NCBI GenBank assembly: GCA_038562165.1 | Contig: JBCFAO010000012.1 | Coordinates: 19,850 to 83,849, forward strand | Direction: 5' to 3' | Source of the DNA: Clostridiales bacterium | GTDB lineage: Bacteria > Bacillota > Peptococcia > DRI-13 > UBA5745 | Length of the DNA: 64,000 nt | Part shown: positions 1 to 64,000 of the stretch, one piece after another | Layout: each line of letters opens with the position of its first letter | Numbering within the stretch: position 1 is the stretch's first letter | Made by a program: the position numbers and the translations under genes | Notes under the pieces: generated by a model | Told to the model about the DNA's origin: nothing | Database searches by the model: none | The model's input: the letters and a program-made list of their open reading frames with translations, nothing else

Positions 1-1
1 G

Positions 2-247
2 GCCCTGGGCGAGAAAATCGGCAAGCAGCGGGCTCATGAGGTAGTGTACCAGGTATCCATGGCCACTTTTGAGCAGAAGGCGGACTTTTGTGAGATGTTA
101 TTGCAGGACGAGACGGTTGCCCAGCACATGAGCCGGGAGGAAATTCAGCAAATTCTGAATCCCGAGGGCTATGTAGGCCTGGCCGGCGAGGTTGTGGACG
201 GTGTGGTGAAAAACGTCAAAACAGCCCGGGCCAAGTATGCCTCCTGA
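2..247 (+). CDS. C-terminal fragment of a fumarate-lyase superfamily enzyme (adenylosuccinate lyase / carboxymuconate cycloisomerase-like); 5' end outside window
   Basis: Frame open from nt 2 to the stop at 245-247. Peptide ALGEKIGKQRAHEVVYQVSMATFEQ...LNPEGYVG resembles the C-terminal helical domain of PurB-type lyases (recalled similarity only). Confidence 0.5.
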   Translation, partial: ALGEKIGKQRAHEVVYQVSMATFEQKADFCEMLLQDETVAQHMSREEIQQILNPEGYVGLAGEVVDGVVKNVKTARAKYAS

Positions 248-289
248 TAGATTAGGCTGCGGCAGGCAGCAGAAAGGTCGGAGCTGAAC

Positions 290-1669
290 ATGAATTTCCG
301 CATTGAACATGATACCATGGGCCAGGTTCAGGTTCCCGCAGACAAGTATTGGGGTGCACAGACCCAGCGCAGCCTGGAGAATTTCAAAATTGGCGGCGAG
401 CTGATGCCTGTTGAAATCATCTGCGCCTTTGCCATCTTAAAAAAGGCCGCCGCCTTGGCAAACCTTAAGTTAGGCAACCTGGACGAAAGACGGGCCGCCG
501 CCATTGCCGCCGCCTGCGACGAGATTTACGCCGGCAAGCTAAACGGTCACTTTCCTCTGGTGGTCTGGCAGACGGGCAGCGGCACCCAAACCAACATGAA
601 CGTCAATGAGGTGGTGGCAAACCGCGCCAATGAGCTCTTGGGTGAAACGCTGGTCCATGCCAACGACCACGTCAATAAGTCCCAGAGTTCAAACGACACG
701 TTTCCCACCGCCATGCATATCGCAGCCCTTATGGCCGTGGAGGACAAGGTGCTGCCCGGGCTGGATCTTCTGGAAGGCACCTTGGGAAAGCTGTCCGGGA
801 TGTACAAAGACATTATTAAAATCGGCCGTACCCACCTGCAGGACGCCACTCCCCTGACCCTGGGGCAGGAAATCAGTGGCTGGCGAGAGATGCTGGTGAA
901 GACCCGCAGTATGCTGACCACCTCCTGTGCCGGCTTGAGAGAGCTGGCCCTGGGGGGCACTGCCGTGGGCACCGGCCTAAATGCCTTGCCCGAATTTGGA
1001 AGTTGTGCAGCCCAGGAGATATCCGCTCTTGCAGGCCGGGCTTTTGTGACCGCGCCCAACAAATTTCACAGCCTGACCAGCAAGGACCAGATGGTCTTCG
1101 CTCACGGGGCGATGAAGGCCCTGGCCGCAAACCTGATGAAGATCGCCAACGACGTGCGCCTGCTGTCCAGCGGTCCCCGCTGCGGCATCGGCGAGCTGAT
1201 CATTCCTGAAAACGAGCCCGGCTCCTCCATTATGCCGGGCAAGGTCAATCCCACCCAGTGCGAGGCCATGACCATGGTGGCCGTGCAGGTAATGGGCAAC
1301 GACGCAGCCGTGGGCATAGCGGCCTCCCAAGGCAATTTCGAGCTAAACGTGTTCATGCCTGTGTGCATCTACAATTTCTTGCAGTCGGCCAGACTTCTGG
1401 GAGACGCCATGGTCTCCTTCAACGACAACTGCGCCGTTGGCATCCGTCCCAACGAAGCCAAAATCAAAGAATACCTGGACAGCTCCCTGATGCTGGTCAC
1501 GGCCCTCAACCCCCACATCGGCTATGAAAATGCTGCTAAGATATCCAAGACTGCTTACAGGGAAGATTTGACCCTCAAGGAGGCGGCAGTCAAGCTGGGC
1601 TTGCTGACAGCCGAAGAGTTCGACGAAATCCTGCGGCCGGAGCGCATGGTGGGTCCCATTCAGACATAA
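290..1669 (+). CDS. fumC: Class II fumarate hydratase
   Basis: 459 aa. N-terminus [21 protein letters not shown] and fumarate-lyase signature [17 protein letters not shown]. Length typical of FumC. Confidence 0.9.
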
Positions 1670-1719
1670 GGCTTTTCCGGACCCGGCAGGCCGGCAGAAT
1701 AAAAAGGAGGCATTGGAGC

Positions 1720-2016
1720 ATGGAGCTCAAACTTGCTTTGAAAGTCAACGACAAGGACAACGTAGCCACTATTTTCGCCAACGGCATTACCGACGGCACC
1801 CGGGTAGAAATGCGGGATAAAAAAGGCCGGGCCGAGGAAATGACCGTTCACGGCCAGGTGCCCTACGGTCACAAAATCGCCCTGCAGGATATCAAAAAGG
1901 GGGAGCACATCGTCAAATACGGCGAAAGTATTGGAGCCGCCAGCGCCGATATCCGCAAGGGTGAATACGTCCACGTCCACAATCTGGAGGCCCTGCGGGG
2001 CCGCGGCGATCTCTGA
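1720..2016 (+). CDS. UxaA/GarD-family dehydratase, small SAF-domain subunit (SuyA-like architecture)
   Basis: 98 aa. GHKIALQDIKKGEHIVKYGESIGAA...IRKGEYVHVHN is the typical N-terminal domain of altronate/galactarate dehydratases. GGAGG RBS upstream. Confidence 0.75.
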   Translation: MELKLALKVNDKDNVATIFANGITDGTRVEMRDKKGRAEEMTVHGQVPYGHKIALQDIKKGEHIVKYGESIGAASADIRKGEYVHVHNLEALRGRGDL

Positions 2017-2030
2017 AAGGGGAGCATGCA

Positions 2031-3212
2031 ATGAGTCAATATTCTTTTTACGGATATAAACGTTCCGACGGCAAATACGGCGCCCGCAACCTGGTGGCCG
2101 TCATCCCCAGCGTCATCTGCACCACCGATGTGGCCCAGGCCATTGTCCGCCAGGTCCAGGGCACCGTGGGCTACTTTCATCACCAGGGCTGCTGCCAGCT
2201 GCCTCTCGATCTAAAACGGGTCACCGATACGCTGATCAGCCTGGCCAAAGGCCCCAACGTAGCCGGCGCCTTAATCGTCAGCCTGGGCTGCGAAGGCACC
2301 GATTGCGCCCGCATGGTGGAAGAGATTGCCGCCGCCGGCAAACCCGTGGAAATCATCTATGTACAGGAGCTGGGCGGCACCAGCCGTTCCATCCAGGCCG
2401 GTATCGACCTGGCCCAGAAGATGGTACTGGAGGCTTCAAGCCAGCAGCGGGAGGAAACCGATATCTCCAATCTGATCATGTCCATCAAATGCGGCGCCTC
2501 GGACACCACCTCCGGTATGGCTTCCAATTGCGTCATCGGCTACGTAGCCGACAAGCTGGTGGATCTGGGAGCTACCGTCATCTTCGGCGAAACCACGGAA
2601 TTTTTGGGCGGCGAGCAGATTTTGGCCAACCGGGCCGTAGGCGGACCGGAAGGCCCCGTAGGTCAAAAGATTCTTGAAATCGTCTCCCGTATGGAAAACC
2701 GGGCCAAGGCCACCGGCGAGGACATGCGGGGAGGCCAGCCCACGCCGGGCAATATCGCCGGCGGGCTTTCCAGCATCGAAGAAAAAAGCTTGGGCGCCAT
2801 CGTCAAATCCGGCCACCGCCCCATCCGGGGCGTGCTGGAATATCCCGACTACGTCACCGATCAAAAAGGCTTGTGGATCAAAGACACGCCGGGCCGGGAG
2901 CCGGAAATACTCACCGGCATGGCCGCCGCCGGCGCCCAGGTCATGATGTTTTCTACGGGCCGGGGAGCGCCTCAGGGCTTTCCCAGCATGCCGGTGATCA
3001 AAATCTGCGGCAATCCCAATACCTACGAGCGCATGAAGCACGATATGGATCTGAACGCCGGCCGCATCATCATTGGCGAGAAAAGCATTGAGGAGGTTGG
3101 GGAGGAAGCTTTTGCCCTGCTGTTGAAGGTCCTTAATGGACAATTGACGAAAAACGAGGCCCTTAACTACTTTGCCACCATGGATATCTACTGCCTGGGT
3201 CCGGTGATCTGA
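2031..3212 (+). CDS. UxaA/GarD-family dehydratase, large catalytic subunit (SuyB-like architecture)
   Basis: 393 aa, 14-nt gap after the small subunit. Length and sequence pattern match the C-terminal domain of the altronate/galactarate dehydratase family. Confidence 0.8.
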   Translation: MSQYSFYGYKRSDGKYGARNLVAVIPSVICTTDVAQAIVRQVQGTVGYFHHQGCCQLPLDLKRVTDTLISLAKGPNVAGALIVSLGCEGTDCARMVEEIAAAGKPVEIIYVQELGGTSRSIQAGIDLAQKMVLEASSQQREETDISNLIMSIKCGASDTTSGMASNCVIGYVADKLVDLGATVIFGETTEFLGGEQILANRAVGGPEGPVGQKILEIVSRMENRAKATGEDMRGGQPTPGNIAGGLSSIEEKSLGAIVKSGHRPIRGVLEYPDYVTDQKGLWIKDTPGREPEILTGMAAAGAQVMMFSTGRGAPQGFPSMPVIKICGNPNTYERMKHDMDLNAGRIIIGEKSIEEVGEEAFALLLKVLNGQLTKNEALNYFATMDIYCLGPVI

Positions 3213-3277
3213 GCCGCCGGGCAAAGGAGAGCTCCGGAGGATGGTGAAATCCGATTGCGGACGGAGGAAGAGGCGGC

Positions 3278-4582
3278 ATGCATAGCAAAAAAACCGGGGT
3301 GGTCATTCCCATTGGTACGCAGCTCCATAGCATACAGGTCCCGAACCTCATCGGCGTCGCCGATCCGGCCTATGTGCCGGGAGTGGCGGATAAACGGGCG
3401 GAAATTGCCCGGGCGCTGGTTCAGCCCATTGGCAGCCGGAGGTTGAGGCAAATTGCCCGGGGCCGCAAGACGGCGGCCATCGTCATCAACGATATTACTA
3501 GACCCTATCCCGGCGGGCTGATGGTGGAAGAGTTGGCCCGGGAGCTAAACGCAGCGGGTATTGCCGACGAGTTTATCTCTCTGGTAGTGGCCTATGGGCA
3601 TCACCGTCCCAACACGCTTCAGGAGCTGGCTGCGCAGTACGGTCAGGCGGTAATCGGAAGATTTTCCATTGTGCACCACGCCGCCGGGGACCCCGGACAA
3701 AACGTGACCCTGGGTTTTACCAAAGGCGGTGTGGAGGTCTCCGTCAACCGCAAATTTGCCGAGGCCGGCGTAAAGGTGCTCACCGGCTGCATTACCCCTC
3801 ACCAGTTCGCCGGGTTCTCCGGCGGGCGCAAAAGCGTGGTTCCCGGTATCGCAGGTCTTTCTGCCATTAAACGGCATCATTCTTTTCCTATCCGGCCCGA
3901 GGCTATTTCCCTGGGCCTGCTGGAGGGCAACCGTTTCCACACTGAGTCCCTGGAGGCGGCCCGCCTGGCCGGGGTGGATTTCATCGTGAATGCGGTGGAA
4001 AACACCGGCCGGGAACTGGTACGGTGTGTTGCCGGTGACTTGGAGGAGGCCTATTTGGCGGGGGTAGAGGTCAGCCGCAGGATCTGGACGGTGCCCATTC
4101 CTCGGCAGCCGGACATCGTTATCGTTAGTCCCGGCGGATTTCCCCGGGATCTGGACCTGCATCAGTCGCAAAAAGCCCTGGGCTGCGCTGAGATGGTCTG
4201 TCCCCCGGGAGGAGGCATTATCCTGTGTGCCCACTGTCCCGACGGGGCAGGGAAACCCGGCAAGCTGCTGCGGGAGGCCCGCAGCCTGGATGAGGTTATA
4301 AACCGGTTTCTGACCCGGGGCTTTGAGCCCGACGGCAACGGCAAGGCCTACATGTTGGCCCGGGCAGCGGCAAAATACCGCATTATCCTGGCAGGGAGCG
4401 CCATCCCTCAGGCCGACCTGCGCACCATGTTTCTGGACGGTTACGATACCGTAGAGGAGGCCATAGAAGTGATGCTGAAGCAATACGGCCCGGCGGCGCA
4501 TATCTTGGCGGTTCCCAACGCCTCCGAAATTATCCCTGTGCTGCGGAGAGCCGCTGAAAAAGTGGGTGAAACTACGCTGTGA
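3278..4582 (+). CDS. LarA-family nickel-pincer (NPN) dependent 2-hydroxyacid racemase/epimerase homologue
   Basis: 434 aa. LarA hallmark segments NDITRP, YGHHRP (catalytic His), PHQFAGFSGGRKSVVPG (catalytic His plus cofactor-tethering Lys) and KRHHS (Ni-ligand His region). Confidence 0.8.
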   Translation: MHSKKTGVVIPIGTQLHSIQVPNLIGVADPAYVPGVADKRAEIARALVQPIGSRRLRQIARGRKTAAIVINDITRPYPGGLMVEELARELNAAGIADEFISLVVAYGHHRPNTLQELAAQYGQAVIGRFSIVHHAAGDPGQNVTLGFTKGGVEVSVNRKFAEAGVKVLTGCITPHQFAGFSGGRKSVVPGIAGLSAIKRHHSFPIRPEAISLGLLEGNRFHTESLEAARLAGVDFIVNAVENTGRELVRCVAGDLEEAYLAGVEVSRRIWTVPIPRQPDIVIVSPGGFPRDLDLHQSQKALGCAEMVCPPGGGIILCAHCPDGAGKPGKLLREARSLDEVINRFLTRGFEPDGNGKAYMLARAAAKYRIILAGSAIPQADLRTMFLDGYDTVEEAIEVMLKQYGPAAHILAVPNASEIIPVLRRAAEKVGETTL

Positions 4583-5658
4583 CTGCTTTGCGGCTCCTCA
4601 TTACCCTTGCCGCCGGCTGCATCGGCGGCTCCCTGGCCCTAAAGGCCAAAATGCCGGCGGGAGCGCTGGTAGGAGCCATGGTCTTTGCTGCCGCCTGGAA
4701 TCTTTTTACCAATACCGCCTATATCCCTTGGTATTTTAAGCCTTGTGCCCAGTCGGTGGCGGGGGCCTTCATCGCCTTGCCCCTGACCCGGGCCCAGGTA
4801 AAAAACCTCCGGGGGCTGCTGAAACCGGCTGCCATCGTCGTGGCCGGCATGCTGCTGTTTTCCATCGGCTCCGGCTACCTGTGCCGCAGCTCCACTGCCG
4901 GGCAGGTAACGCTGATCAGCGGTTTTCTGATGAGCTCGCCCGGAGGCATGACGGATATTGTACTCATGGCCGGCGACTTGGGGGCCGATACGCTGCAGGT
5001 TTCTGTGGTGCACCTGATTCGTAATTTCACCAATCTTTTGCTGTTTCCCTTGTTGGACGGCCTCTGCCTGAGACTGCTGATCCGGAGAAAACCGGAGGTG
5101 TTTGCAGCCCGGTGCGGGGAAGCAAGCGGCGAATATTACGGCGCCGTCCACAGCTTTGATTGGATGAATCTTTTTCTTTCTCTTGCCCTGGCCCTGGCCT
5201 GCGGCTGGCTGGGCTATTTCACCGGACTGCCGGCAGGGGCGTTGCTGTTTTCTTTGGTAGGCTTTGCCGCCTTCAACATTACCACCCAGCGGGGATGCAT
5301 CCCCATTTCCCTGCGCCGGTTTACCCAGATGTGTACCGGCACGCTGGTGGGCAGCGCCATCACCCGGGAAAGTTTAGCCGGCCTACGCCATCTGATTTTT
5401 CCTATTTTAATTGTGGTGCTGGTCAATCTGGTGATGAACTGGACCCTGGGCGCCATTCTTTATTTCTACACGCCCCTTGATCTGCATACCAGTTTCATCG
5501 CCACCATTCCGGGGGCGGCGGCGGATATGGCCATGATCGCCGAGGATCTGGACGGCGACGGATTGAAGGTCGCACTGATTCAAATTATCCGCTTTATCAG
5601 CGTGGTCATGATCTACCCCCAGGTCTACAGGCTTCTGGCCGCCCTGAGCGCGGCATAG
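4579..5658 (+). CDS. AbrB-duplication family integral membrane protein (putative transporter)
   Basis: 359 aa, polytopic with two similar halves. GTG start overlaps the larA-like stop (GTGA). Family assignment from recall of the 'membrane protein AbrB duplication' type. Confidence 0.55.
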   Translation: MTALRLLITLAAGCIGGSLALKAKMPAGALVGAMVFAAAWNLFTNTAYIPWYFKPCAQSVAGAFIALPLTRAQVKNLRGLLKPAAIVVAGMLLFSIGSGYLCRSSTAGQVTLISGFLMSSPGGMTDIVLMAGDLGADTLQVSVVHLIRNFTNLLLFPLLDGLCLRLLIRRKPEVFAARCGEASGEYYGAVHSFDWMNLFLSLALALACGWLGYFTGLPAGALLFSLVGFAAFNITTQRGCIPISLRRFTQMCTGTLVGSAITRESLAGLRHLIFPILIVVLVNLVMNWTLGAILYFYTPLDLHTSFIATIPGAAADMAMIAEDLDGDGLKVALIQIIRFISVVMIYPQVYRLLAALSAA

Positions 5659-5686
5659 ACTCAACGCAGAATGGAGTGAACCGGCT

Positions 5687-6970
5687 TTGCATGACAAAAA
5701 CGAAAAAGTAAACGCCCTGCTCTTCAATGAAAAGATTCCCCGAATGGTCACGATCCGGCAGAAATTCGAGTCCGCCCATATCGAGGATCCGGCGGCGGTG
5801 CTCCGGGCCAGCTTTCAGCGGCCTGAGCTGCAGGATATCGTGAAACCCGGCATGACGGTGGCGGTGACGGCAGGCAGCCGGGGCATAGACAACATCGCCC
5901 TCATCATCCGGGAGACCGTGCAGTTTATCCGGGAAAAGGGCGGGTTTCCCTTTATTGTGCCTGCCATGGGCAGCCATGGCGGCGCTGTGGCGGAGGGGCA
6001 GACAGCCCTTTTAAGGAATTTCGGCATCACCGAGGAGGTTATGGGGTGTCCCGTCCGCTCATCCATGGAAGTAGACCTATTGGATACTCTGGAAGATGGG
6101 ACGCCGGTCTACATCGACCGGTATGCTCACCAGGCCGGCGGCATTGTGGTGATCAACCGCATCAAGCCCCATACCGGCTTCCGCGGCCGCTACGAGAGCG
6201 GCCTGTTCAAGATGATGGCGGTGGGGCTGGGCAAGCAGCAGGGGGCCGAAACCGTCCATAACCGGGGCCGCAAACGGATGGGAGAGACCATTGAGCTATG
6301 CGGCAATGCCTATCTGAGCAAAGCGAATATTCTCTTCGGCGTGGCCGCCGTTGAAAATGCCTTTGACCGCACCTTCTTCCTGTCGGCCATGACAAAGGAA
6401 GAAATCGCCCTGCAGGAGCCCAGGTATCTGGCGGAGGCCCGCCGGCTGTTGCCCAGCCTGCTGCTGGAGCATCTGGACGTGCTGGTGGTGGACTACATGG
6501 GCAAGAACATCAGCGGCGCCGGCATGGATACCAACATCACCAAATCCTATGCTCACGGCTATGGTATCAGCCGGGAGGGACGGGCCAGAAAAATCGCCGT
6601 TTTAGACCTAACGGTCGAAAGCCACGGGGCGGCAGTGGGCGTGGGTTCAGCGGACGTGACCACCCGCAGGCTCTTTGAGAAGATGGATTTCAACACGACC
6701 TACCCCAACCTGTTGACCAGCGGCGGCACCGATTCGGCTAAAATCCCCATGGTGCTGGATAATCACAGGCTGGCTATTCAGGCCGCCATCAAGACGGCCC
6801 TAGGCGCCGATAAGGAGCGTATCCGTATGGTGAGAATCCGGGATACCCTGCACATCAGCGAGATTCAAATTTCCGAGGCGCTGCTGGAAGAAGCCAAAAG
6901 CCATCCCGCCATTGAAATTGTGGGAGAGCCGCAAGAGCTGGCCTTCGATGAGGAGGGCAATTTATTTTAA
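5687..6970 (+). CDS. Divergent LarA_N / DUF2088 domain protein (LarA paralogue lacking the GGRK lysine motif)
   Basis: 427 aa. Region NRIKPHTGFRGRYESGLFK aligns by eye to LarA ESHFFAGFSGGRKSVLPG, with His kept and Lys replaced. TTG start with GGAG 11 nt upstream; start uncertain. Confidence 0.55.
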   Translation: MHDKNEKVNALLFNEKIPRMVTIRQKFESAHIEDPAAVLRASFQRPELQDIVKPGMTVAVTAGSRGIDNIALIIRETVQFIREKGGFPFIVPAMGSHGGAVAEGQTALLRNFGITEEVMGCPVRSSMEVDLLDTLEDGTPVYIDRYAHQAGGIVVINRIKPHTGFRGRYESGLFKMMAVGLGKQQGAETVHNRGRKRMGETIELCGNAYLSKANILFGVAAVENAFDRTFFLSAMTKEEIALQEPRYLAEARRLLPSLLLEHLDVLVVDYMGKNISGAGMDTNITKSYAHGYGISREGRARKIAVLDLTVESHGAAVGVGSADVTTRRLFEKMDFNTTYPNLLTSGGTDSAKIPMVLDNHRLAIQAAIKTALGADKERIRMVRIRDTLHISEIQISEALLEEAKSHPAIEIVGEPQELAFDEEGNLF

Positions 6971-7345
6971 GTCTTGTCTGACGTTTTAAATAGAGCAAAA
7001 AGAGAGCAAAGAAAAAGGGCTTGTCTCGATGAAGAGGCAGTCTTTTTTTATGTATTACCATGCAAAATAATTTATAAATAAAAATTTCCAAACAATTTCT
7101 TAATTCTTAAAATTATCTTTTATCAGACGAAAGGTCTGGCAGGAAATTGAAAGTTGAAGTGGAATTTAAAGTGAATTGAGTTAAAAATTACTTAGTCATG
7201 AATTCAGGCAGACTTAGGATAAGGTGCCGCTTACATTAGAGCTATGGATAATGATATAGATATTCTTCCGCAAGGTAGTGAAAGGAGGGGCGCAGAGACT
7301 TTCCGGCATCGCCAAATCGTTGGCAGTTAAAAAAGGAGGGATACC

Positions 7346-8698
7346 ATGATTATCGTTATCATTCCATTTATTGTTTTACTGGCTATTATTTTAATTCCTA
7401 AGATTCCTCTTGTTGGCGGCAATATACAAGCCGGTCTGCTGATTACGGGTTTAGTGGCTCTTTTGATGGGAGGAGTCATAAATCCGGTTGATTGGGGTCT
7501 GGCCTGGATTGACGGCGTAGACCGGATTGCCTGGGTTATTTGCTTGTCGGTATTCGGCAGCGTCTATGCTGAAACTCAGGTGGAAATGGGTACAATGGAT
7601 ACCGTAATCAATTCCTTGCGGGCCTTGTTCGGACATTCGCCTAAAGGGCTGATCATTTCCGTTATGATCGCCTTGACCATTGCCGGTTCTTTATTGGGTG
7701 ACGCTATTGCCGCTTCCACCGTTATCGGTGTTCTGGTCATCAAATCCTTAGCGGAGATGAATTTAACAGGCGAGCAGATTTCCGCCACTATCGTTATGGG
7801 CGCAAGCCTTGGTTCTATCATGCCGCCGATCACCCAAGCCATATTTCTGGCTGCCGGCTTGGTAGGCATTGAACCCGATCCCGTAGTTAACATTGGTTAT
7901 TTTACCGTCGGTGTCGGTGTCATTCTTTGTTCTATTTATGTGGCGAATATGTTTATCAAAATTAAATCCCTGCCGGAAGACTTGATTCCCAAGGAGACGG
8001 CCGGTCAGATCGTCAGGAAAAATTGGCCTACGCTGGTTCCTTTGTTTATCCTGATCCTTCTGGTAGTTTTGCGGACCGGCTTCAAGATTGACGTGATCAC
8101 CATGGTTATGGGCGGCTTTATTGATATCATTAAGACCATTCCGATCATCAAAGGCTTCTCCAACCTGATTGTTCTCAGCATCATTATCGTCATGGTCATC
8201 AGTTTCTTTTTTCCCAGGGTGCGCAGCCAGTTGGGCACCGTCGTTGGCCGGGGCTTAGTTAATGTAAAGACCAGCTTCACGGTGCAGGTCAGCGCCGGTC
8301 TGATGCTGGGTGCTTTCTACAAAGCCGGCCAGATCGAAGCTGTAAAAACCTTTGCCTTAGCTCTCAACCAGAACCTGCTGAAGCTGGGCGGCAGCGCCGC
8401 TCTTTGCTTGCTCGGTATGCTCACCGGTTCTCAGACCACCGCCCAAAACGCCATTTTCTCTTTCTTTGGCCCCGCCTTGATTGAGATCGGCCTGGATCCG
8501 GTGAATGTAGCCGTAGCCGGCGCCCATTTGGCTATGTCTGGCCAGGGCCTGCCTCCTGCCGACCTGACTACCTTTGTGGTGGCCGGCCTGGTTGGCGGTA
8601 TTTTGGGTATTAAGGTTGACCCCGTAAAATCCATGTTTTATTCTGCCGTAATGTGCATTTATTTCTTGATTGTGGGCATTGTATTCCTTTATATCTAA
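7346..8698 (+). CDS. Polytopic permease (ion-transporter superfamily, DctM/CitM/GntP-like)
   Basis: 450 aa, highly hydrophobic. Strong RBS AAAGGAGGG. Visibly lower GC than its neighbours. Subfamily not resolvable by eye. Confidence 0.55.
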   Translation: MIIVIIPFIVLLAIILIPKIPLVGGNIQAGLLITGLVALLMGGVINPVDWGLAWIDGVDRIAWVICLSVFGSVYAETQVEMGTMDTVINSLRALFGHSPKGLIISVMIALTIAGSLLGDAIAASTVIGVLVIKSLAEMNLTGEQISATIVMGASLGSIMPPITQAIFLAAGLVGIEPDPVVNIGYFTVGVGVILCSIYVANMFIKIKSLPEDLIPKETAGQIVRKNWPTLVPLFILILLVVLRTGFKIDVITMVMGGFIDIIKTIPIIKGFSNLIVLSIIIVMVISFFFPRVRSQLGTVVGRGLVNVKTSFTVQVSAGLMLGAFYKAGQIEAVKTFALALNQNLLKLGGSAALCLLGMLTGSQTTAQNAIFSFFGPALIEIGLDPVNVAVAGAHLAMSGQGLPPADLTTFVVAGLVGGILGIKVDPVKSMFYSAVMCIYFLIVGIVFLYI

Positions 8699-8874
8699 AA
8701 CCGAAGCTTTAAGAAAAATAGGGAAGAATACAAAAAAATACAAACCAGGGGCTGTCACAAATTTTGGTCTTTCAAAAAGCCAATTTTTGCGGCAGCCCCT
8801 TTGTCAACATTGGACCGGCCTCCTGCATATAATGATCATTATATCTATGCGTTATAAGATGGGAGTGGAGCGGC

Positions 8875-10020
8875 ATGGAGACTATATATTTAGATAACGG
8901 AGCCACCAGCTTTCCCAAGGCCCCGGGTTTAGGCCAAGCTATGGCGGATTATTTGGATAACAATGGCGTTAATATCAACAGAGGCAGCTATCAGGCCGCC
9001 GCCTCCGCCGCCAATGGGGTGCTGGAGACAAGGGAGCTTTTGGGCGAGCTTTTTCATTATAGAAAGGAGTCCCACATTATTTTTTCTGCCGGGGTTACCC
9101 AAAGCCTTAATTTGATCATCAAGGGGCTCCTGAAACCGGGAGACCACTGTATTGTCAGCTCTATGGAGCATAACGGCGTAATGCGGCCCCTGGTGCAGAT
9201 GGCAGCCAAGGGAGTAACCTTTGACCGGGTGCCTTGCGACCGCCGGGGACGGCTGGTGCTCACCGGACTGGAGGAGCTTTTCCGGCCCAATACGAAGCTG
9301 GTGGTGATGCTGCATGCTTCCAATGTCTGCGGTACCCTGATGCCGATAGCCAAAGTAGCCAAGATCTGCCGGGAAAAAGCCGTGCCCTTTGTGCTGGACG
9401 CCGCTCAGACAGCAGGCCACATTGACATCAACATGGAAGAATTAGGCTTGGCCGCTCTTTGTTTCCCCGGCCATAAAGGGCTGATGGGCCCCGGCGGCAT
9501 CGGCGGCATGATTGTTGCGCCGTCTTTGGCGGCGGAGCTGGAGCCCTTAGTGGCAGGAGGCACCGGCAGCCATTCCGAATCCGAGGAAATGCCGCCAGAA
9601 CTGCCGGAGCGCTTTGAAGCCGGTACCATGAATATTGCCGGCATCTTTGGTCTGCGCCATAGCCTGCAATTCATTAAGAACCAGTCTCTGGAGGCCATTC
9701 ATCATAAGGAAATGATACTTACCGCCTGTTTCCTTGACGGCGTCAAAAGAATGGATAGTATCCGGATCGTAGGGGAGCCGGGTATGGCTAACCGGATGGC
9801 CGTAGTCTCCCTGGATTTTCTAAACCGGGATAATAGCGAAGTCGCCTTTCAACTGGCGGAGCAATACGGCATTATGACCCGCAGCGGGCTGCAATGCGCT
9901 CCATCGGCTCATAAGTCCCTGGGCACCTTCCCCCAGGGTACGGTGCGCTTTTCCTTTAGCTATTTCAATACGGAGGAGCAAATCGACAAAGCGGTGGAGG
10001 CAGTGAGGGCTCTGGCTTAA
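8875..10020 (+). CDS. Class V aminotransferase / cysteine desulfurase-selenocysteine lyase family (short N-terminus, EF2568-like subfamily)
   Basis: 381 aa. IYLDNGATSFPK N-terminus, SSMEHNG, PLP-lysine region FPGHKGLMGPGG. Confidence 0.85.
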   Translation: METIYLDNGATSFPKAPGLGQAMADYLDNNGVNINRGSYQAAASAANGVLETRELLGELFHYRKESHIIFSAGVTQSLNLIIKGLLKPGDHCIVSSMEHNGVMRPLVQMAAKGVTFDRVPCDRRGRLVLTGLEELFRPNTKLVVMLHASNVCGTLMPIAKVAKICREKAVPFVLDAAQTAGHIDINMEELGLAALCFPGHKGLMGPGGIGGMIVAPSLAAELEPLVAGGTGSHSESEEMPPELPERFEAGTMNIAGIFGLRHSLQFIKNQSLEAIHHKEMILTACFLDGVKRMDSIRIVGEPGMANRMAVVSLDFLNRDNSEVAFQLAEQYGIMTRSGLQCAPSAHKSLGTFPQGTVRFSFSYFNTEEQIDKAVEAVRALA

Positions 10021-10028
10021 GCATAGAC

Positions 10029-10107
10029 AAAGAGCATGAATAAACAGAAAGAGAAAGAAGGCCTTTGATTGAGGCCTTTCTCCCAATAGTTTATGCATGC
10101 TCTTTTT
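10029..10107. terminator. Nested double hairpin between convergent genes (bidirectional terminator)
   Basis: Outer stem CAAAGAGCATGAATAAAC / GTTTATgCATGCTCTTT enclosing inner stem AAGGCCT-ttgattg-AGGCCTT. T-run follows on the + strand. Confidence 0.6.
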
Positions 10108-10120
10108 AAATTCAGGGGCC

Positions 10121-10528
10121 CTAGGCCAGCATAAATGAGAATTCCCCTTGGGCGCAGAGCTTGTCTCCGACGTAAACCTTGCCTTCCGCAAAGTAAAAGG
10201 GCTTCCTTGCTTTCGTAATCCGGCAGTGGCAGCGGACCCGGTCCCCCGGCTTTACGGGCTGGCGGAAGCGGACGTTGTTGAGGCTGGTATAATACGTCTC
10301 GGCGGCCTTTTCTTCTGCCAGGCAAACGGCACAGGATTGGGCCATCATTTCGCAGAGAATAACGCCGGGCACCACCGGATTGCCAGGGAAATGACCCTGG
10401 AGAAAAAACTCGTCGCCCCGGACGTCGTAATAAGCGGTGGCACTGCCGTCTTCATTAAGATAGGCTTCCTCCACCAAAAGCATAGGCTCCCGGTGGGGCA
10501 ATATGGCTTTGATTTCTTCTTTATTCAT
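10121..10528 (-). CDS. fabZ: 3-hydroxyacyl-ACP dehydratase
   Basis: LPHREPMLLVEE and GHFPGNPVVPGV motifs. Start moved to the ATG at 10528, 9 nt after AAGGAG (the ORF track starts at 10558). Confidence 0.9.
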   Translation of the reverse strand: MNKEEIKAILPHREPMLLVEEAYLNEDGSATAYYDVRGDEFFLQGHFPGNPVVPGVILCEMMAQSCAVCLAEEKAAETYYTSLNNVRFRQPVKPGDRVRCHCRITKARKPFYFAEGKVYVGDKLCAQGEFSFMLA

Positions 10529-10572
10529 TCTTTGCATCTCCTTGCTGGTCTGCCGCAATCAATCTGCCGCAA

Positions 10573-11811
10573 TCATTCTGCCGGCACAAAGGCTACCACG
10601 CTGTTGTGACCGCCAAAGCCCAAAGAGGTGGAAAGGGCAAAGTCGCAGGCCACGGCAGCCTTTTGGTTGGGGGTATAGTTCAGATCGCAGTCGGGGTCGG
10701 CTTCTTTATAGCCCATGGTGGGCGGAATGACCCCTTCATGCAAGGCCTTGACGGCGGCAATGGCCTCGGCGGCGCCGGCAGCCCCCAGCATATGGCCGGT
10801 CATGGATTTGGTGCTGCTGATGTGCAAGCTTTTAGCGGCAGTTTCGCCAAAGGCTTTCTTTATAGCCAGGGTTTCCGCTTTGTCATTAAGAGGAGTGGAA
10901 GTGCCGTGGGCATTGTAATAGACTTGCATGCCCTCCCGATATCCGGCTTCCGCCAAGGCTTGACGGATGGCATTGGCTGCTCCTTCCGCTTCCGGATGGG
11001 GAGCGGTGATATGGTAGGCGTCGCTGGTGTTGCCGTAGCCTTTAATCTCTGCGTAAATCTTAGCTCCCCGGGCTTTGGCCTGCTCATATTCCTCCAAAAC
11101 CAAGATGGCAGCTCCTTCACCCATTACGAAGCCATCCCGGTTTTTGTCAAAGGGAGTTGAGCTTTCCAAGGGCAGGTTTTTGGTGGAAAGGGCCTGGCAA
11201 TTGATGAAGCCTGCGGTGGCTAAAGCATTGATAGGAGCTTCGGTGCCGCCGGCAATAATGGCGTCGGCGTAGCCGTGCTTGATGGTGCGGAAGGCCTCGC
11301 CCAAAGTATGGGTGGAGGTGGCGCAGGCGGTGACCACCGGCAGGGTGGGGCCCATGGCTTGATACTTGATGGAAATATTACCGGTAGCCATGTTGGAGAT
11401 CATCATGGGGATAAAAAAGGGTGAAATTCTGCGGGGCCCGTCGGAGAGCAGTTTTTCGTGGCCGCTCATAAAGGTGTCCATACCGCCGATACCGGAGCCC
11501 ACGTAAACCCCCAGGCGTTCCGGTTTCACCCGGCCCATAATCCCGCTGTCCTCCATGGCCTGGGCGGCCGCGGCTAAAGCGTATTGGCTGTAAAGATCAG
11601 TGCGGCGAATATCATTTTTCTCCATATAAAGGGAAGGATCAAAGTCCTTTACTTCCGCCGCTATGTTTACCTTAAAACCCTCGGTATCAAACTTTGTAAT
11701 AAAATCAATGCCTACTTTACCGGCAAGCAAAGCCTGCCAATAGGCGGACAAGGTATTGCCGATGGGAGTGACGGCTCCCATTCCTGTTATTACTACTCTT
11801 TTCACATGCAT
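10573..11811 (-). CDS. fabF: 3-oxoacyl-ACP synthase II
   Basis: 412 aa. Active-site VVTACATSTH, HGTSTP, GHMLGAAG. Confidence 0.93.
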   Translation of the reverse strand: MHVKRVVITGMGAVTPIGNTLSAYWQALLAGKVGIDFITKFDTEGFKVNIAAEVKDFDPSLYMEKNDIRRTDLYSQYALAAAAQAMEDSGIMGRVKPERLGVYVGSGIGGMDTFMSGHEKLLSDGPRRISPFFIPMMISNMATGNISIKYQAMGPTLPVVTACATSTHTLGEAFRTIKHGYADAIIAGGTEAPINALATAGFINCQALSTKNLPLESSTPFDKNRDGFVMGEGAAILVLEEYEQAKARGAKIYAEIKGYGNTSDAYHITAPHPEAEGAANAIRQALAEAGYREGMQVYYNAHGTSTPLNDKAETLAIKKAFGETAAKSLHISSTKSMTGHMLGAAGAAEAIAAVKALHEGVIPPTMGYKEADPDCDLNYTPNQKAAVACDFALSTSLGFGGHNSVVAFVPAE

Positions 11812-12548
11812 AACCCCCCATCGATTTGGATCACGGCGCCGGTAATATAAGAGGCGTCCTCGGAAGCCAGGAAAGCCACAGCCTTAGCAATTTCCGCCGG
11901 CTGGCCCATCCGTTTCAAGGGTATGGAGGCCAAGGCTCCTTCTTTTACTTTATCCGGCAGCTTTGCCGTCATATCGCTTTCAATAAAGCCCGGCGCTACG
12001 GCATTGCAGGTAACGTTTCTGCCGGCCAGCTCCCGGGCCACGGTTTTGGTCAGGCCGATCATGCCGGCTTTGGCGCTGGCGTAGTTGGCCTGGCCCGCAT
12101 TGCCCATGATGCCGGCTACGGAAGTGATGTTGATGATCCGCCCGGAACGCTGCTTCATCATCGGGCTGTAGATATGCCGGATCATATTAAAAGCGCCTTT
12201 TAAATTGGCGTTGATCACCTGGTCGAAACTGGCCTCGCTCATGGAAAGCAGCAGGCCGTCTTTGGTGATGCCTGCGTTATTGACTAAGATATCAATTTTG
12301 CCAAAGCAGCCGAGGATTTCCTTTACCGTGTCCTTGGCTGCCTCAAAGGAGGCCACGTCGCAGCGGTAGGCTTTGGCCTTTACCGCCATTTGCTCAAGCT
12401 GGCCGCAGGTTTCCATAGCGGCTGCTTCGTTGCCATGATAAAGGATAGCCACATCGGCGCCTTGAGCAGCCAGCTCCAGGGCGATGGCCTTGCCGATGCC
12501 CCGGCTGCCGCCGGTGACCACGGCTGTTTTATTTTTTAAGTTTGTCAT
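11802..12548 (-). CDS. fabG: 3-oxoacyl-ACP reductase
   Basis: 248 aa SDR. TGGSRGIG, NNAG, YASAKAG. Confidence 0.92.
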   Translation of the reverse strand: MTNLKNKTAVVTGGSRGIGKAIALELAAQGADVAILYHGNEAAAMETCGQLEQMAVKAKAYRCDVASFEAAKDTVKEILGCFGKIDILVNNAGITKDGLLLSMSEASFDQVINANLKGAFNMIRHIYSPMMKQRSGRIINITSVAGIMGNAGQANYASAKAGMIGLTKTVARELAGRNVTCNAVAPGFIESDMTAKLPDKVKEGALASIPLKRMGQPAEIAKAVAFLASEDASYITGAVIQIDGGLCM

Positions 12549-12550
12549 GA

Positions 12551-13531
12551 TTATCTGGAACCTCCGTTGTTTTCCGGCAGGCCTTCGGCTTTCCCCATGC
12601 CGGCGTCGTTGCCGTTGCCGGCCCTATCGCTAAGTGCGGCCAGGGTTTGCTCCAGGCTGGCCTTATCCTCCACATTCAGGGTGCCGGCCTGAGGCAGGAT
12701 TTTATTGACCAGCCCGCAAAGGGTTTTGCCGGCCCCCAACTCCACGAAAGTGTCTACCCCCTGGGAGGCCAGATATTCGATGGAGGACTGCCAATAAAGG
12801 GGACTGTTGATTTGCCGGAAAAGCAGGTCTTTACCGGTATAGGGCCGGCCGCTGACGTTGGCGATTACCGGGATGGCGGCGGAAGCAAAGGCCAAACCGG
12901 CAAACTCCGCGGCCAAAGTTTCGGCGGCCTGATCCATAAAAGGTGAGTGGAAGCCGCCGCTGACGGCCAGTTTCAGGGCTTTGCCGCCGGCAGCTTTGAC
13001 TGCCGCCTGAAAAGGAGCGGCGGAATCAGCCTGGCAGGCTACCACCGTTTGATTGGCGCTGTTGTAATTGGCGGGATAGCAGCGGGCCAAGGCGCCGGCG
13101 ATTTCTTCGATGGCCGGGGCGGCCAGGCCCATAACGGCAAACATGGCGCTGCCGCTTTCCCGGGAGCATTGTTCCATCAGCTCTCCCCGGCGGCAGACGA
13201 AGCGGAAAGCCTCTTCATCGGTCAGGCTGCCGGCAAAGGCTAAGGCGGGAATCTCCCCCAGGGAAAAGCCGGCGATATAATCGGGCCCGATGCCTGCCCC
13301 TTCCAAGGTCCGGGCTGCTGCCAGGCCAACGCAAAACAAGGCGGGCTGAGTCACGCTGGTAACGGTCAGCTCTTCTTTGGAGGCGGCAAAGCATTGTTCC
13401 GAGGTGCCGGGGCGGATAGCGTCGGCCATAGCAAAAACAGTCCGGGCCTCCGGTGATACTTCCCACAATTCTTTGCCCATGCCGGTGTATTGGGCTCCCT
13501 GGCCGGCAAAAAGGAAAGCTATTTTACCCAT
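12551..13531 (-). CDS. fabD: Malonyl-CoA:ACP transacylase
   Basis: FLFAGQGAQYTGMG and GFSLGE nucleophile motif. About 25-aa low-complexity C-terminal tail. Confidence 0.92.
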   Translation of the reverse strand: MGKIAFLFAGQGAQYTGMGKELWEVSPEARTVFAMADAIRPGTSEQCFAASKEELTVTSVTQPALFCVGLAAARTLEGAGIGPDYIAGFSLGEIPALAFAGSLTDEEAFRFVCRRGELMEQCSRESGSAMFAVMGLAAPAIEEIAGALARCYPANYNSANQTVVACQADSAAPFQAAVKAAGGKALKLAVSGGFHSPFMDQAAETLAAEFAGLAFASAAIPVIANVSGRPYTGKDLLFRQINSPLYWQSSIEYLASQGVDTFVELGAGKTLCGLVNKILPQAGTLNVEDKASLEQTLAALSDRAGNGNDAGMGKAEGLPENNGGSR

Positions 13532-14463
13532 GCCGCGGCCTCCTTGAATTTTACTGCGGCTTCGGCAAATAATTCTTCAATGATTTCTTTAGCGGTTTGT
13601 TCTTTATTGACCAGGCCGCTGACCTGGCCGGCCATGAAGCAGCCGTTTTTTTCGTCTCCTTCTTTGACGGCCCGGCGCAGGGCTCCGGCTCCGAAAGCTT
13701 CCAGCTCTTCCAAAGACATCTCGTTTTGCATTTCGTTTTTCAGAAATTGATGGGTAAAAGGAGATTTAAGAGCCCGGACAGGATGGCCCAGCCGCCGGCC
13801 GGTGGTCATGGTGGCGATATCGCCCGCTGCCAGAACCTTCTTTTTATAATTTTCGTGGATAGTGCATTCTTTGGCTACCAAAAATCTGGTGCCCAACTGG
13901 ACGCCGCAGGCTCCCAGCATAAAGGCTGCCGCTACTCCCCGGCCGTCGCCGATGCCGCCGGCGGCAATGACCGGCAATTGTACTGCATCGCAGACTTGAG
14001 GCACCAGGGCCATCGTATTCAAATCGCCGATATGGCCGCCGGATTCACCGCCTTCGGCAATAACGGCCGCCGCCCCGGCCCGTTGGACCAGTTTGGCCAC
14101 GCCGGTGGAAGGGACCACGGGAATTACCTTGATTCCGGCAGCCAGCCAGGCTTTCATATATTTGGTGGGCAGACCGGCTCCCGTGGTCACTACCGGTACT
14201 TTTTCTTCGGCCACTAAGGTGGCAATGTCCTCCACAAAAGGGCTCATCAGCATGAGGTTGACGCCAAAGGGCTTATTGGTACGGGCCCGGGTTTGCCGAA
14301 TCTGCTCCCGGACATAGTCTGCCGGAGCGGAACCGGCGGAGATAATGCCTAAGCCGCCGGCTTCGGATACGGCGGAAGCCAGGCTGTAATCAGAAACCCA
14401 GGCCATACCGCCCTGAAAAATCGGGTATTGGATGCCTAACAGGTCGCATAAAATCGTTTTCAT
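13519..14463 (-). CDS. fabK: Enoyl-ACP reductase II (FMN, nitronate monooxygenase fold)
   Basis: 314 aa. LGIQYPIFQGGMAWVS N-terminus. Position between acpP and fabD as in FabK-type clusters. Confidence 0.85.
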   Translation of the reverse strand: MKTILCDLLGIQYPIFQGGMAWVSDYSLASAVSEAGGLGIISAGSAPADYVREQIRQTRARTNKPFGVNLMLMSPFVEDIATLVAEEKVPVVTTGAGLPTKYMKAWLAAGIKVIPVVPSTGVAKLVQRAGAAAVIAEGGESGGHIGDLNTMALVPQVCDAVQLPVIAAGGIGDGRGVAAAFMLGACGVQLGTRFLVAKECTIHENYKKKVLAAGDIATMTTGRRLGHPVRALKSPFTHQFLKNEMQNEMSLEELEAFGAGALRRAVKEGDEKNGCFMAGQVSGLVNKEQTAKEIIEELFAEAAVKFKEAAAWVK

Positions 14464-14503
14464 CTTAATACGGAATCCTCCAAATCCATGTGTTATATAA
14501 GGC

Positions 14504-14544
14504 CTAGTGCTTTGTGTCGGCTAAAACTTGTCACAGAGTACTGG
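14504..14544. repeat. Single copy of the GTGAC-hairpin repeat family (family B)
   Basis: CTAGTGCTTTGTGTCGGCTAAAACTTGTCACAGAGTACTGG. Self-complementary, and similar to the copies at 36655-36727 and 46075-46238. Confidence 0.6.
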
Positions 14545-14594
14545 TTAAAGAAGCAGGCTCTCCTTGGGTTTGGAAAGCCTGCTGAAGGGATTGA

Positions 14595-14816
14595 TTAAGC
14601 AGTCAGACTGTTGATGAGAGAGACCAAATCTCCTACTGTTTGCAGGGTTTCGTCAGCCTCGATGGTGATACCGAACTCTTCTTCGAAGGCCATAATCAGC
14701 TCCACCGTATCCAGGGAGTCAAAGCCCAGAGATTCCAACGTAGATTCGGCAGTAATGGCGGCAGGATCTAATTCCTTTTTTTCAGCGATAAGGTTAGTTA
14801 CTTTTTCTAATGTCAT
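14595..14816 (-). CDS. acpP: Acyl carrier protein
   Basis: 73 aa. LGFDSLDTVELIM phosphopantetheine-attachment motif. Confidence 0.93.
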   Translation of the reverse strand: MTLEKVTNLIAEKKELDPAAITAESTLESLGFDSLDTVELIMAFEEEFGITIEADETLQTVGDLVSLINSLTA

Positions 14817-14893
14817 TGTGGTTCCTCCTCGATTTTAATGAGAGTTTTAAAGTAAATTCGGTCAGGCTGCCAGAGTTTTAAAATAAAGACCGG

Positions 14894-15850
14894 CTAGAGC
14901 TTTATTATGCAGGCCCCGGTAGTAAAACCGCCGCCGAAAGCCGACAAAACGATAATGTCTCCCCTTTGGATTTTACCCTGCCGCCACAGATCATCCAGCA
15001 AAAGGGGAATGCTGGCGGAAGAGGTATTGCCATAATGTTGGATACCGATGGCTGTTTGTTCCTCGGTGAAGCCCAAAAGCTTGGCGGCGCTTTGAATGAT
15101 CCGGATATTGGCCTGATGGGGGATCACCATTTTGACCTGGGCCGGCGTAAGACCCGCCTGAGCCAAAGCTTTTTTAACATCCTTAACCATGGCGCCTACG
15201 GCAAACTTAAATACCTTGCGGCCGGACATGCTAAGAACATTGGGCCGGTGGGGCAATTGGCTGAAGGGATTGATATTGTTGAACCCGGGAATCAATAGGG
15301 CCTGCTCTGTATCGCTTTGGGCTGTCAGCACCCTGGCCAGGAGGCCATCGCCTTTTTGCAGCACTACAGCTCCGGCACCGTCGCCAAAAAGAACGCAGGT
15401 GGAGCGGTGATTCCAGTCCAGATGCTTCGACATCATTTCGCAAGCCACCACCAGCACCTTATCTGCCCGGCCGCTGTCCAGATAAGCAGCCGCCACATCC
15501 AAAGCATAAATGAAGCCGGTACAGGCTGCATTGAGATCAAAGGCGGGGCAATGGGCGCCGATTTCCTGCTGCACCATGCAGGCTAAGGAGGGGGTGACAT
15601 TGTCTCCCTGCAAAGTAGCGCATATGATCAGATCCAAATCAGCCGCTGCTATGCCGGCATTGGCCAAGGCCTGGTTAGAGGCGGTGGCAGTGAGTTCCAG
15701 ACCGGTTTCCGTGGTGGCGATAAACCGGGTTTTAATGCCGCTGCGGCTGGTGATCCATTCGTCATTAGTGTCCACTATGGTGGAAAGCTGGTCGTTGGTT
15801 AAAGAAAATTGCGGATGGGCTTTGCCCGTTCCCATAATTTGAAAGCTCAT
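14894..15850 (-). CDS. fabH: 3-oxoacyl-ACP synthase III
   Basis: 318 aa. DLNAACTGF (Cys), PHQANIRI (His), GNTSSAS (Asn). Confidence 0.92.
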   Translation of the reverse strand: MSFQIMGTGKAHPQFSLTNDQLSTIVDTNDEWITSRSGIKTRFIATTETGLELTATASNQALANAGIAAADLDLIICATLQGDNVTPSLACMVQQEIGAHCPAFDLNAACTGFIYALDVAAAYLDSGRADKVLVVACEMMSKHLDWNHRSTCVLFGDGAGAVVLQKGDGLLARVLTAQSDTEQALLIPGFNNINPFSQLPHRPNVLSMSGRKVFKFAVGAMVKDVKKALAQAGLTPAQVKMVIPHQANIRIIQSAAKLLGFTEEQTAIGIQHYGNTSSASIPLLLDDLWRQGKIQRGDIIVLSAFGGGFTTGACIIKL

Positions 15851-16315
15851 TTATTTCTCCAATTTTATAGCGTTTTTTTCAAAGTATTGATTTAACCGCA
15901 AAACGCCGTTATAAAAAACTTGTTTTTCTTCTTCGCTCATATCCTTTGTAATGGTGTTGACCATTTTCCGGTGGAAGAAATGATGAAGCCGATAGACCCG
16001 CTTACCCGCCTTCGTCAGGGAAATATAAACTGACCGGCCGTCGGAGGGATTTTTTTCTTTGAGCAAAAAATTTTTGGCCACCAGCTTATTTACGGCGATA
16101 GTTACCGAGGCCAGAGTAATGTTGAGGGCGGAAGCAATATCACTGATCGTCGCCGTTTCCCGGCGGCCGATGGCATCGATGAGATGGACTTCGCTGATGG
16201 AAGCATCAATATTGTTATCCCGCAGGTTTGCTTCCTCGATCTTCAAGATGTATTCAAAAGTCTCGGTCAGCAAATCGCTCAATTGGTCTTTGAAATCGGC
16301 CAAGTCTAAAGGCAC
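15851..16315 (-). CDS. fabT: MarR-family regulator at the head of the fab cluster (FabT-like)
   Basis: 154 aa winged-helix MarR pattern, directly abutting fabH. GTG start, exact start uncertain. Confidence 0.7.
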   Translation of the reverse strand: MPLDLADFKDQLSDLLTETFEYILKIEEANLRDNNIDASISEVHLIDAIGRRETATISDIASALNITLASVTIAVNKLVAKNFLLKEKNPSDGRSVYISLTKAGKRVYRLHHFFHRKMVNTITKDMSEEEKQVFYNGVLRLNQYFEKNAIKLEK

Positions 16316-16327
16316 CTCCCCTCAATT

Positions 16328-16348
16328 AATTAGTTAGACTATCTAATT
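16328..16348. promoter_or_regulatory. 21-bp palindrome upstream of fabT (candidate FabT operator)
   Basis: AATTAGtTAGaCTAtCTAATT, 18 of 21 positions self-complementary, 13 nt upstream of the fabT start. Confidence 0.4.
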
Positions 16349-16394
16349 ATATAGCGGTGGAGGAAAATGTCAATAGGAATATTGTAAACATTGC

Positions 16395-16612
16395 TGACTG
16401 CACAAAAATGCAGGTTTGTAACCTGGCGCGCCCTCAGATGAGCAAAATTGCAGGTTTGTATCTGCTTAAAAATGTTGAAAGACGGGTTTTTCGCTGTATT
16501 TAGGGCCAGAGGCGAAATGGAACCACTAAACTTAAAGGAATGATACGCTACAAACTTGAAATTTTGCTCAAAATGGTTCCGCTATCACTGACAAACCTGC
16601 AAGGTTTGCACA
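16395..16612. repeat. Family A modular inverted-repeat element, copy 1
   Basis: Core CAAAAWTGCAGGTTTGT at 16403 and 16443 (+). Inverted cores ACAAACYTG.A..TTTG at 16550 and 16591. 40-41 bp module spacing. Confidence 0.75.
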
Positions 16613-16837
16613 AAGTTGACTCGCAACAGACCGACTACACCGTCCAGCCATCAAAAAAGAAGGCTGCCCCAAAATGAAATGGTCCCCATGTCAAGGACAA
16701 TTTTAAAAAGAGGCCTATAAAAATCTCTGTAGAACTGATTAAATGGGTTTTACGGAGGAGATATGCAAGCAAATGCTGGCAGCAATATCAACTTCGATAG
16801 AACTGCCAGCATTTAATATATCCGCATATCTATTAGT

Positions 16838-17044
16838 ATGATGAACGCTATTGTAAAAGGATTTCCCATGGCAAAGCAAAACGACAAAAAGGAATACGAA
16901 CAATTAGAGGACTTTTTCGAGCAGCTCCGCAGTGATTATTGGTCGGTAAGGGGCACTCTGGATGAAGCGAACAAAAAAATAGAGTTCTTGGAATCACTCT
17001 GCCGTATCTATGGTATCTCTATTCCAGAAGAAATGCCGTTCTGA
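16838..17044 (+). CDS. Small hypothetical ORF whose stop codon is supplied by the IS terminus (probably truncated)
   Basis: 68 aa, no recognisable family. Its TGA (17042-17044) is the first three bases of the putative IS inverted repeat TGATCT. Confidence 0.3.
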   Translation: MMNAIVKGFPMAKQNDKKEYEQLEDFFEQLRSDYWSVRGTLDEANKKIEFLESLCRIYGISIPEEMPF

Positions 17045-17045
17045 T

Positions 17046-18017
17046 CTATACATGGATAGGATAATTTCCAGTCCGTAGATATTCATCGTACTGGTTCGGC
17101 GACAATTTGGCTAAATCCCACTGATAACGATCATTGTTGTAGTAATCCATATAGTCTTCAATAATGATCTTCAATTCTTCGAATGTATTGCAGCCTTCCA
17201 AATGGATTTCATCTTTCATATGACCAAAGAAGGACTCCTGCGGTGCGTTGTCCCAGCAATTTCCTCGCCTTGACATAGACTGACGTAATTCGTTGTCCTT
17301 GAGCAGGGCCTGAAAGGATATGCTGGTGTAATGGCAGCCCTGATCGGAGTGGATGATGGTTTCCTTACTCAAAGAAATTCCATGCTTTTGTATCAGGAGA
17401 CTGACCGTTTCCAGTACAAAGTCCACTTCTAAAGAATCGCTTACCGCATATGCCAACACCTGCTTGGTGCAGGCATCGAAAATCGTGGAAAGATACGCCT
17501 TACGGCTGCTTTGGTAGAACAGGTACGTAATATCTGTCAGAAGTATGGCTCTTGAGCCGTGTTCCTCAAACTCACGGTTAACAAGGTTCTCTGCTACATT
17601 GCTGGTTTTTAAGGCTTTTGCCATACGACGGTATGGATTCGCTTTTCGTATCGGACAGCAAAGATTGAATTTTTTCATTAGCCGGCTGATTTTCTTCTGG
17701 TTCATTCGCATGCCCATATGTAACAGCCGCATGTAAATTCCACGTCGTCCTTTATCATATCCGCGGAACTGATATGCCTCCAGAATCAACTCAAAATCTG
17801 CCTTGTCCCGTAAAGCTTTATCCCTACGGATGGACTGAGAATTCAGCCAGTTGTAGTATCCGCTTCTGGAAACGCCTGCATTTTCACACAACCAGCTTAT
17901 ATTAAGCTCGTTATTGTCCCGCGATGTTATTTCTCGGATGAGTTTGAATTTTTCTTCTGGTGAGGCTTCTGTTTTTCTTTCCTTTCCGTCTGTCTGTTTA
18001 AAAATTCGATTTTTTTT
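17046..18017 (-). CDS. IS3-family transposase OrfB (DDE/rve), expressed as an OrfAB fusion by -1 frameshift
   Basis: HSDQGCHYTS DDE-region motif. I translated the -1 frame by hand: it is open from the stop at 18024-18026 to 17046 with no ATG, consistent with frameshift expression. Confidence 0.85.
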   Translation of the reverse strand, partial: KKNRIFKQTDGKERKTEASPEEKFKLIREITSRDNNELNISWLCENAGVSRSGYYNWLNSQSIRRDKALRDKADFELILEAYQFRGYDKGRRGIYMRLLHMGMRMNQKKISRLMKKFNLCCPIRKANPYRRMAKALKTSNVAENLVNREFEEHGSRAILLTDITYLFYQSSRKAYLSTIFDACTKQVLAYAVSDSLEVDFVLETVSLLIQKHGISLSKETIIHSDQGCHYTSISFQALLKDNELRQSMSRRGNCWDNAPQESFFGHMKDEIHLEGCNTFEELKIIIEDYMDYYNNDRYQWDLAKLSPNQYDEYLRTGNYPIHV

Positions 18018-18415
18018 AGAAATTCATTCTCCTGCTTTAGATATTTGACTTGATGCGCCAAACGAGCCATCCGCTCTTTATCGGAAAGCTCCCTAACAGA
18101 AGGCCGTCCGGAATTTTCTCCCCTTAAATCTCTAAAATCGTCGCTGCGCACTTCGTATTTATACACGTTTCCAACAAAACGGTCAATACGTTTTTTGCCT
18201 AATACTCTTGGATCAAATCCCATTTCCCTAAGGATTACAGAAGGTGGGTTGCCCTGACGATACTTTTCAGTAAATACCGCCTTAAAGTCATCTGTGTAAG
18301 TTAGCGCTTTATTGCTGACTTTTTTAACATATGGATTTTTTTGCAGTTCTTCTATCTGATCATCTGTAAAATAGTTCCTTCCCATATTACAATACCCTTT
18401 CTGCAATGCTAACAA
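17927..18415 (-). CDS. IS3-family transposase OrfA (HTH / leucine-zipper)
   Basis: 162 aa, basic, ends shortly after the slippery run. Typical IS3 OrfA size. Confidence 0.8.
   Translation of the reverse strand: MLALQKGYCNMGRNYFTDDQIEELQKNPYVKKVSNKALTYTDDFKAVFTEKYRQGNPPSVILREMGFDPRVLGKKRIDRFVGNVYKYEVRSDDFRDLRGENSGRPSVRELSDKERMARLAHQVKYLKQENEFLKKIEFLNRQTERKEKQKPHQKKNSNSSEK
18010..18017 (-). other. Programmed -1 ribosomal frameshift site (A AAA AAA)
   Basis: A8 run (T8 on the + strand) in phase cta-AAA-AAA-atc in orfA. The orfB frame opens exactly here. Confidence 0.75.
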
Positions 18416-18574
18416 AAGGATAACAAAAAAAGACCCTGTAAAACAGAGTCAGTTGAAAGATCAGCGAGAATATCCCCCTTTTCTAACTGTCTATTTTACA
18501 GGGACCATTTTAAAATGGGACGGCCTCTTTTCGATTGCCGTACTATCTCACGTCAAGATATATGCCGGTGAAAC

Positions 18575-19891
18575 TTACTTCTTCAATACCTTGCCGTCAA
18601 AAGCCTTGCTTAACACGGTATAGACGATCAGCGTAAAGACGAAGGCCACCACGGGAGAGACGAAGAAATTGAGTTCCAAGCAAACCTTACCGCAAATACC
18701 GCCCAGAATCCAGGATGCGATAGCGATAGGATTGATATCAATATTGATCTTACTGTTTTTCACAAAATAGCGCTCCGCCACAATCAGGGCAGGCACAGGT
18801 GCTAACAGCACAGACAGGAAGGAAATGATGGGCAATAAATATTTGAGCGCGCCCACAAAGGCAAAGATAGCGGCACAGGCAGAGATGCTAATGGCTATCT
18901 GGGCGTGAGTGATTTTGCCCTTCAGCTTTGTTTCGTTAAAAACATTTTGCAAAGCCAGAGAGGCGCCGTAAATGTTGTTGTCTTGAGTGGTCCACAGGCA
19001 GAAAACGGAGCAGGCAAAAACGAGATAGCCTAAGCCTAAGGCAGCGGTAGCGGCCGAGAAATTGCCGTTTTTCGTGGCCATGGCTACCAGAACGCCGATA
19101 AACTGCAGACAAAACAGTCCGATGAAGAAGGCTAAGGTGCCGCTGACCAATACGGTTTTTTTACTTTTGGCATAACGGCAGACGTCCGGCGTGATAATAC
19201 AGCCAAAAACCCAGCTGCCCACCACCGAGGCAGAGGCGGCGGTAAAGGTCATGGTTTCCCCGGGTACATAAGAGAAAATCGAGGTATAGCCGCCGGTTTT
19301 GAGGCCCACGCCGATGAAGCAGGCTACAGAAAGCACAATGGCGGCCGGCACACCCAAAAAGGAGATGAACTCCAGGCCTTTATAGCCCCGGATAGCGGAT
19401 TGAGCCCAAATAAAAATAACAATAACGCCGGTAATGGAAACGGGAATAGGCCACCAGGCAAAGTTGGTTTGGATCATGCCGGCAAAGGTATTGCCGTTAA
19501 TGCCGATCCAGTTGACGGCGGATAAAGCCAGCAATATGGAGAAAATGCTGGAACCCTTTTTGCCGAAGGCCGTGCGGGAGAGGAAGGAGGTGGAAAGTCC
19601 GGTTTCATAAGAAATAAGGCCTGTACAAACGGCGACAAAAATCAGAAAAGCGTCTGCCGCCAGAATAGCGGTCATGGCCTGGGCAAAAGACATTTTGATG
19701 CCGATAGCAGCCCCCGTAACGAAATTAGACAAGGCAATGGGGTAACCGGCCAACACCATAAAAAGGCTGAGGCCCCCTTTTTTCTTATCTTCCGGTACGG
19801 CTTCAAAAGCGTATTCGTAAGCGCCTTCTTCCTGGACTGCGGGGGGGTTGTTTTGTGATTCTGACAAATCTGTTCTTTCTAATTCTGGCAT
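18575..19891 (-). CDS. NCS1-family permease (cytosine/purine/nicotinate-type, CodB-like)
   Basis: 438 aa, 12-TM pattern, CodB-like N-terminal region. Strong RBS GAGGAGG. Adjacent to the nicotinate cluster. Confidence 0.7.
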   Translation of the reverse strand: MPELERTDLSESQNNPPAVQEEGAYEYAFEAVPEDKKKGGLSLFMVLAGYPIALSNFVTGAAIGIKMSFAQAMTAILAADAFLIFVAVCTGLISYETGLSTSFLSRTAFGKKGSSIFSILLALSAVNWIGINGNTFAGMIQTNFAWWPIPVSITGVIVIFIWAQSAIRGYKGLEFISFLGVPAAIVLSVACFIGVGLKTGGYTSIFSYVPGETMTFTAASASVVGSWVFGCIITPDVCRYAKSKKTVLVSGTLAFFIGLFCLQFIGVLVAMATKNGNFSAATAALGLGYLVFACSVFCLWTTQDNNIYGASLALQNVFNETKLKGKITHAQIAISISACAAIFAFVGALKYLLPIISFLSVLLAPVPALIVAERYFVKNSKINIDINPIAIASWILGGICGKVCLELNFFVSPVVAFVFTLIVYTVLSKAFDGKVLKK

Positions 19892-19986
19892 GGAAAGTCC
19901 TCCTCAATTATTATAGAATTAAATTCCGTGAGCCTTGCGTCCGCTGTCTTGGCGGATTTTACAATAGTGGAAAACGAAACACCTCC

Positions 19987-20020
19987 TTAGCTTGTGAAAA
20001 TGAAAAGATTCACAAGCTAA
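19987..20020. promoter_or_regulatory. Perfect 12-bp-arm palindrome in the permease leader
   Basis: TTAGCTTGTGAA-N10-TTCACAAGCTAA, located about 95-130 nt upstream of the permease ATG. Confidence 0.4.
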
Positions 20021-20035
20021 ACAAAATAACCATAT

Positions 20036-20097
20036 AAAAACACTGCCTGCCCGGAGGCATAGGGGTGACCGTTTATTTCGGCCATACCCCCGGGCAG
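20036..20097 (-). terminator. Rho-independent terminator after hmd
   Basis: On the minus strand CTGCCCGG...CCGGGCAG long imperfect hairpin followed by GCAGTGTTTTTATAT. Confidence 0.7.
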
Positions 20098-20140
20098 ACA
20101 ATATTTTTCCCGGAGGAAACGGGATACAGAAGAATCAGTA

Positions 20141-21544
20141 TTACTGAGCCAGTACAATACCTAGCTTTTCCGCTATTTCCTTGGCCTGGGCCAGGGAGGG
20201 GGAGGCATCCCGCAGTACCAGGCGGCCGCCGCCCCGGTTCAGGGTATCCACCATGAAGGCGCCCTCATCGGTTTCGATGGTGATCTTTTGAATGCCGTAT
20301 TCTTTGTTTTCCTTAATGTCTACGGCAATACCCATCTCTTTGACTTTGTCTACGGCTTTGCCGTACATCTCGTAATCGCCGGTATTGGCGCCGAAGACGG
20401 CTCCCATAAGGACGCCGGGGATATTGATGGCCCGGCGGGCAAAAAGCTCGGGATAAAGCTCTACGGTAACCTTTTTAATATTGCCCTTGGCCAGCTCATG
20501 GACGATTCTGGCGGCATTGGTGGGGGAACCCACGGCCTGGCTGGATCCGCCTACTACGGCGTCGCCGTAGGTCTGGAGGATGGGCTTGGTGCCGTCGGCC
20601 AGCTTTTTAGCGATTTCCTTAGCCTTCTGCAAGGTTTCTTCGATCTGCTTGTTTTCGGCAGCCTTGACCTCTTCGCTGATCAGGGATTCCACATTGGCTT
20701 TACGCTTAAAGAAAGGTTCCATGAATTCCACCACCGTAGGCACCACGGCTTTGGCGGAGACCACATGGACCTCGGCAGCCATGGCGATCATCACGTCGAT
20801 GGGCACATTAACGGTCATATCCACCAGCATGCAGAGGCGGGCGGAGTACATACCGATAAGAATAGCGCCGCCCACATGGGTGGTGCAAAGGGCCGGCACC
20901 AGCACCCTGGGAGTGCAGGGATTGGCGATGGTGGGGGAAATGGCCAGAACCATGGCCTTTTCCATTTGCTCGGGAGTGCCGCCTTCCAAAGCTACGGTAG
21001 CGGCGGAGATGCAGGCGGCGCCGGCGCCGAAGCCTTCCATATTGCAGCCGGTGCTGACCTTGCCTACCCGGAAGATGCTGCCGATTTTCAGGATCAGGGC
21101 GGCTACCTCGGCAATGGCGGCCTCATCAACGCCCTCTGTCTGCATGGCTTTTACGAAGCCGGCATAGGGGCAGGAGTCGCCGGTGCCGGCACAGGGCCGC
21201 AAACCGATGCAGTGATTGCCCACCTGAGCCGCCAGCGTATAAAGCAGGGCGTTATCCAGGAAGGTATCCTTAAAGCATTTCGTGCCTTTAACTTGATTCA
21301 ATTGTGAGGCCACGGTGCCCAGCAGAATACTTTCGCCGTCTTTCAGGCCGATGTCCAGAGCTTTCAGGTTGTGGGCATATTCGTCCATCACTTTTGTGAG
21401 AATCTCTTCCCGGGAAAGGCCTGTACGCAGCTCGCTTTCAATGAGCACCACGTCTACTACCCGGGCGTTATATTCGCTGGCCAGGGCCAGCATTTCCCCA
21501 ATGGTTAAGGGCATTTTTTCCTTAATAGCTTCTCTTAAACCCAT
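20141..21544 (-). CDS. hmd: 2-(hydroxymethyl)glutarate dehydratase (fused [4Fe-4S] L-serine-dehydratase-like alpha+beta)
   Basis: 467 aa with serine-dehydratase-like domains. Cluster context. Start moved to the ATG at 21544, 8 nt after AAAGGA. Confidence 0.75.
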   Translation of the reverse strand: MGLREAIKEKMPLTIGEMLALASEYNARVVDVVLIESELRTGLSREEILTKVMDEYAHNLKALDIGLKDGESILLGTVASQLNQVKGTKCFKDTFLDNALLYTLAAQVGNHCIGLRPCAGTGDSCPYAGFVKAMQTEGVDEAAIAEVAALILKIGSIFRVGKVSTGCNMEGFGAGAACISAATVALEGGTPEQMEKAMVLAISPTIANPCTPRVLVPALCTTHVGGAILIGMYSARLCMLVDMTVNVPIDVMIAMAAEVHVVSAKAVVPTVVEFMEPFFKRKANVESLISEEVKAAENKQIEETLQKAKEIAKKLADGTKPILQTYGDAVVGGSSQAVGSPTNAARIVHELAKGNIKKVTVELYPELFARRAINIPGVLMGAVFGANTGDYEMYGKAVDKVKEMGIAVDIKENKEYGIQKITIETDEGAFMVDTLNRGGGRLVLRDASPSLAQAKEIAEKLGIVLAQ

Positions 21545-21594
21545 GTGATCATTCCTTTCCAAACCCTTGCATACTCATTTTTGATGTGGCAGCC

Positions 21595-22464
21595 TTAGCC
21601 TCTGTTGGCGTATTTGGCTTCAATTTCCCGAATTCTGGGCAGACCGATGAGATCATTGAATTGGGGGAAGGGAATCATTTTGTCGATCATGGTGGCGGTG
21701 GTGCCGTCTTTCTTTAAGCCTTCCATCAGGTCCAGCATGGCTTTAGTGGTGACATAAGTGGAGGCGGTGGGGTAGATGACCAGATTGTAGCCCATAGCTG
21801 CCAGTTTGTCGTTGGGGACCAGGGGAGTACGGCCCCCTTCCACCATGTTGGCCAGGGTGTAAACGGAAATAGCTTCGTTGATTTTCTTCATTTCTTCTTC
21901 GGACTCGGGAGACTCGATGAAAATAATGTCGGCGCCGGCTTCCTGGTAAGCAACGCCCCGCTCTAAGGCTTCTTCAATGCCATGGACGGTCCGGGCGTCG
22001 GTACGGGCCATGATCATGAAATCAGGATCGATTCTGGCGTCCACGGCGGCTTTGATTTTGCCCACCATCTCATCCTTGGAGATTACCTGGCGGCCTGTCA
22101 TGTGGCCGCACTTTTTGGGCATAACCTGGTCTTCCAACTGGATGACGGCTACGCCGGCCTTTTCGTATTCCCGAATGGTGCGGATCACATTGATAGCATT
22201 GCCAAAACCGGTGTCGGCGTCGGCGATAACGGGTACGCCGGCAGCCTCCACAAAAGTGTTGGCCCGCATAACCATTTCCGACATAGTCATCAGACCTGCG
22301 TCGGGCTCGCCCAAGTGGCTGGCGGATTGGCCGTAGCCTGTCATGTAAACGGCGTCAAAGCCTACTTTGCCGACAATCTTGGCAGTCAGCGCGTCATGGG
22401 CGCCGGGGGCGATAATAAGCTTGCCGGATTGGAATAATTGCTTTAATTGTTTTCTGCTGTTCAT
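21595..22464 (-). CDS. dml: 2,3-dimethylmalate lyase (isocitrate lyase / PEP mutase family)
   Basis: 289 aa. APGAHDALTAKI and EDQVMPKKCGH signature. Confidence 0.85.
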   Translation of the reverse strand: MNSRKQLKQLFQSGKLIIAPGAHDALTAKIVGKVGFDAVYMTGYGQSASHLGEPDAGLMTMSEMVMRANTFVEAAGVPVIADADTGFGNAINVIRTIREYEKAGVAVIQLEDQVMPKKCGHMTGRQVISKDEMVGKIKAAVDARIDPDFMIMARTDARTVHGIEEALERGVAYQEAGADIIFIESPESEEEMKKINEAISVYTLANMVEGGRTPLVPNDKLAAMGYNLVIYPTASTYVTTKAMLDLMEGLKKDGTTATMIDKMIPFPQFNDLIGLPRIREIEAKYANRG

Positions 22465-22473
22465 GTTCCAGAA

Positions 22474-23949
22474 TCAATCCTCTCTTAAATGGTTTTTCAA
22501 ATAGGAAAGCACCGGGTCGGGGAAATGGCGGGATAAAACGCCCATGGCGTATAAAAGATAGTCGTGATCAAAATAAAAATCGGGATTGGCGGGCAATAGG
22601 GAAATCCCCGGATCACCAAAAGCTTTGGCCAGGATTTCCTGCCTTTCCCCGGCTTTTGTGTAATAGAAAATTCCGCCCACAGCTAAAACGTGTCTGACTG
22701 CCCGAAGATCCCGGCCCACGGGGGTACCGGCTACCATGCCTAAAACAGGATCGGCCTCTTTGGAAAGATGGCCGGCATGGCGGCGGAGGGCTACGGCGAT
22801 GGCGGCCATGGCCAAGGCCTTGTCCATAGCCCATTCCCGGGGGCTGTCCGGTATGGTGGCCGGCTCTTTTTCCATTTTGCCGGTATAGTCGAGAACTTCT
22901 TCCGGCGTTACCGGCGGCTCCTGAGGGCCCATATCCCGGATTATAGCCAGAGGACCTACCGCCTCCGGAATGCCGGTGGCGCTGACCCGAAGGCCCAGAT
23001 TGCCTTCCACCGTCCGGTAGGAAAACTGCTTTTCGTTGTTGATCACCAGGCCCCGTTCTTCCAGCTTCAGGTTTTCCAGTTCCGGCAGAGCGGAATGGAT
23101 ATCCGTAGTAGCGCCGCCAATGTCCACAAGAATCAGGCCGCCGATGCCTTCTTGCTCATAGGTGCCCTTGGCCAGCAATTCACTGGCTAGGAGCACGGCT
23201 CCCGGCGTAGGCATTACCGTTTTGTCCGCCAGTATGGCTTGCAGCCGGTCTAAGCCTTTGGCCTTCGTAATCTGCTTAATAAACTGAGCGTGAATGGCTT
23301 CCCGGGCCGGCTTGATGTTCAGCTCATGGATGGTGGGCATGATGTTGGGCACCCTGACGTAAGGAATACCTGCTTCATCAAAGCGGGCGGCTACTTCAGC
23401 CTGGGCGTCTTTATTGCAGGCCACCACCACCATGGCTTTGCTTTTGACCCGGACGATGATCTCGGCATTTTCCAGAACGGATTCCCGGTCGCCGCCGTCG
23501 GTGCCGCCGGCCAGCAAAATAATATCCGGCCGGATTTCCTGCAGCACTTCCTCCCGGTATTCCACGGGCTCATCGTAGGAGATAACCTCCATTACCCGGG
23601 CCCCGGCGGTCATGGATACTTCCTTGGCAGCTTTGGCGGTAACCCGGGGCATATAGCCCAGGGCTACCATTCTAAGGCCGCCGGCGGCACTGCAGGTGGC
23701 GTAATGGCGTAAATCGTTACTGAAGCTGACGCCCTGGCCGGCTATGGCCTGCCGGGCATTTTCCACCCCCAGCAACACATCTTCCAAGGTGGTGGGAGAC
23801 TGGCCCCGGCCCAGAAAAATCAGGTTTGCCGGCTCTTCCAGGCGAAAAGCCGTAGCCTTGGTGTAGGTGCTGCCCACATCATAAACGAGAAGATTGGCTT
23901 CCTTTGCCTTTGCCGGTTCAAGGCTGTGGGCGGAATTAAGCGTACTCAC
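22474..23949 (-). CDS. mgmL: GlmL/MutL-type mutase reactivase (2-methyleneglutarate mutase accessory protein)
   Basis: YDVGSTYTKATAF and LLAGGTDGGD motifs. GTG at 23949 is 9 nt after GGAG and just after the mii stop. The alternative ATG at 23991 would overlap mii by 38 nt. Confidence 0.7.
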   Translation of the reverse strand: MSTLNSAHSLEPAKAKEANLLVYDVGSTYTKATAFRLEEPANLIFLGRGQSPTTLEDVLLGVENARQAIAGQGVSFSNDLRHYATCSAAGGLRMVALGYMPRVTAKAAKEVSMTAGARVMEVISYDEPVEYREEVLQEIRPDIILLAGGTDGGDRESVLENAEIIVRVKSKAMVVVACNKDAQAEVAARFDEAGIPYVRVPNIMPTIHELNIKPAREAIHAQFIKQITKAKGLDRLQAILADKTVMPTPGAVLLASELLAKGTYEQEGIGGLILVDIGGATTDIHSALPELENLKLEERGLVINNEKQFSYRTVEGNLGLRVSATGIPEAVGPLAIIRDMGPQEPPVTPEEVLDYTGKMEKEPATIPDSPREWAMDKALAMAAIAVALRRHAGHLSKEADPVLGMVAGTPVGRDLRAVRHVLAVGGIFYYTKAGERQEILAKAFGDPGISLLPANPDFYFDHDYLLYAMGVLSRHFPDPVLSYLKNHLRED

Positions 23950-23953
23950 GGCC

Positions 23954-25105
23954 TTAAGCTCCGTAAATCTTATCGGTTTCCACAAAAGCATAGCCTTCCA
24001 TCAGGCGGCGGGCCGTCCGTTCGATGCTGGCTTTCACCACTTCGCCGTCTTTGACAGCAGCCCCTACGGGGATGACGCCGGCAGGATGGCCGATGCGCAC
24101 CGTCTCGATGCTGTCGATATGAGGAATGACCTGGTTGACGATGGTGCCGGGGATCTTGGCGGCAGCGCCGGTGCAAGCCGTGCCGGTGCCGGGATAAGTC
24201 TTATGCAGCACCTGCATAAACATCATGCGGGAAACGAAGTCAACATCGCTTTTCTTGATGGTGTTGCCGGTGGTGAAATCCACATAATCGGCGGCTTCGG
24301 TAACAAAGGCGATCATGGGGAAAGCGGGGGAGAGCTTAGTGGCTTCTTCCTCGGTTTTGGCCTTGCCGATAATGACGGTGCACTTGGCCCGGATCTCTTC
24401 CAAATAAGCCAGCAGCTCTTTGTTGCCGTTGATTTCTGTGGGATTTTCCGTACCCTTCATGCCTACGTCTTTCGCCCGCACAAAGAGGCAGGGGTTAGAC
24501 AGGTCCACCATGGACACTTCGATGGGGCCTTTGCTGGTTTCCACCACGTCTACCACGTTGCCGGTGGGCAGCAGCTTGCCGGTGGAAGAACCGGCGGTGG
24601 CGGCAAAATTCATCAGGATAGGAGCGGCGGTGCCGGGAACGCCGTCGATTTTGCAATCGCCTTTGACTACGGCTTTGCCGTCTTTGACCTGAACTTCCGC
24701 AACCAGGATCTTGCCGGTATTGGTGTTGTGAATGCGGACAGTGGTTACAGGCTCCACAGCCCGGACAATGGATTCATCAATAGCAAAGGGGCCTACGGCG
24801 GAGGAAATATTGCCGCAGTTGCCGCTGTAGTCGATGACGGTGTCGTTGATGCTGACCTGGCCGAAGGTGTAGTCCACATCGGCGTCGGGACGGCTGGGGG
24901 GGCCGATGATGGCCAGCTTGCTGGTCAGGGGGTCGGCGCCGGCTAAACCGTCGATTTGACGGACGTCGGGGCTGCCGAAGATGGCCAGGATAATTTTGTC
25001 CCGGATAGCTTTGTCGGAGGGCAGGTCATTTTCTTTCAGGAACACGGCTTTACTGGTGCCGCCCCGCATGATGACGGTTGGAACACGAAAAACATCAGAC
25101 TGCAT
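23954..25105 (-). CDS. mii: 3-methylitaconate delta-isomerase (PrpF family)
   Basis: VIMRGGTSKAVF PrpF N-terminal motif. ATG at 25105 is 9 nt after AAGGAG. Confidence 0.85.
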   Translation of the reverse strand: MQSDVFRVPTVIMRGGTSKAVFLKENDLPSDKAIRDKIILAIFGSPDVRQIDGLAGADPLTSKLAIIGPPSRPDADVDYTFGQVSINDTVIDYSGNCGNISSAVGPFAIDESIVRAVEPVTTVRIHNTNTGKILVAEVQVKDGKAVVKGDCKIDGVPGTAAPILMNFAATAGSSTGKLLPTGNVVDVVETSKGPIEVSMVDLSNPCLFVRAKDVGMKGTENPTEINGNKELLAYLEEIRAKCTVIIGKAKTEEEATKLSPAFPMIAFVTEAADYVDFTTGNTIKKSDVDFVSRMMFMQVLHKTYPGTGTACTGAAAKIPGTIVNQVIPHIDSIETVRIGHPAGVIPVGAAVKDGEVVKASIERTARRLMEGYAFVETDKIYGA

Positions 25106-25118
25106 GTGTATCAACTCC

Positions 25119-26963
25119 TTATTTATTTCTTGCCTTTAATAGGGCTTCTGTTTCAGCAATGATCTTATCCGTATCGGTGCCGGGGCCATAGAAGGCGTCT
25201 ACGCCTAAGAAATCAATGCCTTCATCAGCGATTTTCTTTTCATACATGGCATGCTCTTCTTCTTTTTCGGCAATACGGCCGCCGGCGATGATCAGGGTCT
25301 TATCCCGCCGGCCCAGCTCTTCCAGACGCTGGCCTACCCGGGGAAAGAGGGTTTGAGCCATGCCCAGCAGGTTGTTGATGCCGATGATGTCGGCATTGGC
25401 TTCGGCGGCTACTTCCGCTACGGTTTCCGGCAGGTTCATGCCCCGCAGGTAAATGATATTGAAGCCTGCCTTCTGGTAAGCTTCCCGTACCTGGTTGATG
25501 CCCTGGACGTGGGCGTCGGCGCCTACGGTGCCCAAAACGATGGTTTCCGGCCTGTTGGCTTTGACTTCCGCCGGCACGGTGATATTATCGATGGAAACCG
25601 CTACCCGCTCCGGATCGATGCCCAGGGGAGTGAAGCCTTTGATGTAGCGGGTGATGCCGTCATGATCCCGGTGAACCTTGACGTGACGCTTCAGATCCCA
25701 GCCGCCGGCCCGCTGGCAGTCGAAGATACCGCTTTTGCCGGCTTCCACAGCCTTGTCGATAAGCTCCTCATCGCTCCACTGCATCCAGAATTCCGGGGTA
25801 ATCTGGTCGGGAGTCAGGTTCTTTACGCCCAAAGCGCCTTCCAGCACAGCCATGGCCTCGCTGAGGATTTCTTTTTTCCTGGCGTCGATAATGGGAGATT
25901 CGATGGGCTGGGTATAAGTACCGTCAAAGACGTTGCGGGTGGCCCAGATGGACTGGCCCATGGAATCTCCGGTGGGAATACCCACGGATTCGGCAGCCTT
26001 AGGCCGGTAGAAGTGGGCGCCGCCCAGCTTGGCATTGATGGCCATCCGGGCAAAATGAGCAGACTCGGCGATCAGGTTGGGCGGCGGATTCTGGAAGGTT
26101 TCCGGTACCACGATCAGGGATTTGCTCCACATATTTTCTTTAAATGCCTGCATAACGGCCAGATCCGCATAGATGTTGATGCCGGCGATATTCATCTGGA
26201 TAGCGGACAACTCAGCCGGCAGGCCGGCGTGAATGGCCAGGCCCTCGGCCATCAAGCACATGGCCAGAGCCATACCGTCGGTGCCGCCGATGTTATTCAA
26301 ATGCTTGTGGGAGTCAAGCTGTACGAAGATATTGTTGTCGGCGCAGACCTGAAGGGCTTTGTAGCCGTTAACTACCTTCGTTTTGTAATCATGGATGCCC
26401 CGGCCGCCGAAATGGACGTGGATCACCGGACCGATGTCGGTGCCGTCAAAGCCGGCAATTAAAGCATTGATAATGGAAAGGTGGGGGGTGTCCCCGGTAG
26501 CGTTAATCCGCACCGGATGCTTGGCGCCGCCGCCCATTTGCACGTAGTCCCGCTCTCCTTTGGGAGTGATGCCGCCTTTGCCCCGGGACTGCTCGATGAG
26601 TTCCCGGCCTTTCAAAGGATCAATATGGCGGGTGGCTTCGGAATGGACGAAGTGGAAGAGGGTCTCGTCGAATTTTTCGGCGTACTCATACATGTTCTTG
26701 GATTCTTTGTATGTTTCTTCACCGGTATTGCGGCCCAAAATGGGATTCTGCACAGGCCAGCCTCTTTTTTCCGCCAGCTGGGCCAGCTCGTAAATACGGT
26801 AACCGCTGCGGACTATCCCCGCTACTTCCCGGGGATAGGGCGCCGGCAGGCCCACAACTTCGCCTTTTTCGTCCAGATCCGGCATCTCCACGCCGAAAGT
26901 GTCGGCATAAGCCCGGACGGCTTCAATATCTTCTTTGATAATACGTTTTGTCTTTTCTTGCAT
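25119..26963 (-). CDS. mgm: Coenzyme B12-dependent 2-methyleneglutarate mutase
   Basis: 614 aa. C-terminal cobalamin-binding domain with GADAHVQGI (DxHxxG). Followed by mii and the GlmL-like gene. Confidence 0.88.
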
Positions 26964-26977
26964 GATACGTCTCCTTT

Positions 26978-27469
26978 TTATGAAATTCCTAATTCTGCCC
27001 GCACCCGGGGAATCAGACCGCCGTAGTCCAGGGTTTTCAAAACATTATCCGACAGAGGCTTAGCCGTAACCTGGCCATCGGGATAACGAATCTCACCCTT
27101 GACCATATCGACTTCGATAATATCTCCGTCCTTCAAAGCGCCGGCAATATCAGCCGCATAAACGGGCAAACCGATATTGATGGCATTGCGGCGGAAAATC
27201 CGGGCAAAGCCGGTGGCCACTACCAGACTTACGCCGGCCATCTTCAAAGCGATAGGGGCTTGTTCCCGGGAAGAGCCGCAGCCAAAATTGCGTCCCGCCA
27301 CGATAATGTCGCCGGGCTGTACCCGGTTGACAAAATCAAGGCCGGGGGCTCCTGCCATAGCGTATTTGCCTAATTGTTCAAAGGGTTCGGCCATGGCGAA
27401 GCCAGGCAGAATCTGATCTGTATCCACATCGTCACCCAAGACAAAAACCCGTCCTTTTATTACTTCCAT
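26978..27469 (-). CDS. dmdB: 2,3-dimethylmalate dehydratase small subunit (LeuD-like)
   Basis: [12 protein letters not shown] and [14 protein letters not shown]. Start set to the ATG at 27469 after GGGAGGGA. Confidence 0.85.
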
Positions 27470-27506
27470 TTGCGCATCCCTCCCAATTGATTTCATTCGC
27501 AAAGTA

Positions 27507-28703
27507 CTAGAGGCTGACCTCTGTACCGGGTACCGTGATCTTGCCGGCAATGGCGCTGGCGGCAGCCGTAGCCGGCGAAGCCAGGTAGATCTGGCCTTTG
27601 TTTGCTCCCATACGGCCGGGGAAATTGCGGTTGGTGGTGGATACCACCACGTCCCGGTTGCTGATCAGGCCTTCGTGGGCGCCGAAGCAGGGGCCGCAGC
27701 CGGGATTGAGCACTGTGGCGTTGGCCTCCCGGATGATCTTGCACCAACCCTTTTCCTCCATAGTATTTAAGACGTTTTTGGAGGAGGGCACTACCAGCAT
27801 ATTAACGCCCGGATGAACCTGACGGCCCTTGAGGGCTAAAGCCACCTGCTCCATATCATTGATGCGGCCGTTGGTGCAGCTTCCTACCACAACCTGGGTA
27901 ATGGGCAGACCGGCCACCTCCGCCACATCACAGACGTTGGCAGGGGAGAAGGGCTTGGCAATTTTGGGGTTAAGGGTGGACAGATCGATTTCCCGGATCT
28001 CTTCCACTTCCATTTCCTTTTCTTCCGTACCAAATAAGGTGATCATGCTGCCCAGCTCCGTGCCCATGTTGCAGACCGTCATGCGCTCCGCCACAGAAAA
28101 GCATTCAATGCCGGGGCCGGTGATCAGCAGGCCTTTATCCGTTAAGTAGTCGGTGCCAAAGATTTCACCCAAATAAAGAATGAAGTCTTTGCCGAATACG
28201 TTTTCTTTCAATTTTCCGGTAAGATAAACCTGCACCACTGCCGGCACCTCAAGATCCAAACGGCCTGTAGCCATGGCGGCGGCAGCTTCCGTGGAGCCTA
28301 CGCCAATGCCGATGGCGCCGTAGCCGCCGCAGGTGCAGGTGTGGGAATCGGCGATAACCACCAGTTCTCCCGGTTCGGCCCGGTGTTTTTCATACATGAT
28401 CTGGTGGATGACGCCTTCACCTTTTTTATAGATGGGAATGCCAAATTCCCGGGCAAAATCGTCCATAATCCAAACGCTGTCCCGGGCTTTCTCACTGGCT
28501 GCAGGATAGATGTGATCGACAATCAAAAGAACCCGCTTCGGATCGAATACTTTGTCAACGCCAATTTCCCGAAATTGCTTTATGGCGATAGGGGCAGTCA
28601 CATCATGGGCGGCCACATAGCCAACCTTACAACTGACGTCCATTCCGGCACTTACCTTGTCTAAACCGGCGGCTTTGGCCAAATGGCTTTCGATCAAATT
28701 CAT
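27507..28703 (-). CDS. dmdA: 2,3-dimethylmalate dehydratase large subunit (aconitase/LeuC-like)
   Basis: 398 aa. ADSHTCTCG and GSCTNGR Fe-S ligand motifs. Confidence 0.88.
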   Translation of the reverse strand: MNLIESHLAKAAGLDKVSAGMDVSCKVGYVAAHDVTAPIAIKQFREIGVDKVFDPKRVLLIVDHIYPAASEKARDSVWIMDDFAREFGIPIYKKGEGVIHQIMYEKHRAEPGELVVIADSHTCTCGGYGAIGIGVGSTEAAAAMATGRLDLEVPAVVQVYLTGKLKENVFGKDFILYLGEIFGTDYLTDKGLLITGPGIECFSVAERMTVCNMGTELGSMITLFGTEEKEMEVEEIREIDLSTLNPKIAKPFSPANVCDVAEVAGLPITQVVVGSCTNGRINDMEQVALALKGRQVHPGVNMLVVPSSKNVLNTMEEKGWCKIIREANATVLNPGCGPCFGAHEGLISNRDVVVSTTNRNFPGRMGANKGQIYLASPATAAASAIAGKITVPGTEVSL

Positions 28704-28763
28704 TGTTAAACACCTTCCTGCAAATCAAATTTAATAGTTTTTCGTAAATTGTTCCGGTAAAGA

Positions 28764-28795
28764 AGAAGCCCGGCTCCGGCAGGAACCGGGCTTCT
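28764..28795 (-). terminator. GC-rich hairpin between the transporter gene and dmdA (weak terminator or attenuator)
   Basis: AGAAGCCCGG-N12-CCGGGCTTCT, followed on the minus strand by TCTTTACC (poor U-tract). Confidence 0.35.
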
Positions 28796-28844
28796 CTGGC
28801 ATACGTTAACAAAAACAGTGTAGTAAAACCTTACTTTGGCATGT

Positions 28845-29930
28845 TTAGCATTCGATTTTGTAATCGCCAGACTTGATCATGCCTTGTTTGCGCATAAGCT
28901 CTGAGGTTAGCCAGGCCACTGCGGCGGGAATGACGATGGCGATGAGCAGAAGGCCCAGCCAGTCAAAAGCGGTAGCGCCGGTGGCCACTTCGCCGAGATT
29001 GGCGGCAGCTTCAGAAGGCGTAAACCAGCCGGTGATGACGCCGATGGGGCCTACCATACCGGAGGTGCCCATGCCGGAGGCGATGGGAGGACCGTTTTGC
29101 TTCAATTTGAAAATCATTGTAGCAACAGGGCCGTTGACGATGGAGGCAACCACCGCCGGCAGCCAGAGAACAGGCTTGCTCATCAGATTGGGTACTTGCA
29201 GCATGGAAGTACCGAGGCCCTGAGCCATCAGGCCGCCAATCTTGTTTTCCCTGTAGGAGGCCACACCAAAACCTACCATGTGGGCGCAGCAGCCGGCTAC
29301 GGCAGCGCCGCCGGCCAGACCCACCAGGCCTAAAGCTGCGCAGATGGCAGCAGAGCTGATGGGTAAGGTAAGAGTAATACCCATGATGGCGGAGACCAGG
29401 ATACCCATCAGGAAGGGCTGCATGTCGGTGGCCCACATAATGGCATAACCGATGGAAGAAGCGACTTTGCCGATGGGAGGCGCCAAAATGACGGCGGCGG
29501 TAACACCCACGACAATGGTCACAAAGGGTGTGGCAATCAAGTCGATAGGCGTAGTTTTGGAAACCAGTTTGCCGGCAAAAACGGCAATAAGAGCGATAAA
29601 GAATACGGCTAAAGGACCGCCGGCGCCGCCTAAGGAGTTGGCCGCCTGACCTACGGCTACCAAGGAGTAAAGGACAAAGGGCGGGGCTTTTAAAGCGAAG
29701 CCGATGGATACGGCCATGGCCGCACCGGTGCCGGCCGTGGCAAAGCCGCCGATTTGGTTAAGGAAAGGAATGCCTAATTGAGTACCGAGGGTATTGATAA
29801 TGGTACCAATTAATAAAGATGCAAAAAGACCTTGAGCCATAGCGCCGAGGGCGCCGATACCGATTCTGTTCCAGGTAATTTCAATACCTTGCTTTTTCAT
29901 AAAAGCGGAAAAGGATTTAGGTTCTGACAT
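28845..29930 (-). CDS. Polytopic membrane protein, PTS-EIIC_2-like (stand-alone; putative pathway transporter)
   Basis: 361 aa. N-terminus ...ITWNRIGIGALGAMAQGLFASLLIGTIINTLG resembles the orphan EIIC_2 family. No other PTS components nearby. Confidence 0.5.
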   Translation of the reverse strand: MSEPKSFSAFMKKQGIEITWNRIGIGALGAMAQGLFASLLIGTIINTLGTQLGIPFLNQIGGFATAGTGAAMAVSIGFALKAPPFVLYSLVAVGQAANSLGGAGGPLAVFFIALIAVFAGKLVSKTTPIDLIATPFVTIVVGVTAAVILAPPIGKVASSIGYAIMWATDMQPFLMGILVSAIMGITLTLPISSAAICAALGLVGLAGGAAVAGCCAHMVGFGVASYRENKIGGLMAQGLGTSMLQVPNLMSKPVLWLPAVVASIVNGPVATMIFKLKQNGPPIASGMGTSGMVGPIGVITGWFTPSEAAANLGEVATGATAFDWLGLLLIAIVIPAAVAWLTSELMRKQGMIKSGDYKIEC

Positions 29931-29960
29931 AGATGATCCCCCTCTCAGTGATCGATCGAT

Positions 29961-29989
29961 AATATCTTATGAAAAGATACCGTGGTCAA
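29961..29989 (-). promoter_or_regulatory. Candidate sigma-70 promoter for the transporter gene
   Basis: Minus strand TTGACC-17 nt-GATATT, about 30 nt upstream of the ATG region. Confidence 0.4.
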
Positions 29990-30028
29990 ACTGCAAAAAC
30001 CATCTATTGCCCCTGCGTACATTGCCGG

Positions 30029-30210
30029 ACATCTGCGCCCCAAGTTCTTTTCGGATAGCAGATTGAGTCCGAAGGCCATCTGCGCCCTGATATCTTCGGA
30101 TAGCAGATTGAGTCCGAAGGCCATCTGCGCCCTGATATCTTCGGATAGCAGATTGAGTCCGAAGGCCATCTGCGCCCTGATATCTTCGGATAGCAGATTG
30201 AGTCCGAAGG
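30029..30210. repeat. Tandem array, 45 bp x4 (three perfect copies), each unit carrying a hairpin
   Basis: Unit CCATCTGCGCCCTGATATCTTCGGATAGCAGATTGAGTCCGAAGG at 30076, 30121 and 30166. Diverged first copy at 30029-30075. Inverted repeat CTTCGGA-N12-TCCGAAG in each unit. Confidence 0.9.
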
Positions 30211-30386
30211 ACACTTTTGTTTTCAACGTACGCAGAGCTCTGTAACACCCCCTTCTTTAGGGTTTTCCTGATTGCTCTATCACCGGATTCCGCCGGCCCA
30301 AGGTCCTTTGCTTTAAGCATTGCACCGAACCTTGAGCCGGCTAAGCCATAGGCAATACGATAGGGATTCCAACAGGCCTAATCGTA

Positions 30387-32630
30387 TTAGCTGCGGATCT
30401 TTTTCATCACTTCCGTAGGCATTAGAGGAAGCTCGAAAAATCTCTGACACAAAGCGTTTTCCACAGCATTGGTAATGGCGGGAATACCCGGTATCAAAGC
30501 AGGCTCACCGACGCCTTTGGCGCCGAAGGGACCGGCCTCTCCAGGACACTCAACGATAATGGGATAAATTTCAGGTGAATCCATAGCGGTGGGAATCAGA
30601 TATTTTGAGAAAATGGGGTTTTTGATTTTACCCTTTTCGAATTCGATTTTTTCAAAAACGGCAAAGCCTTGAGCCATCACCATGCCGCCTTCGATTTGGC
30701 CTTCCACCATCTCCCGGTCTACGGCCTGGCCTACGTCATGGGCAGAAATCAGTTTCTGCACATCCACTTCGCCGGTGCTGGTATCTACAGACACTTGGGC
30801 GATGGTGGTGCCGTAAGAATAGATCTCGTAAGGAATACCGGCCATGGTTTTGGCATCCAGATAGGTGGTCTTGGGGTTGTAAGCGCCGGCGCCTACTGCC
30901 AGCTTGCCCCATTTTTTCATCTCAGCCATCAGCTCAGGGTACGTCATTTTGATGGCGGGGTCCTTGGAGCTGTAGATCATCCGGTCACGGAAGATCAGGT
31001 CTTCTTTGGGCACATTCAGAAAATTGGAAGCGGTCTCGGCTAAGGTATCCTTAGCCTGCTTGCAGGCATTTCTGGTGGCGTTGCCGGAGATAAAGGTCTG
31101 GCGGCTGGCTGAAGAGGCGCCGCCTTCCGGTGTTACCATTGTGTCGGCGGCAACAACATGAATGTCGTCATAAGAAAGACCCAGTTCTTCGGCGGCAATG
31201 GCGGCCATAACCGTGGAGGAGCCCTGGCCGATATCGGCGCAGCCTACCATCAGGTTGACGGAGGCGTCAGCCAATACCTCGACGAAAGCGCCGGCGGGAT
31301 TGGGCAAGCCGGTGTTGCCGACGCCGTACCACATGCAGCCTACGCCGATGCCTTGGTTTTCTTTGCAGGGATCCAGCACTTCCGCCGCTTTTTTCTTGGC
31401 TTCCAGCAGGGTATCGACAAAACCTACAGCCTCGTCCAGCACCTGGCCGGTGGCCAGCACCGTGCCGGGCCTTTGGGCATTGAGAATCCGCAGGTCGATG
31501 GGATCCATATTAAGAGCCTTAGCCAGTGCGTTCATCTGGCCTTCATGGCAGACGGAAACCTGGGGTACGCCAAAGCCCCGGAAAGCGCCGCACATAGGGT
31601 TGTTGGTGTAAACAAAATCTGCATCAATCCGCACATTGGGCACATCGTAGGGACCCATGGCGTGGACCACGGCTCTGGTGATAACCGCGGGACCGTAAGA
31701 GGCGTAAGCGCCGGTATCGCCGGTCATGAAGACTTCCGTTGCTAAAACCTTGCCGTCTTTGGTGGCGCCGGTTTTGGCTTTCATCACCATGGGATGGCGC
31801 TTGGCGGAAACGTCGGTGGACTCTTTACGGCTGCGGACCATCTTCACAGGGCGGCCGGTGGCGTTGGTCAAAAGAGCCAAGTGGCACTGGACGGAAATAT
31901 CCAGCTTGCCGCCGAAGCCGCCGCCGGTGGTTACCTGCATTACCCGGACCTTGTTGTTGGGCAGGCCCATGGTTCTGGCCACCTCGCCCCGGTCAAAATG
32001 GGCGTTTTGGGTGGAAGCATAGACGGTGAGAATGCCGTCTTCGATACGGGCTACGCCGGCATCGGGCTCGATAAACATATGGGACAGCATATTGGTGGTG
32101 TAAGTGCCTTCGACGATAACGTCACATTGGGCAAAAGCTGCATCCACATCGCCGGATTCCAAATGCTTGCGGGCATGGAGGTTGCTGTCGCCATGGACTT
32201 TGATGGCGCCCTCTTTCATAGCGTCCTCATAGGAGAGGATGGGCTCCAGGAGGTCGTACTCCACTTCCATTAGCTCCAAAGCTTCTTCCACCAGCTCCGG
32301 TGTTTCGGCGGCTACGATAGCGATGGCGTCGCCTACCCGGCGGATCTTGTCGTCCACCAGTACCGGCTCATCCTTCATAATGATACCGATGCGGTTGCCG
32401 CCGGGGATATCCTTGGAGGTCAGCACACAAGCCACACCAGGCAGGGCCAGAGCTTTGGAAGCATCGAAGCGTTTGATGGTGGCATGGGGCACTGTGCTGC
32501 GGAAAACACCGCCGTACAGCATATGGTCGAATTTTAAATCGGCGGCAAATAAAGCCTTGCCGGTAACTTTATTGTAGGCGTCCTTTTTTACATTGGCTTT
32601 GCCCAGGACTGCCAGATCACGTAATGCCAT
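30387..32630 (-). CDS. Molybdopterin-binding subunit of a xanthine-dehydrogenase-family hydroxylase (nicotinate dehydrogenase; corresponds to NdhL+NdhM as one polypeptide)
   Basis: 747 aa. [11 protein letters not shown] motif. Uninterrupted ORF following the FAD and 2Fe-2S subunit genes. Confidence 0.8.
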
Positions 32631-32650
32631 ATTGATCGCTCCTTCCTTCC

Positions 32651-33115
32651 TTAATTTCCTGCGGCCATATCGACGGCCTTAAAGATTTTGGTGTAGCCGG
32701 TGCAGCGGCAGAGGTTGCCGGACAGCGCCCGCCGGATTTCTTCATGAGTGGGATGGGGATTCTTCATCAGCAGGGCTTTGGCCGATAAAACCATGCCCGG
32801 CGTGCAATAACCGCATTGAACAGCGCCGGCTTCCACGAAAGAAGTCTGCAGTTTGTCCAGCTCGCCGTCTTTCATCAAACCCTCGAGAGTCAGGATGCTG
32901 TCCCCTTCAATTTGGCCGGCCAGCATCAGGCAGCTGGTAACGGGAGTGCCGTTTACTAAGACGGTGCAAGCACCGCATTCCCCTTCGCTGCAGCCTTCTT
33001 TAACGCTGGTGCATTCGCAATCTTCCCGCAAAAGATCCACTACCCGTTTGTTGGGATTGGTTTCTACCGTTACGGGCTTATCATTTAATATAAAGCTGAT
33101 TTTTATTTTATCCAT
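32651..33115 (-). CDS. ndhS: Nicotinate dehydrogenase [2Fe-2S] small subunit
   Basis: [25 protein letters not shown]. Start set to the ATG at 33115 (TAAtATG junction with ndhF). Confidence 0.85.
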
Positions 33116-33116
33116 A

Positions 33117-33998
33117 TTAACGACCACCTTCCTGCAGACCAAAATCCGCCAGAATCCGGCCAAAGGTCTTGTCGGAAACGCCTTTGACCCCTTCTTTCTT
33201 GTAAGGCATGGAAGCTCTGGTGGGAATCATCTCCCTGACGGCATCCGACAGCAGATCGGCACAAGGTGCAAAGGTGGCTTTGCTGACGGGTTTGCCTGCC
33301 AAATACTCCTCAACCTTGGGCAAACGGGCAGGCTTAGGCGATACGCCGCCTATGACTACCTGAGCCCGGCTGATATTGCCGGCATCGTCTTTTTCAACGA
33401 GGACGGCCAAACCTACAACGACGATGACCAAGGCCTTTCTCTTGCCCAGCTTCATGGTGGCCGTGGCAACTCCCTTGGCAGGCGCGTCGAAATAGATTTC
33501 CGTCATTAACTCGTCGTCGGCAATCTGGGTTTTTTTGCAGTTGGCGTAGAAGTCCGTCAGCTTCATTTCCCGTTTGCCGGCCTTGCTTTGCAGCACTACG
33601 GTGGCATCCAGGGCCATGAAGGTGGTGGGGCTGTCGCCGGCCACGGAGCAATTGACTACATTGCCGCCGATGGTGCCCAAATTGCGGATCTGGGGCGAGC
33701 CTACATGAACGGCGCAAGAATGAAGGCCTTTGACATTCTCTCTGATATAAGGATCGTTTTCCAGTTCGGTAAAGGTGGTTAAGGCGCCGATTTTCACTTT
33801 GCCGTCTTCCACTTTACAATAACGGAGCTCATTGAGCTTGTTGATGTTGATCACACAGTCGGTGTCCCGCTGACGTTCCGTCAGCTCGATGACCACGTCT
33901 GTGCCGCCGGCGATAACCGTGGCTCTGCCTTTACATTGGTTCAGCAGATCCAAAGCCTCTGTCAGCGTCTTTGGCGTGTAAAAATTAAATGCTTTCAT
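33117..33998 (-). CDS. ndhF: Nicotinate dehydrogenase FAD-binding subunit (CoxM/XdhB-like)
   Basis: 293 aa. IAGGTDVVIEL and GTIGGNV motifs. Confidence 0.85.
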   Translation of the reverse strand: MKAFNFYTPKTLTEALDLLNQCKGRATVIAGGTDVVIELTERQRDTDCVININKLNELRYCKVEDGKVKIGALTTFTELENDPYIRENVKGLHSCAVHVGSPQIRNLGTIGGNVVNCSVAGDSPTTFMALDATVVLQSKAGKREMKLTDFYANCKKTQIADDELMTEIYFDAPAKGVATATMKLGKRKALVIVVVGLAVLVEKDDAGNISRAQVVIGGVSPKPARLPKVEEYLAGKPVSKATFAPCADLLSDAVREMIPTRASMPYKKEGVKGVSDKTFGRILADFGLQEGGR

Positions 33999-34079
33999 AA
34001 AAGAACGAACCCCCCTCGTCTTTTAACATAATAGGAATATGACCGGTAATACTGGTGAGCCCTGGTGTAATTGGTGTCC

Positions 34080-34970
34080 TTAACAATCTTTGACCTTGAC
34101 GCCGGCCAAGTCTTCCCAAACCTTGATGACGGCGGAAATATCCTGGCGGTTGAGGCCTTTGGCCCGGGCCATCTCAAAAACCTGAGCCGCAGCGGCGGTC
34201 AAAGGCAGAGGGGCGGCCACGTCTTTGGCGGCGTCAAGAGCCAGGCCCAGATCTTTGTACTGCAGATCCACGGCAAAGCCCGTATCAAAAGCATCGGCCA
34301 TGATGAATTTGTCAAACTTAGCCTCCAGGGCATAGGAACGGCCGGAGCTGACGCTGATTACTTCTTTCATGGTTTCCGCTTTCAGACCCAGCTTAGCGCC
34401 CAAAACGAGAGCCTCGGCCAGGGCGGCCATGCTGGTGCCCAAGAGCAAGTTGTTGACGATTTTAATGGCGTCGCCGGCGCCGGCTTCTCCAACGTGGTAA
34501 ATGTTTTTCCCTAATACCTGGAGAACGGGAGCAACTTTTTCATAAGTTTCTTCGTCACAGCCCACCATAATGGTAAGGGTGCCTGCCGCAGCGCCGGACA
34601 CGCCGCCGCTGACGGGAGCGTCCATGTATTTGACGCCGTATTTCTCGCCGGCCTTGGCCATAGCCTTGGTGGTGGCGGGAGCTACGCTACTCATGTCCAT
34701 GATGATGGTGCCGGGTTTGCAGTTTTCCATAACGCCGCCTTTGCCGGTCATGACCGTTTCTACAATTTTGGCGTTGGGCAGCGAAGTAACGATCAAATCA
34801 GCTTTGGCGGACAACTCTCCGCTATCGGCACAGGCTTTGGCGCCGAAGCCTTCCAGCTCTTTGACGTTTGCTTCAATTAAATCATAAACATAGACCTCGT
34901 AGCCGGCAGCCAAAAGATTCTTTGCCATAGGTTTGCCCATGGCGCCTGCGCCGATAAAACCGATTTTCAT
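34080..34970 (-). CDS. hgd: 2-(hydroxymethyl)glutarate dehydrogenase (3-hydroxyisobutyrate dehydrogenase family)
   Basis: MKIGFIGAGAMGKPMAKNL Rossmann N-terminus. Start set to the ATG at 34970 after AGAGGA. Confidence 0.85.
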   Translation of the reverse strand: MKIGFIGAGAMGKPMAKNLLAAGYEVYVYDLIEANVKELEGFGAKACADSGELSAKADLIVTSLPNAKIVETVMTGKGGVMENCKPGTIIMDMSSVAPATTKAMAKAGEKYGVKYMDAPVSGGVSGAAAGTLTIMVGCDEETYEKVAPVLQVLGKNIYHVGEAGAGDAIKIVNNLLLGTSMAALAEALVLGAKLGLKAETMKEVISVSSGRSYALEAKFDKFIMADAFDTGFAVDLQYKDLGLALDAAKDVAAPLPLTAAAAQVFEMARAKGLNRQDISAVIKVWEDLAGVKVKDC

Positions 34971-35085
34971 GAGTATCAATCCTCTTTCTTGTGATATCAG
35001 TAGATTAAGGAAAGGGGGCGGCAACGCGTCGTCCCCCGTAAACCTCAATCACAGTAACAATACAGGGAGTTTAAAAGACGGACGC

Positions 35086-35667
35086 TTAGCGCAAGCCGTC
35101 TTCGCCTTTGATCTCGCTGATTTGCAGGCCGCCGATTCTGGGATGAGGACGGCCGCCGTCAGTGAAGGCCAGAGCCACTACGATTTCGTCGCATTTGGGA
35201 GCGTCGGCAATCCTGACCTCCATGGCATCATAGTGGGTGCGGACAAAAGCGGCGTCTTTATAGTGCAGAGGTACATCCAAAGCCGTACCGGCAGCGCCGG
35301 CTTTTTTGGCGGAAGGAATGATGGCTTTGCCGCCGCCGATGGCGTCGCGCATGGGTTTGCCCAGCTTGGGATGAAGAATGGCGGCGCAATGCTCTAATTC
35401 GCCGTCCAGGCCGGCGATGGCGCCTTTGCCGTAGCTGTGGATATTGCCTTCGCCCAGAATCTTGGCAGCTTCCTTGGAAAGGTAATCGCCCAGCCATTCG
35501 CCGACTTCACTGAGCTCGGACAAATCTTCCTGGTATTTGCCGGCATAAGGATTCTTAATAACGGCGGCTACGGAAACCCGGCGAATGGGTTTTTCCAGGT
35601 CGGAGAAGCCTTCGTAACGGATTTCTTCCACAGAGGTAACGACTTTTCTGATTTTGGGTTCTAACAT
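35086..35667 (-). CDS. AA_synth / DUF1185 family protein ('amino acid synthesis' family, function unknown)
   Basis: About 193 aa. Sequence pattern (VAAVIKNPYAG..., GKGAIAGLDGELEH) recalled as PF06684-like. ATG at 35667 after GGAGAG. Confidence 0.5.
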   Translation of the reverse strand: MLEPKIRKVVTSVEEIRYEGFSDLEKPIRRVSVAAVIKNPYAGKYQEDLSELSEVGEWLGDYLSKEAAKILGEGNIHSYGKGAIAGLDGELEHCAAILHPKLGKPMRDAIGGGKAIIPSAKKAGAAGTALDVPLHYKDAAFVRTHYDAMEVRIADAPKCDEIVVALAFTDGGRPHPRIGGLQISEIKGEDGLR

Positions 35668-35705
35668 AAGCAATCTCTCCTTTATATGTATAATTGATCT
35701 TGATC

Positions 35706-36623
35706 TTACTCGGTTTGGGAGCCTGGCATATTGATCCGGATCATCTGATCCTGAACTCTGGCGGTCATCGCCAGTAAGTTGCCTTTATGCTTTTGCCGGA
35801 GGGCTTCCTGCTCCGCTTGGGCCAAAGCCTGCCGCACTTCCCGGCGGGTCAGCCGGTCTACTGCCACTACTACATCCAGATCCCGGATATCGCTTTGGGG
35901 ATCGAAAACACCGGCTTTCGTCGTCAGAACCCGGGGAGAAGGCACATAGGTGGTATTGGCCAGGTGAGTGGCCAAAGCGTCGGCTAAAATGCAACGGGAA
36001 GAAAAAACGCTGACCCCTTGGGCGATGCCCCGGGTGAAGCTTCTGCCCCCCAAACCGCTGGTGGCTACGCCGCCGATGCCGTCCTCAGCTTTGATGGGAA
36101 CCACCAGATCCACCTGGCCGGCAGCAAGGCTTGACATAATGCCCAGATTCAGCTTTTGTCCGGGGGCCAGCCGCAGAGCTACGTCGCCGCCGTTGTTGAC
36201 GGAAACCCGCTGGGCTCCCCGGGCAAAGAGCCAATCGGCTACTAAATCCGCCATAGCCCCGGCAACGGTAGCCATAGGAGTCAAAGTAGGCTCTTCCACT
36301 GCTAAAACGGCCTCCAGCATTTGGGCCGGCAGTCCCGTCAGAATCCGCAAGGGAATTTGGCCGGGATACAGGCGCAATAAATCCAGAGAGGAGGTGAGCT
36401 CTTTCAGCCCTTCCTCTATTACGGCAAAAGCCTGGCAGCAAAGGTCCGTTAAGGGACGGCCTTCTTTATCGGCCATAATCACCATGGAAACGGGCCCGTA
36501 GTCTACGTAAACCTTGCCGTCCTCCAGCACCCGGTAAGGACCGGAGTCCGGGGCGGAGGCAAGCCGGTCATGATCTGTAATTTGATACTGCATAGAAGCC
36601 TCCGCAAAACCTGTAGTAATCAT
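35706..36623 (-). CDS. UPF0280 / ApbE-related protein
   Basis: 305 aa. Recalled resemblance to the UPF0280 family (ApbE-like fold). Sits directly downstream of hnr. Confidence 0.5.
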   Translation of the reverse strand: MITTGFAEASMQYQITDHDRLASAPDSGPYRVLEDGKVYVDYGPVSMVIMADKEGRPLTDLCCQAFAVIEEGLKELTSSLDLLRLYPGQIPLRILTGLPAQMLEAVLAVEEPTLTPMATVAGAMADLVADWLFARGAQRVSVNNGGDVALRLAPGQKLNLGIMSSLAAGQVDLVVPIKAEDGIGGVATSGLGGRSFTRGIAQGVSVFSSRCILADALATHLANTTYVPSPRVLTTKAGVFDPQSDIRDLDVVVAVDRLTRREVRQALAQAEQEALRQKHKGNLLAMTARVQDQMIRINMPGSQTE

Positions 36624-36654
36624 TAAAGAGAAGCGAGGCAGCGGCTAAGGACTT

Positions 36655-36727
36655 TAGTGCTCTGTAGCCCCTTGAAGTTTGCACCTGCTTGCGCATCTGT
36701 GACAACTTTTAGGAGTCACAAAGCATC
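36655..36727. repeat. Family B GTGAC-hairpin element, two inverted arms meeting at TGCGCA
   Basis: TAGTGCTCTGTAGCCCCTTGAAGTTTGCACCTGCTTGCGCA / TGCGCATCTGTGACAACTTTTAGGAGTCACAAAGCATC. Confidence 0.7.
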
Positions 36728-36731
36728 CGGC

Positions 36732-38237
36732 CTAGGCATCGCCTTTTAAGGTTTTGACATCCTTGACCTGATCCATATGACCGCCAATAGCCTCGTAGTC
36801 CGATAGCTTCATGGTATACTCCACCGGCGCCACCGTAGCGGGAGTGGGGACCCAGCTAAAGCCGTTGGCTACCACTTGCTCGGTATCGATGATGAAGTTG
36901 ATGCCGCCGCCGGGAAGAATAAAGGTGGGAGCGCCGCCGATGGTCAGAACGGCTTTGCCGGCGTGGACGGCTTTGGAAAGAGCCAGAGGCTTCTTGCAGA
37001 CGCCGCCCCGGGCGCTGCCGCCGGTACCGCCGGTGTACATCACGGAACAGCGGGATTCTTCACAGGCTTCATTGATGGCTTTCGGCACCCGCAGGGCTTT
37101 TTCCGTCATGGGGATGGCCTTGACTTCGCCGTCGGCCTGTAGCTCAAAGAGCTCATGAATCTCACCGGTGGTATTGACCACCAGAATCGTCATGCCCGGT
37201 TTGGCAATGGACATATCCACGCTCTTGATGGCATCCCGGCAGCTCATCAGCGTAGTGCCGCCGATGCCGTCGCCGTGTTCGCCAAAGTAGCGGCCCCGGG
37301 AGCTCTTGGTGGCGTTGGGCACCACGCCGCTCCAGGAAAGGCCGATGGCAGCGCCGGCCAGATGCTCGGTGCATAAGCCGATGACATGATGGTCGATAAC
37401 CAGGCATTCGTCCACGCATTCTTTCATGAGATAGGCAAAGAGGCCTACGGTAGCGCTGCCGCAGCCCAGGCGCATTTTCTTTTCCTGAACGCCGTTGATG
37501 ATGGGGGCTTTGCCGGCCTGCATGCGGACTTTGTATTTCTTGTCTACGGAAACTTCCACTTCCTGGCCGTTGGCCAGTTCCACGATGGTGCGGGCCGTCA
37601 TGAAGCCGCCGTCACCGGTGAGCCGGTTAGCGCCGCCGATGGCGATCATTTTGGAGCCGTATTCTTCCGTATTGACCATACCCACAACTTTGCCGTCACG
37701 GTAGACCTTGGCGCCCTCTTCGCCGATATAGCTGTTGGTATCCAGCTTCACAATCAGGCCGCTGTAGCTCAAAGGTGCTTCTGTGACAACGGTAACCACA
37801 TCCACGCCCTCTCTGCTTTCCTTGACGATATGGGGAGCAGGCAGGGAGCAGGGGTAGTTGGCGCCGCCGCCGACGGCGGTAATGATGGGCCGGCGGATAT
37901 TTTCCTCGGGGGAAACTAAATCCTTGGGCTCCAAAACATGTTCCAAAGTTCTTTCCAGCTTGCCGTTTCTGTTGGCGTAGCGTTTGCAAGCACCGGTAGC
38001 GCCTTCAGGAACCCGGCACTGAATGGGACAGTTGCTGCATATTACGGCGGCAGCCGGCAATTCGTCGGTTTTCTCCAAAGCTTTAAAAGGACAAACCCGG
38101 ACGCAGATGCCGCATTGTACGCAGGAATCTTTAATGTGCAGTTTTTTTCCTTCTAAGTACAAAGCTTCTACGGGACAGTTTTTTACGCAAATACCGCAGC
38201 TTTTACAATTTTCGTTAACGATGATCACTAAATCCAC
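36732..38237 (-). CDS. hnr: 6-hydroxynicotinate reductase (N-terminal 2x[4Fe-4S] ferredoxin domain)
   Basis: CKSCGICVKNCP and CVQCGICVRVCP, then CSNCPIQC...C. About 500 aa. Start ambiguous (GTG at 38237 or GTG at 38228). Confidence 0.78.
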   Translation of the reverse strand: MDLVIIVNENCKSCGICVKNCPVEALYLEGKKLHIKDSCVQCGICVRVCPFKALEKTDELPAAAVICSNCPIQCRVPEGATGACKRYANRNGKLERTLEHVLEPKDLVSPEENIRRPIITAVGGGANYPCSLPAPHIVKESREGVDVVTVVTEAPLSYSGLIVKLDTNSYIGEEGAKVYRDGKVVGMVNTEEYGSKMIAIGGANRLTGDGGFMTARTIVELANGQEVEVSVDKKYKVRMQAGKAPIINGVQEKKMRLGCGSATVGLFAYLMKECVDECLVIDHHVIGLCTEHLAGAAIGLSWSGVVPNATKSSRGRYFGEHGDGIGGTTLMSCRDAIKSVDMSIAKPGMTILVVNTTGEIHELFELQADGEVKAIPMTEKALRVPKAINEACEESRCSVMYTGGTGGSARGGVCKKPLALSKAVHAGKAVLTIGGAPTFILPGGGINFIIDTEQVVANGFSWVPTPATVAPVEYTMKLSDYEAIGGHMDQVKDVKTLKGDA

Positions 38238-38299
38238 CCTTTCTTAAACCCTCTTAACCCCTTAAAACCTAAGCATTACCTTGGCGGCTTATTAAAGCC

Positions 38300-39460
38300 T
38301 TATTGAACTTTGGCCTGGCGTGTGGCGGGAGGCGTATTGCGGCTCTTGTTGACCTTCACTACGCCGTCGATGATGACGATGCTGACGCCGGGGATGTCGC
38401 CGGCGGCAATGGCGCCCAAAGCGTCCTCGGCTACGGAGCCCAAAGGGGCGTCCATGATTACCAGGTCGGCCTCTTTGCCGGGAGCAATAACGCCGGTGTT
38501 TAGACCGTAGACCTTGGCGGTATTGCCGGTGGCCATACAAACGGTCTGTTCGGGAGCGATGCCGGATACGGAAGCGATCTGGCACATATTGCGCAGGATG
38601 CCCAAGGGAATCAGGCCGGTGCCGGAAGGAGCGTCGTTGCCGAAGATAATCCGGGGCAGCATACCTTTTTCCTGGGCCCGGCGGGCTACGTAATCGGCTA
38701 CCTTGGGATTGCCGCACTGAACGATTTCCAGAGCAAATTCCGTCTCGTCCATGATACGGTCCACTTCCTGCAGGGAGATAGCGGTAGGTCCGCCATTAAT
38801 ATGAGAAACCACATCGGGCTTCGTGGCGATAACATCAGCGGCAGTGACGGTGGAGCTGCCGGGAATGGAAGTGCCGCCGGTATGCATTTGCACTTTGAAA
38901 CCATATTTATGGGCCCACTCTACCATCGGAGCTGCTTCGGCAGGAGACTTGACGGAACCCAGGCCGATTTCGCCTACGATCCATACGCCTTGCTCTTTCA
39001 GCTCGGCAAAGTCTTTTTCCACAAGGCCTTTTTCCAGGATCAGGCCGCCGCCGTGAACTTTAACCCCGGAAGGCCGGGCATTCTCATAAGATTTATGGGC
39101 TAAAATAGCCAGGGCTTTCGTACCGGCCGGATCTTTAGGACGGCCGGGCATATGAGCCTCGCCGGCGGAAATCATAGTGGTAACGCCGCCGTGTAAAGCA
39201 CTGTCAATATAATTAAGGGTGGACTGGCGCTGGGCAAAATCTCCGATAGTGGTATGAACGTGAGAATCAAAAAGTCCGGGTGTTACGGTAGTGCCGCCGG
39301 CGTCAATAACTTTGGCGCCTTCAGCCTTTTCGGCCAGCTCTTTGCCGCCGATGGCAACGATAAGGTTGTCCTCCACGACTATAGTATCACCTTTCAGGAT
39401 TGGGTTGGCACAATCCCCGCTGACAATAGTACCGATGTTGGTAATGATTAGCTTGCTCAT
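38300..39460 (-). CDS. ena: Enamidase (amidohydrolase superfamily; 1,4,5,6-tetrahydro-6-oxonicotinate hydrolase)
   Basis: 386 aa from the ATG at 39460 (GAGGAG RBS). GLFDSHVHTTIG metal-binding motif. Confidence 0.82.
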   Translation of the reverse strand: MSKLIITNIGTIVSGDCANPILKGDTIVVEDNLIVAIGGKELAEKAEGAKVIDAGGTTVTPGLFDSHVHTTIGDFAQRQSTLNYIDSALHGGVTTMISAGEAHMPGRPKDPAGTKALAILAHKSYENARPSGVKVHGGGLILEKGLVEKDFAELKEQGVWIVGEIGLGSVKSPAEAAPMVEWAHKYGFKVQMHTGGTSIPGSSTVTAADVIATKPDVVSHINGGPTAISLQEVDRIMDETEFALEIVQCGNPKVADYVARRAQEKGMLPRIIFGNDAPSGTGLIPLGILRNMCQIASVSGIAPEQTVCMATGNTAKVYGLNTGVIAPGKEADLVIMDAPLGSVAEDALGAIAAGDIPGVSIVIIDGVVKVNKSRNTPPATRQAKVQ

Positions 39461-39534
39461 GATACATTCTCCTCTCTCTATATAAAAAAGTGGTTGGTCC
39501 GGTCCCCCTATGACCATCTATTACTATTTAACAT

Positions 39535-39550
39535 AGCAAGAAGTATGCCA
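39535..39550 (-). promoter_or_regulatory. Sigma-54 (-24/-12) promoter upstream of ena
   Basis: Minus strand TGGCATACTTCTTGCT. GG-N10-GC spacing is exact. About 75 nt upstream of the ena ATG. Confidence 0.75.
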
Positions 39551-39683
39551 AAAATTCGACAATGATGAAAAATAGAATAGAGTATACAAAAAACCTTTAC
39601 ATTTGTTAAGATTTTTGATGATTGGGCCAGAAAGCAGAAAAGGGCAAAAGTTGTCGGATAAAAACGGAAAAAGCGACCAAACA

Positions 39684-39770
39684 TTTCAAAAATGTAATGC
39701 CTCAAAAATATGGCGGCCTGTGAGGGATTTTCAACGTTTCAAAAATGAAATGATGGTTTCAAGGTTGAAA
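39684..39770. promoter_or_regulatory. Three TTTCA-N4-TGAAA palindromes (candidate enhancer/UAS for the sigma-54 activator)
   Basis: TTTCAaaaaTGTAA 39684-39697, TTTCAaaaaTGAAA 39737-39750, TTTCAaggtTGAAA 39757-39770. They lie 135-235 bp upstream of the -24/-12 element. Confidence 0.5.
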
Positions 39771-39833
39771 TACACAGGCGCCGATATTGCTGAGGCATAA
39801 GGGGTGAGGCTTTTAATTATTCTATTTTTTCAT

Positions 39834-41405
39834 TTATTCAATGCCAAATTCTTTGATTTTTCGCCAGAGGGTGATGGTGCTGATACCCAGCAGGTCGGCG
39901 GCTTCTTTTTTAATGCCGCCGGCATGATGCAAGGCGTTTTTGATGGCTGCAATCTCCGCATGCTGGATCTGGTCCTTTAAATTGAAAGATTTGCCCGTTG
40001 GGCCCCTGTGGCCCTGACTCAAGTTCAGCAAATAAGGGGGCAGGCTTGAACTCAGCAACCGGCTTTCGTTGACGCTGGTCATATTCATAGCCCGTTCCAC
40101 GCAGCTTTTCAACTCCCGCACATTGCCGGGCCAGTGGTGGCTCATTAAAATGTCGTAAAATCTGTCTTCGGCGGAAAAGACGAATTTTCCCAACAGCCGG
40201 TTAAATTCCGCAATAAAAGTTTTAACCAGCAGGGGAATATCCTCCTTGCGCTCCCGCAAAGGGGGGATGCGGATCTCGATGACGTTGATGCGGTAGTAGA
40301 GGTCCTCCCGGAAACGGCCTTCTTTGACAGCCTGAAGCAGGTCGCTATGGGTGGAGGAAATAATGCGGACGTCCAGCTTAATCGGCGTGAACTCCCCGAT
40401 GCGCATTACCTCTTTTTCCTGAATGACCCGCAGCAGTTTTGTCTGCAGGTCCGGCGGCATTTCACTGATTTCGTCAAGAAAAATCGTACCCGTATTGGCC
40501 TGCTCGAAGGCGCCGCTGCTGCCTTCTTTTTTGGCACCGGTAAAAGCGCCGCCGGAATAGCCGAATAAATAGCTTTCGATGATGCTGGCCGGTATGGCGC
40601 CGCAGTTGATGGCGACGAAAGGCTTATCCCGCCGGTCGCTTTCGTTATGGATAGCCTGGGCAAAGAGCTCTTTACCGGTGCCCGTTTCCCCATTGAGCAA
40701 AATGGAGGAGGCCCGGGAGGCCGTAAGGCACAAGTGCTTGGCATAAGTGATTTTTTCGCTTTCGCCTACAATATCCTTTAAATTGTAGCGGGCGGTCTGA
40801 AACTTTTTAACTTCCTCAAATAATTTTTTCTCATGGTGGACGGTGAGCTCGTTATTGAAGCCCAGACCGTATTCTTTAGTAATAGGAATGCGGATAGCCA
40901 TGGCCCCGTGAACGGAGGTGGATTCGCCGAAGGTGGGGGTTTGCTCCTCCATGGCTTTGCGGGCCAGCTTGCTGACCTTGCCGATTTGCTTTTCAATAAC
41001 CTTGCCAGCGGCGTCTACCGTATTGAGCCGTAAGCCGTTTTTATCGAAAATAACGGCTTCGCCGCCTACGAGGCGGGCAATAAAGGGCAGGGCCTGATCC
41101 AAAGATTTGACCAAGGCTTGATCCCTGGCGGTTTTGGCGGTGTTGCTGGCGGCAATCACGTAGTCGCCGAAGGGAATGGCCCAGGTTTGGGCGTCATTGG
41201 CGATTTGAGAGAAACCGATCTTGATCTGGCCGCTTTCACCGGCTTCCCGGGCCAGGTCGTAAACCATGCCCCGCATTTCCGTCAACTCCGTGCCGGAGGA
41301 ATCGTAAGTCCTGATCCGGATGCCGGCGGTGTCGGTGATTGTGGAATAGCCTTCGCAAATTTGGGCGATGGATTTTAAGGCATCTTCAAATTGGGCAGCT
41401 TCCAT
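39834..41405 (-). CDS. Sigma-54-dependent transcriptional activator (bEBP) with an uncharacterised N-terminal sensor domain
   Basis: 523 aa. GETGTGKELFAQAIH Walker A, GGAFTGA loop, C-terminal Fis-type HTH. Confidence 0.88.
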   Translation of the reverse strand: MEAAQFEDALKSIAQICEGYSTITDTAGIRIRTYDSSGTELTEMRGMVYDLAREAGESGQIKIGFSQIANDAQTWAIPFGDYVIAASNTAKTARDQALVKSLDQALPFIARLVGGEAVIFDKNGLRLNTVDAAGKVIEKQIGKVSKLARKAMEEQTPTFGESTSVHGAMAIRIPITKEYGLGFNNELTVHHEKKLFEEVKKFQTARYNLKDIVGESEKITYAKHLCLTASRASSILLNGETGTGKELFAQAIHNESDRRDKPFVAINCGAIPASIIESYLFGYSGGAFTGAKKEGSSGAFEQANTGTIFLDEISEMPPDLQTKLLRVIQEKEVMRIGEFTPIKLDVRIISSTHSDLLQAVKEGRFREDLYYRINVIEIRIPPLRERKEDIPLLVKTFIAEFNRLLGKFVFSAEDRFYDILMSHHWPGNVRELKSCVERAMNMTSVNESRLLSSSLPPYLLNLSQGHRGPTGKSFNLKDQIQHAEIAAIKNALHHAGGIKKEAADLLGISTITLWRKIKEFGIE

Positions 41406-41503
41406 AGGCGTTTCCTTTCTTATCCCGATAGCGGTTTTTTATCAGGAATCGGGATTAAGGGTTGATTATAGCGGTTATTGATGTAGAATGAACAATAGAG
41501 CCT

Positions 41504-41593
41504 GAATTCGAGAAGCTTGAATTCGGGAGGCCGGAATCCGAAAAGCTTGAATCCAAGAAACTGGAATCCGAGAGGCCGGCATTCAAAAAGGGA
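41504..41593. repeat. Tandem array, 15 bp x6 (GAATYCGAGARGCYK), ending 8 nt before the downstream ATG
   Basis: gaattcgagaagctt / gaattcgggaggccg / gaatccgaaaagctt / gaatccaagaaactg / gaatccgagaggccg / gcattcaaaaaggga. Confidence 0.85.
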
Positions 41594-41601
41594 GATGTAT
41601 C

Positions 41602-42417
41602 ATGACCGATTTTCTAAAAAGAACGGCCAGAGTAGCCTTCGGCCTGTTTTTATGCGCTATAGGTTCTTATCTTAGTATTCAAGCTAACGTGGGGTTGGCG
41701 CCCTGGGGAGCCTTCAATATCGGCGTGGCCGCCGTCACGGGCCTGACCTACGGCAATGTTTCTATTATTACTGCTTTGCTGGTGATTCTGGTGGATGTGG
41801 CCCTCAAGGAGAAAATCGGCATGGGCACATTAATGGATTCCATTTTGATGGGCGTATTTGTGGATCTGATGATCCGGCTGAATCCGCTGCCCCAATGCAC
41901 AAATTACATTTTGGGAATTTTTGTGCTGCTGCTGGGGCAGGTAGCCATCTGCCTGGGAACCTACTATTATATAAGTGCGGGTTTGAGCTGCGGTCCCCGG
42001 GATTCGCTGATGGTGGCTTTGGACAAGCGCCTTTCCCGGGTGCCCATCGGAGCGGTACGGGGCCTTATCGAGACTACGGCTCTTCTGGTGGGCTGGCTTT
42101 TGGGGGCGAAAGTTGGTCTGGGCACAATTATAGCGGTTTTGGGAATCAGTTCTATTTTGCAATTGACGTTCAGCATGTTCCGGTTCGATCCGAAAACCGT
42201 GGATCATGAGGATATCCTTACCTCTTTTCGCAAGGTGAAGGCAGACTTGGCCAAGAAAGTGGGCGGAGGAAACGAAGGGAAAGCGGAAGGGTTTATTGTC
42301 CTAGAAAGAGCCGGAGCTGAGCCGCTGCCTGCCGACGGCTTGCCGTCTCTACCGCCAGGCATTGCACCAAAGGGTGCCTCTTTACCCGGTCAAGGAAAGG
42401 ATCGGATCTTTCCTTGA
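41602..42417 (+). CDS. YczE/YitT-like integral membrane protein
   Basis: 271 aa. N-terminal 200 aa polytopic. The hydrophilic tail is encoded antisense to the 3' end of the next gene. Confidence 0.5.
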   Translation: MTDFLKRTARVAFGLFLCAIGSYLSIQANVGLAPWGAFNIGVAAVTGLTYGNVSIITALLVILVDVALKEKIGMGTLMDSILMGVFVDLMIRLNPLPQCTNYILGIFVLLLGQVAICLGTYYYISAGLSCGPRDSLMVALDKRLSRVPIGAVRGLIETTALLVGWLLGAKVGLGTIIAVLGISSILQLTFSMFRFDPKTVDHEDILTSFRKVKADLAKKVGGGNEGKAEGFIVLERAGAEPLPADGLPSLPPGIAPKGASLPGQGKDRIFP

Positions 42418-43024
42418 TTACGCCTAATACCAGATAGGGGCCGTTCAGGACCTCCAATACCCGGTTTTGAAAGAGAAAGGCCTCTTTTTCCAAAAAGCCC
42501 AGCTCGTCCATCAGCACCAGGCTCCCGGGTGGGATGCCCTCCAGCAAGGCGGCGCCGGCGGTGTCGAAGACTTGGGGATAAGCCGCTATTATACCGGCTG
42601 GGCCGCAGAGGCCCACAAGGTTGCCGGAGTTGGGGCTGACAGATGAGGCGCAGCGGCCGCTAACAGAGGCGGCGGGGCTGCCGCTAAGCGAAGGACTGCC
42701 GCTAAGTGAGACGGGATTGTCCCATGAGGCAGGGGTGTCGGCGTTGGCGCTAATAGCACCGGTATCCTTGACTGCTTGGCCAATATCCGGCGGACTCAGC
42801 AGAACCTGGTGAGTGGCTTGCTTGACGTGGACGCAGGGCGGCTGCGAAAGCGAAGGGGGTTGCAGCGGGGGCTGGATCAGCGGAGCCTGAACCAGCAGGG
42901 AAGATTGAGGCAAAGGCAGCTTTTTCGTGGAAAAACCGGCCGGCGCTATATTAGCTTGCCGGAGAGCGGCATTGATCAGAGTAGTTTTGCCGGCGCCGCT
43001 GGGGCCGTAGAGAAAAAGATGCAT
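42293..43024 (-). CDS. THEP1-like P-loop NTPase with a large low-complexity insertion
   Basis: GPSGAGKTT Walker A, GFSTKKL, LVLMDELGFLE Walker B. About 100 aa P/S/Q-rich insert between them. Confidence 0.6.
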   Translation of the reverse strand: MHLFLYGPSGAGKTTLINAALRQANIAPAGFSTKKLPLPQSSLLVQAPLIQPPLQPPSLSQPPCVHVKQATHQVLLSPPDIGQAVKDTGAISANADTPASWDNPVSLSGSPSLSGSPAASVSGRCASSVSPNSGNLVGLCGPAGIIAAYPQVFDTAGAALLEGIPPGSLVLMDELGFLEKEAFLFQNRVLEVLNGPYLVLGVIKERSDPFLDRVKRHPLVQCLAVETASRRQAAAQLRLFLGQ

Positions 43025-43140
43025 AGCATACCTCCTTTTGCCTTATCTCTATTGTAATGGATAACAGGAGTCAAATCAATTAATCAATTTATCGGGCCGC
43101 AGTGGAAAAATTAGGGACAGAAGCGGTTTCTGTGCAGACC

Positions 43141-43430
43141 TTCAACTTTGCAGCTTTACATCTCATGCCATAGCGTGTTGTTCAAAATTGCAGGTTTGTA
43201 TTGCCTGCTTATAGCATTTTGCTCAAAATTGCAAGTTTGTAGGACGTATTTTGGCCTGGAAATAGGGTTTTCACCCATTTATGGGCCGAATTTGTTCCAA
43301 AGCAGGGATTTAGAGGTATACAAACCTGCATTTTTGCTCAGTTAGTCAAAGCGAACGATAACAAACTTGCAATTTTGAGCAGTTAGCTATGTCACACCCT
43401 AACAAACCTGCAATTTTGAGCAGTTAGCCT
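43141..43430. repeat. Family A modular inverted-repeat element, copy 2
   Basis: Cores at 43183 and 43224 (+, 41-bp spacing; degenerate one at 43141). Inverted cores at 43320, 43361 and 43402 (41-bp spacing). Confidence 0.8.
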
Positions 43431-43569
43431 TTGCTAGCCCCGCCCCTACCGTGCCACCGCCGCTGGCCTGTGCCGGTCGCCCCTACCGTGCCGCCACCGC
43501 CGCCGGTTCCCCTTTCGTCCGCTGCCGGCTTACTGCCCTGCCATTCTGGATTTAAAGGAGCATATATTA

Positions 43570-44214
43570 ATGGAAGAAAAAAATATCGGAGCCGTAGTTA
43601 TGGCTTCCGGCTTTTCCCGGCGTTTGGGAACCAACAAGCTGCTGATGCCTTTGGATGAAAAGACCAGAGTAATCGACAGGGTGCTGGATAGGATAAAAGA
43701 AATGGATTATGCTGCCGTGGCGGTGGTATCCCAGTACGAGGAGGTTTTGGAGCTGGCCTGCCGCCAAGGATTTAAGGCGGTGGCTAACGCCGAGGCCTTG
43801 GAAGGCAAAAGCAGCTCCATCCGGCTGGGTGTGGCCACTTTGGAAGCCATGGTGGACAGCGGCGAAAGCCCTCCCTTGGACGGCATGATTTTTTTCACCG
43901 GCGATCAGGCTCTGCTGACCAAGGAGCTGCTGGCAGCCCTAAAAGCGGCTTTTCAGGAGGAGCCCGATAAGATTGTATTCCCCGCCTATGATGGCAAGCC
44001 CGGCTCGCCGGCAATTTTCCCCATGGATATGGCTGGAAGGCTCAAGGAGCTCCAGGGCGAGGAGGGCGGCATGAGGGCTGCCTTTGAGCAAAAGGAACGG
44101 ATTCATTATCTGCCGGCGGGAGCTTCCTGGCAGGGCTGGGATTTGGATATCCTTGAGGATTGGGAAAAGATCAAACTTTTTTATTGTAATCTGAGCCGGG
44201 AACCCTTAAAATAG
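43570..44214 (+). CDS. MocA-like nucleotidyltransferase (molybdenum cofactor cytidylyltransferase family)
   Basis: 214 aa. VVMASGFSRRLGTNKLL N-terminal motif. Confidence 0.7.
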   Translation: MEEKNIGAVVMASGFSRRLGTNKLLMPLDEKTRVIDRVLDRIKEMDYAAVAVVSQYEEVLELACRQGFKAVANAEALEGKSSSIRLGVATLEAMVDSGESPPLDGMIFFTGDQALLTKELLAALKAAFQEEPDKIVFPAYDGKPGSPAIFPMDMAGRLKELQGEEGGMRAAFEQKERIHYLPAGASWQGWDLDILEDWEKIKLFYCNLSREPLK

Positions 44215-44246
44215 GAAGGTACAAAACTGAATATAAGGAGCGATAT

Positions 44247-46073
44247 ATGTCAGGCAGTAATAAGATCCGCAATGTGGCTATCATTGCCCACGTGGATCAC
44301 GGTAAAACCACCTTGGTGGATAAGCTTTTGGCCCAGGCGGGCGGGTTAAAATCCCACGGCGCTGTGGCGGAACGAATCATGGATTCCAATGACTTGGAAA
44401 GAGAACGAGGCATCACTATCCTGGCCAAAAACACGGCCATACAATATGGGGATTACGTAATCAATATTGTGGATACACCGGGCCACGCCGACTTTGGCGG
44501 CGAAGTGGAGCGGATCATGAAAATGGTGGACGGCGTGCTGCTGGTAGTGGACGCCTTTGAAGGCTGCATGCCCCAGACCAGGTTTGTGCTGCGTAAAGCC
44601 ATCGAACAAGGCCTAAAGCCCATTGTGGTAGTCAATAAGATGGACAGGGAGAACGCCCGGCCGGCAGAAGTGGTGGACGAGGTGCTGGACCTGCTTATCG
44701 ATTTGGGTGTGGAGGACGACGAGGACCTGGATTTCCCCGTGGTCTATGCTTCGGCAATCGGCGGCTGGGCCAGCACCCGCTATACGGAAGCCGGCAAAGA
44801 TATGGTGCCGATTTATGAGAGCATTATTCATTGCGTACCGGCGCCGAAGGTAGAAGAAGGCGGCCTGCAGTTTCAGGCTATGCTTTTGGATTACAACGAT
44901 TATCTGGGGCGAATCGCCATCGGCCGGGTCAGCCGGGGTGCGCTGAAGGCCGGGGCCATGGTGGAAATCGCCAAGCGGGACGGCACGAAGGAGCAGGCCA
45001 GAATCACCAAGCTTTTTGGCTTCCGGGGTCTGGAGCGCATTGAGACGGAGGAAGTGGCCGCCGGCGATATTGCCGCCGTAGCGGGTCTGGGTAAGATCAA
45101 TGTAGGTGAAACAATAGGCGAGCCCGGCGCCGTAGAAGCTTTACCCCTGTTAAAAATCGATGAACCTACCTTGCAGATGAGCTTTCTGGTAAACAACTCT
45201 CCTTTTGCCGGCAGAGAGGGCGAGCCGATCACGGCCAGGAAGCTGGCGGCCCGGCTGATGCGGGAGACGGAAACCGACGTTTCGTTAAGGGTAGAGGAAA
45301 CGGACCGGCCGGAGATATTTAAGGTCAGCGGCCGGGGCGAGCTGCATTTGTCTATTCTCATTGAAAATATGCGCCGGGAGGGCATGGAATTTCAGGTATC
45401 GATGCCCCAGGTCATCTATAAAGAAATTGACGGCGTCAAATGCGAGCCCTTTGAATATATGGTAGCGGATGTGCCGGAAGAAGCCGTAGGTACGGTGATG
45501 GAGAAAATGGGCAGCCGCAAAGGCGAGCTGCTTAGCATGGAGACCCGGGGGGGCTGGACCAGATTGGAATATTCCGTTCCTGCCCGGGGCCTTGTGGGTT
45601 TTCGGACGGAATTTCTTACGGACACCAAAGGCTACGGCATATTGAACCACACCTACGACGATTATAAACCCTACAAAGGCGAAATCAACCGCCGCAAAAA
45701 CGGGGCTTTGGTGGCCTGGGAGACGGGAACGGCCCGCACTTACGGCTTAATCAACGTAGAAAGCCGGGGAACATTATTTATCAGTCCCGGCGCCGAAGTA
45801 TACGAAGGTATGATCGTAGGGGAAAACAGCCGGGACCAGGATCTGGTGGTTAATGTCTGCAAAGAAAAGCAGGCTTCCAATATGCGCTCTTCCACAAAGG
45901 ATGAGACGGTAAAACTGAAAGTGCCCAGGAACCTGAGCCTGGAACAGTCCATCGAATACATCGGCGATGACGAGTTGGTGGAAGTAACGCCGAAATCCAT
46001 TCGTCTGCGCAAATTAGTTTTGCACAAGGGTGAACGGGAGAAATACGAGAAAAGCCGCCGCCAATCGGAGTAA
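44247..46073 (+). CDS. typA: Translational GTPase TypA/BipA
   Basis: 608 aa. [21 protein letters not shown]. Confidence 0.93.
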
Positions 46074-46074
46074 T

Positions 46075-46238
46075 CTAGTGCTTTGTGACCACTAGAAGTT
46101 GTCACAGATGCGCAGAATATTTTCTCAAGTGCAAGGCGGAGGAGCGAGGCGTAGCGGTGTCTACGGTGAGCGACGACAACGCCGCAATTGAGAAAATAGG
46201 CAAGCAGATGTAAGCTTTTAGTGGTTACAGAGTACTAG
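46075..46238. repeat. Family B element with nested central hairpin (164 bp)
   Basis: Arms 46075-46114 and 46200-46238 are inverted. Inner inverted pair ATTTTCTCAAGTGC (46119) / GCAATTGAGAAAAT (46184). Starts 2 nt after the typA stop. Confidence 0.75.
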
Positions 46239-46344
46239 TATGTTCCTGCCGTTTTTTGGCTATCCTAAGCTTAAACGATTCTGCCCGGGCCGGGGGCTCG
46301 GACAGAATCCTGCCGGGAAGCAAATAGACGGGAGGGGAGTCATT

Positions 46345-46491
46345 ATGCCTGACGGGTTTATGGAATGCAGGACGGTTAATTGTAAGTTTTATCAAAATGG
46401 CTGTTGCAGCGGTCAACGCAAAAAGGAAGGCCAGGCTTACGAGGCTGGTATCAGCATGGTTTGCCATTGCCCGGATTTCCAGCCGCTGTAA
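46345..46491 (+). CDS. DUF1540-type small Cys-rich protein
   Basis: 48 aa from the ATG after GGGAGGGGAG. C..C......CC...C.C pattern (ECRTVNCKFYQNGCC...VCHCPDF). Confidence 0.6.
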   Translation: MPDGFMECRTVNCKFYQNGCCSGQRKKEGQAYEAGISMVCHCPDFQPL

Positions 46492-46571
46492 CGAAGTGCG
46501 GGGCATGTCCGCTACCTATGCGTTATAAACCGGATTCAACCCTATTTTAACCCCTAAAAAAGGAAGCGCCG

Positions 46572-47726
46572 ATGAGAAGCGTCACGGTAAGGGCCTTTGC
46601 CAAAGTAAATATGACCCTGGAGATCGGGGAAAAACGCCGGGATGGCTACCACCAGCTGGAAACCTTATTCCGGGGTATTTCCCTGCACGATTTAGTGGTT
46701 CTGAGAAGAAACGGCCATGGCATACATTTGATATGTGAGGCTCCTTTGTCGTGGGGTGTACCGGAGGACAGGCGAAACCTGGCCTGGCAGGCAGCGGAGC
46801 TGCTTTGCCGGGCTTTTCCCTGTAAAATCCCGGGGGTGGCTATTAAGATACGCAAAAAGATTCCGGCGGCGGCGGGCCTTGCCGGCGGCAGCGCCGATGC
46901 CGCAGCGGTTTTGCTGGGCATGAACTACCTGTATGATTTGGAATTATCGGCAGAAGAGTTAGGCGATTTTGCCGGCCGGCTGGGCGCTGATGTAGCTTTT
47001 TGCCTGGAACCCCTGGCTGCCTTAGGCAGTGGCCGGGGCGAGGAGCTTTTGCCGCTGCCGCCGGGACCGGTTTTGTGGGTAGTGTTATTGAAGCCCCCTT
47101 TTGGGCTTGCCACCAAGGAAGTCTATGAGGCCTGGGACCGGCAAAATCCGGACAGTGGAGACGGCGCTCAAGACCCCGAAGTGCCGACCCGGATACAGGA
47201 GTCCGTAAAAGCTGCGGCTGAGCCGGAGGCCTTCGGGATGGAGGCAACAGCAAGGGCTGGGACAGGGATTGGGCGGCCCGGCGGTCCGGGAGCAGCCGAA
47301 CCTCAGCTATCCCTGCTATTAAAGGGCTTGAAAGAAAATGATTTCAAGCTGATCCGGGATAATATGTTTAACGATTTAGAAGAGCCGGCTTTTTCTCTGG
47401 GCAAGGAACTGAGGAAATATAAGGACCGGCTGGCCAAAGAGCTGAAGGAAGAATCTGCCGCGGCAGCAGCCGGCAAAATCCTGCTTTGCGGCAGCGGCCC
47501 CACCCTGGCGGTTTTTTTCGACAGTGAGGAACCTGCCCGCCGGTTGGCCGAAAGGCTGGGCACAGTTTTTTCCGGATTACCGCCGGATGAGGCAGCCGGG
47601 ATTTTTTTGACCCGGACCACAATGGACTCAGATATGACCGAAAGAATAATAGAAAGAAATATGACATTGCAGGATGAGATGGAAGATGATGATGAAGGAA
47701 GGGATCAACATGATGGCGAATACTGA
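46572..47726 (+). CDS. ispE: 4-diphosphocytidyl-2-C-methyl-D-erythritol kinase (with internal low-complexity insert and acidic tail)
   Basis: KIPAAAGLAGGSADAAAVL GHMP motif. 384 aa, longer than I recall for typical IspE. Confidence 0.85.
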   Translation: MRSVTVRAFAKVNMTLEIGEKRRDGYHQLETLFRGISLHDLVVLRRNGHGIHLICEAPLSWGVPEDRRNLAWQAAELLCRAFPCKIPGVAIKIRKKIPAAAGLAGGSADAAAVLLGMNYLYDLELSAEELGDFAGRLGADVAFCLEPLAALGSGRGEELLPLPPGPVLWVVLLKPPFGLATKEVYEAWDRQNPDSGDGAQDPEVPTRIQESVKAAAEPEAFGMEATARAGTGIGRPGGPGAAEPQLSLLLKGLKENDFKLIRDNMFNDLEEPAFSLGKELRKYKDRLAKELKEESAAAAAGKILLCGSGPTLAVFFDSEEPARRLAERLGTVFSGLPPDEAAGIFLTRTTMDSDMTERIIERNMTLQDEMEDDDEGRDQHDGEY

Positions 47727-49098
47727 TAATAATGGAACGGTAGCCGTGATCCTGGCGGCAGGCAAAGGTACCAGAATGAAATCCGATCTGCCCAAGGTGC
47801 TTCATCCGCTCCTGGGCGAGCCCATGATTGCTTATGTTGTCAGAGCCTTGGAGCAGGCCGGCGCCGGCCATATTCTGGCGGTGCTGGGCCACGGGGGCCA
47901 GCAGGTGGAGCAGGTACTGCAAGACCGGGCGGAGCCCGTCTACCAAAAAGAACAGCTAGGTACAGGCCATGCTCTTTTGATGGCGTTGCCCCAGCTTCTT
48001 GCCTGGGGCGGCGGCGATTGCCTGGTGGTTTGCGGCGATACGCCCTTGCTTACCGGGGAGACTTTGACGGACTTGCGGCTGCGCCGCCGCCGGGAGGGGG
48101 CTCAGGCTACGGTGCTGACGGCGCTATTGGAGGAACCCAGAGGTTATGGCCGGATCATTAAAGAAGGAAACCGGGTGACTGCCATCGTGGAAGAAAAAGA
48201 CGCTGATGAAAACCAGCGCCAGATCCGGGAGGTCAACGCCGGCGCTTACTGCTTTGATTTAGGCTGGCTGAGCAAAGCTCTGGAGCAACTAACCCCCGCC
48301 AATGCCCAGGGCGAATATTATCTTACCGACGTTATTGCTTATCTGGCGGCCCAGGGGCAACTGGTGACCTCCTGCCAGGTGGACCAGCCTGAGGAGATCT
48401 GGGGTATCAATGACCGCCTGCAGTTGGCTAAGGCTCAGGACCGTCTGCGCCACCGGATACTGGAAGGCCATATGCTGGCCGGCGTTACGGTGGAAGAGCC
48501 CAATACCACTATTGTGGGGCCTTTGGTGGAAATCGGCCGGGATACGGTGCTGGAAACGGGCTGCCAGCTTTTTGGCAGAACGGTTATCGGCGAAGCCTGT
48601 GTTATCGGCCCCCGCAGCAGGATTACCGACTGCTCCATCGGCAAAGGCACCAAGGTAAACCAGTCCACCATGGAGGGCTGTGAAACCGGCGAAGGCTGTC
48701 AGATCGGACCTTACACTTACTTGCGGCCCGGCTGTGTGCTGGCCGATAAGGTGAAGGCCGGCGGCTTTGTGGAAATGAAAAAAGTCAAAGCCGATACCGA
48801 CGCTAAAATCCCTCATCTCAGCTATATGGGAGACTGCACCATCGGCAAAAAAGTCAATGTGGGGGCGGGCACCATTACCTGCAACTATGACGGGGTCAAT
48901 AAGTTTCCTACCGTTATCGGCGACGGGGCTTTCATCGGCAGCAATACCAATTTGGTGGCGCCGGTGAATGTGGGCCCGGGAGCCTATACTGCCGCCGGTT
49001 CCACCATCACCGAGGATGTGCCGGCCAATTCCCTGGGCGTGGCCAGGGGCAGACAAACCAATATTTTGGACTGGAAAAACCGGCCCTCAAAAAAATAA
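47710..49098 (+). CDS. glmU: Bifunctional UDP-N-acetylglucosamine pyrophosphorylase / GlcN-1-P acetyltransferase
   Basis: VILAAGKGTRM, C-terminal hexapeptide repeats. Start set to the ATG at 47710 after GGAAGGGA. Confidence 0.9.
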   Translation: MMANTDNNGTVAVILAAGKGTRMKSDLPKVLHPLLGEPMIAYVVRALEQAGAGHILAVLGHGGQQVEQVLQDRAEPVYQKEQLGTGHALLMALPQLLAWGGGDCLVVCGDTPLLTGETLTDLRLRRRREGAQATVLTALLEEPRGYGRIIKEGNRVTAIVEEKDADENQRQIREVNAGAYCFDLGWLSKALEQLTPANAQGEYYLTDVIAYLAAQGQLVTSCQVDQPEEIWGINDRLQLAKAQDRLRHRILEGHMLAGVTVEEPNTTIVGPLVEIGRDTVLETGCQLFGRTVIGEACVIGPRSRITDCSIGKGTKVNQSTMEGCETGEGCQIGPYTYLRPGCVLADKVKAGGFVEMKKVKADTDAKIPHLSYMGDCTIGKKVNVGAGTITCNYDGVNKFPTVIGDGAFIGSNTNLVAPVNVGPGAYTAAGSTITEDVPANSLGVARGRQTNILDWKNRPSKK

Positions 49099-49153
49099 TG
49101 GATAATACAAAACAAAAAAGAAATAGGAAAACAGAGAAGGAGAGTGGGATAGA

Positions 49154-50101
49154 ATGGTCAGATATAAGAATATCAAAATTTTTACCGGCAATGCTAATCC
49201 CCGGCTTGCCTCGGAGATCACCGAATATTTGGGAATGGAGCTGAGCCACGCCTCCGTCAGTTCATTTAGCGACGGCGAGATTTGCCTCAGCATCGGCGAA
49301 AGCGTCCGGGGATCCGATTGCTACATTATCCAGCCTACCTGCACGCCGGTTAATGATAATCTAATGGAGCTGCTGATCATGATCGACGCCCTGCGCCGGG
49401 CTTCCGCCAAAAGAATTACTGCGGTGCTGCCTTATTACGGCTATGCCAGGCAGGATAGGAAGAGCAAGGCCAGGGATCCCATTACGGCAAAGCTGATCGC
49501 CAACCTGATCACCCAGGCCGGGGCCCGGCGGGTATTGTCCGTAGATCTTCACGCCGGCCAGATTCAGGGCTTTTTTGATATTCCTGTGGACCATCTTCAT
49601 GCCGCTCCCTTGCTGTCCGATTATTTTAAGAACCGCATGGATCTGAAAGATGTGGTGGTGGTATCGCCGGATATCGGCGGCGTGGCCCGTTCCCGGACCT
49701 TGGCGGAAAGCCTGCATGTGCCCCTGGCCATTATCGACAAGCGGCGGCCTAAGCCTAATGTGGCGGAAATCATGCATATTATCGGCGACGTCAAGGACAA
49801 GAGAGCCATCATGATCGACGATATTATCGACACCGGCGGCACTATTGCTCTAGGGGCCAAAACCCTTATGGATTTTGGGGCCAAAGAAGTCTTTGCCTGC
49901 TGTACCCATCCCGTGCTGTCGGGCCCGGCCATCCAACGGCTCCAGGATTCCGTATTGACGGAAGTGGTGGTAACCAACACCATACCCTTGGCGCAGGACA
50001 AGCAGATCGAGAAAATCAAAACCATATCCATTGCTCCGCTGATCGGCGAAGCCATTATCCGGATTCATGAGGACATTTCCGTAAGCAAATTATTCGTATA
50101 A
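49154..50101 (+). CDS. prs: Ribose-phosphate pyrophosphokinase
   Basis: [28 protein letters not shown]. Confidence 0.93.
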
Positions 50102-50155
50102 TTAGCCTTTTTCGCATCTTGTTTTTTATTGCGTTTTTTTGGGGAGGTAAATTCG

Positions 50156-50755
50156 TTGAAACTGATTGTGGGATTGGGAAATCCCGGACTTACTTATGCC
50201 CATACCAGGCATAATGTAGGCTTTATGATGGTGGACCGGCTGGCAGAACTTTGGGATGGGGCCTGCGAAAAAAAGCAGGGCCAGGCTTTGGTGCGCACGG
50301 CCAATGCGGCAGGCGAACGCTTATTGCTGGTGAAGCCTCAGACCTTTATGAATCTCAGCGGCGATTCCCTTTGGGAATTGGTGAATTTTTATAAAGACGG
50401 CATCGAGGATCTCATCGTTATCCATGATGATCTGGATCTGCCTTTAGGTAAACTGCGGTTCAAAAGCGGCGGCGGCACCGGAGGCCACCGGGGCCTAAAG
50501 TCCATTACCCAGCGTCTGGGCACCGACAAATACGACCGGTTAAAAATCGGCGTAGACCGGCCGCCGGATTTTATGACCACGGAGGCTTATGTTTTGCAGG
50601 CTTTTTCCATAGAGGAAAAGGGGCTGCTGGACAAGGTGCTTGATAAAGGGGCCGAAGGACTTCGCTATTGGCTGACGGAAGGCTGCGTGCCGGCCATGAA
50701 TAAGTTTAACTCCACTGACCTGCGGCCGTTGCCGCCGGCAGAAAATAATGAATAA
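50156..50755 (+). CDS. pth: Peptidyl-tRNA hydrolase
   Basis: KLIVGLGNPG, HNVGF. TTG start at 50156, 8 nt after GGAGG (the ORF track starts at 50129). Confidence 0.9.
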   Translation: MKLIVGLGNPGLTYAHTRHNVGFMMVDRLAELWDGACEKKQGQALVRTANAAGERLLLVKPQTFMNLSGDSLWELVNFYKDGIEDLIVIHDDLDLPLGKLRFKSGGGTGGHRGLKSITQRLGTDKYDRLKIGVDRPPDFMTTEAYVLQAFSIEEKGLLDKVLDKGAEGLRYWLTEGCVPAMNKFNSTDLRPLPPAENNE

Positions 50756-50846
50756 AGGACATGTGGAACGAGTTCCACCGAAAAATGAATAAAGGATAGG
50801 TGGAACGAGTTCCACCGAAAATGGATGAAGGATAGGTGGAACTTGG
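50741..50846. repeat. Tandem duplication (39, 37 and about 30 bp) spanning the pth stop and the mfd start
   Basis: GAAAA(T)AATGAATAAAGGAyAkGTGGAACGAGTTCCACC twice, then a truncated third copy containing the mfd ATG. Palindrome GTGGAACGAGTTCCAC at 50763 and 50800. Confidence 0.8.
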
Positions 50847-53800
50847 ATACGGGGATATCGCTGCTGCAAGCTTTTTTAAAGAAACAATCCGAATATAGTT
50901 TTGTGATACAGCAGGCCGGCGAAAAAAGCCATAATTTGATTCATGGCTTATCCGGCAGCCAAAGAGGGTTTTTGACGGCGGCCATAGCCGAAAACCAGGG
51001 CAAGGACATCCTGTTTATGGCGGAAAATACTCAAAAGGCCAGGGAAATTATTGATGATTTCAGCTTTTGGCTGCCGGACTATCAGGTTCTTTATTTTCCG
51101 GCCCTGGACATCATTCCTTTTGAGGTGCTGGCCCAAAGCAAAGAGACCCGCTGGAAACGCCTGGAGGTAATTCAGGCTCTTTTGTATGCCCAGGGACCGG
51201 TGGCTGTGGTAACCACGGTGGAGGCTCTGCGCAAGACTATGCTGCCCAAGGAGCAGTTGCGGTCTCATTTCCGGGTTTTGCAAATAGGGCAAACCCTGGA
51301 TGTGATGGAATTGGTGGCCTGGCTGGTGGAGCGGGGTTATGAACGGGTGGAAAGGGTTGAGGAAAAGGGCCAGATTGCTCTCCGGGGTGGTATATTGGAC
51401 GTGTTTTGCCCCACCGCTTTAAAACCCTGGCGCTTGGAATTCTTTGATGAAGAGCTGGATTCCATTCGCAGCTTCGCTCCGGAATCCCAGCGCTCTATCG
51501 ATAAAGTCCAGGATATTCTTCTTGCCCCCGCCAGCGAATGTATTTTTTCAGCGGAGCAAAAAGCCAGCATTATTGCAGGGCTTCAGGGAGAGGGAAAAAT
51601 CCCGGCTAAAAGGCGCAAGAAAAAAACGGCTGCAGAGACCGGCGGCGAAGAAGGCAAAGAGGGAGTCCAGGAGGGCAGCAGAGCGGAACAGCTGGTGGAA
51701 TTGCTGAGAGAAGGCTGCTTTTTTCCCGGCCATGAGCAGTTGCTGCCTTATGCCGGCGTTGCACCCTGCCTGATCAGCGATTATTTTGGCCGGCCGCTGC
51801 TGCCGGTGATGGCTGAGCCCTCACGCCAAAAAGAGGCCAGTCAGCTTTGGGAAAAAGAATACAGCGAGACCTGCCTTGATCTGCTGGAAAAAGGCCGTAT
51901 CTGCCCCGGGCAAATGCGGACTTACCTGTCCCTGGATGATCTGGTGCGGCAAACCGGCAGTAACGGGCTGCTGTTTTTGGCTTTGCTGCCTAAGCGGCCC
52001 AGCTGGTTTGAGGACATCAATACCCTGGGCCTGACGGCAAAGAGCGTTTCTTTATTTTTAAAAAAGGTACAGCTTTTAGCCGATGAACTGACGGAATGGC
52101 GGCGGCAGCAATACTGCATGATGATTCTGGCGGGCAGCAAAGAGCGGGGTCAAAGGCTGCAGGAAAGCCTGCGCAGCCTGGGTTTGGAAAGCAGCTGGAG
52201 CGACGGCAGCTTTACCCCCGCAGGCGGGGGCATCTTCATTTTGCCGGGTAAGATATCCGGCGGCTTTGACCTGCCCGGCCTTAAGCTGGCAGTAGTCTCG
52301 GAGCATGAACTGTTTTTTCAGCCCAAGAAGAAAGCAACGAAGAAAATGTTTCGGGAAGGCAAAAAACAGCTTTTCCTGGAAGATTTAAAACCCGGTGATT
52401 ATATTGTTCATATCAATTATGGCATCGGCCGTTATGAAGGCATTGAGAATATTACGGTAGACCAGGCCCAGCGGGATTACCTGGTCATCAGTTACAGTGG
52501 CTCCGACCGCCTTTATGTGCCTACGGACCAGGCGGAGCTGCTGCAAAAGTATACGGGTCAGGAAGGCAACCGGCCTAAATTATCGAAGCTGGGCGGCAGC
52601 GAATGGGTCCGTACTAAAGCCAAGGCCAGGAAGGCTGTAGATGATATGGCCGAAGAGCTGCTGGAGCTTTATGCTGCCCGGGAAGCCTTGCCGGGTACGG
52701 CCTTTGGCGAAGACACCCCTTGGCAGAAGGAGTTTGAGGAGGCTTTCCCCTTTGAGGAAACCCAGGATCAGTTGCGCTCCATCGAAGAAGTAAAACAGGA
52801 TATGGAAAGATCCCGGCCCATGGACCGGCTGCTCTGCGGCGACGTAGGCTATGGCAAAACCGAGGTAGCCATGCGGGCTGCTTTCAAAGCCGCCGCTTCC
52901 GGCTGGCAGGTGGCTGTATTGGTGCCCACCACGGTTTTGGCCCAGCAGCATTATAATACCTTTCGGGAACGCTTTGAGGGCTTTGCTCTGGAGGTAGCGG
53001 TGCTCAACCGGTTCCGCCGTCCCGCCGAGCAAAAAGATACCCTGAAGCGGCTGTCTCAGGGCCGGGTGGATATTTTGATCGGTACCCACCGGATTTTGTC
53101 CCAGGACGTGGAGTTTAAAAATCTGGGACTCTTGATTGTCGATGAAGAACAGCGTTTCGGCGTGGGCCATAAAGAAAAAATAAAAAAACTCAAGCAATCG
53201 GTGGATGTGCTGACCCTGACGGCCACACCCATTCCCCGGACTCTCCATATGGCTATGTCGGGCCTGCGGGATTTGAGCGTTATTGAGACGGCGCCGGAGG
53301 ACCGTTACCCTGTGCAGACCTATGTGGTAGAATATTCGGCGCCTTTGATTCGGGAGGCCATCCGCCGGGAACTGGGCCGGGGAGGCCAGGTTTATTATGT
53401 GCATAACCGGATTGAAGATATCGACAGGGTCCGGGAGGGTATTGCCGCTATCGTGCCGGAGGCCAGGGTGGCTTCGGCTCATGGCCGGATGACGGAAGCA
53501 GCCCTGGAAGGGATCATGTTTGATTTCATGGAAGGGGATATCGATGTCCTGGTTTGCACCACTATTATTGAATCAGGCTTGGATATCAGCAATGCCAACA
53601 CGGTGATCATCAATAATGCGGACCGCCTGGGCCTGGCCCAGCTTTACCAGATCAGAGGCCGGGTGGGCCGTTCCAACCGGGTGGCTTACGCGTATCTTAC
53701 CTACACGAAAGACAAAACTATTTCCGAGGTGGCCGAAAAAAGGATGTCGGCTATCCGGGAGTTTACGGAGCTGGGAGCAGGCTACAAAATTGCCATGCGG

Positions 53801-54427
53801 GATCTGGAAATCCGGGGAGCCGGCAACCTTTTGGGAGCGGAGCAGCACGGCCAAATCGCCGCTGTAGGCTTCGATCTGTATTGCCGGATGCTGGAAGACG
53901 CCATGAAAAAGAAGCGCCGGGAGAAGCTGCTGGGCCATGCCTTGCCGGAAAGTCCCGAGGAAGAACTGGAAACCGTGGCTATCGATCTCCAGGTCAAAGC
54001 CTATATTCCCATGGAATATATGGAGGACGAAAGCGCCAAAATCGACTTTTACCAGCGGATCAATAACGCCAGAAACAATGAAGATATTGACGAACTGCGG
54101 GAAGAAATGGTAGACCGTTTCGGCGATTTGCCGGATCCTCTGGAGAACCTGCTGGCTATCGGTTTCATTAAAGCCGTGGCCAAGGAGGCTAAAATTGCCG
54201 GCGTTATCCAGGAGCCAAAGCAGATTAAAATCATGATGGCCCAGGATCACGGTTTGAAAGGACCGGAGCTGATGGAGCTGGTGAAAAGCTTTAACCGCCG
54301 CATTTCGTTCAATGCCACGGATAAGCTGGAAATTATTATTCAATTGGCTAAGCTGGAAGAGCAGAATGTCATCGGCTTTTTAACGAAAGTAGTACAGGCG
54401 CTGCTGGCCCTTGTGAAAAAGTCCTGA
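50825..54427 (+). CDS. mfd: Transcription-repair coupling factor
   Basis: 1200 aa. GDVGYGKTEVA Walker A, VDEEQRFG box. Confidence 0.93.
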   Translation: MKDRWNLDTGISLLQAFLKKQSEYSFVIQQAGEKSHNLIHGLSGSQRGFLTAAIAENQGKDILFMAENTQKAREIIDDFSFWLPDYQVLYFPALDIIPFEVLAQSKETRWKRLEVIQALLYAQGPVAVVTTVEALRKTMLPKEQLRSHFRVLQIGQTLDVMELVAWLVERGYERVERVEEKGQIALRGGILDVFCPTALKPWRLEFFDEELDSIRSFAPESQRSIDKVQDILLAPASECIFSAEQKASIIAGLQGEGKIPAKRRKKKTAAETGGEEGKEGVQEGSRAEQLVELLREGCFFPGHEQLLPYAGVAPCLISDYFGRPLLPVMAEPSRQKEASQLWEKEYSETCLDLLEKGRICPGQMRTYLSLDDLVRQTGSNGLLFLALLPKRPSWFEDINTLGLTAKSVSLFLKKVQLLADELTEWRRQQYCMMILAGSKERGQRLQESLRSLGLESSWSDGSFTPAGGGIFILPGKISGGFDLPGLKLAVVSEHELFFQPKKKATKKMFREGKKQLFLEDLKPGDYIVHINYGIGRYEGIENITVDQAQRDYLVISYSGSDRLYVPTDQAELLQKYTGQEGNRPKLSKLGGSEWVRTKAKARKAVDDMAEELLELYAAREALPGTAFGEDTPWQKEFEEAFPFEETQDQLRSIEEVKQDMERSRPMDRLLCGDVGYGKTEVAMRAAFKAAASGWQVAVLVPTTVLAQQHYNTFRERFEGFALEVAVLNRFRRPAEQKDTLKRLSQGRVDILIGTHRILSQDVEFKNLGLLIVDEEQRFGVGHKEKIKKLKQSVDVLTLTATPIPRTLHMAMSGLRDLSVIETAPEDRYPVQTYVVEYSAPLIREAIRRELGRGGQVYYVHNRIEDIDRVREGIAAIVPEARVASAHGRMTEAALEGIMFDFMEGDIDVLVCTTIIESGLDISNANTVIINNADRLGLAQLYQIRGRVGRSNRVAYAYLTYTKDKTISEVAEKRMSAIREFTELGAGYKIAMRDLEIRGAGNLLGAEQHGQIAAVGFDLYCRMLEDAMKKKRREKLLGHALPESPEEELETVAIDLQVKAYIPMEYMEDESAKIDFYQRINNARNNEDIDELREEMVDRFGDLPDPLENLLAIGFIKAVAKEAKIAGVIQEPKQIKIMMAQDHGLKGPELMELVKSFNRRISFNATDKLEIIIQLAKLEEQNVIGFLTKVVQALLALVKKS

Positions 54428-54483
54428 ACTCTGCCTCCGGACCTGGTGCAGCTCCCATAAATTTCTATACTTGAAATTTTTTG

Positions 54484-54510
54484 AAGCAAGTTTTCCTTCA
54501 AAACTTGCTT
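54484..54510. terminator. Perfect 11-bp stem hairpin after mfd (no U-tract; overlaps the -35 of the next promoter)
   Basis: AAGCAAGTTTT-ccttc-AAAACTTGCTT. Confidence 0.35.
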
Positions 54511-54525
54511 AGGATGCGTTATAAT
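54497..54525 (+). promoter_or_regulatory. Candidate sigma-70 promoter for the prsA-like gene
   Basis: TTCAAA-17 nt-TATAAT. Confidence 0.45.
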
Positions 54526-54592
54526 GTATCTTATTGGGCAAGCTGTGCGGTTAAAGCCCAAGAGATTAATAGAGGATATGAGGAGAAATTAA

Positions 54593-55768
54593 ATGAAAAA
54601 TAGCAAGAGGATTGTTTCAGTACTTTGTATTGCAGCTATGGCCTTAAGCTTACTGACGGCTTGCGGCAGCGGCGCCGCCGGTTCCCAGGAGCCTCAGGGC
54701 CAGGTGCCGGCCGCCATCGGCGGCGTCAGTACCGGTGAGCATAAAGTCATTGCTACGGTAAACGGCGAAGATATTCATGAAGACGTGTATATGGAATGGT
54801 ATTTGGAAACCATGTCTCTGAGCCTGGGGCTGGATATGTCCACAGAGCTGGATGCCCAGGTTACCAGCTTTTTGGATAGCTATAAGCTGAGCTATCTGGG
54901 CAGTTACGCCGAGCAGGTTGCCCTGATGCAGGAAGCCAAAAAAGAAAATATTGAAGTAGCCGATAAAGAAGTTGAAGACTACATCAAAGAATTGGTTACC
55001 TTGTATCAGACGGATGAAGAGGGATTCAAAGCCATCCAGACTATGATGGGCTTCACCGATGAGACCATTCGCCGCTATATCAAGAACCAGATGATTATTC
55101 AAAATCTCTATGAGGCTAAGACGGAAGGAATTACGGAGCCGGAGCAGAGCCCGGAGGAATACTACAATACTTATCCCGGCGAGTTCAAAATCGACGAGAC
55201 CAGAACGGTACGTCATATTTTGATTGAGGCTCAGGAAGAAGAGGCCAAAGCCGCGGCTAAGCAGGAGGCGGAGGCCATTATCAAAAGCCTCAACGAAGGC
55301 GCCGATTTTGCCGCTTTAGTGACGGAAAAAAGTGATGATAAGGGTTCCGTAGCTGGCGGCGGCGTCATCGGGCCCTTCAATTCGGCCGGGGTTATGGACG
55401 GCGGCAGCTCCCTGGTGGCTCCCTTTACCGAGGCTTCTTATGCATTACAGAAGACGGGAGACATTACCCAGGAGCCGGTGGAATCTCAATTTGGTTACCA
55501 TATCATTATTCTTGACGATATTTCCCCTGCCCGTACGAAATCCTTCGACGAGGTAAAAGGAGACCTGGCTACCAGACTGCTGCAGGACGCCAAGGATAAA
55601 TATTTTGACGAATATTATTCAGAGATAGTGGATAAGGCTGAGATCACCTATGTGGAAGGCTATGATCCCATGGCGTTATTTTCCCAGGATGCTCCCGATG
55701 CCTCTGACGGCGGTGAAGAATCCACAGGAGATGGCGAAGGCGCCGAAGATACTGTACCTCAGGATTAA
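54593..55768 (+). CDS. Lipoprotein peptidyl-prolyl isomerase (PrsA/SurA-like parvulin)
   Basis: Lipobox LLTACGS, parvulin motif FGYHIIIL, acidic tail. Confidence 0.8.
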   Translation: MKNSKRIVSVLCIAAMALSLLTACGSGAAGSQEPQGQVPAAIGGVSTGEHKVIATVNGEDIHEDVYMEWYLETMSLSLGLDMSTELDAQVTSFLDSYKLSYLGSYAEQVALMQEAKKENIEVADKEVEDYIKELVTLYQTDEEGFKAIQTMMGFTDETIRRYIKNQMIIQNLYEAKTEGITEPEQSPEEYYNTYPGEFKIDETRTVRHILIEAQEEEAKAAAKQEAEAIIKSLNEGADFAALVTEKSDDKGSVAGGGVIGPFNSAGVMDGGSSLVAPFTEASYALQKTGDITQEPVESQFGYHIIILDDISPARTKSFDEVKGDLATRLLQDAKDKYFDEYYSEIVDKAEITYVEGYDPMALFSQDAPDASDGGEESTGDGEGAEDTVPQD

Positions 55769-55813
55769 AGAGGCAGATCGGCAAACAGAGGCAAGCAAAG
55801 GAGATGCGTAGGA

Positions 55814-56248
55814 ATGCTTAAACAATTGATCGCCGAGGGCTTTGGGCAAGCGGAGGATTATAATTGTGCGGAAAAAATTATCCGGGGCGCTAATGAGGCC
55901 TACGGCTTAAATCTCAGTGAAGAAGGGATGAAGCTGGCCGGCGGTTTTGGCGGCGGTTTAGCTATCGAAAGCACTTGCGGGGCTCTTTGCGGCGCCGTTA
56001 TGGCCCTGAGCCATTTGCTGATTGATACCGTAGCCCATCAGTCCCAGGAGTTAAAACCCATGACAAAGGAATTGCTGGAAGGTTTTCAGGCAGAAATGGG
56101 CAGCATATATTGCGATGCTCTCAAAAACGACTACCGCACGCCGGAAAAGAAATGCCAGGTCGTCATTGAAAAGGCGGCGGAGCATTTAGACAAGCTGGTA
56201 AGCCGGATACAGGAGGAAAGTCAGGTTGAACATCAAGGCAGCAATTAA
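55814..56248 (+). CDS. C_GCAxxG_C_C family redox-active protein
   Basis: YNCAE...GFGGGLAIESTCGALCGAVMAL pattern. Confidence 0.7.
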   Translation: MLKQLIAEGFGQAEDYNCAEKIIRGANEAYGLNLSEEGMKLAGGFGGGLAIESTCGALCGAVMALSHLLIDTVAHQSQELKPMTKELLEGFQAEMGSIYCDALKNDYRTPEKKCQVVIEKAAEHLDKLVSRIQEESQVEHQGSN

Positions 56249-57779
56249 AGGGGAAGCTGGAACTAAAGCGACCTACAGGCGTATACGGGGACTTGTTTTG
56301 GGCAGTCTTTGCCTGGCTTTGCTGAGCCTCCCTTCACCCTTGGCGGCGGCAGAGCTGAATGCCGCAGAAAGCAATGGGGCAGAATTGAAGAGCGCAGGAA
56401 GCATAGTTACTGCTGACGAGCCTGCCACAGCCAAGGCCGATACTGCCGCGGATACGGCTGTCAAAGAAGAGGCCGGGGCGGCAGACAAGGCCAGCGCCTC
56501 TGCCACCGGCAGCCAAACAACCGGCAGCCAAACGGCCGGCAGTCAAACTACCGGAACCCAAACTACCGGCAGTCAAACAACCGGCAGCCAGCTTAGCGGT
56601 CCGCCCGCAATTAAGCTTTATTTGGATGATCAGGAGATATTTCTCACCGATCCCATCCAAAACAAAAACGGCCGGACTTACTATCCCTTGCGTTCCTATC
56701 TGGAAGCCCTGGGGGCCAAAGTGACCTGGCAGCAAAGCAATGGCACCGTCAGCGCTGCCAGAGGCAGGGTGGAGGCGATTTACGCCTTAAATTCTTCTGT
56801 CTACTCCATCAACGGCAGGGCAAATATCATGAAGGATGCCGCCCTTTATATTGATCAGACCATCAACCGGGTCTATGTCCCCATCCGCTATGGGGCCGAG
56901 GCTTTCGGCTTTCAGGTGGAATGGACTAAGACGGCGGAGGGGGAGGCTATCCATCTGCGCAGCACCCCCGTTTCCAAGGGTGAGCTGACCGACAACGAAA
57001 TAACCATCAATGGCAAGCTGATCTGGCTGGGCCAGACGGAGAGCCAGCTAACCGAGAGCCTGGGCCGCCCCAACCGCATTGACGAATCGGCGTATGGTTT
57101 GCAATGGCATGTTTACAACCGGGATTACAAAGAATTTGTGATGGTAGGCATGAAGGATCAGCGGGTGAGGGCGTTCTTCACCAATTGCCAGACCTTTGGC
57201 TTGAAAAACAAGCTAGGTTACGGTTCGGCTAAAAAAGATGCGGATGCCGCCCAATTTAGCAGTGACACTATGGAGTTGTGGTTTGACCCTCATAATAAGG
57301 ATTCCTTATACGCCGTGTTTTGTATGACGGAGTTTCCCAGTCCGGCGGAGCAGTTGGCGATTTTTGCAAAGAACCCGGACCGGCTGCTGCGTACCTACGG
57401 GCAGGAATGCGTGGACATTACCAATGCCTTCCGTGTTGCTAACGGCAAAAAAGAAGTTGGTTACAATAATTATGCCGCCAGAGTAGCTCTGGCTCATGCC
57501 AAGGATATGGCCGAGCGCAACTACCTGAGCCATTTGAATCCTGAGGGCTTGGATCCTCTAAAACGTATGGAAGCTGCGGGACTCAATGTCCGCAAAGTAT
57601 CGGAAAATCTGGCCGGCGGCTTTGCCGACGCTATCCAGGTGCTGAAGGGCTGGGTAGATTCCGCCTCTCATCGCCAGGGCATGCTGGAGGACAATCAATA
57701 TCTGGGTGTAGGTGCATACTACAAAAAAGCCAGCAAATACGGTTTCTATTTTGTCCAGGAGTTTATTACTTTGGACTGA
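56226..57779 (+). CDS. Secreted protein with copper-amine-oxidase-N-like domain and C-terminal CAP/SCP (YkwD-like) domain
   Basis: Signal-like LGSLCLALLSLPSPLAAA, TGSQT linker repeats, stalk domain (YPLRSYLEALGAKVTW), CAP motifs (HAKDMAERNYLSH...GWVDSASHRQGML). TTG start 9 nt after AGGAGG. Confidence 0.7.
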   Translation: MNIKAAIKGEAGTKATYRRIRGLVLGSLCLALLSLPSPLAAAELNAAESNGAELKSAGSIVTADEPATAKADTAADTAVKEEAGAADKASASATGSQTTGSQTAGSQTTGTQTTGSQTTGSQLSGPPAIKLYLDDQEIFLTDPIQNKNGRTYYPLRSYLEALGAKVTWQQSNGTVSAARGRVEAIYALNSSVYSINGRANIMKDAALYIDQTINRVYVPIRYGAEAFGFQVEWTKTAEGEAIHLRSTPVSKGELTDNEITINGKLIWLGQTESQLTESLGRPNRIDESAYGLQWHVYNRDYKEFVMVGMKDQRVRAFFTNCQTFGLKNKLGYGSAKKDADAAQFSSDTMELWFDPHNKDSLYAVFCMTEFPSPAEQLAIFAKNPDRLLRTYGQECVDITNAFRVANGKKEVGYNNYAARVALAHAKDMAERNYLSHLNPEGLDPLKRMEAAGLNVRKVSENLAGGFADAIQVLKGWVDSASHRQGMLEDNQYLGVGAYYKKASKYGFYFVQEFITLD

Positions 57780-57904
57780 TTGGCCGGCTGAGGCTTTGAA
57801 TACAACCGAAACCGCGGAAAAGCAGCATAAGAAGAGCGGATGGTCAGAGATTGCTGATCATCCGCTTTTAATCATGCGATCAAGGGAAGGGGTGCATTGC
57901 AGCT

Positions 57905-58190
57905 AACCGGCGCCGCTGCTCAAAATTGCAGGTTTGTCGCTGTTCAGCAAGGCTAACTGTGCAAACTTGCAAGTTTGTCGCCGTTCGCCGTATCTAACTG
58001 AGCAAAATTGCAGGTTTGTCCACCCAAAATAAGCCTTAAATTTAAAATTATGAGGGGAAAATTATATTTATACCATAAACTTGAAACTTTAAACAAAAAA
58101 TAGCATGAATGAGGGATACAAACTTGCAATTTTGCACAAATGGGCCTAAGGCCAGGTACAAACTTGCAATTTTGCACATGAGCCTCAGCC
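57905..58190. repeat. Family A modular inverted-repeat element, copy 3
   Basis: Cores at 57921, 57962 and 58003 (+, exact 41-bp spacing). Inverted cores at 58118 and 58158 (a degenerate one near 58075). AT-rich centre. Confidence 0.8.
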
Positions 58191-58232
58191 AAAGGCCAGA
58201 ACCTACATCCCTGCCGCCTACTGCCTTACTAC

Positions 58233-59486
58233 TTACAGCCTGATTTCCTCCGGAAAAGCATGGGTTCGCATAACGCTCCACATCTTGTCGATATAGGAAA
58301 GGGTGTAAAAGTTTTCATAGTAGTGGTAATAAAAGGCGCCTTTCAGCGTCATGTGGAATACACCCTTTTCTTCGGTGATAAAGCCAAGCTTCTTTGCCAG
58401 CCACAACTCAAAGCCGTAGTATCTTTGCAGTTTTTCACCAAAGAATTTTTCAAAGGCTTCAGCGTCAACTTGGGTGCTGTAGGCGGTCCAAAAAAGATAG
58501 TAGATCATGCGCTGGCGTTTGGTAAAGCGAAGGGTCAAAGAAGTGGGCAGGCTATTTCCGGCAATCCTTTTTTGATATTCTGCTACCGAAAAGGTATTGA
58601 TTTTAAATTGATTGCGTAATAACGTTGTCGCTGAACAGCCAAAACCCAGAAAGTTTTCCCGTGTCATGGAAGAATACTTTGCTTCGGGCACATTGGAAAA
58701 TGTCCAGATAGAATCCCGGGTATATCCTTTAGAGCGGCAATACAAGGTGATATCATCCAGCAGCTTTCGTTTTTCCCGTTTTGCCATTGCCTTGACGATT
58801 GAGCCCGTAAAGGTAAAGTCAATAAAAGGATATATGGCCACGTGGTTTGCCCCTATTGAAAAGGCTGCTTCAATATCGGATTTCACATCCTCAAAAGTTT
58901 GATTGGGCAGCGCAAAAATAAAGTCCATGGACACCGTATCAAAAGGCGCCTTTTGCAATGCTTCCGTCATTTGCTCCATTGAGAAGTCTTTTCTGCCAAG
59001 AACCGAAAGAAACTTATGGCTGAAGGACTGAATGCCAATGCTGATTTTGCTGACGCCGGCAGAGCGTAAAATCCTCAAGGTTTCTTCATTCACATTATGG
59101 GGATGGAGCTCTGCTCCAATGCCCTCGGTAATAATAAAATATTGCTGCAGCGCCGAGATGATTTCGCCTATTCTGGCAGCGGCAAGGGCCGGCGTGCCTC
59201 CGCCAAAATATAAGCTGCTGGCTTGCTTTTTTTGTGTCAGCCGGGAACCAACCAGATGGATTTCCCGGATCAAATGGTCAAGATATTCATTGCAGACAGT
59301 CTCATCATACAGTTGTTTGCAATAGGGGCAGAAACTACAGAGTTGCCTGCAAAAAGGGATATGGACATACAGGCCCAGTTTATCCTCCTGTTCAAATTCC
59401 AAATGATTATCATATTCCTTCTTAAAGGCAAAGGGCTCCAGGGATCTGGTCAACCAATTGCGAGTCAGCGTTGTTAAAAGGCTCAT
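58233..59486 (-). CDS. Radical SAM, HemN/coproporphyrinogen-III-oxidase-like family protein
   Basis: 417 aa. YVHIPFCRQLCSFCPY CxxxCxxC motif. Confidence 0.8.
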   Translation of the reverse strand: MSLLTTLTRNWLTRSLEPFAFKKEYDNHLEFEQEDKLGLYVHIPFCRQLCSFCPYCKQLYDETVCNEYLDHLIREIHLVGSRLTQKKQASSLYFGGGTPALAAARIGEIISALQQYFIITEGIGAELHPHNVNEETLRILRSAGVSKISIGIQSFSHKFLSVLGRKDFSMEQMTEALQKAPFDTVSMDFIFALPNQTFEDVKSDIEAAFSIGANHVAIYPFIDFTFTGSIVKAMAKREKRKLLDDITLYCRSKGYTRDSIWTFSNVPEAKYSSMTRENFLGFGCSATTLLRNQFKINTFSVAEYQKRIAGNSLPTSLTLRFTKRQRMIYYLFWTAYSTQVDAEAFEKFFGEKLQRYYGFELWLAKKLGFITEEKGVFHMTLKGAFYYHYYENFYTLSYIDKMWSVMRTHAFPEEIRL

Positions 59487-59674
59487 GCCTCCCCCTTATA
59501 TATCGGAGATACCTTTGCAGCATCCCGGCAATAATCTTAAATAAAACTCTGGTTTAAGCCCAATTATACGTCATTTTCGGCGGCTGTACAATTCAGCTCT
59601 CTAGGGAACCAACTTTTGTATACTTATATGTATACGCGGAAGTATACGCCAAAGGCCTTTTATCAGGAAAAAAC

Positions 59675-59737
59675 CATTGTTATAATAAACATTGTTATAA
59701 TAAACATTGTTATAATAAACATTGTTATAAATAACAT
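59675..59737. repeat. Tandem array, 15 bp x4 (CATTGTTATAATAAA), each unit an extended -10 box
   Basis: Units at 59675, 59690, 59705 and 59720 (the last is TATAAA). TGTTATAAT occurs three times. Ends about 30 nt before the gdhA RBS. Confidence 0.85.
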
Positions 59738-59768
59738 CAGTATTCTTAATTAGTCGGGAGGATTTATC

Positions 59769-61121
59769 ATGAGCGGCGTATTAAAAAATGAATATTTGAA
59801 GAAGATCTTTGATGAAGTTATGGAGCGGGACCCCCATGAACCGGAATTTCAGCAGGCCGTCTTTGAGGTGCTGGAATCTCTGGAGCCGGTGGTAGAAAAA
59901 CGGCCGGATATTGTGAAGGCTGATGTTATCCGCCGCCTGGTGGAGCCGGAACGGCTGATCATCTTCCGGGTGCCCTGGATGGACGATGCCGGCAATATGC
60001 GGGTGAACCGGGGCTTCCGTGTACAATATAACAGCGCTATCGGGCCTTACAAAGGCGGTCTGCGTTTTCATCCTTCCGTTAATGCCTCGATTATTAAATT
60101 CCTGGGCTTTGAGCAATGCTTTAAGAACTGCCTGACCACCATGCCCATGGGCGGCGGCAAAGGCGGTTCCGACTTTGATCCCAAGGGTAAATCCGATAAT
60201 GAAGTTATGCGGTTTTGTCAAAGCTTTATGACGGAGCTGTACCGCCATGTGGGCCAGTTCACCGATGGGCCTGCCGGCGATATCGGCGTAGGCGCCAGGG
60301 AGATCGGCTATCTCTTTGGCCAGCACAAACGGATTACCAACGAATTTAACGGCACCATGAGCGGCAAGGGTATTCCCTACGGCGGTTCTTTAGGCCGCAA
60401 GTCCGCTACCGGTTACGGCTTATGCTACTTTACGGCCAATGCCCTGTCTGCTAAGAGTGACAGCTTTGCCGGCAAAACCGTGGTGGTTTCCGGCTCCGGC
60501 AACGTAGCCATTTATGCCTGTGAGAAAGCCCAGGAGATGGGAGCTAGGGTAGTGGCCATGAGCGACTCCTGCGGGTACATCTACGACGAGAAGGGCCTGG
60601 ATATTGAAATCATCAAAACCCTCAAAGAAGTAAAGCGCTGCCGGCTTTCCGAATATGCCCAGGCAGTTCCCGGTTCCGTCTACACAGAGGGCTGCTGCAA
60701 CATTTGGAGCGTTCCTTGCGATATCGCCCTGCCTTGCGCTACCCAAAATGAGATTGATATCAAAGCAGCCCAGCTTCTGGTAAAAAATGGCTGCAAATGC
60801 GTGGCGGAAGGATCCAATATGTCTTCCACTGCGGAAGCTGCTTACTACTTTATAGAGTCCGGTATTTTATATGCACCCTCCAAGGCAGCCAATGCCGGCG
60901 GCGTCGCCGTATCCTGGATGGAAATGAGCCAAAACTCCACCCGCCTGCCTTTGACGGAGGAGGAGATCGATGCCAAGCTCCGGAAGATCATGAAGGATAT
61001 TTATGAGAATGTATCCTCTGCCGCCAAAGAGTTTGGCCTGGAAGGCAATTTCGTAGCCGGCGCCAATATCGCCAGCTTCCTGAAAATCGCCGAGGCCATG
61101 ATGGCTCAGGGTTGCTGCTAA
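59769..61121 (+). CDS. gdhA: NADP-specific glutamate dehydrogenase
   Basis: 450 aa. PMGGGKGGSDFDPKG catalytic-Lys motif. Confidence 0.93.
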   Translation: MSGVLKNEYLKKIFDEVMERDPHEPEFQQAVFEVLESLEPVVEKRPDIVKADVIRRLVEPERLIIFRVPWMDDAGNMRVNRGFRVQYNSAIGPYKGGLRFHPSVNASIIKFLGFEQCFKNCLTTMPMGGGKGGSDFDPKGKSDNEVMRFCQSFMTELYRHVGQFTDGPAGDIGVGAREIGYLFGQHKRITNEFNGTMSGKGIPYGGSLGRKSATGYGLCYFTANALSAKSDSFAGKTVVVSGSGNVAIYACEKAQEMGARVVAMSDSCGYIYDEKGLDIEIIKTLKEVKRCRLSEYAQAVPGSVYTEGCCNIWSVPCDIALPCATQNEIDIKAAQLLVKNGCKCVAEGSNMSSTAEAAYYFIESGILYAPSKAANAGGVAVSWMEMSQNSTRLPLTEEEIDAKLRKIMKDIYENVSSAAKEFGLEGNFVAGANIASFLKIAEAMMAQGCC

Positions 61122-61150
61122 GAATAGTTTAGGTTTCTAACATAAAGAGC

Positions 61151-61192
61151 AAAAAAGCAAGAGCTGGTCTCAGAGCCGGCTCTTGCTTTTTT
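61151..61192. terminator. Bidirectional rho-independent terminator
   Basis: AAAAAAGCAAGAGCtGG...CCgGCTCTTGCTTTTTT between convergent genes. Confidence 0.8.
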
Positions 61193-61222
61193 CAATAAAT
61201 ACGGTACCCTCGTATCTGCCTA

Positions 61223-61957
61223 TTATAATTTAGAATCCCGGTAAACAGCGGCGGCTTCCACAAAAGAACTATAGAGCCTGCCGAACAAAGGGGATTTGCC
61301 ATACATATATTCCGGATGCCACTGCACGGCCAGAGAATAAGTCAGGGTCTGGCTTTCCATTCCTTCAATGACACCGTCCGGTGCTGCCGCCGATATCCTG
61401 TAGCCCGGTGCAGTATCTTTAACAGACTCATGGTGGAAGGAGTTAACCGCCAGCTTTTCCGCCCCTAATAATTGGGCCATTTTGCAGCCGGGGCTGAGGC
61501 CGATGGAATGAAAGGCAAACTCCCCCGGTAAATCCTTTTGGGAATGGCAGCCGGCTTTCGGCAGCTGGGCATATAAATCCTGATAGATGCTGCCGCCGGC
61601 AGCAATATTCATAATCTGCATGCCCCGGCACACGCCGAACATGGGCATATCTGCCGCTGATGCCAAACGGTAAAGAGCAATCTCGAAGGCGTCTCTTGGG
61701 GGGCAGAGGCTTCCCAGGGTTTGAATGGGTTCTTCTCCGAAATAGGAAGGCAGAATATCGCAGCCGCCGGTAAAATAAATGCCGTCTACCAGAGAAAGGA
61801 TTTGGGACAAGGCTGATTCATCTTCTGTGTAAGGCAGCAGCAGGGGCAGGCCGCCGTGATCTGAGATGGCTTCCGCATTGTTTGGCCGCATCGTATAAGA
61901 ATACCTTGCGTCCAGCAGTTGTAAGCTGGGAACTACACCGATTACAGGCTTCATCAT
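61223..61957 (-). CDS. Class I glutamine amidotransferase / gamma-glutamyl-GABA hydrolase-like (peptidase C26)
   Basis: FGVCRGMQIMN nucleophile motif. Start set to the ATG at 61957 after AAGGAG (the upstream part of the long ORF has no homology pattern). Confidence 0.8.
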   Translation of the reverse strand: MMKPVIGVVPSLQLLDARYSYTMRPNNAEAISDHGGLPLLLPYTEDESALSQILSLVDGIYFTGGCDILPSYFGEEPIQTLGSLCPPRDAFEIALYRLASAADMPMFGVCRGMQIMNIAAGGSIYQDLYAQLPKAGCHSQKDLPGEFAFHSIGLSPGCKMAQLLGAEKLAVNSFHHESVKDTAPGYRISAAAPDGVIEGMESQTLTYSLAVQWHPEYMYGKSPLFGRLYSSFVEAAAVYRDSKL

Positions 61958-62262
61958 TTTTCTCCTTTGCCGGTTGATTAACCGCCTTTGCCGCCAAGGG
62001 TGGTTAATACCATTATAGAATAGCCAACAGGAAAAATGCCTGAGGTCGTATATAATGGCGGGATGGCAAAATTGAAAAGAATTGGGGCCTCTTACTATGA
62101 AATTGGAACTCAAAAGTGTAAATGGGCGGATGAGATAGGAAAACACCTGAATCTGCAAAATAATCGCTCTCCAAGTTTTAATTTTCTATTATCTAAACTT
62201 GATAGTATTACGCGATAACCAGGGCCAAAAGCATAAACTATTCATTCTTCGAATAAAGCTTT

Positions 62263-62296
62263 TCACAGACACTTTGAAGAGTGTCTGTGATTTTTT
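62263..62296 (+). terminator. Strong rho-independent terminator 70 nt upstream of the Ldh_2 gene
   Basis: TCACAGACACT-ttgaag-AGTGTCTGTGA followed by TTTTTT. Confidence 0.8.
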
Positions 62297-62364
62297 ACAC
62301 CCTAAAACAAGTTTTGCCGAAAATCATAGGGCCATGTTAAAATAGACGAAAGGAGGCGTAGGCA

Positions 62365-63438
62365 TTGATAAGAATAAAAGAGAAACAGCTATACGATATT
62401 ATGGTGATCTTATTAAAAGGCGCCGGGCTTACGGAAGAGCATTGCCGGCAGGTAGCGGACAATCTGATCCAGGCAGACCTGCGGGGCGTCAATACTCACG
62501 GAGTCATGCGGCTTCATTTATATCTCAACCGCATCCATACGGGAGCAGTGAAGGCCCGGCCAGACATAAAGGTGCTGAAAGAAAGGAAAGCCATGGCTTT
62601 GATCGACGGCGATAACGGTTTAGGCCAGATCAGCGGTCTGCGGGCCATGGAAATGGCTATCGAAAAGGCGGCGGTTTGCGGCATCGGCACGGTATCCGTA
62701 GTCAATGGGCACCATTTTGGAGCCGGGGCTTACTATGCCTGGCTGGCCGGCCAAAAGGACATGATCGGCATTGCCTTAACCAATACCCCGCCGCTGATGG
62801 CACCTTGGGGAGGCCGTAAAGCTATGGTAGGCAATAATCCTTTTGCCGTCTATGTGCCGGCAGGGGAGGAAAATCCTATTTTATTGGACATGGCTCTCAG
62901 CCAGGTAGCTCAGGGAAAGGTATCCCTGGCTTTGACCAAGGGGGAGAAGATTCCTAAGGATTGGGCCCTGGACAGAGAAGGCGTACCTACCGATGATCCT
63001 CAAGAAGCGATGAAGGGCGTTCTGCTTTCTGCCGGTGGTTATAAAGGATACGGACAGGCCGTTGTGATCGATATGCTGGCCGGTTTATTGGGCGGGGCCG
63101 GCGCCGGGATAAATGTATTCAGCATGATGGGCTATCCGGATAAGCCTCAAAATTCAGGCCAGTTTTATATGGCCATCGATATCGGTGCTTACCGGGACCC
63201 GGCGGAATTCAAGAAGGATGTAGACGAATATATCCGGTCAATTAAAGCCAGCCCCAGGGCTAAAGGTGCAGAGAATATCTTTTTGCCGGGAGAGCAAAGC
63301 TGGCGGCGGATGGAGCGAAACAAGGAGCAAGGTATTTTATTGCCCAAAGGGCTTTTTGACGACTTAATTCGAGCCGGTCACCGTTTTAATGTGGATATTC
63401 GATCTTTGATTCCAACAGAGGAAAATAGCTGCCAATAA
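62365..63438 (+). CDS. Ldh_2 family oxidoreductase (malate/L-lactate/sulfolactate dehydrogenase type 2)
   Basis: 357 aa. DLRGVNTHGVMRL motif. TTG start 8 nt after AGGAGG. Confidence 0.8.
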   Translation: MIRIKEKQLYDIMVILLKGAGLTEEHCRQVADNLIQADLRGVNTHGVMRLHLYLNRIHTGAVKARPDIKVLKERKAMALIDGDNGLGQISGLRAMEMAIEKAAVCGIGTVSVVNGHHFGAGAYYAWLAGQKDMIGIALTNTPPLMAPWGGRKAMVGNNPFAVYVPAGEENPILLDMALSQVAQGKVSLALTKGEKIPKDWALDREGVPTDDPQEAMKGVLLSAGGYKGYGQAVVIDMLAGLLGGAGAGINVFSMMGYPDKPQNSGQFYMAIDIGAYRDPAEFKKDVDEYIRSIKASPRAKGAENIFLPGEQSWRRMERNKEQGILLPKGLFDDLIRAGHRFNVDIRSLIPTEENSCQ

Positions 63439-63554
63439 TTTACAATAAGAACCTTGACTTCCAAAATTATCCATATTATAATAGGATAAAGAGTAGAGCG
63501 GCCGCCTATTCAAACATTAATTAAGGATGGGTATTGAAGGAGGGACGGATCGGC

Positions 63555-63953
63555 ATGACAAATATTACTTATGAAGTGTTGGATAAGCTGGGGGTTTTAT
63601 CGGAGTCTCCCCGGGGCTGGACAAAGGAGCTGCGGCTGATTAATTGGAATAACCGGGGACCCAGGTATGATTTGCGGGAATGGTCGCCGGGGGATAAGAA
63701 GGCCAGCCGGGGCATTACCATGTCGTTAAAGGAGATGCGGGTTCTTCAGGAAGCGATGATGGAGATTGAGCTGCCGGATCCGGAGGAGGAAGAAGAGAGG
63801 GAAGCAGGCTCTGCTGCCGGCGAGGCCGGGCAGGACATGGAGGAAGCCGCCGCTTTGGCGGAAAAAGCAGCTGAGTATAAAGGGGCCGGTAAGCCGGTGG
63901 CTGAAGAGGGCGGCGCGGCTGTTGCTGTCGAAGAGAGCAAAAAGGCGGGCTGA
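63555..63953 (+). CDS. YdbC/PC4-like ssDNA-binding protein with acidic low-complexity tail
   Basis: LGVLSESPRGWTKELRLINWNNRGPRYDLREW core. ATG at 63555 after GAAGGAGGGA. Confidence 0.6.
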   Translation: MTNITYEVLDKLGVLSESPRGWTKELRLINWNNRGPRYDLREWSPGDKKASRGITMSLKEMRVLQEAMMEIELPDPEEEEEREAGSAAGEAGQDMEEAAALAEKAAEYKGAGKPVAEEGGAAVAVEESKKAG

Positions 63954-64000
63954 CCGACGTGAGGGTTCCGGCAGGCGGGTGATGGAGCCTGGCAGCCCGG

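What the first reader, a model, noticed from the sequence alone, without database searches (positions are those of the whole stretch)
35086..36623. UPF0280/ApbE-like and DUF1185 (AA_synth) genes embedded between hnr and hgd, possibly missing accessory functions of the pathway
Two genes of unknown function sit inside the ena-hnr-...-hgd-ndh transcription unit. E. barkeri 6-hydroxynicotinate reductase is reported to carry a covalently bound flavin, and ApbE-type proteins are the known flavin transferases. The UPF0280 protein has an ApbE-related fold family as I recall it, and it is encoded immediately downstream of hnr. That makes it a plausible Hnr flavinylation or maturation factor. The DUF1185 protein has no known role and could be an extra Hnr subunit or act on an unstable intermediate (tetrahydro-oxonicotinate or 2-formylglutarate).
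Basis: inference. Interest (0 to 1): 0.65.

Follow-up and report, generated by a model that had tools for sequence, protein, structure and literature searches.

The report
Two helper genes in nicotinate operon
Two small genes of unknown function inside a bacterial nicotinate-fermentation operon are real and belong to two separate modules: an ApbE-like protein that always travels with 6-hydroxynicotinate reductase and is probably its maturation factor, and a DUF1185 protein that travels with ring-opening hydrolases. Neither function has been tested by experiment.

Summary
On the minus strand, between hnr and hgd, lie a UPF0280/COG2122 gene of the ApbE superfamily (35706-36593, 295 aa) and an AA_synth/DUF1185 gene (35086-35667, 193 aa). 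They are the counterparts of E. barkeri OrfC (Q0QLF6) and Q0QLE8.

Comparative genomics splits them into two modules.

1. UPF0280 is tied to Hnr. It is present in 78 of 80 Hnr genome loci and is the next gene in 69. It is adjacent in all 26 Hnr-bearing plasmids, where hnr is only about 40% identical. It is essentially never found without Hnr.

2. AA_synth follows the ring-opening hydrolase. It sits next to enamidase when ena is separated from hnr. It also sits next to enamidase homologues that lack Hnr and UPF0280, next to HyuAB, and next to alpha/beta hydrolases in trigonelline-type operons.

The flavin-transferase idea is plausible but unproven. The ApbE fold and the equivalents of ApbE Ser241, Asp285 and Thr289 are kept. 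However, the 19-residue loop carrying catalytic His257 is deleted, and Hnr has no D-x-x-[S/T]-G-A-[S/T] motif. The other known UPF0280 relatives act in homocysteine synthesis. AA_synth as an Hnr subunit is not supported; a role in handling the enamine or 2-formylglutarate product is the better reading.

Interest is moderate.

The parts
35706..36593 (-). UPF0280/COG2122 gene of the ApbE superfamily, Hnr-linked subfamily NF003322. It is the orthologue of E. barkeri OrfC (Q0QLF6). 295 aa.
35086..35667 (-). AA_synth/DUF1185 (PF06684) gene, 193 aa. It is the orthologue of E. barkeri Q0QLE8.
36732..38237 (-). hnr, 6-hydroxynicotinate reductase. It has an N-terminal 2x[4Fe-4S] ferredoxin domain, a CxxCxxxC...C motif, and a catalytic region of about 430 aa with no Pfam or PDB relative. 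The public gene call starts at 38228.
38300..39460 (-). ena, enamidase (amidohydrolase family). The ORF runs to 39517, but the recorded 386-aa product starts at 39460.
34080..34970 (-). hgd, 2-(hydroxymethyl)glutarate dehydrogenase (3-hydroxyisobutyrate dehydrogenase family). The recorded product is 296 aa.
30387..33998 (-). Nicotinate dehydrogenase genes: ndhF (33117-33998), ndhS (32651-33163), and a fused ndhL/M (30387-32630).
39536..39550 (-). Sigma-54 -24/-12 promoter element TGGCATACTTCTTGC upstream of ena. It is the only exact match in the window.
39834..41405 (-). Sigma-54-dependent transcriptional activator (PrdR/PrpR-like), the likely regulator of the operon.

Best explanation
The two genes serve two different steps of the pathway.

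(1) The UPF0280 protein is a dedicated cytoplasmic accessory of 6-hydroxynicotinate reductase. It is a branch of the ApbE superfamily that lacks the catalytic histidine but keeps the nucleotide-diphosphate/Mg2+ site: the NNGGD motif, Thr188-Ser189, Arg194, and Asp215...Thr219, equivalent to ApbE Ser241, Arg265, Asp285 and Thr289. I think it most likely binds FAD and loads the flavin that Hnr is reported to carry covalently. The acceptor site would be non-canonical, and the acceptor or Hnr itself would have to supply the missing base.

(2) The DUF1185 protein is not part of Hnr. It is a hexameric helper of the ring-opening hydrolase (enamidase here). It most likely speeds or controls conversion of the labile ring-opened product, 2-(aminomethylene)glutarate enamine/imine or the 2-formylglutarate enol/aldehyde, into the form used by the next enzyme, Hgd. 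This would parallel its homologue TgnF, which assists succinate-semialdehyde dehydrogenase after an enamide hydrolysis.

What is shown: the family and fold assignments, the retained and lost residues, and the two co-occurrence patterns. What is inferred: flavin loading, the acceptor site, and the chemistry of DUF1185.
For: UPF0280-Hnr pairing:
- A UPF0280 homologue is detectable in 78 of 80 Hnr genome loci and lies immediately downstream of hnr in 69.
- In 26/26 plasmid records with Hnr (Alpha/Betaproteobacteria, about 40% identity) it is the next gene, often overlapping hnr by 4 nt.
- Of 27 plasmids with a UPF0280 hit, 26 carry Hnr. The exception is an IS1071-flanked remnant.
- Three divergent representatives (about 180-200 bits) also sit beside an Hnr-like gene.
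- The pairing persists where no Mo-hydroxylase gene is nearby (L047, L064, L070, L076; L086).

ApbE relationship:
- The AF2 model has pLDDT 90.9.
- Foldseek finds DVU1097/2o34 at 2e-8, then about 40 ApbE/FmnB/Ftp chains at 1e-5 to 1e-3.
- hhalign aligns ATSG, GRS and ADALAT to ApbE ATSG(S241), GRP and TADGLAT(D285).
- These residues are invariant from Firmicutes to Proteobacteria.
- UPF0280 is the least conserved protein of the operon core (median 52% identity vs 63% for Hnr and 70% for Ena), as is common for accessory factors.
- RefSeq already auto-names the E. barkeri orthologue 'FAD:protein FMN transferase'.

DUF1185:
- In 18 Firmicute loci where ena is separated from hnr, AA_synth follows ena, as in E. 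barkeri itself.
- 5 of 9 plasmids with an enamidase homologue (44-46% identity) but no Hnr or UPF0280 have AA_synth directly upstream of it.
- A metagenome contig has AA_synth-ena-aldehyde DH four genes away from hnr-UPF0280.
- In Proteobacterial hnr clusters AA_synth abuts HyuA/B-type lactam hydrolases.
- In 7 other sampled contexts it precedes, and in several overlaps, an alpha/beta hydrolase in operons with a flavin oxygenase and an aldehyde dehydrogenase.
- TgnF, a DUF1185 protein, is reported to stimulate TgnE succinate-semialdehyde oxidation (PMC7913881 citing Perchat 2018).
- A constellation of Lys/Glu/His/Arg residues is invariant across all these contexts. It maps to the conserved His-lined cavity of the solved hexamer (PMC2954203).
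Against: Against flavin loading by UPF0280:
- The ApbE loop RNYFEQDGVRYSHIIDPTT with His257, the proposed general base, is deleted, and no invariant His or Cys replaces it.
- Hnr has no ApbE recognition motif (0/29).
- The only genetics on the wider family link it to DUF39-dependent homocysteine synthesis, where no flavin is known.
- The covalent linkage in Hnr is uncharacterised and could be autocatalytic (8-alpha type).
- Translational coupling with hnr fits a stoichiometric subunit equally well.

Against the DUF1185 proposal:
- To my recollection, enamidase alone was reported to convert THON to 2-formylglutarate plus ammonia, so any role may be kinetic or protective only.
- In Proteobacteria AA_synth is always beside hnr-UPF0280.
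- HcdD, another homologue, showed no stimulatory effect.
Confidence: 0.45

Rival explanations
1. UPF0280 is a permanent, stoichiometric subunit of the Hnr holoenzyme, structural or forming part of the active or cofactor site, rather than a transient maturation enzyme.
For: It is next to hnr almost everywhere, with 4-nt start/stop overlaps in Proteobacteria. Its pairing is as strict as that of known subunit pairs. In D. vulgaris, COG2122 fitness tracks the DUF39 enzyme at r = 0.98.
Against: As I recall it, Hnr purified from E. barkeri was a single-polypeptide enzyme (not verifiable here). UPF0280 evolves faster than Hnr (52% vs 63% median identity). No Hnr-UPF0280 fusion appears among the 150 best representatives. 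The gene can sit several kb from hnr in 9 loci.
Confidence: 0.2
2. UPF0280 works as proposed for COG2122 in homocysteine synthesis: as a sulfur/persulfide relay or other non-flavin cofactor (Fe-S) maturation factor for a ferredoxin-dependent reductase.
For: It belongs to the same family as DVU1097 and the COG2122 proteins required for DUF39-dependent homocysteine synthesis. Hnr is an Fe-S enzyme with an extra 4-Cys motif conserved across phyla.
Against: No cysteine is conserved in the Hnr-linked subfamily. This subfamily has its own NCBIfam model, NF003322, distinct from the shorter UPF0280 models. What is conserved is the ApbE-type Ser/Asp/Thr nucleotide site.
Confidence: 0.15
3. UPF0280 and/or DUF1185 mature the selenium-molybdenum nicotinate dehydrogenase (Ndh) encoded next door.
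For: ndh genes are close in most loci, and Ndh needs specialised cofactor insertion.
Against: hnr-UPF0280-AA_synth persists in loci with no Mo-hydroxylase gene within 10 kb (L047, L064, L070, L076; L086). UPF0280 occurs in only 27 plasmid records, all but one of them carrying Hnr. The window separately encodes a MocA/YgfJ-type Mo-cofactor cytidylyltransferase and a P-loop NTPase.
Confidence: 0.04
4. DUF1185 is an additional Hnr subunit or acts on the Hnr reaction itself (substrate or product tautomerisation).
For: In Proteobacteria one or two AA_synth genes always follow hnr-UPF0280 with overlapping reading frames. In 42 Firmicute loci it directly follows UPF0280.
Against: It separates from hnr and follows ena in 18 loci. 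It pairs with enamidase homologues and alpha/beta hydrolases in operons that lack Hnr. The family is far larger than the Hnr family (389 vs 26 plasmid records).
Confidence: 0.12

Closest known systems
ApbE / Ftp / FmnB FAD:protein FMN transferases (PF02424; PDB 6nxi, 3pnd, 4xgv, 7esa)
   Same: Same overall fold. Conserved GGD/E strand, the ATSG serine (ApbE Ser241), GR(S/P), and the ADxxAT Asp/Thr (ApbE Asp285/Thr289). A role in maturing a covalent flavoprotein is plausible, and cytoplasmic ApbEs exist.
   Different: The score is below the Pfam threshold. The 19-residue loop with catalytic His257 is deleted. By inspection there is no lipoprotein signal. The presumed client Hnr lacks the D-x-x-[S/T]-G-A-[S/T] motif and any FMN_bind domain.
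UPF0280 / COG2122 / DUF375 proteins of the homocysteine pathway (DVU1097 = PDB 2o34, DvMF_0044, MA1715)
   Same: This is the closest solved structure and the same family. Each is a strictly co-functional partner of one ferredoxin-linked enzyme of unknown cofactor chemistry.
   Different: The window protein belongs to a different subfamily, NF003322 (about 280-300 aa), not the 240-250 aa models. Its partner is Hnr, not DUF39. No similarity between Hnr and DUF39 could be detected with the tools available. Arg194 stands where DVU1097 has His.
E. barkeri OrfC (Q0QLF6) and Q0QLE8 in the published nicotinate fermentation cluster
   Same: They are orthologues (55% and 71-72% identity) in the same pathway cluster. 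[quoted passage not shown]
   Different: The gene order differs. In E. barkeri it is hnr-orfC-hgd-ndhFSLM-transporter-ena-AA_synth. In the window it is ena-hnr-UPF0280-AA_synth-hgd-ndh.
TgnF (DUF1185) of the Acinetobacter baylyi trigonelline pathway
   Same: Same family, with the same invariant residues. It is encoded next to the hydrolase that cleaves an enamide and releases an aldehyde, together with an aldehyde-converting dehydrogenase. It is reported to assist succinate-semialdehyde dehydrogenase.
   Different: Identity is only 35-40%. The partner hydrolase is an alpha/beta hydrolase rather than an amidohydrolase. The downstream enzyme oxidises the aldehyde, whereas Hgd reduces it.
BB2672 (3byq) and SPO0826 (2qtp), solved DUF1185 structures
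   Same: Same family, at E 2e-37 and 4.5e-59. [quoted passage not shown] Their conserved His cluster and salt-bridge residues are retained here.
   Different: Those proteins were interpreted as 'amino-acid metabolism' proteins from neighbouring LIV-type ABC transporters. In hnr clusters such transporters are the putative nicotinate transporter, so that name is probably misleading.

Membership tests
ApbE FAD:protein FMN transferase (PF02424) | Sequence score at or above the Pfam gathering threshold | tested here: not met
   25.1 bits against a threshold of 25.6. Only profile positions 126-242 of 266 are aligned.
ApbE FAD:protein FMN transferase (PF02424) | ApbE fold | tested here: met
   AF2 model with pLDDT 90.9. 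Foldseek hits to ApbE/FmnB/Ftp at E 2.5e-5 to 5e-3, probability 1.0, TM up to 0.53.
ApbE FAD:protein FMN transferase (PF02424) | Conserved catalytic residues Ser241-His257-Asp285 (V. cholerae numbering; review PMC12052999) | tested here: not met
   Ser189 and Asp215 (plus Thr219) align and are invariant, but the loop containing His257 is deleted and no conserved His exists.
ApbE FAD:protein FMN transferase (PF02424) | The client protein carries the flavinylation motif D-x-x-[S/T]-G-A-[S/T] | tested here: not met
   0 of 29 Hnr sequences have it. The nearest look-alike, GCGSAT, varies at the Thr position in Proteobacteria.
ApbE FAD:protein FMN transferase (PF02424) | Mg2+-dependent FAD binding and FMN transfer with AMP release | not testable with these tools
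   This needs biochemistry.
UPF0280 / COG2122 (NCBIfam PRK04334 group; Pfam PF27030) | Match to the family models | tested here: met
   PF27030 is precomputed on the exact protein. NF003322 is the best hit and matches over the full length at E 4.9e-58, but below the equivalog cut-off (196.5 vs 290). Proteobacterial Hnr-linked orthologues pass it at 336-390 bits.
UPF0280 / COG2122 (NCBIfam PRK04334 group; Pfam PF27030) | Structural similarity to DVU1097 (2o34) | tested here: met
   Foldseek E 1.9e-8, TM 0.56/0.73. Profile E 1.6e-8.
UPF0280 / COG2122 (NCBIfam PRK04334 group; Pfam PF27030) | Functional association with DUF39 and NIL/ferredoxin (homocysteine synthesis) | tested here: not met
   In every locus examined the partner is Hnr, and no DUF39 gene appears in any of these contexts. 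The rest of the genome was not searched.
AA_synth / DUF1185 (PF06684) | Pfam gathering threshold and full-length match | tested here: met
   240.2 bits against a threshold of 27; residues 8-181 align to profile positions 1-175 of 175.
AA_synth / DUF1185 (PF06684) | Conserved Glu/Arg salt-bridge pairs and His cluster of the hexamer interface cavity (PMC2954203) | tested here: met
   E90, E92, H93, R173 and R177 are invariant and H145 is nearly invariant across 16 sequences from all contexts.
AA_synth / DUF1185 (PF06684) | TgnF-like assistance of an aldehyde-converting step | not testable with these tools
   Only gene context supports it.
6-hydroxynicotinate reductase (HNR_EUBBA) for the neighbouring gene | Orthology to the characterised E. 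barkeri enzyme, within a nicotinate cluster | tested here: met
   68% identity over the full length to HNR_EUBBA. The complete set of E. barkeri-type pathway genes is present in the window.

The most novel reading that the evidence does not exclude
UPF0280/COG2122 proteins are a second branch of the ApbE superfamily that lacks the catalytic histidine. They install a covalently bound flavin, or another nucleotide-derived group, at a non-canonical site in cytoplasmic ferredoxin-dependent reductases with orphan folds. Hnr is the client here, and by extension the DUF39 homocysteine synthase is the client elsewhere. This would explain both the unexplained covalent flavin of Hnr and the unexplained requirement for COG2122 in homocysteine synthesis.
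Probability: 0.25. Interest if true: 0.8.

Novelty: new variant of a known kind. Interest (0 to 1): 0.55.

Why it matters
Three open questions become testable with one small gene set:
- How and where the covalent flavin of 6-hydroxynicotinate reductase is attached. The catalytic domain of this enzyme has no recognisable relative.
- What the UPF0280/COG2122 family does. It is genetically required for homocysteine synthesis in sulfate reducers and methanogens, but has no known biochemistry.
- What DUF1185 'amino acid synthesis' proteins do. Their name appears to derive from misread transporter neighbours. They recur next to hydrolases that open N-heterocycles.

A non-canonical flavin transferase would also widen the ApbE-based protein-labelling toolbox. 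If the answers turn out to be ordinary (a plain subunit, or a dispensable helper), the annotation of several thousand genes would still improve.

Tried and rejected
- Primary paper: Alhapel et al. 2006 could not be retrieved by DOI, PMC id or PMID. Perchat et al. 2018 is also not held. Statements about the covalent flavin, the subunit composition of Hnr and the bifunctionality of enamidase therefore rest on my recollection.
- Persulfide-relay idea for UPF0280: weakened, because no Cys is conserved.
- Ndh (Se/Mo) maturation idea: rejected on gene context.
- 'GCGSAT' and 'GGTGGSARGG' as flavinylation sites: the first is not conserved at the Thr position, and neither fits the ApbE motif.
- Gene fusions of UPF0280 with Hnr or AA_synth: none among the best 150 of 2099 representatives. 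The longer proteins carry no extra domain.
- Mirror-tree and partial-correlation analysis of distance matrices: only 9 loci had full-length single HSPs for all seven proteins, and there was no discriminating signal.
- Hydrogenophaga plasmid with UPF0280 but no Hnr: this is a repeated IS1071-bounded fragment, not an independent context.
Full report
**What is there.** The interval 35086-36623 holds two minus-strand genes inside a run of same-strand genes.
- The upstream gene was listed as 305 aa from an ATG at 36623. The ATG at 36593 has a GGAGG 6 nt upstream. The 295-aa product from that start is exactly the protein recorded in public assemblies, whereas the 305-aa version is not on record.
- The downstream gene starts at the ATG at 35667, after an AAAGGAGAG site. 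Its 193-aa product is again the recorded one.
- Flanking genes are ena, hnr, hgd and ndhF/S/LM.
- Further downstream are an EIIC-like transporter, dimethylmalate dehydratase (aconitase family), B12-dependent 2-methyleneglutarate mutase, a PrpF-type isomerase, a GlmL-like protein and a PEP-mutase/ICL-type lyase. This is the complete E. barkeri-type nicotinate fermentation set.
- The only exact sigma-54 -24/-12 match in the window lies just upstream of ena, beside a sigma-54 activator gene.
- The window is not E. barkeri. Hnr is 100% identical to a protein of an NCBI 'Clostridiales bacterium' MAG and 68% identical to HNR_EUBBA.

**Family assignments.**
- The 295-aa protein hits NCBIfam NF003322 (PRK04334 = UPF0280 group) end to end (E 4.9e-58) and Pfam ApbE just under threshold (25.1 vs 25.6 bits). 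It carries PF27030 'AbpE_bact'. JGI calls its homologues 'ApbE superfamily uncharacterized protein (UPF0280 family)'.
- The 193-aa protein is an unambiguous PF06684 AA_synth/DUF1185 member (240 bits). It is close to the solved structures 2qtp and 3byq.
- The E. barkeri orthologues are Q0QLF6 'uncharacterized protein OrfC' and Q0QLE8. RefSeq auto-names the former 'FAD:protein FMN transferase'.
[quoted passage not shown] The presence of these genes is therefore known. Their function is not.

**Co-occurrence of UPF0280 with Hnr.**
- A scan of one genome per species found 359 Hnr relatives, and the best 80 loci were fetched. A tblastn survey found a UPF0280 homologue at 50% coverage or more in 76 of them, immediately downstream of hnr in 67.
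- Two further loci have a partial copy cut by the contig end. Of the remaining two, one has only 55 nt downstream and the other (L043) is cut 136 nt upstream of hnr.
- In the plasmid collection, 26 records carry an Hnr homologue of about 40% identity that lacks the N-terminal 2x[4Fe-4S] domain. All 26 have UPF0280 as the next gene, often with a 4-nt overlap.
- The one additional UPF0280-bearing plasmid holds four copies of an IS1071-bounded fragment.
- Three more divergent family representatives also sit beside an Hnr-like gene.
- The pairing holds where no Mo-hydroxylase gene is near.
- NF003322 is in effect the model of this Hnr-linked subfamily. Proteobacterial members score 336-390 bits against a cut-off of 290.
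- An exhaustive profile search finds 510 representatives at E <= 1e-30 and 2099 at E <= 1e-3. There are no informative fusions.

**Is UPF0280 an ApbE?**
- The AF2 model is confident (pLDDT 90.9). Its best PDB match is DVU1097 (2o34, a UPF0280/DUF375 protein), followed by about 40 chains of ApbE, FmnB and Ftp at E 1e-5 to 1e-3.
- A profile alignment to V. cholerae ApbE (93% probability) gives these equivalences: NNGGD to EIGGE, ATSG to ATSG (Ser189 = Ser241), GRS to GRP, and ADALAT to TADGLAT (Asp215 = Asp285, Thr219 = Thr289).
- These residues are invariant from Firmicutes to Proteobacteria. According to the 2025 ApbE review, Ser241, His257 and Asp285 are the only conserved catalytic-centre residues.
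- The 19-residue ApbE loop that carries His257 is absent, and the subfamily has no invariant His or Cys.
- On the client side, none of 29 Hnr sequences has D-x-x-[S/T]-G-A-[S/T]. The look-alike GCGSAT varies at the Thr position in Proteobacteria.
- The protein is thus a member of the ApbE superfamily. It fails two defining tests of the flavin-transferase family proper.
- The literature on the wider family points elsewhere. COG2122 is required, together with DUF39 and a NIL/ferredoxin protein, for homocysteine synthesis in Desulfovibrio. [quoted passage not shown] The lack of any conserved Cys argues against a persulfide carrier in the Hnr-linked subfamily.

**Hnr itself.**
- Beyond the ferredoxin domain and a CxxCxxxC...C motif conserved across phyla, the catalytic region of about 430 aa has no Pfam family, no sequence relative in the PDB, and no Foldseek match in the PDB.
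- No known flavin-binding fold or attachment site can therefore be read from it. Cross-phylum invariant residues include H284, H292, H487, C259, C392, Y128 and S408.

**DUF1185 belongs to a different module.**
- Among the 80 loci the gene follows UPF0280 in 42. In 18 loci where ena lies apart from hnr, including E. barkeri, it follows ena.
- Loci without a hit are consistent with truncation of the contig or flank.
- The family is much larger than the Hnr family: 389 plasmid records against 26.
- Of nine plasmids with an enamidase homologue but no Hnr or UPF0280, five have AA_synth directly upstream of it. These are Mariluticola (46% identical Ena), Shinella, Thermomicrobium, Mesorhizobium and Agrobacterium vitis.
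- A metagenome contig has AA_synth-ena-aldehyde dehydrogenase four genes away from hnr-UPF0280.
- In proteobacterial hnr clusters that lack ena, one or two AA_synth genes lead into HyuA/HyuB-type ATP-dependent lactam hydrolases.
- In seven other sampled contexts, AA_synth precedes, and in several overlaps, an alpha/beta hydrolase in operons with a flavin reductase/LLM oxygenase pair and an aldehyde dehydrogenase. This is the layout of the trigonelline (N-methylnicotinate) cluster, whose DUF1185 protein TgnF is reported to stimulate succinate-semialdehyde oxidation by TgnE.
- The same Lys/Glu/His/Arg constellation is invariant in all contexts. It corresponds to the conserved His-lined cavity at the dimer interface of the solved hexamers.

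**Mechanistic reading.**
- The common chemistry of enamidase, TgnD and HyuAB-type enzymes in these operons is hydrolysis of a (cyclic) enamide. That gives an enamine, which must lose its amine to yield a 2-formyl-dicarboxylate. This is my inference from established pathway chemistry.
- I therefore propose that DUF1185 accelerates or controls enamine/imine hydrolysis or enol-aldehyde tautomerisation, and hands 2-formylglutarate to Hgd.
- For UPF0280, the strict pairing with Hnr, the retained nucleotide-diphosphate site and the reported covalent flavin make flavin loading the single most likely function. The confidence is only moderate, and the mechanism would necessarily be non-canonical.
- The main rivals are a permanent Hnr subunit, and a non-flavin maturation role shared with the homocysteine system.

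**Verdict.** Nothing here is categorically new. However, the Hnr-linked UPF0280 clade, which lacks the catalytic histidine, is a distinct variant of a known kind with a concrete, cheap experimental test.

Noticed in passing
window 39536-39550 (-) and 39834-41405 (-): The only exact sigma-54 -24/-12 element in the window (TGGCATACTTCTTGC) lies about 75 nt upstream of the recorded ena start, next to a PrdR/PrpR-like sigma-54 activator gene. The whole nicotinate operon is probably sigma-54 dependent.
   Followed up: partly
window 36732-38045 (-), Hnr residues about 65-501: The catalytic region of Hnr has no Pfam family, no PDB sequence relative and no Foldseek PDB match, apart from a weak GCV_T_C-like barrel signal. 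A strongly conserved loop (residues 120-135, AVGxGxxYPxxxPAPxIV) is the only low-confidence part of the AF2 model, which suggests a cofactor or partner site.
   Followed up: partly
L081-L086 (proteobacterial plasmids), e.g. L081 8111-12614: Proteobacterial Hnr lacks the 2x[4Fe-4S] domain and sits beside a ferredoxin-NADP reductase gene. Many of these clusters carry two tandem AA_synth paralogues. Where ena is missing, they carry HyuA/HyuB (hydantoinase/oxoprolinase-type) genes, which suggests an ATP-dependent lactamase replaces enamidase.
   Followed up: partly
L081 13794-18421; L083 3501-8184; PMC2954203: The name 'amino acid synthesis family' for DUF1185 came from neighbouring LIV-type ABC transporters. 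In hnr clusters these are the putative nicotinate transporter, and SPO0826 (2qtp) scores like the Hnr-linked clade. The family name is therefore probably a misinference.
   Followed up: partly
L084 (Hydrogenophaga sp. BPS33 plasmid pBPS33-1), 1141-2073 and 11950-12882: A UPF0280 gene, together with UDG-like, MarR, Rieske oxygenase and TTT-transporter genes, is repeated at least twice in the stretch shown (four matches in the plasmid). Each copy begins right after an IS1071 transposase, as if a catabolic transposon had captured the 3' part of an hnr locus.
   Followed up: no
window 30387-32630 (-) versus L026 14619-16872: The large molybdopterin subunit of nicotinate dehydrogenase is one 747-aa ORF in the window. 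In E. barkeri it is split into NdhL (425 aa) and NdhM (330 aa).
   Followed up: no
window 20141-21562 (-): This 473-aa ORF at the distal end of the cluster has no Pfam hit and only a faint match to the alpha subunit of iron-sulfur L-serine dehydratase (E 3.5e-6). It is a candidate for a divergent 2-(hydroxymethyl)glutarate dehydratase.
   Followed up: partly
window 42293-44214: A P-loop NTPase_1-like gene (42293-43024, -) and a MocA/YgfJ-type molybdenum-cofactor cytidylyltransferase gene (43570-44214, +) flank the regulator. They are probably accessory genes for the Mo hydroxylase.
   Followed up: partly
window 17046-17891 (-): An IS3-type transposase (rve/HTH_21 domains) lies in a low-GC stretch (43-46% GC at 16-20 kb), at the far end of the nicotinate cluster next to a cytosine/purine-type permease gene.
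   Followed up: no

Follow-up and report, generated by a model that had tools for sequence, protein, structure and literature searches.

Introduction

The anaerobic fermentation of nicotinate by E. barkeri is a biochemical classic, known for its selenium-molybdenum hydroxylase, its enamidase and its B12 mutase. Regulators of nicotinate catabolism include NicR (a MarR-type protein) and NicS (a TetR-type protein) of Pseudomonas putida, as well as BpsR of Bordetella. In Aspergillus nidulans, nicotinate catabolism is activated by the zinc-finger protein HxnR (PMC5746545). These proteins resemble the candidate regulator described here in their pathway-specific control and in being encoded within or beside the cluster. 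However, they serve aerobic pathways, and as sigma-70-type repressors (NicR, NicS and BpsR) or a eukaryotic activator (HxnR) they share neither protein family nor DNA motif nor mechanism with it.

At the textbook enhancer-dependent sigma-54 promoter, glnAp2, NtrC acts through DNA looping and an ATP-driven open complex. The locus analysed here resembles glnAp2 in having multiple palindromes, of the kind bound by dimers, upstream of a promoter with GG-N10-GC geometry. It differs in having three sites, placed farther upstream, where glnAp2 has two strong ones; furthermore, NtrC is a phosphorylated response regulator, whereas the sigma-54 activator (bEBP) at our locus has no receiver domain. PAS-type one-component bEBPs (COG3829), such as RocR and AcoR of B. 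subtilis and DhaR and TyrR of E. coli, have the same layout of a sensor, an AAA+ domain and a Fis-type helix-turn-helix (HTH). Unlike theirs, our sensor has no Pfam match to PAS or GAF, and its two lobes are short and internally duplicated. The N-terminal domain of DhaR is its top structural match, although DhaR responds to protein partners instead of a small molecule.

PrdR, the sigma-54 activator of the proline reductase operon in Clostridioides difficile and related clostridia, is likewise a one-component Firmicute bEBP, although the target pathways differ. Like our bEBP, it is encoded beside an anaerobic catabolic operon and is predicted to activate from multiple UAS, but these have the form TGT-N10-12-ACA instead of the TTTCA-N4-TGAAA found here (PMC6615313). 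A catalogue of 39 clostridial EBP groups contains no nicotinate sigma-54 regulon (PMC6615313). In the searchable literature, the original E. barkeri cluster paper aside, we found neither a link between sigma-54 and nicotinate or enamidase nor an account of the regulation of the pathway.

Here, we analyse a 373-nt gap between a bEBP gene and ena in a 64-kb stretch of DNA (hereafter the window), starting from a sequence-only reading that had proposed a sigma-54 promoter, an adjacent activator and enhancer-like palindromes in front of a nicotinate operon. The analysis supports this overall reading, and the layout is conserved in 19 loci. We consider it likely, on sequence grounds, that the gap is a sigma-54-dependent control region for an E. 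barkeri-type nicotinate-fermentation cluster.

Results and discussion

The nicotinate-fermentation cluster

The first gene downstream of the gap is ena (38300..39460, minus strand), which encodes a 386-aa enamidase and has a ribosome-binding site, GAGAGGAGAA, upstream. The full length of the protein aligns with the characterised enzyme from E. barkeri (2VUN; E 8e-197, approximately 78% identity over residues 1-385 of 386). As the alignment begins at M1, which corresponds to the ATG at 39460, we place the start of the gene there and not at the ORF start (39517). It is followed by an hnr-like gene (36732..38237, minus strand), whose 501-aa product carries an N-terminal 2x[4Fe-4S] ferredoxin domain (Fer4) and is a putative 6-hydroxynicotinate reductase. 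The synteny of ena and hnr is kept in loci L004 to L008 of the comparative set described below.

The probable first transcription unit then continues (30387..36623, minus strand) with, by Pfam and with short gaps between the genes, a PRK04334/ApbE-like gene, an AA_synth gene (PF06684), an hgd-like dehydrogenase gene, and ndhF, ndhS and a fused ndhLM. These last three correspond to the FAD, 2Fe-2S and Mo subunits of an enzyme of the nicotinate dehydrogenase type. Beyond a gap of 456 nt, the distal half of the cluster (18575..29930, minus strand) contains, again by Pfam, a PTS_EIIC_2-like gene, dmdA and dmdB (aconitase-type), the B12 mutase gene mgm, a PrpF-type mii, a MutL-type reactivase gene, dml (an ICL/PEP-mutase-type lyase), a gene for an hmd-like protein of 473 aa, and a permease gene. 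Judged by domain content, these 18 consecutive minus-strand genes (39460..18575) appear to make up the complete set for nicotinate fermentation of the E. barkeri type.

No terminator-like site was found between the minus-strand genes from ena through ndhLM and the gaps are short, so transcription probably continues at least through ndhLM. The sequence-only reading had described the promoter as driving an ena-hnr operon; the layout stands, but the operon probably extends much further. The window contains one such promoter for the whole 18-gene, 21-kb cluster. In the 456-nt gap after ndhLM there is an array of repeats as well as a pair of sigma-70-like hexamers, which makes control of the distal half from this promoter less certain. 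Homologues of the distal-half genes directly follow the bEBP gene in two Tepidanaerobacter loci (L010 and L011).

The promoter element and the ena leader

The sequence at 39550..39535 of the minus strand, TGGCATACTTCTTGCT, has GG-N10-GC geometry and fits TGGCA-N6-TTGCW exactly. This element (TGGCAT-N5-TTGCT) is our candidate sigma-54 -24/-12 promoter: its -24 GG and -12 GC lie exactly 10 nt apart, in agreement with the TGGCAC-N5-TTGCW consensus. No other exact match occurs in the window on either strand, against a chance expectation of 0.54; as a bare count, this is not significant. However, the match lies on the correct strand and within the 373 nt that separate the bEBP gene from ena. The distance from the -12 GC (39537/39536) to the ena ATG (39460) is 76-77 nt, bearing out the earlier estimate of about 75 nt. 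A relaxed scan of the window allowing two mismatches gave counts at chance level, and a second credible promoter was not found.

Conservation is the stronger argument. The element recurs at the orthologous position in all 19 non-redundant loci with intact downstream sequence, with 17 exact matches and two with one mismatch, and GG-N10-GC is kept throughout. No rpoN gene lies within the 64-kb window; sigma-54 regulons have been reported in Desulfosporosinus, Desulfitobacterium and Dehalobacterium, genera that carry homologues of the bEBP (PMC6615313).

From promoter geometry, the predicted transcription start is at 39524 (minus strand), approximately 12 nt past the -12 C, which would give ena a 5' UTR of approximately 64 nt. 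We also considered a riboswitch or attenuator in this leader, but dropped the idea because the fold of the 5' UTR is not significant (z -0.84); Rfam likewise found no known RNA element in the leader or elsewhere in the window.

The activator gene

The gene immediately upstream of the promoter (39834..41405, minus strand) encodes a 523-aa protein that the sequence-only reading had named as a bEBP, and its domains agree. Pfam finds Sigma54_activat (PF00158) at residues 214-378 (E 4e-66), AAA_lid_14 at residues 384-465 and, at the C-terminus, a Fis-type HTH (HTH_8, residues 484-520, E 3e-10; 39846..39956, minus strand). In the translation, the AAA+ domain has a Walker A motif, GETGTGKE (residues 239-246; 40668..40691, minus strand), and an intact GAFTGA sigma-54 contact loop (residues 286-291; 40533..40550, minus strand). 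Strong sequence matches in the PDB were to the AAA+ domains of CapR, NifA, ZraR, FleQ and NtrC1. By its domains, the ORF at 41405..39834 thus encodes a complete sigma-54 activator, which we provisionally call a NicR-like bEBP.

The bEBP gene itself is preceded by a TATAAT (41470..41465) and has no recognisable -24/-12 element. Its expression is therefore probably independent of its own product.

The best-scoring named family for the protein is PrdR (NF041552, E 1e-111), which aligns from residue 155 to the C-terminus. We rejected membership as the score of 373.8 bits lies below the equivalog cutoff of 795 and the first approximately 150 residues are unaligned. Membership of PrpR (TIGR02329) was rejected as well, with 328.5 bits against a cutoff of 499 and no PrpR_N match in Pfam.

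A duplicated, PAS-like sensor module

The sequence-only reading had found nothing recognisable in the N-terminal approximately 200 residues and suggested a new sensing module. The first part holds, as profile libraries are blank for this region. With residues 1-214, Pfam gave no real match even at E values up to 10 (only one chance match to DUF711) and NCBIfam gave none. The PDB yielded nothing for the sequence itself, and only chance matches for a module profile built from 27 sequences. The Pfam PAS-clan sequence models do not place the module in the PAS superfamily either.

Structure prediction told a different story. An AlphaFold model from only three sequences was poor (pLDDT 68), but the one we used, built from a 27-sequence alignment, was confident (pLDDT 95.2, pTM 0.81 for the sensor module). 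In this model, residues 1-205 (40791..41405, minus strand) form two successive helix-beta-beta-helix-beta-beta-beta units joined by a long helix. Foldseek against the PDB returned sensors with tandem PAS or similar domains, namely DhaR(N), FixL PAS-A/B, MmoS and DctB, all at probability 1.0 with E values from 3e-6 to 5e-5. Each unit has the five-stranded antiparallel sheet and flanking helices of a PAS-like fold, here in tandem. Whole-module TM-scores are low (approximately 0.3), and the mutual arrangement of the two lobes therefore differs from that in the solved examples. The two halves are 33% identical to each other (E 5e-10), so the module arose through internal duplication. The suggestion of a new module is thus not upheld; on the predicted structure, the sensor appears to be a divergent double-PAS module that the profile libraries miss, with no new fold. 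Our only guide to its effector is gene context, which points to nicotinate, a pathway intermediate, or possibly trigonelline.

Enhancer-like palindromes

The three palindromes of the sequence-only reading, two of them perfect, are all present where it had placed them, between the bEBP gene and the promoter. Sites 1 (TTTCAAGGTTGAAA, 39757..39770) and 2 (TTTCAAAAATGAAA, 39737..39750) are perfect copies of TTTCA-N4-TGAAA, centred at approximately -239 and -219 relative to the predicted start. Site 3 (TTTCAAAAATGTAA, 39684..39697), centred at approximately -166, has one mismatch and reads TTACA-N4-TGAAA on the minus strand. The whole window contains five such palindromes with at most one mismatch (2.8 expected), and three of the five fall inside 87 nt. 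The centre-to-centre spacings of 20 bp (sites 1 and 2) and 53 bp (sites 2 and 3) equal approximately 2 and 5 helical turns, and hence all three sites lie on the same face of the helix. We regard them as candidate UAS, with counterparts in the 19 loci.

Between site 3 and the promoter lies an A/T-rich spacer with repeated T-tracts (39551..39683, minus strand; 32% G+C vs 53% in the window), presumably the segment that loops or bends. At -166 to -239, the palindromes are somewhat farther upstream than textbook NtrC sites, which counts against the model. We also considered whether the palindromes could form a terminator for the bEBP gene. This was rejected, as their stems are only 5 bp long and A/T-rich, and a terminator scan found none.

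Conservation across genomes

To find further family members, we searched the species-representative genomes with a 7-sequence profile of the N-terminal module, and a single peptide pattern yielded 28 loci. A word-index protein search badly under-reports the family, returning three proteins each for the N-terminal domain and the 7-sequence profile. In an exhaustive HMMER search, the profile kept the AAA+ columns of P0002 and hence gave 131,650 AAA+ matches, from the top of which we took approximately 25 full-length family representatives. By this search, the bEBPs that share the sensor are approximately 520-545 aa long and form roughly 25 or more clusters at 50% identity.

One locus, from a Clostridia MAG (L004), is 99% identical and belongs in effect to the source lineage; another (L005) is 96% identical. 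The other loci show 38-58% identity over the matched N-terminal module, and most of their bEBPs 45-55% over the full length. The carriers include Veillonellaceae and other Negativicutes, Sporomusa, Tepidanaerobacter, Syntrophaceticus/Thermacetogenium and Halanaerobiales, along with Desulfitobacterium, Desulfosporosinus, Peptococcaceae, Dehalobacterium and one Syntrophaceae MAG. E. barkeri was not among the 28 loci recovered by the single peptide pattern.

In most homologues, blastx against the window proteins found nicotinate-pathway genes directly after the bEBP gene, among them ndhFSLM, ena, hnr, hgd, hmd-like genes, dmdAB or mgm. Such genes follow the homologue in Veillonellaceae/Negativicutes, Sporomusa, Tepidanaerobacter, Halanaerobiales, Desulfitobacterium, Desulfosporosinus and Peptococcaceae. 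Their order differs from locus to locus: ndhS-ndhLM-ena-hnr, ndhFSLM-ena, hgd-hmd-dmdAB-mgm, or ena-AA_synth-hgd.

A scan of the loci for the palindrome recovered the same layout. At 19 non-redundant loci, counting the window, the bEBP stop codon has one to three TT[T/G]CA-N4-TGAAA palindromes within approximately 150 nt, in some cases overlapping it. A TGGCA-N6-TTGC element with GG-N10-GC follows downstream of them on the same strand. With at most one mismatch allowed, there are 44 palindromes in the 4.18 kb past the stop codons, compared with 33 in the remaining 229 kb, a 73-fold enrichment. These 44 sites give an extended 18-bp consensus, cATTTCA-N4-TGAAAtG, and the distances between them cluster at whole helical turns (20-21, 41-43, 53-55, 72-75 and 82-83 bp).

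When the window is compared with its near relatives (L004, L005 and L002, a metagenomic fragment), the half-sites prove to be preserved, whereas the 4-nt spacer and the flanking DNA vary; site 1, for instance, has AACC, AACT, ATAA or GTTT as its spacer.

Some of the matches outside the stop-codon regions belong to second sets of palindrome and promoter. These lie before ena in L017, from Sporomusa acidovorans DSM 3132, before ndhF in L023 and before corrinoid/MttB genes in L018, while in L014, from Desulfitobacterium sp. Sab5, the set is divergent and precedes genes for a flavoprotein and an MFS transporter. Second sets in front of other operons of the cluster look like the behaviour of a regulon. 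In addition, in four loci (L012, L015, L018 and L024) the bEBP gene, palindromes and -24/-12 element are followed by genes for a corrinoid protein, an MttB-superfamily methyltransferase and a BCCT or SSS transporter. Some family members may hence control a corrinoid/MttB system instead of, or besides, the nic genes, and because of these neighbours, the effector need not be nicotinate itself.

The bEBP family, the palindrome, the -24/-12 element and the pathway thus occur together across bacterial classes, which is hard to explain unless they represent a regulator, its operator, its promoter and its regulon.

Alternative explanations

The alternative with the greatest claim to attention accepts the layout as described, but has the sensor detect something other than nicotinate. 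Candidates are the downstream intermediates 6-hydroxynicotinate, 2-formylglutarate and 2-(hydroxymethyl)glutarate, precursors such as trigonelline (N-methylnicotinate), or a general redox or energy signal received through a PAS-bound cofactor. PAS domains often bind cofactors or varied small molecules, and the closest structural matches of the sensor include heme- and FAD-binding PAS pairs (FixL and MmoS). The regulators that precede corrinoid/MttB and BCCT or SSS genes point the same way. On the other hand, most homologues directly precede genes for nicotinate dehydrogenase or for enamidase and reductase, no cofactor-binding motif was identified, and induction by the substrate is the usual logic of one-component catabolic bEBPs. 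We therefore see a non-nicotinate effector as a real possibility, though rather less than probable.

The remaining alternatives question the layout itself. The palindromes could be operators of another protein, for example a repressor encoded elsewhere, with the bEBP binding some other sequence. Short A/T-rich palindromes are a common type of operator, and next to site 3 close relatives share another conserved block, CATATTTTTGAGGCA. However, the palindromes travel with the bEBP family across phyla and always lie upstream of a -24/-12 element, second promoters included, while no second regulator gene recurs consistently among these loci; an unrelated binding protein is thus very unlikely. Alternatively, most ena transcripts could start at a sigma-70-like promoter or result from read-through out of the bEBP gene, with the -24/-12 element inactive here. 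A sigma-70-like TTAACA-17-TATACT (10/12; 39609..39581) does lie between the UAS and the -24/-12 element, the single exact -24/-12 match is not above chance as a count, and no terminator was detected past the bEBP stop codon. Yet chance alone should produce sigma-70-like hexamers in DNA of 36% G+C (19 found vs 11 expected in the 14.5 kb scanned), whereas the -24/-12 element keeps its position and strand throughout the 19 loci even though the surrounding sequence cannot be aligned. Such a promoter or read-through may make a basal contribution, but it leaves the conserved -24/-12 element unexplained, and we give it little credence as the main source of ena transcription.

Proposed mechanism

The analysis shows the sequence elements, the activator domains, the fold class of the sensor, and the conserved arrangement with its gene association, and these suggest how sigma-54-dependent control of the cluster might work. 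RNA polymerase with sigma-54 would sit on TGGCAT-N5-TTGCT (39550..39535) as a closed complex. Dimers of the bEBP would bind the three in-phase palindromes (-166, -219 and -239) through their Fis-type HTH. An effector, most likely nicotinate or an early pathway intermediate, would bind the tandem PAS-like module and relieve inhibition of the AAA+ domain, if control runs in that direction, and the three dimers could then assemble into a hexamer. The A/T-rich DNA would loop, allowing the GAFTGA loops, driven by ATP hydrolysis, to open the promoter. Transcription would then proceed into ena and hnr and probably continue for at least seven more genes, to the end of ndhLM.

Mechanistically, this is an ordinary enhancer-dependent sigma-54 system and would hardly surprise a specialist; its value lies in a testable model and an unannotated sensor. 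The comparative data make this model complete enough to test, with a regulator family, an 18-bp operator consensus, a promoter class and a regulon spanning several bacterial classes. As far as the searchable literature goes, it is the first concrete regulatory model for the anaerobic nicotinate pathway, and it comes with a confident structural model for a sensor module left unannotated by the profile libraries.

A broader proposal, to which we give an even chance, is that the bEBP family is a dedicated niacin-pathway sensor whose duplicated mini-PAS binds nicotinate or a close derivative (6-hydroxynicotinate or trigonelline). Its sigma-54 regulon would extend across anaerobic Bacillota and some Deltaproteobacteria, covering uptake (MFS, BCCT or SSS transporters), possibly a corrinoid/MttB trigonelline demethylase, and the whole fermentation pathway. 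If true, the anaerobic pathway would have its first regulator and its first defined operator, and the system would double as a ready-made biosensor for niacin.

More immediately, the model could improve the annotation of "sigma-54 interacting regulator" genes and the prediction of niacin degradation in anaerobic communities, as well as offering a candidate niacin-responsive switch. A fragment 93% identical to our bEBP is labelled by JGI as a "transcriptional regulator with PAS, ATPase and Fis domain".

Corrinoid and methyltransferase genes beside the activator

In four loci from other genomes (L012, L015, L018 and L024, representing Syntrophaceticus, Thermacetogenium and two species of Desulfosporosinus), the homologue of the window's sigma-54 activator (bEBP), the TTTCA-N4-TGAAA palindromes and -24/-12 promoters are followed by a different set of genes. 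These encode a corrinoid protein with the domains B12-binding_2 and B12-binding, a methyltransferase of the MttB superfamily, and a transporter of the BCCT or SSS type. In each locus's own numbering, the region lies at 7849 onward in L012, 7853-12038 in L015, 7822-12607 in L018 and 7799-12532 in L024. Relatives of MttB demethylate quaternary amines, and in sister species the same position is occupied by nicotinate dehydrogenase; the corrinoid/MttB system could therefore demethylate trigonelline (N-methylnicotinate), supplying the nicotinate pathway. Our literature search found no description of a trigonelline-demethylating enzyme of this type.

Transporters of the MFS type (Sugar_tr/MFS_1, about 450-470 aa) also recurrently adjoin bEBP homologues (L008, 2729-4126; L014, 2298-3653; L015, 4478-5815; L017, 8120-9475; L024, 4199-5581; L025, 4394-5809), and are candidate nicotinate importers within the same regulon. 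Where these loci have an MFS transporter, the window encodes a PTS_EIIC_2-like protein together with a permease of the cytosine/purine type.

Promoters and conserved elements near the activator gene

Four Desulfosporosinus loci have a pair of sigma-54 promoters about 200 nt apart, 3' of the bEBP gene (L016, 7813-8023; L018, 7822-8032; L021, 7839-8053; L024, 7799-8013). In all four, the first promoter is followed by about 130 nt of conserved sequence, at whose end stand a strong hairpin and a T-run (AATGGTGCCTTAG...CTAAGGCACCATTTT). The same holds for L023, a further Desulfosporosinus locus, where the first promoter is at 7844 and the next lies about 470 nt further, at 8317. This pattern suggests a short sigma-54-driven transcript, which would be a small RNA or else a terminated leader.

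Other conserved elements surround the palindromes of the window itself. An 8-nt inverted repeat (ATGCCTCA ... TGAGGCAT; 39786-39793 and 39699-39706), with equivalents in L004, L005 and L002, flanks UAS sites 1 and 2, while the block CATATTTTTGAGGCA, adjoining UAS site 3, is unchanged across the four closest relatives. This block could be an additional protein-binding element, or could simply reflect recent common ancestry.

On the other side of the bEBP gene, the divergent region between its start (41405) and an ORF at 41602 contains five to six copies of a 15-nt unit resembling AGCTTGAATCCGAGA, with the core GGATTC/GAATTC (41499-41590). A TATAAT sequence (41470..41465) adjoins this array. These repeats could be a binding-site array controlling either the bEBP gene or the divergent ORF, which encodes 271 aa and has no Pfam match.

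Repeats within the nicotinate cluster

Between the stop codon of the nicotinate dehydrogenase subunit gene ndhLM (30387) and the start of the PTS_EIIC_2-like gene (29930) lies a tandem array (30050-30210) of 3.6 copies of a 45-nt unit (TTCGGATAGCAGATTGAGTCCGAAGGCCATCTGCGCCCTGATATC) at 100% identity, with the inverted repeat CTTCGGA...TCCGAAG in every unit. Immediately downstream, still within the cluster, is a sigma-70-like hexamer pair (29989..29961). The array might mark the boundary of two transcription units. The final gene of the cluster, a permease (18575-19891), is directly followed by an IS element (17046-18415) comprising an HTH_Tnp_2 ORF and an rve integrase ORF.

Follow-up and report, generated by a model that had tools for sequence, protein, structure and literature searches.

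The repeat family described here (family A) is real, non-random and, unusual as it looks, ordinary in kind: it is a bacterial interspersed mosaic element, dispersed yet restricted to a narrow lineage, a small clade of uncultured Clostridia. Its arrays end sharply, its cores and centre diverge less than synonymous sites do, its spacers turn over fast and its modules change in number. With a probability of about 0.5, family A may be regarded as an old, now largely immobile and lineage-restricted mosaic repeat of the BIME/BOX/NIME class, the phased sites of which would bind a putative dimeric protein.

The window, i.e. the whole 64,000-nt stretch of DNA that was analysed, contains 14 modules grouped into three elements, at 16399–16611 (locus 1), 43179–43427 (locus 2) and 57917–58178 (locus 3), the parts of which are listed in Table 1. 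All three follow the same plan, in which 2–3 direct modules are followed by a centre and then by 2–3 inverted modules, with a period of 40–41 bp. The core CAAAATTGCAGGTTTGT matches the window 15 times at up to 3 mismatches, compared with 0.25 matches expected and a maximum of 2 across 100 shuffles; since the match at 57961 on the minus strand is the palindromic shadow of that at 57962 on the plus strand, 14 modules are counted. Tandem Repeats Finder reports 41-bp arrays at 43320–43428 and 57921–58020, and a repeat search of the window also returns the inverted arms. An nhmmer profile built only from the modules of another genome recovers the window modules at loci 1–3, the remaining window matches being no better than E = 1.6.

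A preliminary description of this DNA had reported three loci with direct and then inverted cores in non-coding gaps, and all 14 modules do lie at exactly the coordinates it gave, each locus in a non-coding gap. The exact 41-bp spacing that it proposed holds at most arms, but the spacing is 40 bp in the left arm of locus 1 and the right arm of locus 3. Its centre of 75–100 bp is confirmed as 79–98 nt, with exact values of 90, 79 and 98 nt for loci 1, 2 and 3, respectively. The flank CTAACTG, described as common to the modules, was found at locus 2 (right arm) and locus 3 (left arm), but it is absent from locus 1 and belongs to one spacer type only. The outer (fourth) core of locus 1 (16591–16607) is degenerate, with 3 mismatches, and is intact in the orthologue of this locus in a related genome, the MAG described below (block L061). 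The tandem repeat that adjoins locus 2 may or may not be part of the element; short tandem repeats of other sequence adjoin approximately one third of the family copies or arms.

Table 1. Parts of the three family A elements of the window and the tandem repeat adjoining locus 2
Feature	Position	Strand	Details
Locus 1 left arm, 2 direct modules	16399..16459	+	cores 16403-16419, 16443-16459; spacing 40 bp
Locus 1 centre, 90 nt	16460..16549	.	motif GGGTTTTTCGCTGTATTTAGGGCC at 16484-16507
Locus 1 right arm, 2 inverted modules	16550..16611	-	cores 16550-16566, 16591-16607; spacing 41 bp
Locus 2 left arm, 2 direct modules	43179..43240	+	cores 43183-43199, 43224-43240; spacing 41 bp; non-type-I spacers
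Locus 2 centre, class A, 79 nt	43241..43319	.	motif GGGTTTTCACCCATTTATGGGCC at 43265-43287
Locus 2 right arm, 3 inverted 26-nt units ACAAACYTGCAWTTTTG-mKCAGTTAG	43320..43427	-	starts 43320, 43361, 43402; type I spacers; period 41
C-rich 37-bp tandem repeat, 2 copies, adjoining locus 2 right arm	43441..43500	+	
Locus 3 left arm, 3 direct modules	57917..58019	+	cores 57921, 57962, 58003; type I spacers; period 41
Locus 3 centre, class C, 98 nt, AT-rich	58020..58117	.	5 differences vs MAG orthologue
Locus 3 right arm, 2 inverted modules ACAAACTTGCAATTTTG-CACA	58118..58178	-	58118, 58158; spacing 40

The anatomy of the family was derived from 28 arrays comprising 122 modules. The conserved unit is a site of the form TG[T/A]G-CAAAAWTGCARGTTTGT, which is counted as 21 nt because TG[T/A]G precedes the core; over the 122 modules, its T, G and G reach frequencies of 0.89, 0.93 and 0.77, respectively. 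Seven of the eight position pairs of the 16-bp core CAAAATTGCAAGTTTG are symmetric, and the variable core positions, 6 and 11, constitute one symmetric pair of the palindrome. This pattern of symmetry suggests a site for a dimeric protein, as would be expected for a helix-turn-helix dimer. The core is AT-rich and by inspection reads CAAA-N8-TTTG with a central TGCA, its symmetric ends being only 4 bp long; no stable hairpin is formed, since the central TGCA leaves no space for a loop. All complete arrays run from direct modules through the centre to inverted modules (26 convergent junctions and one doubtful divergent one), with 1–4 modules per arm and an element length of approximately 210–320 bp. 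Same-strand spacing is 41 bp in 37 cases and 40 bp in 24, with single occurrences of 39 and 43 bp.

One period past the outermost cores, 50 of the 55 testable positions look random (10–16 mismatches), so the arrays stop sharply and decayed cores are nearly absent. A perfect match to CAAAAWTGCARGTTTGT is found in 89 of 117 cores, while whole paralogous elements are 70–93 % identical. This conservation of the cores is partly an ascertainment effect, cores being found by similarity, but the unselected TG-G flank and the bimodal distribution of mismatches argue against ascertainment as the whole story.

The spacers fall into a few recurring types, a property that led to the rejection of a CRISPR array as an explanation. 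They make the elements polar, as type I spacers (consensus cgtcgttcgcataggctaactgag) occupy one arm and other spacer types the opposite arm; locus 3, with its type I spacers in the left arm, thus has the opposite polarity to locus 2. Median spacer identity is 0.83 within an arm versus 0.39 between arms, and some adjacent units are identical (e.g. in L081 and L022). The centres can be divided into class A (approximately 79 nt; locus 2, L012, L046, L075 and others), class B (approximately 150 nt) and class C (approximately 98 nt; locus 3, L025 and L077), and further classes exist. Over the whole element, locus 2 is 80–85 % identical to its paralogues L012, L046 and L075. The centres of loci 1 and 2 have in common a motif of approximately 25 nt, GGGTTTTyC...ATTTAkGGCC, both halves of which had been recognized in the preliminary description and are present at the positions given in Table 1. 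In locus 2, an imperfect hairpin surrounds this motif, with TTTGGCC (43250–43256) paired with GGCCGAA (43284–43290). By eye only, a looser version of the motif is apparent on the opposite strand of the locus 3 centre, and related sequence in other centre classes. An invertible segment was rejected because no class A copy has its centre turned round with respect to the type I arm. A coding element was likewise rejected, as the 41-bp period is not a multiple of three; a 17-codon ORF in the centre of locus 3 is without a ribosome-binding site and, by inspection, is not kept in the paralogue L025.

In a scan that included one genome per species, the exact core was found in at least 92 blocks, at least 25 of which came from a single MAG, Clostridia bacterium R1-B15.2 (JAHDMJ01). 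In this MAG, at least 25 separate 8-kb blocks located on many contigs contain copies with the same convergent plan. Exact-core matches in unrelated taxa are taken as chance, and cores are absent from the more distant relatives examined. The window and the MAG represent close relatives (91–99.7 % identity), with the MAG blocks L061 and L077 being the orthologues of loci 1 and 3. The two-module pattern was searched in 241 million metagenome records and occurs in only two contigs, both matching MAG loci: L097 and L046 have flanks that are 92 % identical, and L098 is another copy of the class B element. A blastn search of plasmid and phage collections with the element returned no match; in viral contigs the two-module pattern was not found, and single cores were limited to one lone match for family A and none for family B (see below). 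Four independent short-read assemblies stop inside or beside the locus 2 element, as is expected of a repeat. A search of the literature on the MAG accessions or on similar elements found nothing relevant. The earlier idea of a dispersed family is therefore borne out by the further copies in one related genome and by the breaks in short-read assemblies. The alternative that had been set against it was a conserved local regulatory region without further copies; orthologous regions do carry related sequence, as that alternative would have it, yet many further copies exist.

A sister family, family B, is present in the MAG, in which its core GCACAAAAATCGAAGTTGTGTG is arranged on the same plan with a period of approximately 62 bp. 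Both family B and a motif X (GAGGGCACTGAAAAAGTC) adjoin family A elements in the MAG, and in L031 the two arms of an A element enclose a B element; neither family B nor motif X occurs in the 64-kb window. The periods of the two families are whole multiples of approximately 10.3 bp (41 = 4 × 10.25 and 62 = 6 × 10.33).

The test for constraint relates to one orthologous locus, locus 3, where 3 of 85 core positions (3.5 %), 5 of 98 centre positions (5 %) and 21 of 71 spacer positions (30 %) are not shared by the window and the MAG. At the 4-fold sites of the two genes flanking this locus, differences amount to 13.8 and 19.5 %, and against these rates the binomial P ranges from 0.0017 to 1.6e-5 for the cores and from 0.0049 to 4e-5 for the centre. 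The spacers lie above the lower synonymous estimate (P = 0.0004 at 13.8 % and 0.03 at 19.5 %). The low divergence of cores and centre relative to the 4-fold rate, together with the 30 % divergence of the spacers, indicates constraint on the cores and centre and turnover of the arms, although the region of locus 3 could have a mosaic recombination history. Module number also differs at this locus, with three modules in the window and four in the MAG. Locus 1 is uninformative with respect to constraint, as window and MAG are 99.4 % identical there.

In the sister species JAHDPO, whose mobA-like protein shows 83 % identity, a diverged variant with cores ending in TTTAA is found at the locus 2 site, and at the locus 1 site the outermost module alone is kept, a 3-kb gene block joining inside its spacer. 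In the sister genome JAHDLZ, the variant at the locus 1 site has decayed cores and another centre. The occupation of loci 1 and 2 is thus older than the split of the sister species, and the location of the repeat has been stable from that time on. Given the degenerate and TTTAA-ending cores of these two sister genomes, the perfect cores of the window lineage could reflect recent homogenization rather than long-term selection. Taken as a whole, the conservation pattern provides good evidence that the sites of the family are functional, and the protein-binding array offered as one option in the preliminary description would fit it.

Every copy of the family is intergenic and located beside unrelated housekeeping genes, among which no functional theme is apparent; the neighbours include chemotaxis receptors, UvrC, radical SAM enzymes, a DUF881 protein and a sigma-54 activator. 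For 23 elements both flanks are known: 10 lie between convergent, 9 between tandem and 4 between divergent genes, and the orientation of the elements relative to the flanking genes is inconsistent. The outermost core of locus 1 is situated approximately 30 bp upstream of a perfect TTGACA-16-TATAAT promoter (sigma-A type), which is read as the promoter of the marR-fabH operon. Locus 2 separates divergent genes (an NTPase gene and a mobA-like/bipA pair), and locus 3 lies between convergent gene ends. These mixed contexts rule out a common promoter-operator role. Sigma-54 enhancer sites were also considered and rejected, as by inspection no TGGCAC-N5-TTGC promoter is located near the arrays, and the nearby activator genes appear coincidental.

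The multiple sites on both arms had led the preliminary description to suggest Tn7- or Mu-like paired ends, or an active non-autonomous element. There is no evidence for current mobility, and the Tn7/Mu idea survives as a resemblance in layout: each arm contains 1–4 sites that are convergent, i.e. inverted between the ends, and neither the distinct 5'-TGT...ACA-3' terminus nor the 5-bp duplications were found. A more general form of this explanation is a MITE with multi-site ends, as in Tn7, Mu, IS21 and Tn402, mobilized by a DDE transposase encoded elsewhere, and it is unlikely, for all the features that recommend it. The elements are short and non-coding, their inverted arrays take the place of terminal inverted repeats, the arms consist of repeated 21-nt sites starting with TG and differ in spacer type like left and right transposon ends, and the copies are many and dispersed (at least 25 MAG blocks and 3 in the 64-kb window). 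Family B copies beside A copies, and the one between A arms, look as nested insertions would, and rearrangement breakpoints are found inside elements. However, no target-site duplication was detected in 21 elements, the longest word shared by the flanks having a mean of 5.71 nt versus 5.57 nt for mismatched flank pairs in a test that is blind to duplications of 2–4 bp or to ones eroded in old copies. The comparison of filled and empty sites called for in the preliminary description covered the three window sites, and no relative with an empty site was found: close relatives have an element at all three, and the sister species have one at loci 1 and 2, the occupancy of which is older than the split; at locus 3, relatives do not share the gene order seen downstream of the radical SAM gene. 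In the same pair of genomes, an IS3-family insertion (16677–18511) that served as a control is polymorphic, as it is cleanly inserted with terminal inverted repeats in the window and absent from the MAG. Paralogous elements are at most 93 % and mostly 70–85 % identical, which excludes a recent burst. TG[T/A]G precedes modules generally, so that no distinct terminal copy is seen, and the outermost modules are followed by differing flank sequences instead of one fixed terminus. The regular period is also at odds with the irregular site spacing of Tn7 and Mu ends. As for a mobilizing enzyme, the IS3-family transposase gene at 17046–18415 is the only DDE gene in the window, no TnsB/MuA-type partner being encoded there, and an all-versus-all ORF comparison of 264 kb of the lineage found no multi-copy gene near the elements and no transposase other than this unrelated one. 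Searches for a full-length element with the same ends and a transposase of its own, which had also been suggested, found none in these 264 kb or in plasmid, phage, viral and metagenome collections. The IS3-family element itself was considered as the parent of the adjacent locus 1 and rejected: it was inserted separately and recently, and its inverted repeats (AAATGGTCCC...) show no relationship to the core.

The remaining alternatives assign the elements a role in the host. Host architectural or barrier sites for a nucleoid-associated or roadblock protein, acting as a two-way barrier to transcription or replication or as a supercoiling insulator, are a decidedly doubtful explanation. Such a function would account for the divergence of cores and centre below the synonymous rate, the phasing of the sites, the old and stable positions and the symmetry of the convergent plan, which would allow the same action from either side. 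It would also suit the 10 of 23 copies found between convergent genes, compared with approximately a quarter expected, although this enrichment is weak, the gene calls are rough and selfish repeats are also best tolerated between convergent genes. Moreover, core chromosome functions are usually more widely distributed than this very narrow lineage, and in sister species the corresponding sites carry cores that are decayed or variant. Local cis-regulatory operator arrays, through which a transcription factor would control the neighbouring genes, are very improbable. The 17-bp near-palindromic core is operator-like, and the promoter next to locus 1 and the divergent genes around locus 2 would be appropriate settings; locus 3 and nine other copies, however, lie between convergent gene ends with no promoter, and the neighbouring genes have no common function. 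Furthermore, whole elements, centres included, are paralogous at 70–93 %, which indicates copying rather than independent evolution of sites. Finally, a structured RNA, as the preliminary description had also envisaged, or a small-RNA gene, in which the centre would form the hairpin and the arms a long stem or processing and termination signals, is scarcely credible. The whole element does fold far better than shuffled sequences (z = -8.6), but this is a trivial outcome of the inverted cores. The class A centre contains a conserved imperfect hairpin, in which, on one strand, five of the six changed cells in four variable stem pairs are G-U wobbles, and these are broken on the other strand; this comparison comprises seven sequences and is not significant. 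Covariation is negligible, the covariation term being positive and the pairs that change on both sides numbering only one or two. Left and right inner cores are not the same in 21 of 25 elements, with variant positions that are not matched between the arms, and the arm spacers, being of different types, are unpaired. A search against Rfam 15, which had been recommended for this region, gave no match over the whole window at gathering thresholds and none at E up to 5 over 43030–43575. Promoter and terminator matches in the centres do not exceed the chance level, and, in keeping with the inconsistent orientation of the elements relative to genes, two class A copies are antisense to both neighbouring genes.

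With respect to known systems, family A is a member of none of the groups BIME, BOX, NIME, Tn7/Mu ends and MITE, its separation from BOX being judged by module order. By analogy, it would work most like the interspersed mosaic repeats BIME, BOX and NIME, while its layout resembles multi-site transposon ends. The BIMEs (REP/PU) of E. coli and other enterobacteria, which are thought to be protein-binding platforms (gyrase, IHF and Pol I), are similarly dispersed, intergenic and non-coding, are often located at gene 3' ends and combine a short conserved near-palindromic unit with a small set of alternative linkers, the number of units varying per locus. However, the REP unit is a GC-rich, imperfect hairpin palindrome of 20–40 bp, whereas the family A core is AT-rich and forms no stable hairpin. 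REP units alternate in orientation, while family A units all point the same way along an arm (62 same-strand neighbour pairs) at a strict 40–41 bp, and the arms converge on a unique centre. In addition, no RAYT-type (IS200/IS605-like) partner gene was seen at the examined loci (264 kb). The BOX elements of Streptococcus pneumoniae, with the structure boxA-boxB(n)-boxC, are likewise modular, a few hundred base pairs long, dispersed and intergenic, have no known transposase and contain a module of approximately 45 bp with a copy number that varies between loci and strains. The likeness to BOX noted in the preliminary description was therefore apt, as family A has 1–4 modules per arm, three versus four modules at the orthologous locus 3, and near-identical adjacent modules within an arm. 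In BOX, however, the variable module is in the middle and the ends are unique, in contrast to the order arm(n)-unique centre-inverted arm(m) of family A, and it is this order of modules that sets the two apart.

The NIMEs of Neisseria, in which dRS3 flanks RS units, also consist of a near-palindromic repeat of approximately 20 bp alternating with few spacer families in intergenic arrays of variable length, but they have neither the convergent two-arm plan nor a fixed helical period. The dRS3 repeat is a target for a phage or IS110-type recombinase, and no such link was found for family A. Multi-site ends (the TnsB sites of Tn7, L1-3/R1-3 of Mu, the terminal repeats of IS21 and derived MITEs) have in common with family A sites of approximately 20 nt that begin with TG and are direct within and inverted between two non-identical ends. 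The differences lie in the regular period, the age of the copies, the TG[T/A]G that is not specific to the termini and the lack of a fixed terminus in family A, as well as in the target duplications, empty sites and partner gene that were sought and not found. Iterons and centromere-like sites (the 17-bp iterons of RK2, parC of R1 and pac of P1) are phased arrays of a 17–22 bp site, sometimes in two blocks around a functional centre, which are bound cooperatively by one protein. They occur once per replicon, in contrast to the dozens of chromosomal copies of family A, and plasmid and phage records show no similarity to the latter.

If family A is indeed a mosaic repeat of this class, its functional parts would be DNA sites, not RNA, namely the 21-nt site and the motif of approximately 25 nt common to the centres of loci 1 and 2. 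A putative dimeric, sequence-specific protein would bind the 21-nt sites, which at one site per 40–41 bp recur approximately every four helical turns (4.0 for the 10.2 bp per turn of wrapped DNA and 3.8–3.9 for 10.5 bp per turn); in relaxed B-DNA, four turns do not correspond exactly to 41 bp. Due to this period, bound dimers would be lined up on nearly one face of each arm, and, as the arms face each other, the two rows of protein could pair and loop or wrap the centre of 80–150 bp. Both a transposase acting in trans and a host protein are candidates for the protein concerned. The family presumably became dispersed by recombination or as a non-autonomous element, with copies that would now be essentially fixed, and arms may be lengthened and shortened by unequal recombination or slippage between modules. 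A bolder proposal, which is rather improbable, holds that the arrays are genome-wide phased convergent platforms for one dimeric protein, possibly a domesticated transposase or repressor, which would form two facing filaments that loop the centre. They would then represent an undescribed nucleoprotein element, e.g. a barrier or insulator, with families A and B having co-evolved with paralogous proteins.

Most of what is known about REP/BIME, BOX, NIME and Correia elements comes from a small number of well-studied pathogens, and their mechanisms are mostly debated. In this respect, the build of family A is unusually legible, as it combines an operator-like 21-nt site, a strict period of approximately four turns, two facing arms and a conserved centre. 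In practical terms, the elements break short-read assemblies of this lineage and mark both rearrangement breakpoints and strain-variable tandem arrays. The measurable constraint on exactly the site and the centre makes the family a tractable case for the questions of which protein maintains such repeats and whether their hosts benefit from them.

In about one third of the copies of family A, the dispersed non-coding repeat of direct and inverted modules, one arm is directly adjoined by a C-rich short tandem repeat with a period of approximately 12-37 bp (e.g. CGCCCCTACCGTGCCRCCRCCGC), the length of which varies from strain to strain. In a sister species, a mobA-like gene is likewise preceded by a C-rich repeat region. 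A different tandem repeat, with an 18-bp unit (GGACAAAACCTGCAGAGG), adjoins one arm of the longer version of family A with the class B centre, which was found in the related Clostridia bacterium R1-B15.2 assembly (MAG) and in metagenome sequences (L007, L022, L052, L064 and L098). These longer elements span approximately 480-535 bp, including a centre of 150 nt, have conserved outer flanks and share up to 93 % identity between loci.

The surroundings of locus 1 include an IS3-family insertion sequence 70 bp from its right arm. The terminal inverted repeats of the insertion sequence begin with AAATGGTCCC, a short direct repeat resembling AAAATG is common to the two junctions, and the orthologous position in the MAG is an empty site (cccaaaatgggacgg). 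The minus strand next to locus 1 carries a perfect consensus promoter (TTGACA-16-TATAAT, 16346-16373), which is read as driving the marR-fabH operon for fatty-acid synthesis. Approximately 30 bp separate its -35 hexamer from the outermost family A core on the upstream side, and downstream of the promoter is the palindrome TTAGATAGTCTAACTAA, which looks like a MarR-type operator.

Several other repeats were detected in the window. A 36-bp sequence occurs twice in inverted orientation with 92 % identity (36690-36725 and 46079-46114), each time immediately after a gene end, and contains a GTGAC...GTCAC hairpin; the two copies may belong to a small family of REP-like or terminator repeats. The copies of AGCTTGAATCCGAGA, located in the gap that separates a minus-strand gene for a sigma-54 activator (39834-41405) from a plus-strand DUF6198 gene (starting at 41602), may form a binding-site array. 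The 45-bp tandem repeat overlaps two candidate minus-strand ORFs (29945-30226 and 29967-30320).

Positions of features adjoining family A elements and of other repeats (L-numbers, sequence blocks or contigs with repeat copies outside the window)
Feature	Position	Description
IS3-family insertion sequence	window 16677-18511	orfA and orfB, terminal inverted repeats
orfA of IS3-family element	window 17927-18415	HTH_Tnp_2 domain
orfB of IS3-family element	window 17046-17891	rve domain
C-rich tandem repeat abutting family A arm	window 43441-43500	
C-rich tandem repeat abutting family A arm	L068 4312-4480	
C-rich tandem repeat abutting family A arm	L077 2545-2750	
C-rich tandem repeat abutting family A arm	L074 2890-3000	
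C-rich tandem repeat abutting family A arm	L046 480-600	
C-rich tandem repeat abutting family A arm	L099 9780-9960	
Perfect 45-bp tandem repeat	window 30050-30210	3.6 copies, 100 % identity
15-bp unit AGCTTGAATCCGAGA	window 41499-41590	five copies
Intergenic tandem repeat, 37-bp unit	window 50747-50842	2.6 copies; directly upstream of mfd (50825-54427)
Intergenic tandem repeat CATTGTTATAATAAA	window 59669-59737	3.7 perfect copies; upstream of gene starting at 59769
Family B/motif X sites	L031 4671-4890; L045 5398-5657; L055 2480-2560; L095 1-225	all outside window
Differing junctions	L097 1300-1325 vs L046 648-740	
Differing junctions	L095 1-226 vs window 43179-43402	

Family A elements are also adjoined by a second repeat family, designated B (core GCACAAAAATCGAAGTTGTGTG, period approximately 62 bp), which has the same convergent plan, and by motif X (GAGGGCACTGAAAAAGTC), which accompanies family B. 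In block L031, a family B element sits between the two arms of a family A element. In two assemblies, the same family A arm is joined to different upstream sequence, the place of the other arm being taken by motif X or by an element of family B. Such junctions are either real rearrangements broken within the element or assembly chimeras formed at the repeat. Since the modules of family B and the type I modules of family A, named for their spacer, begin with a common GGCTAACTG prefix, the two families look related.
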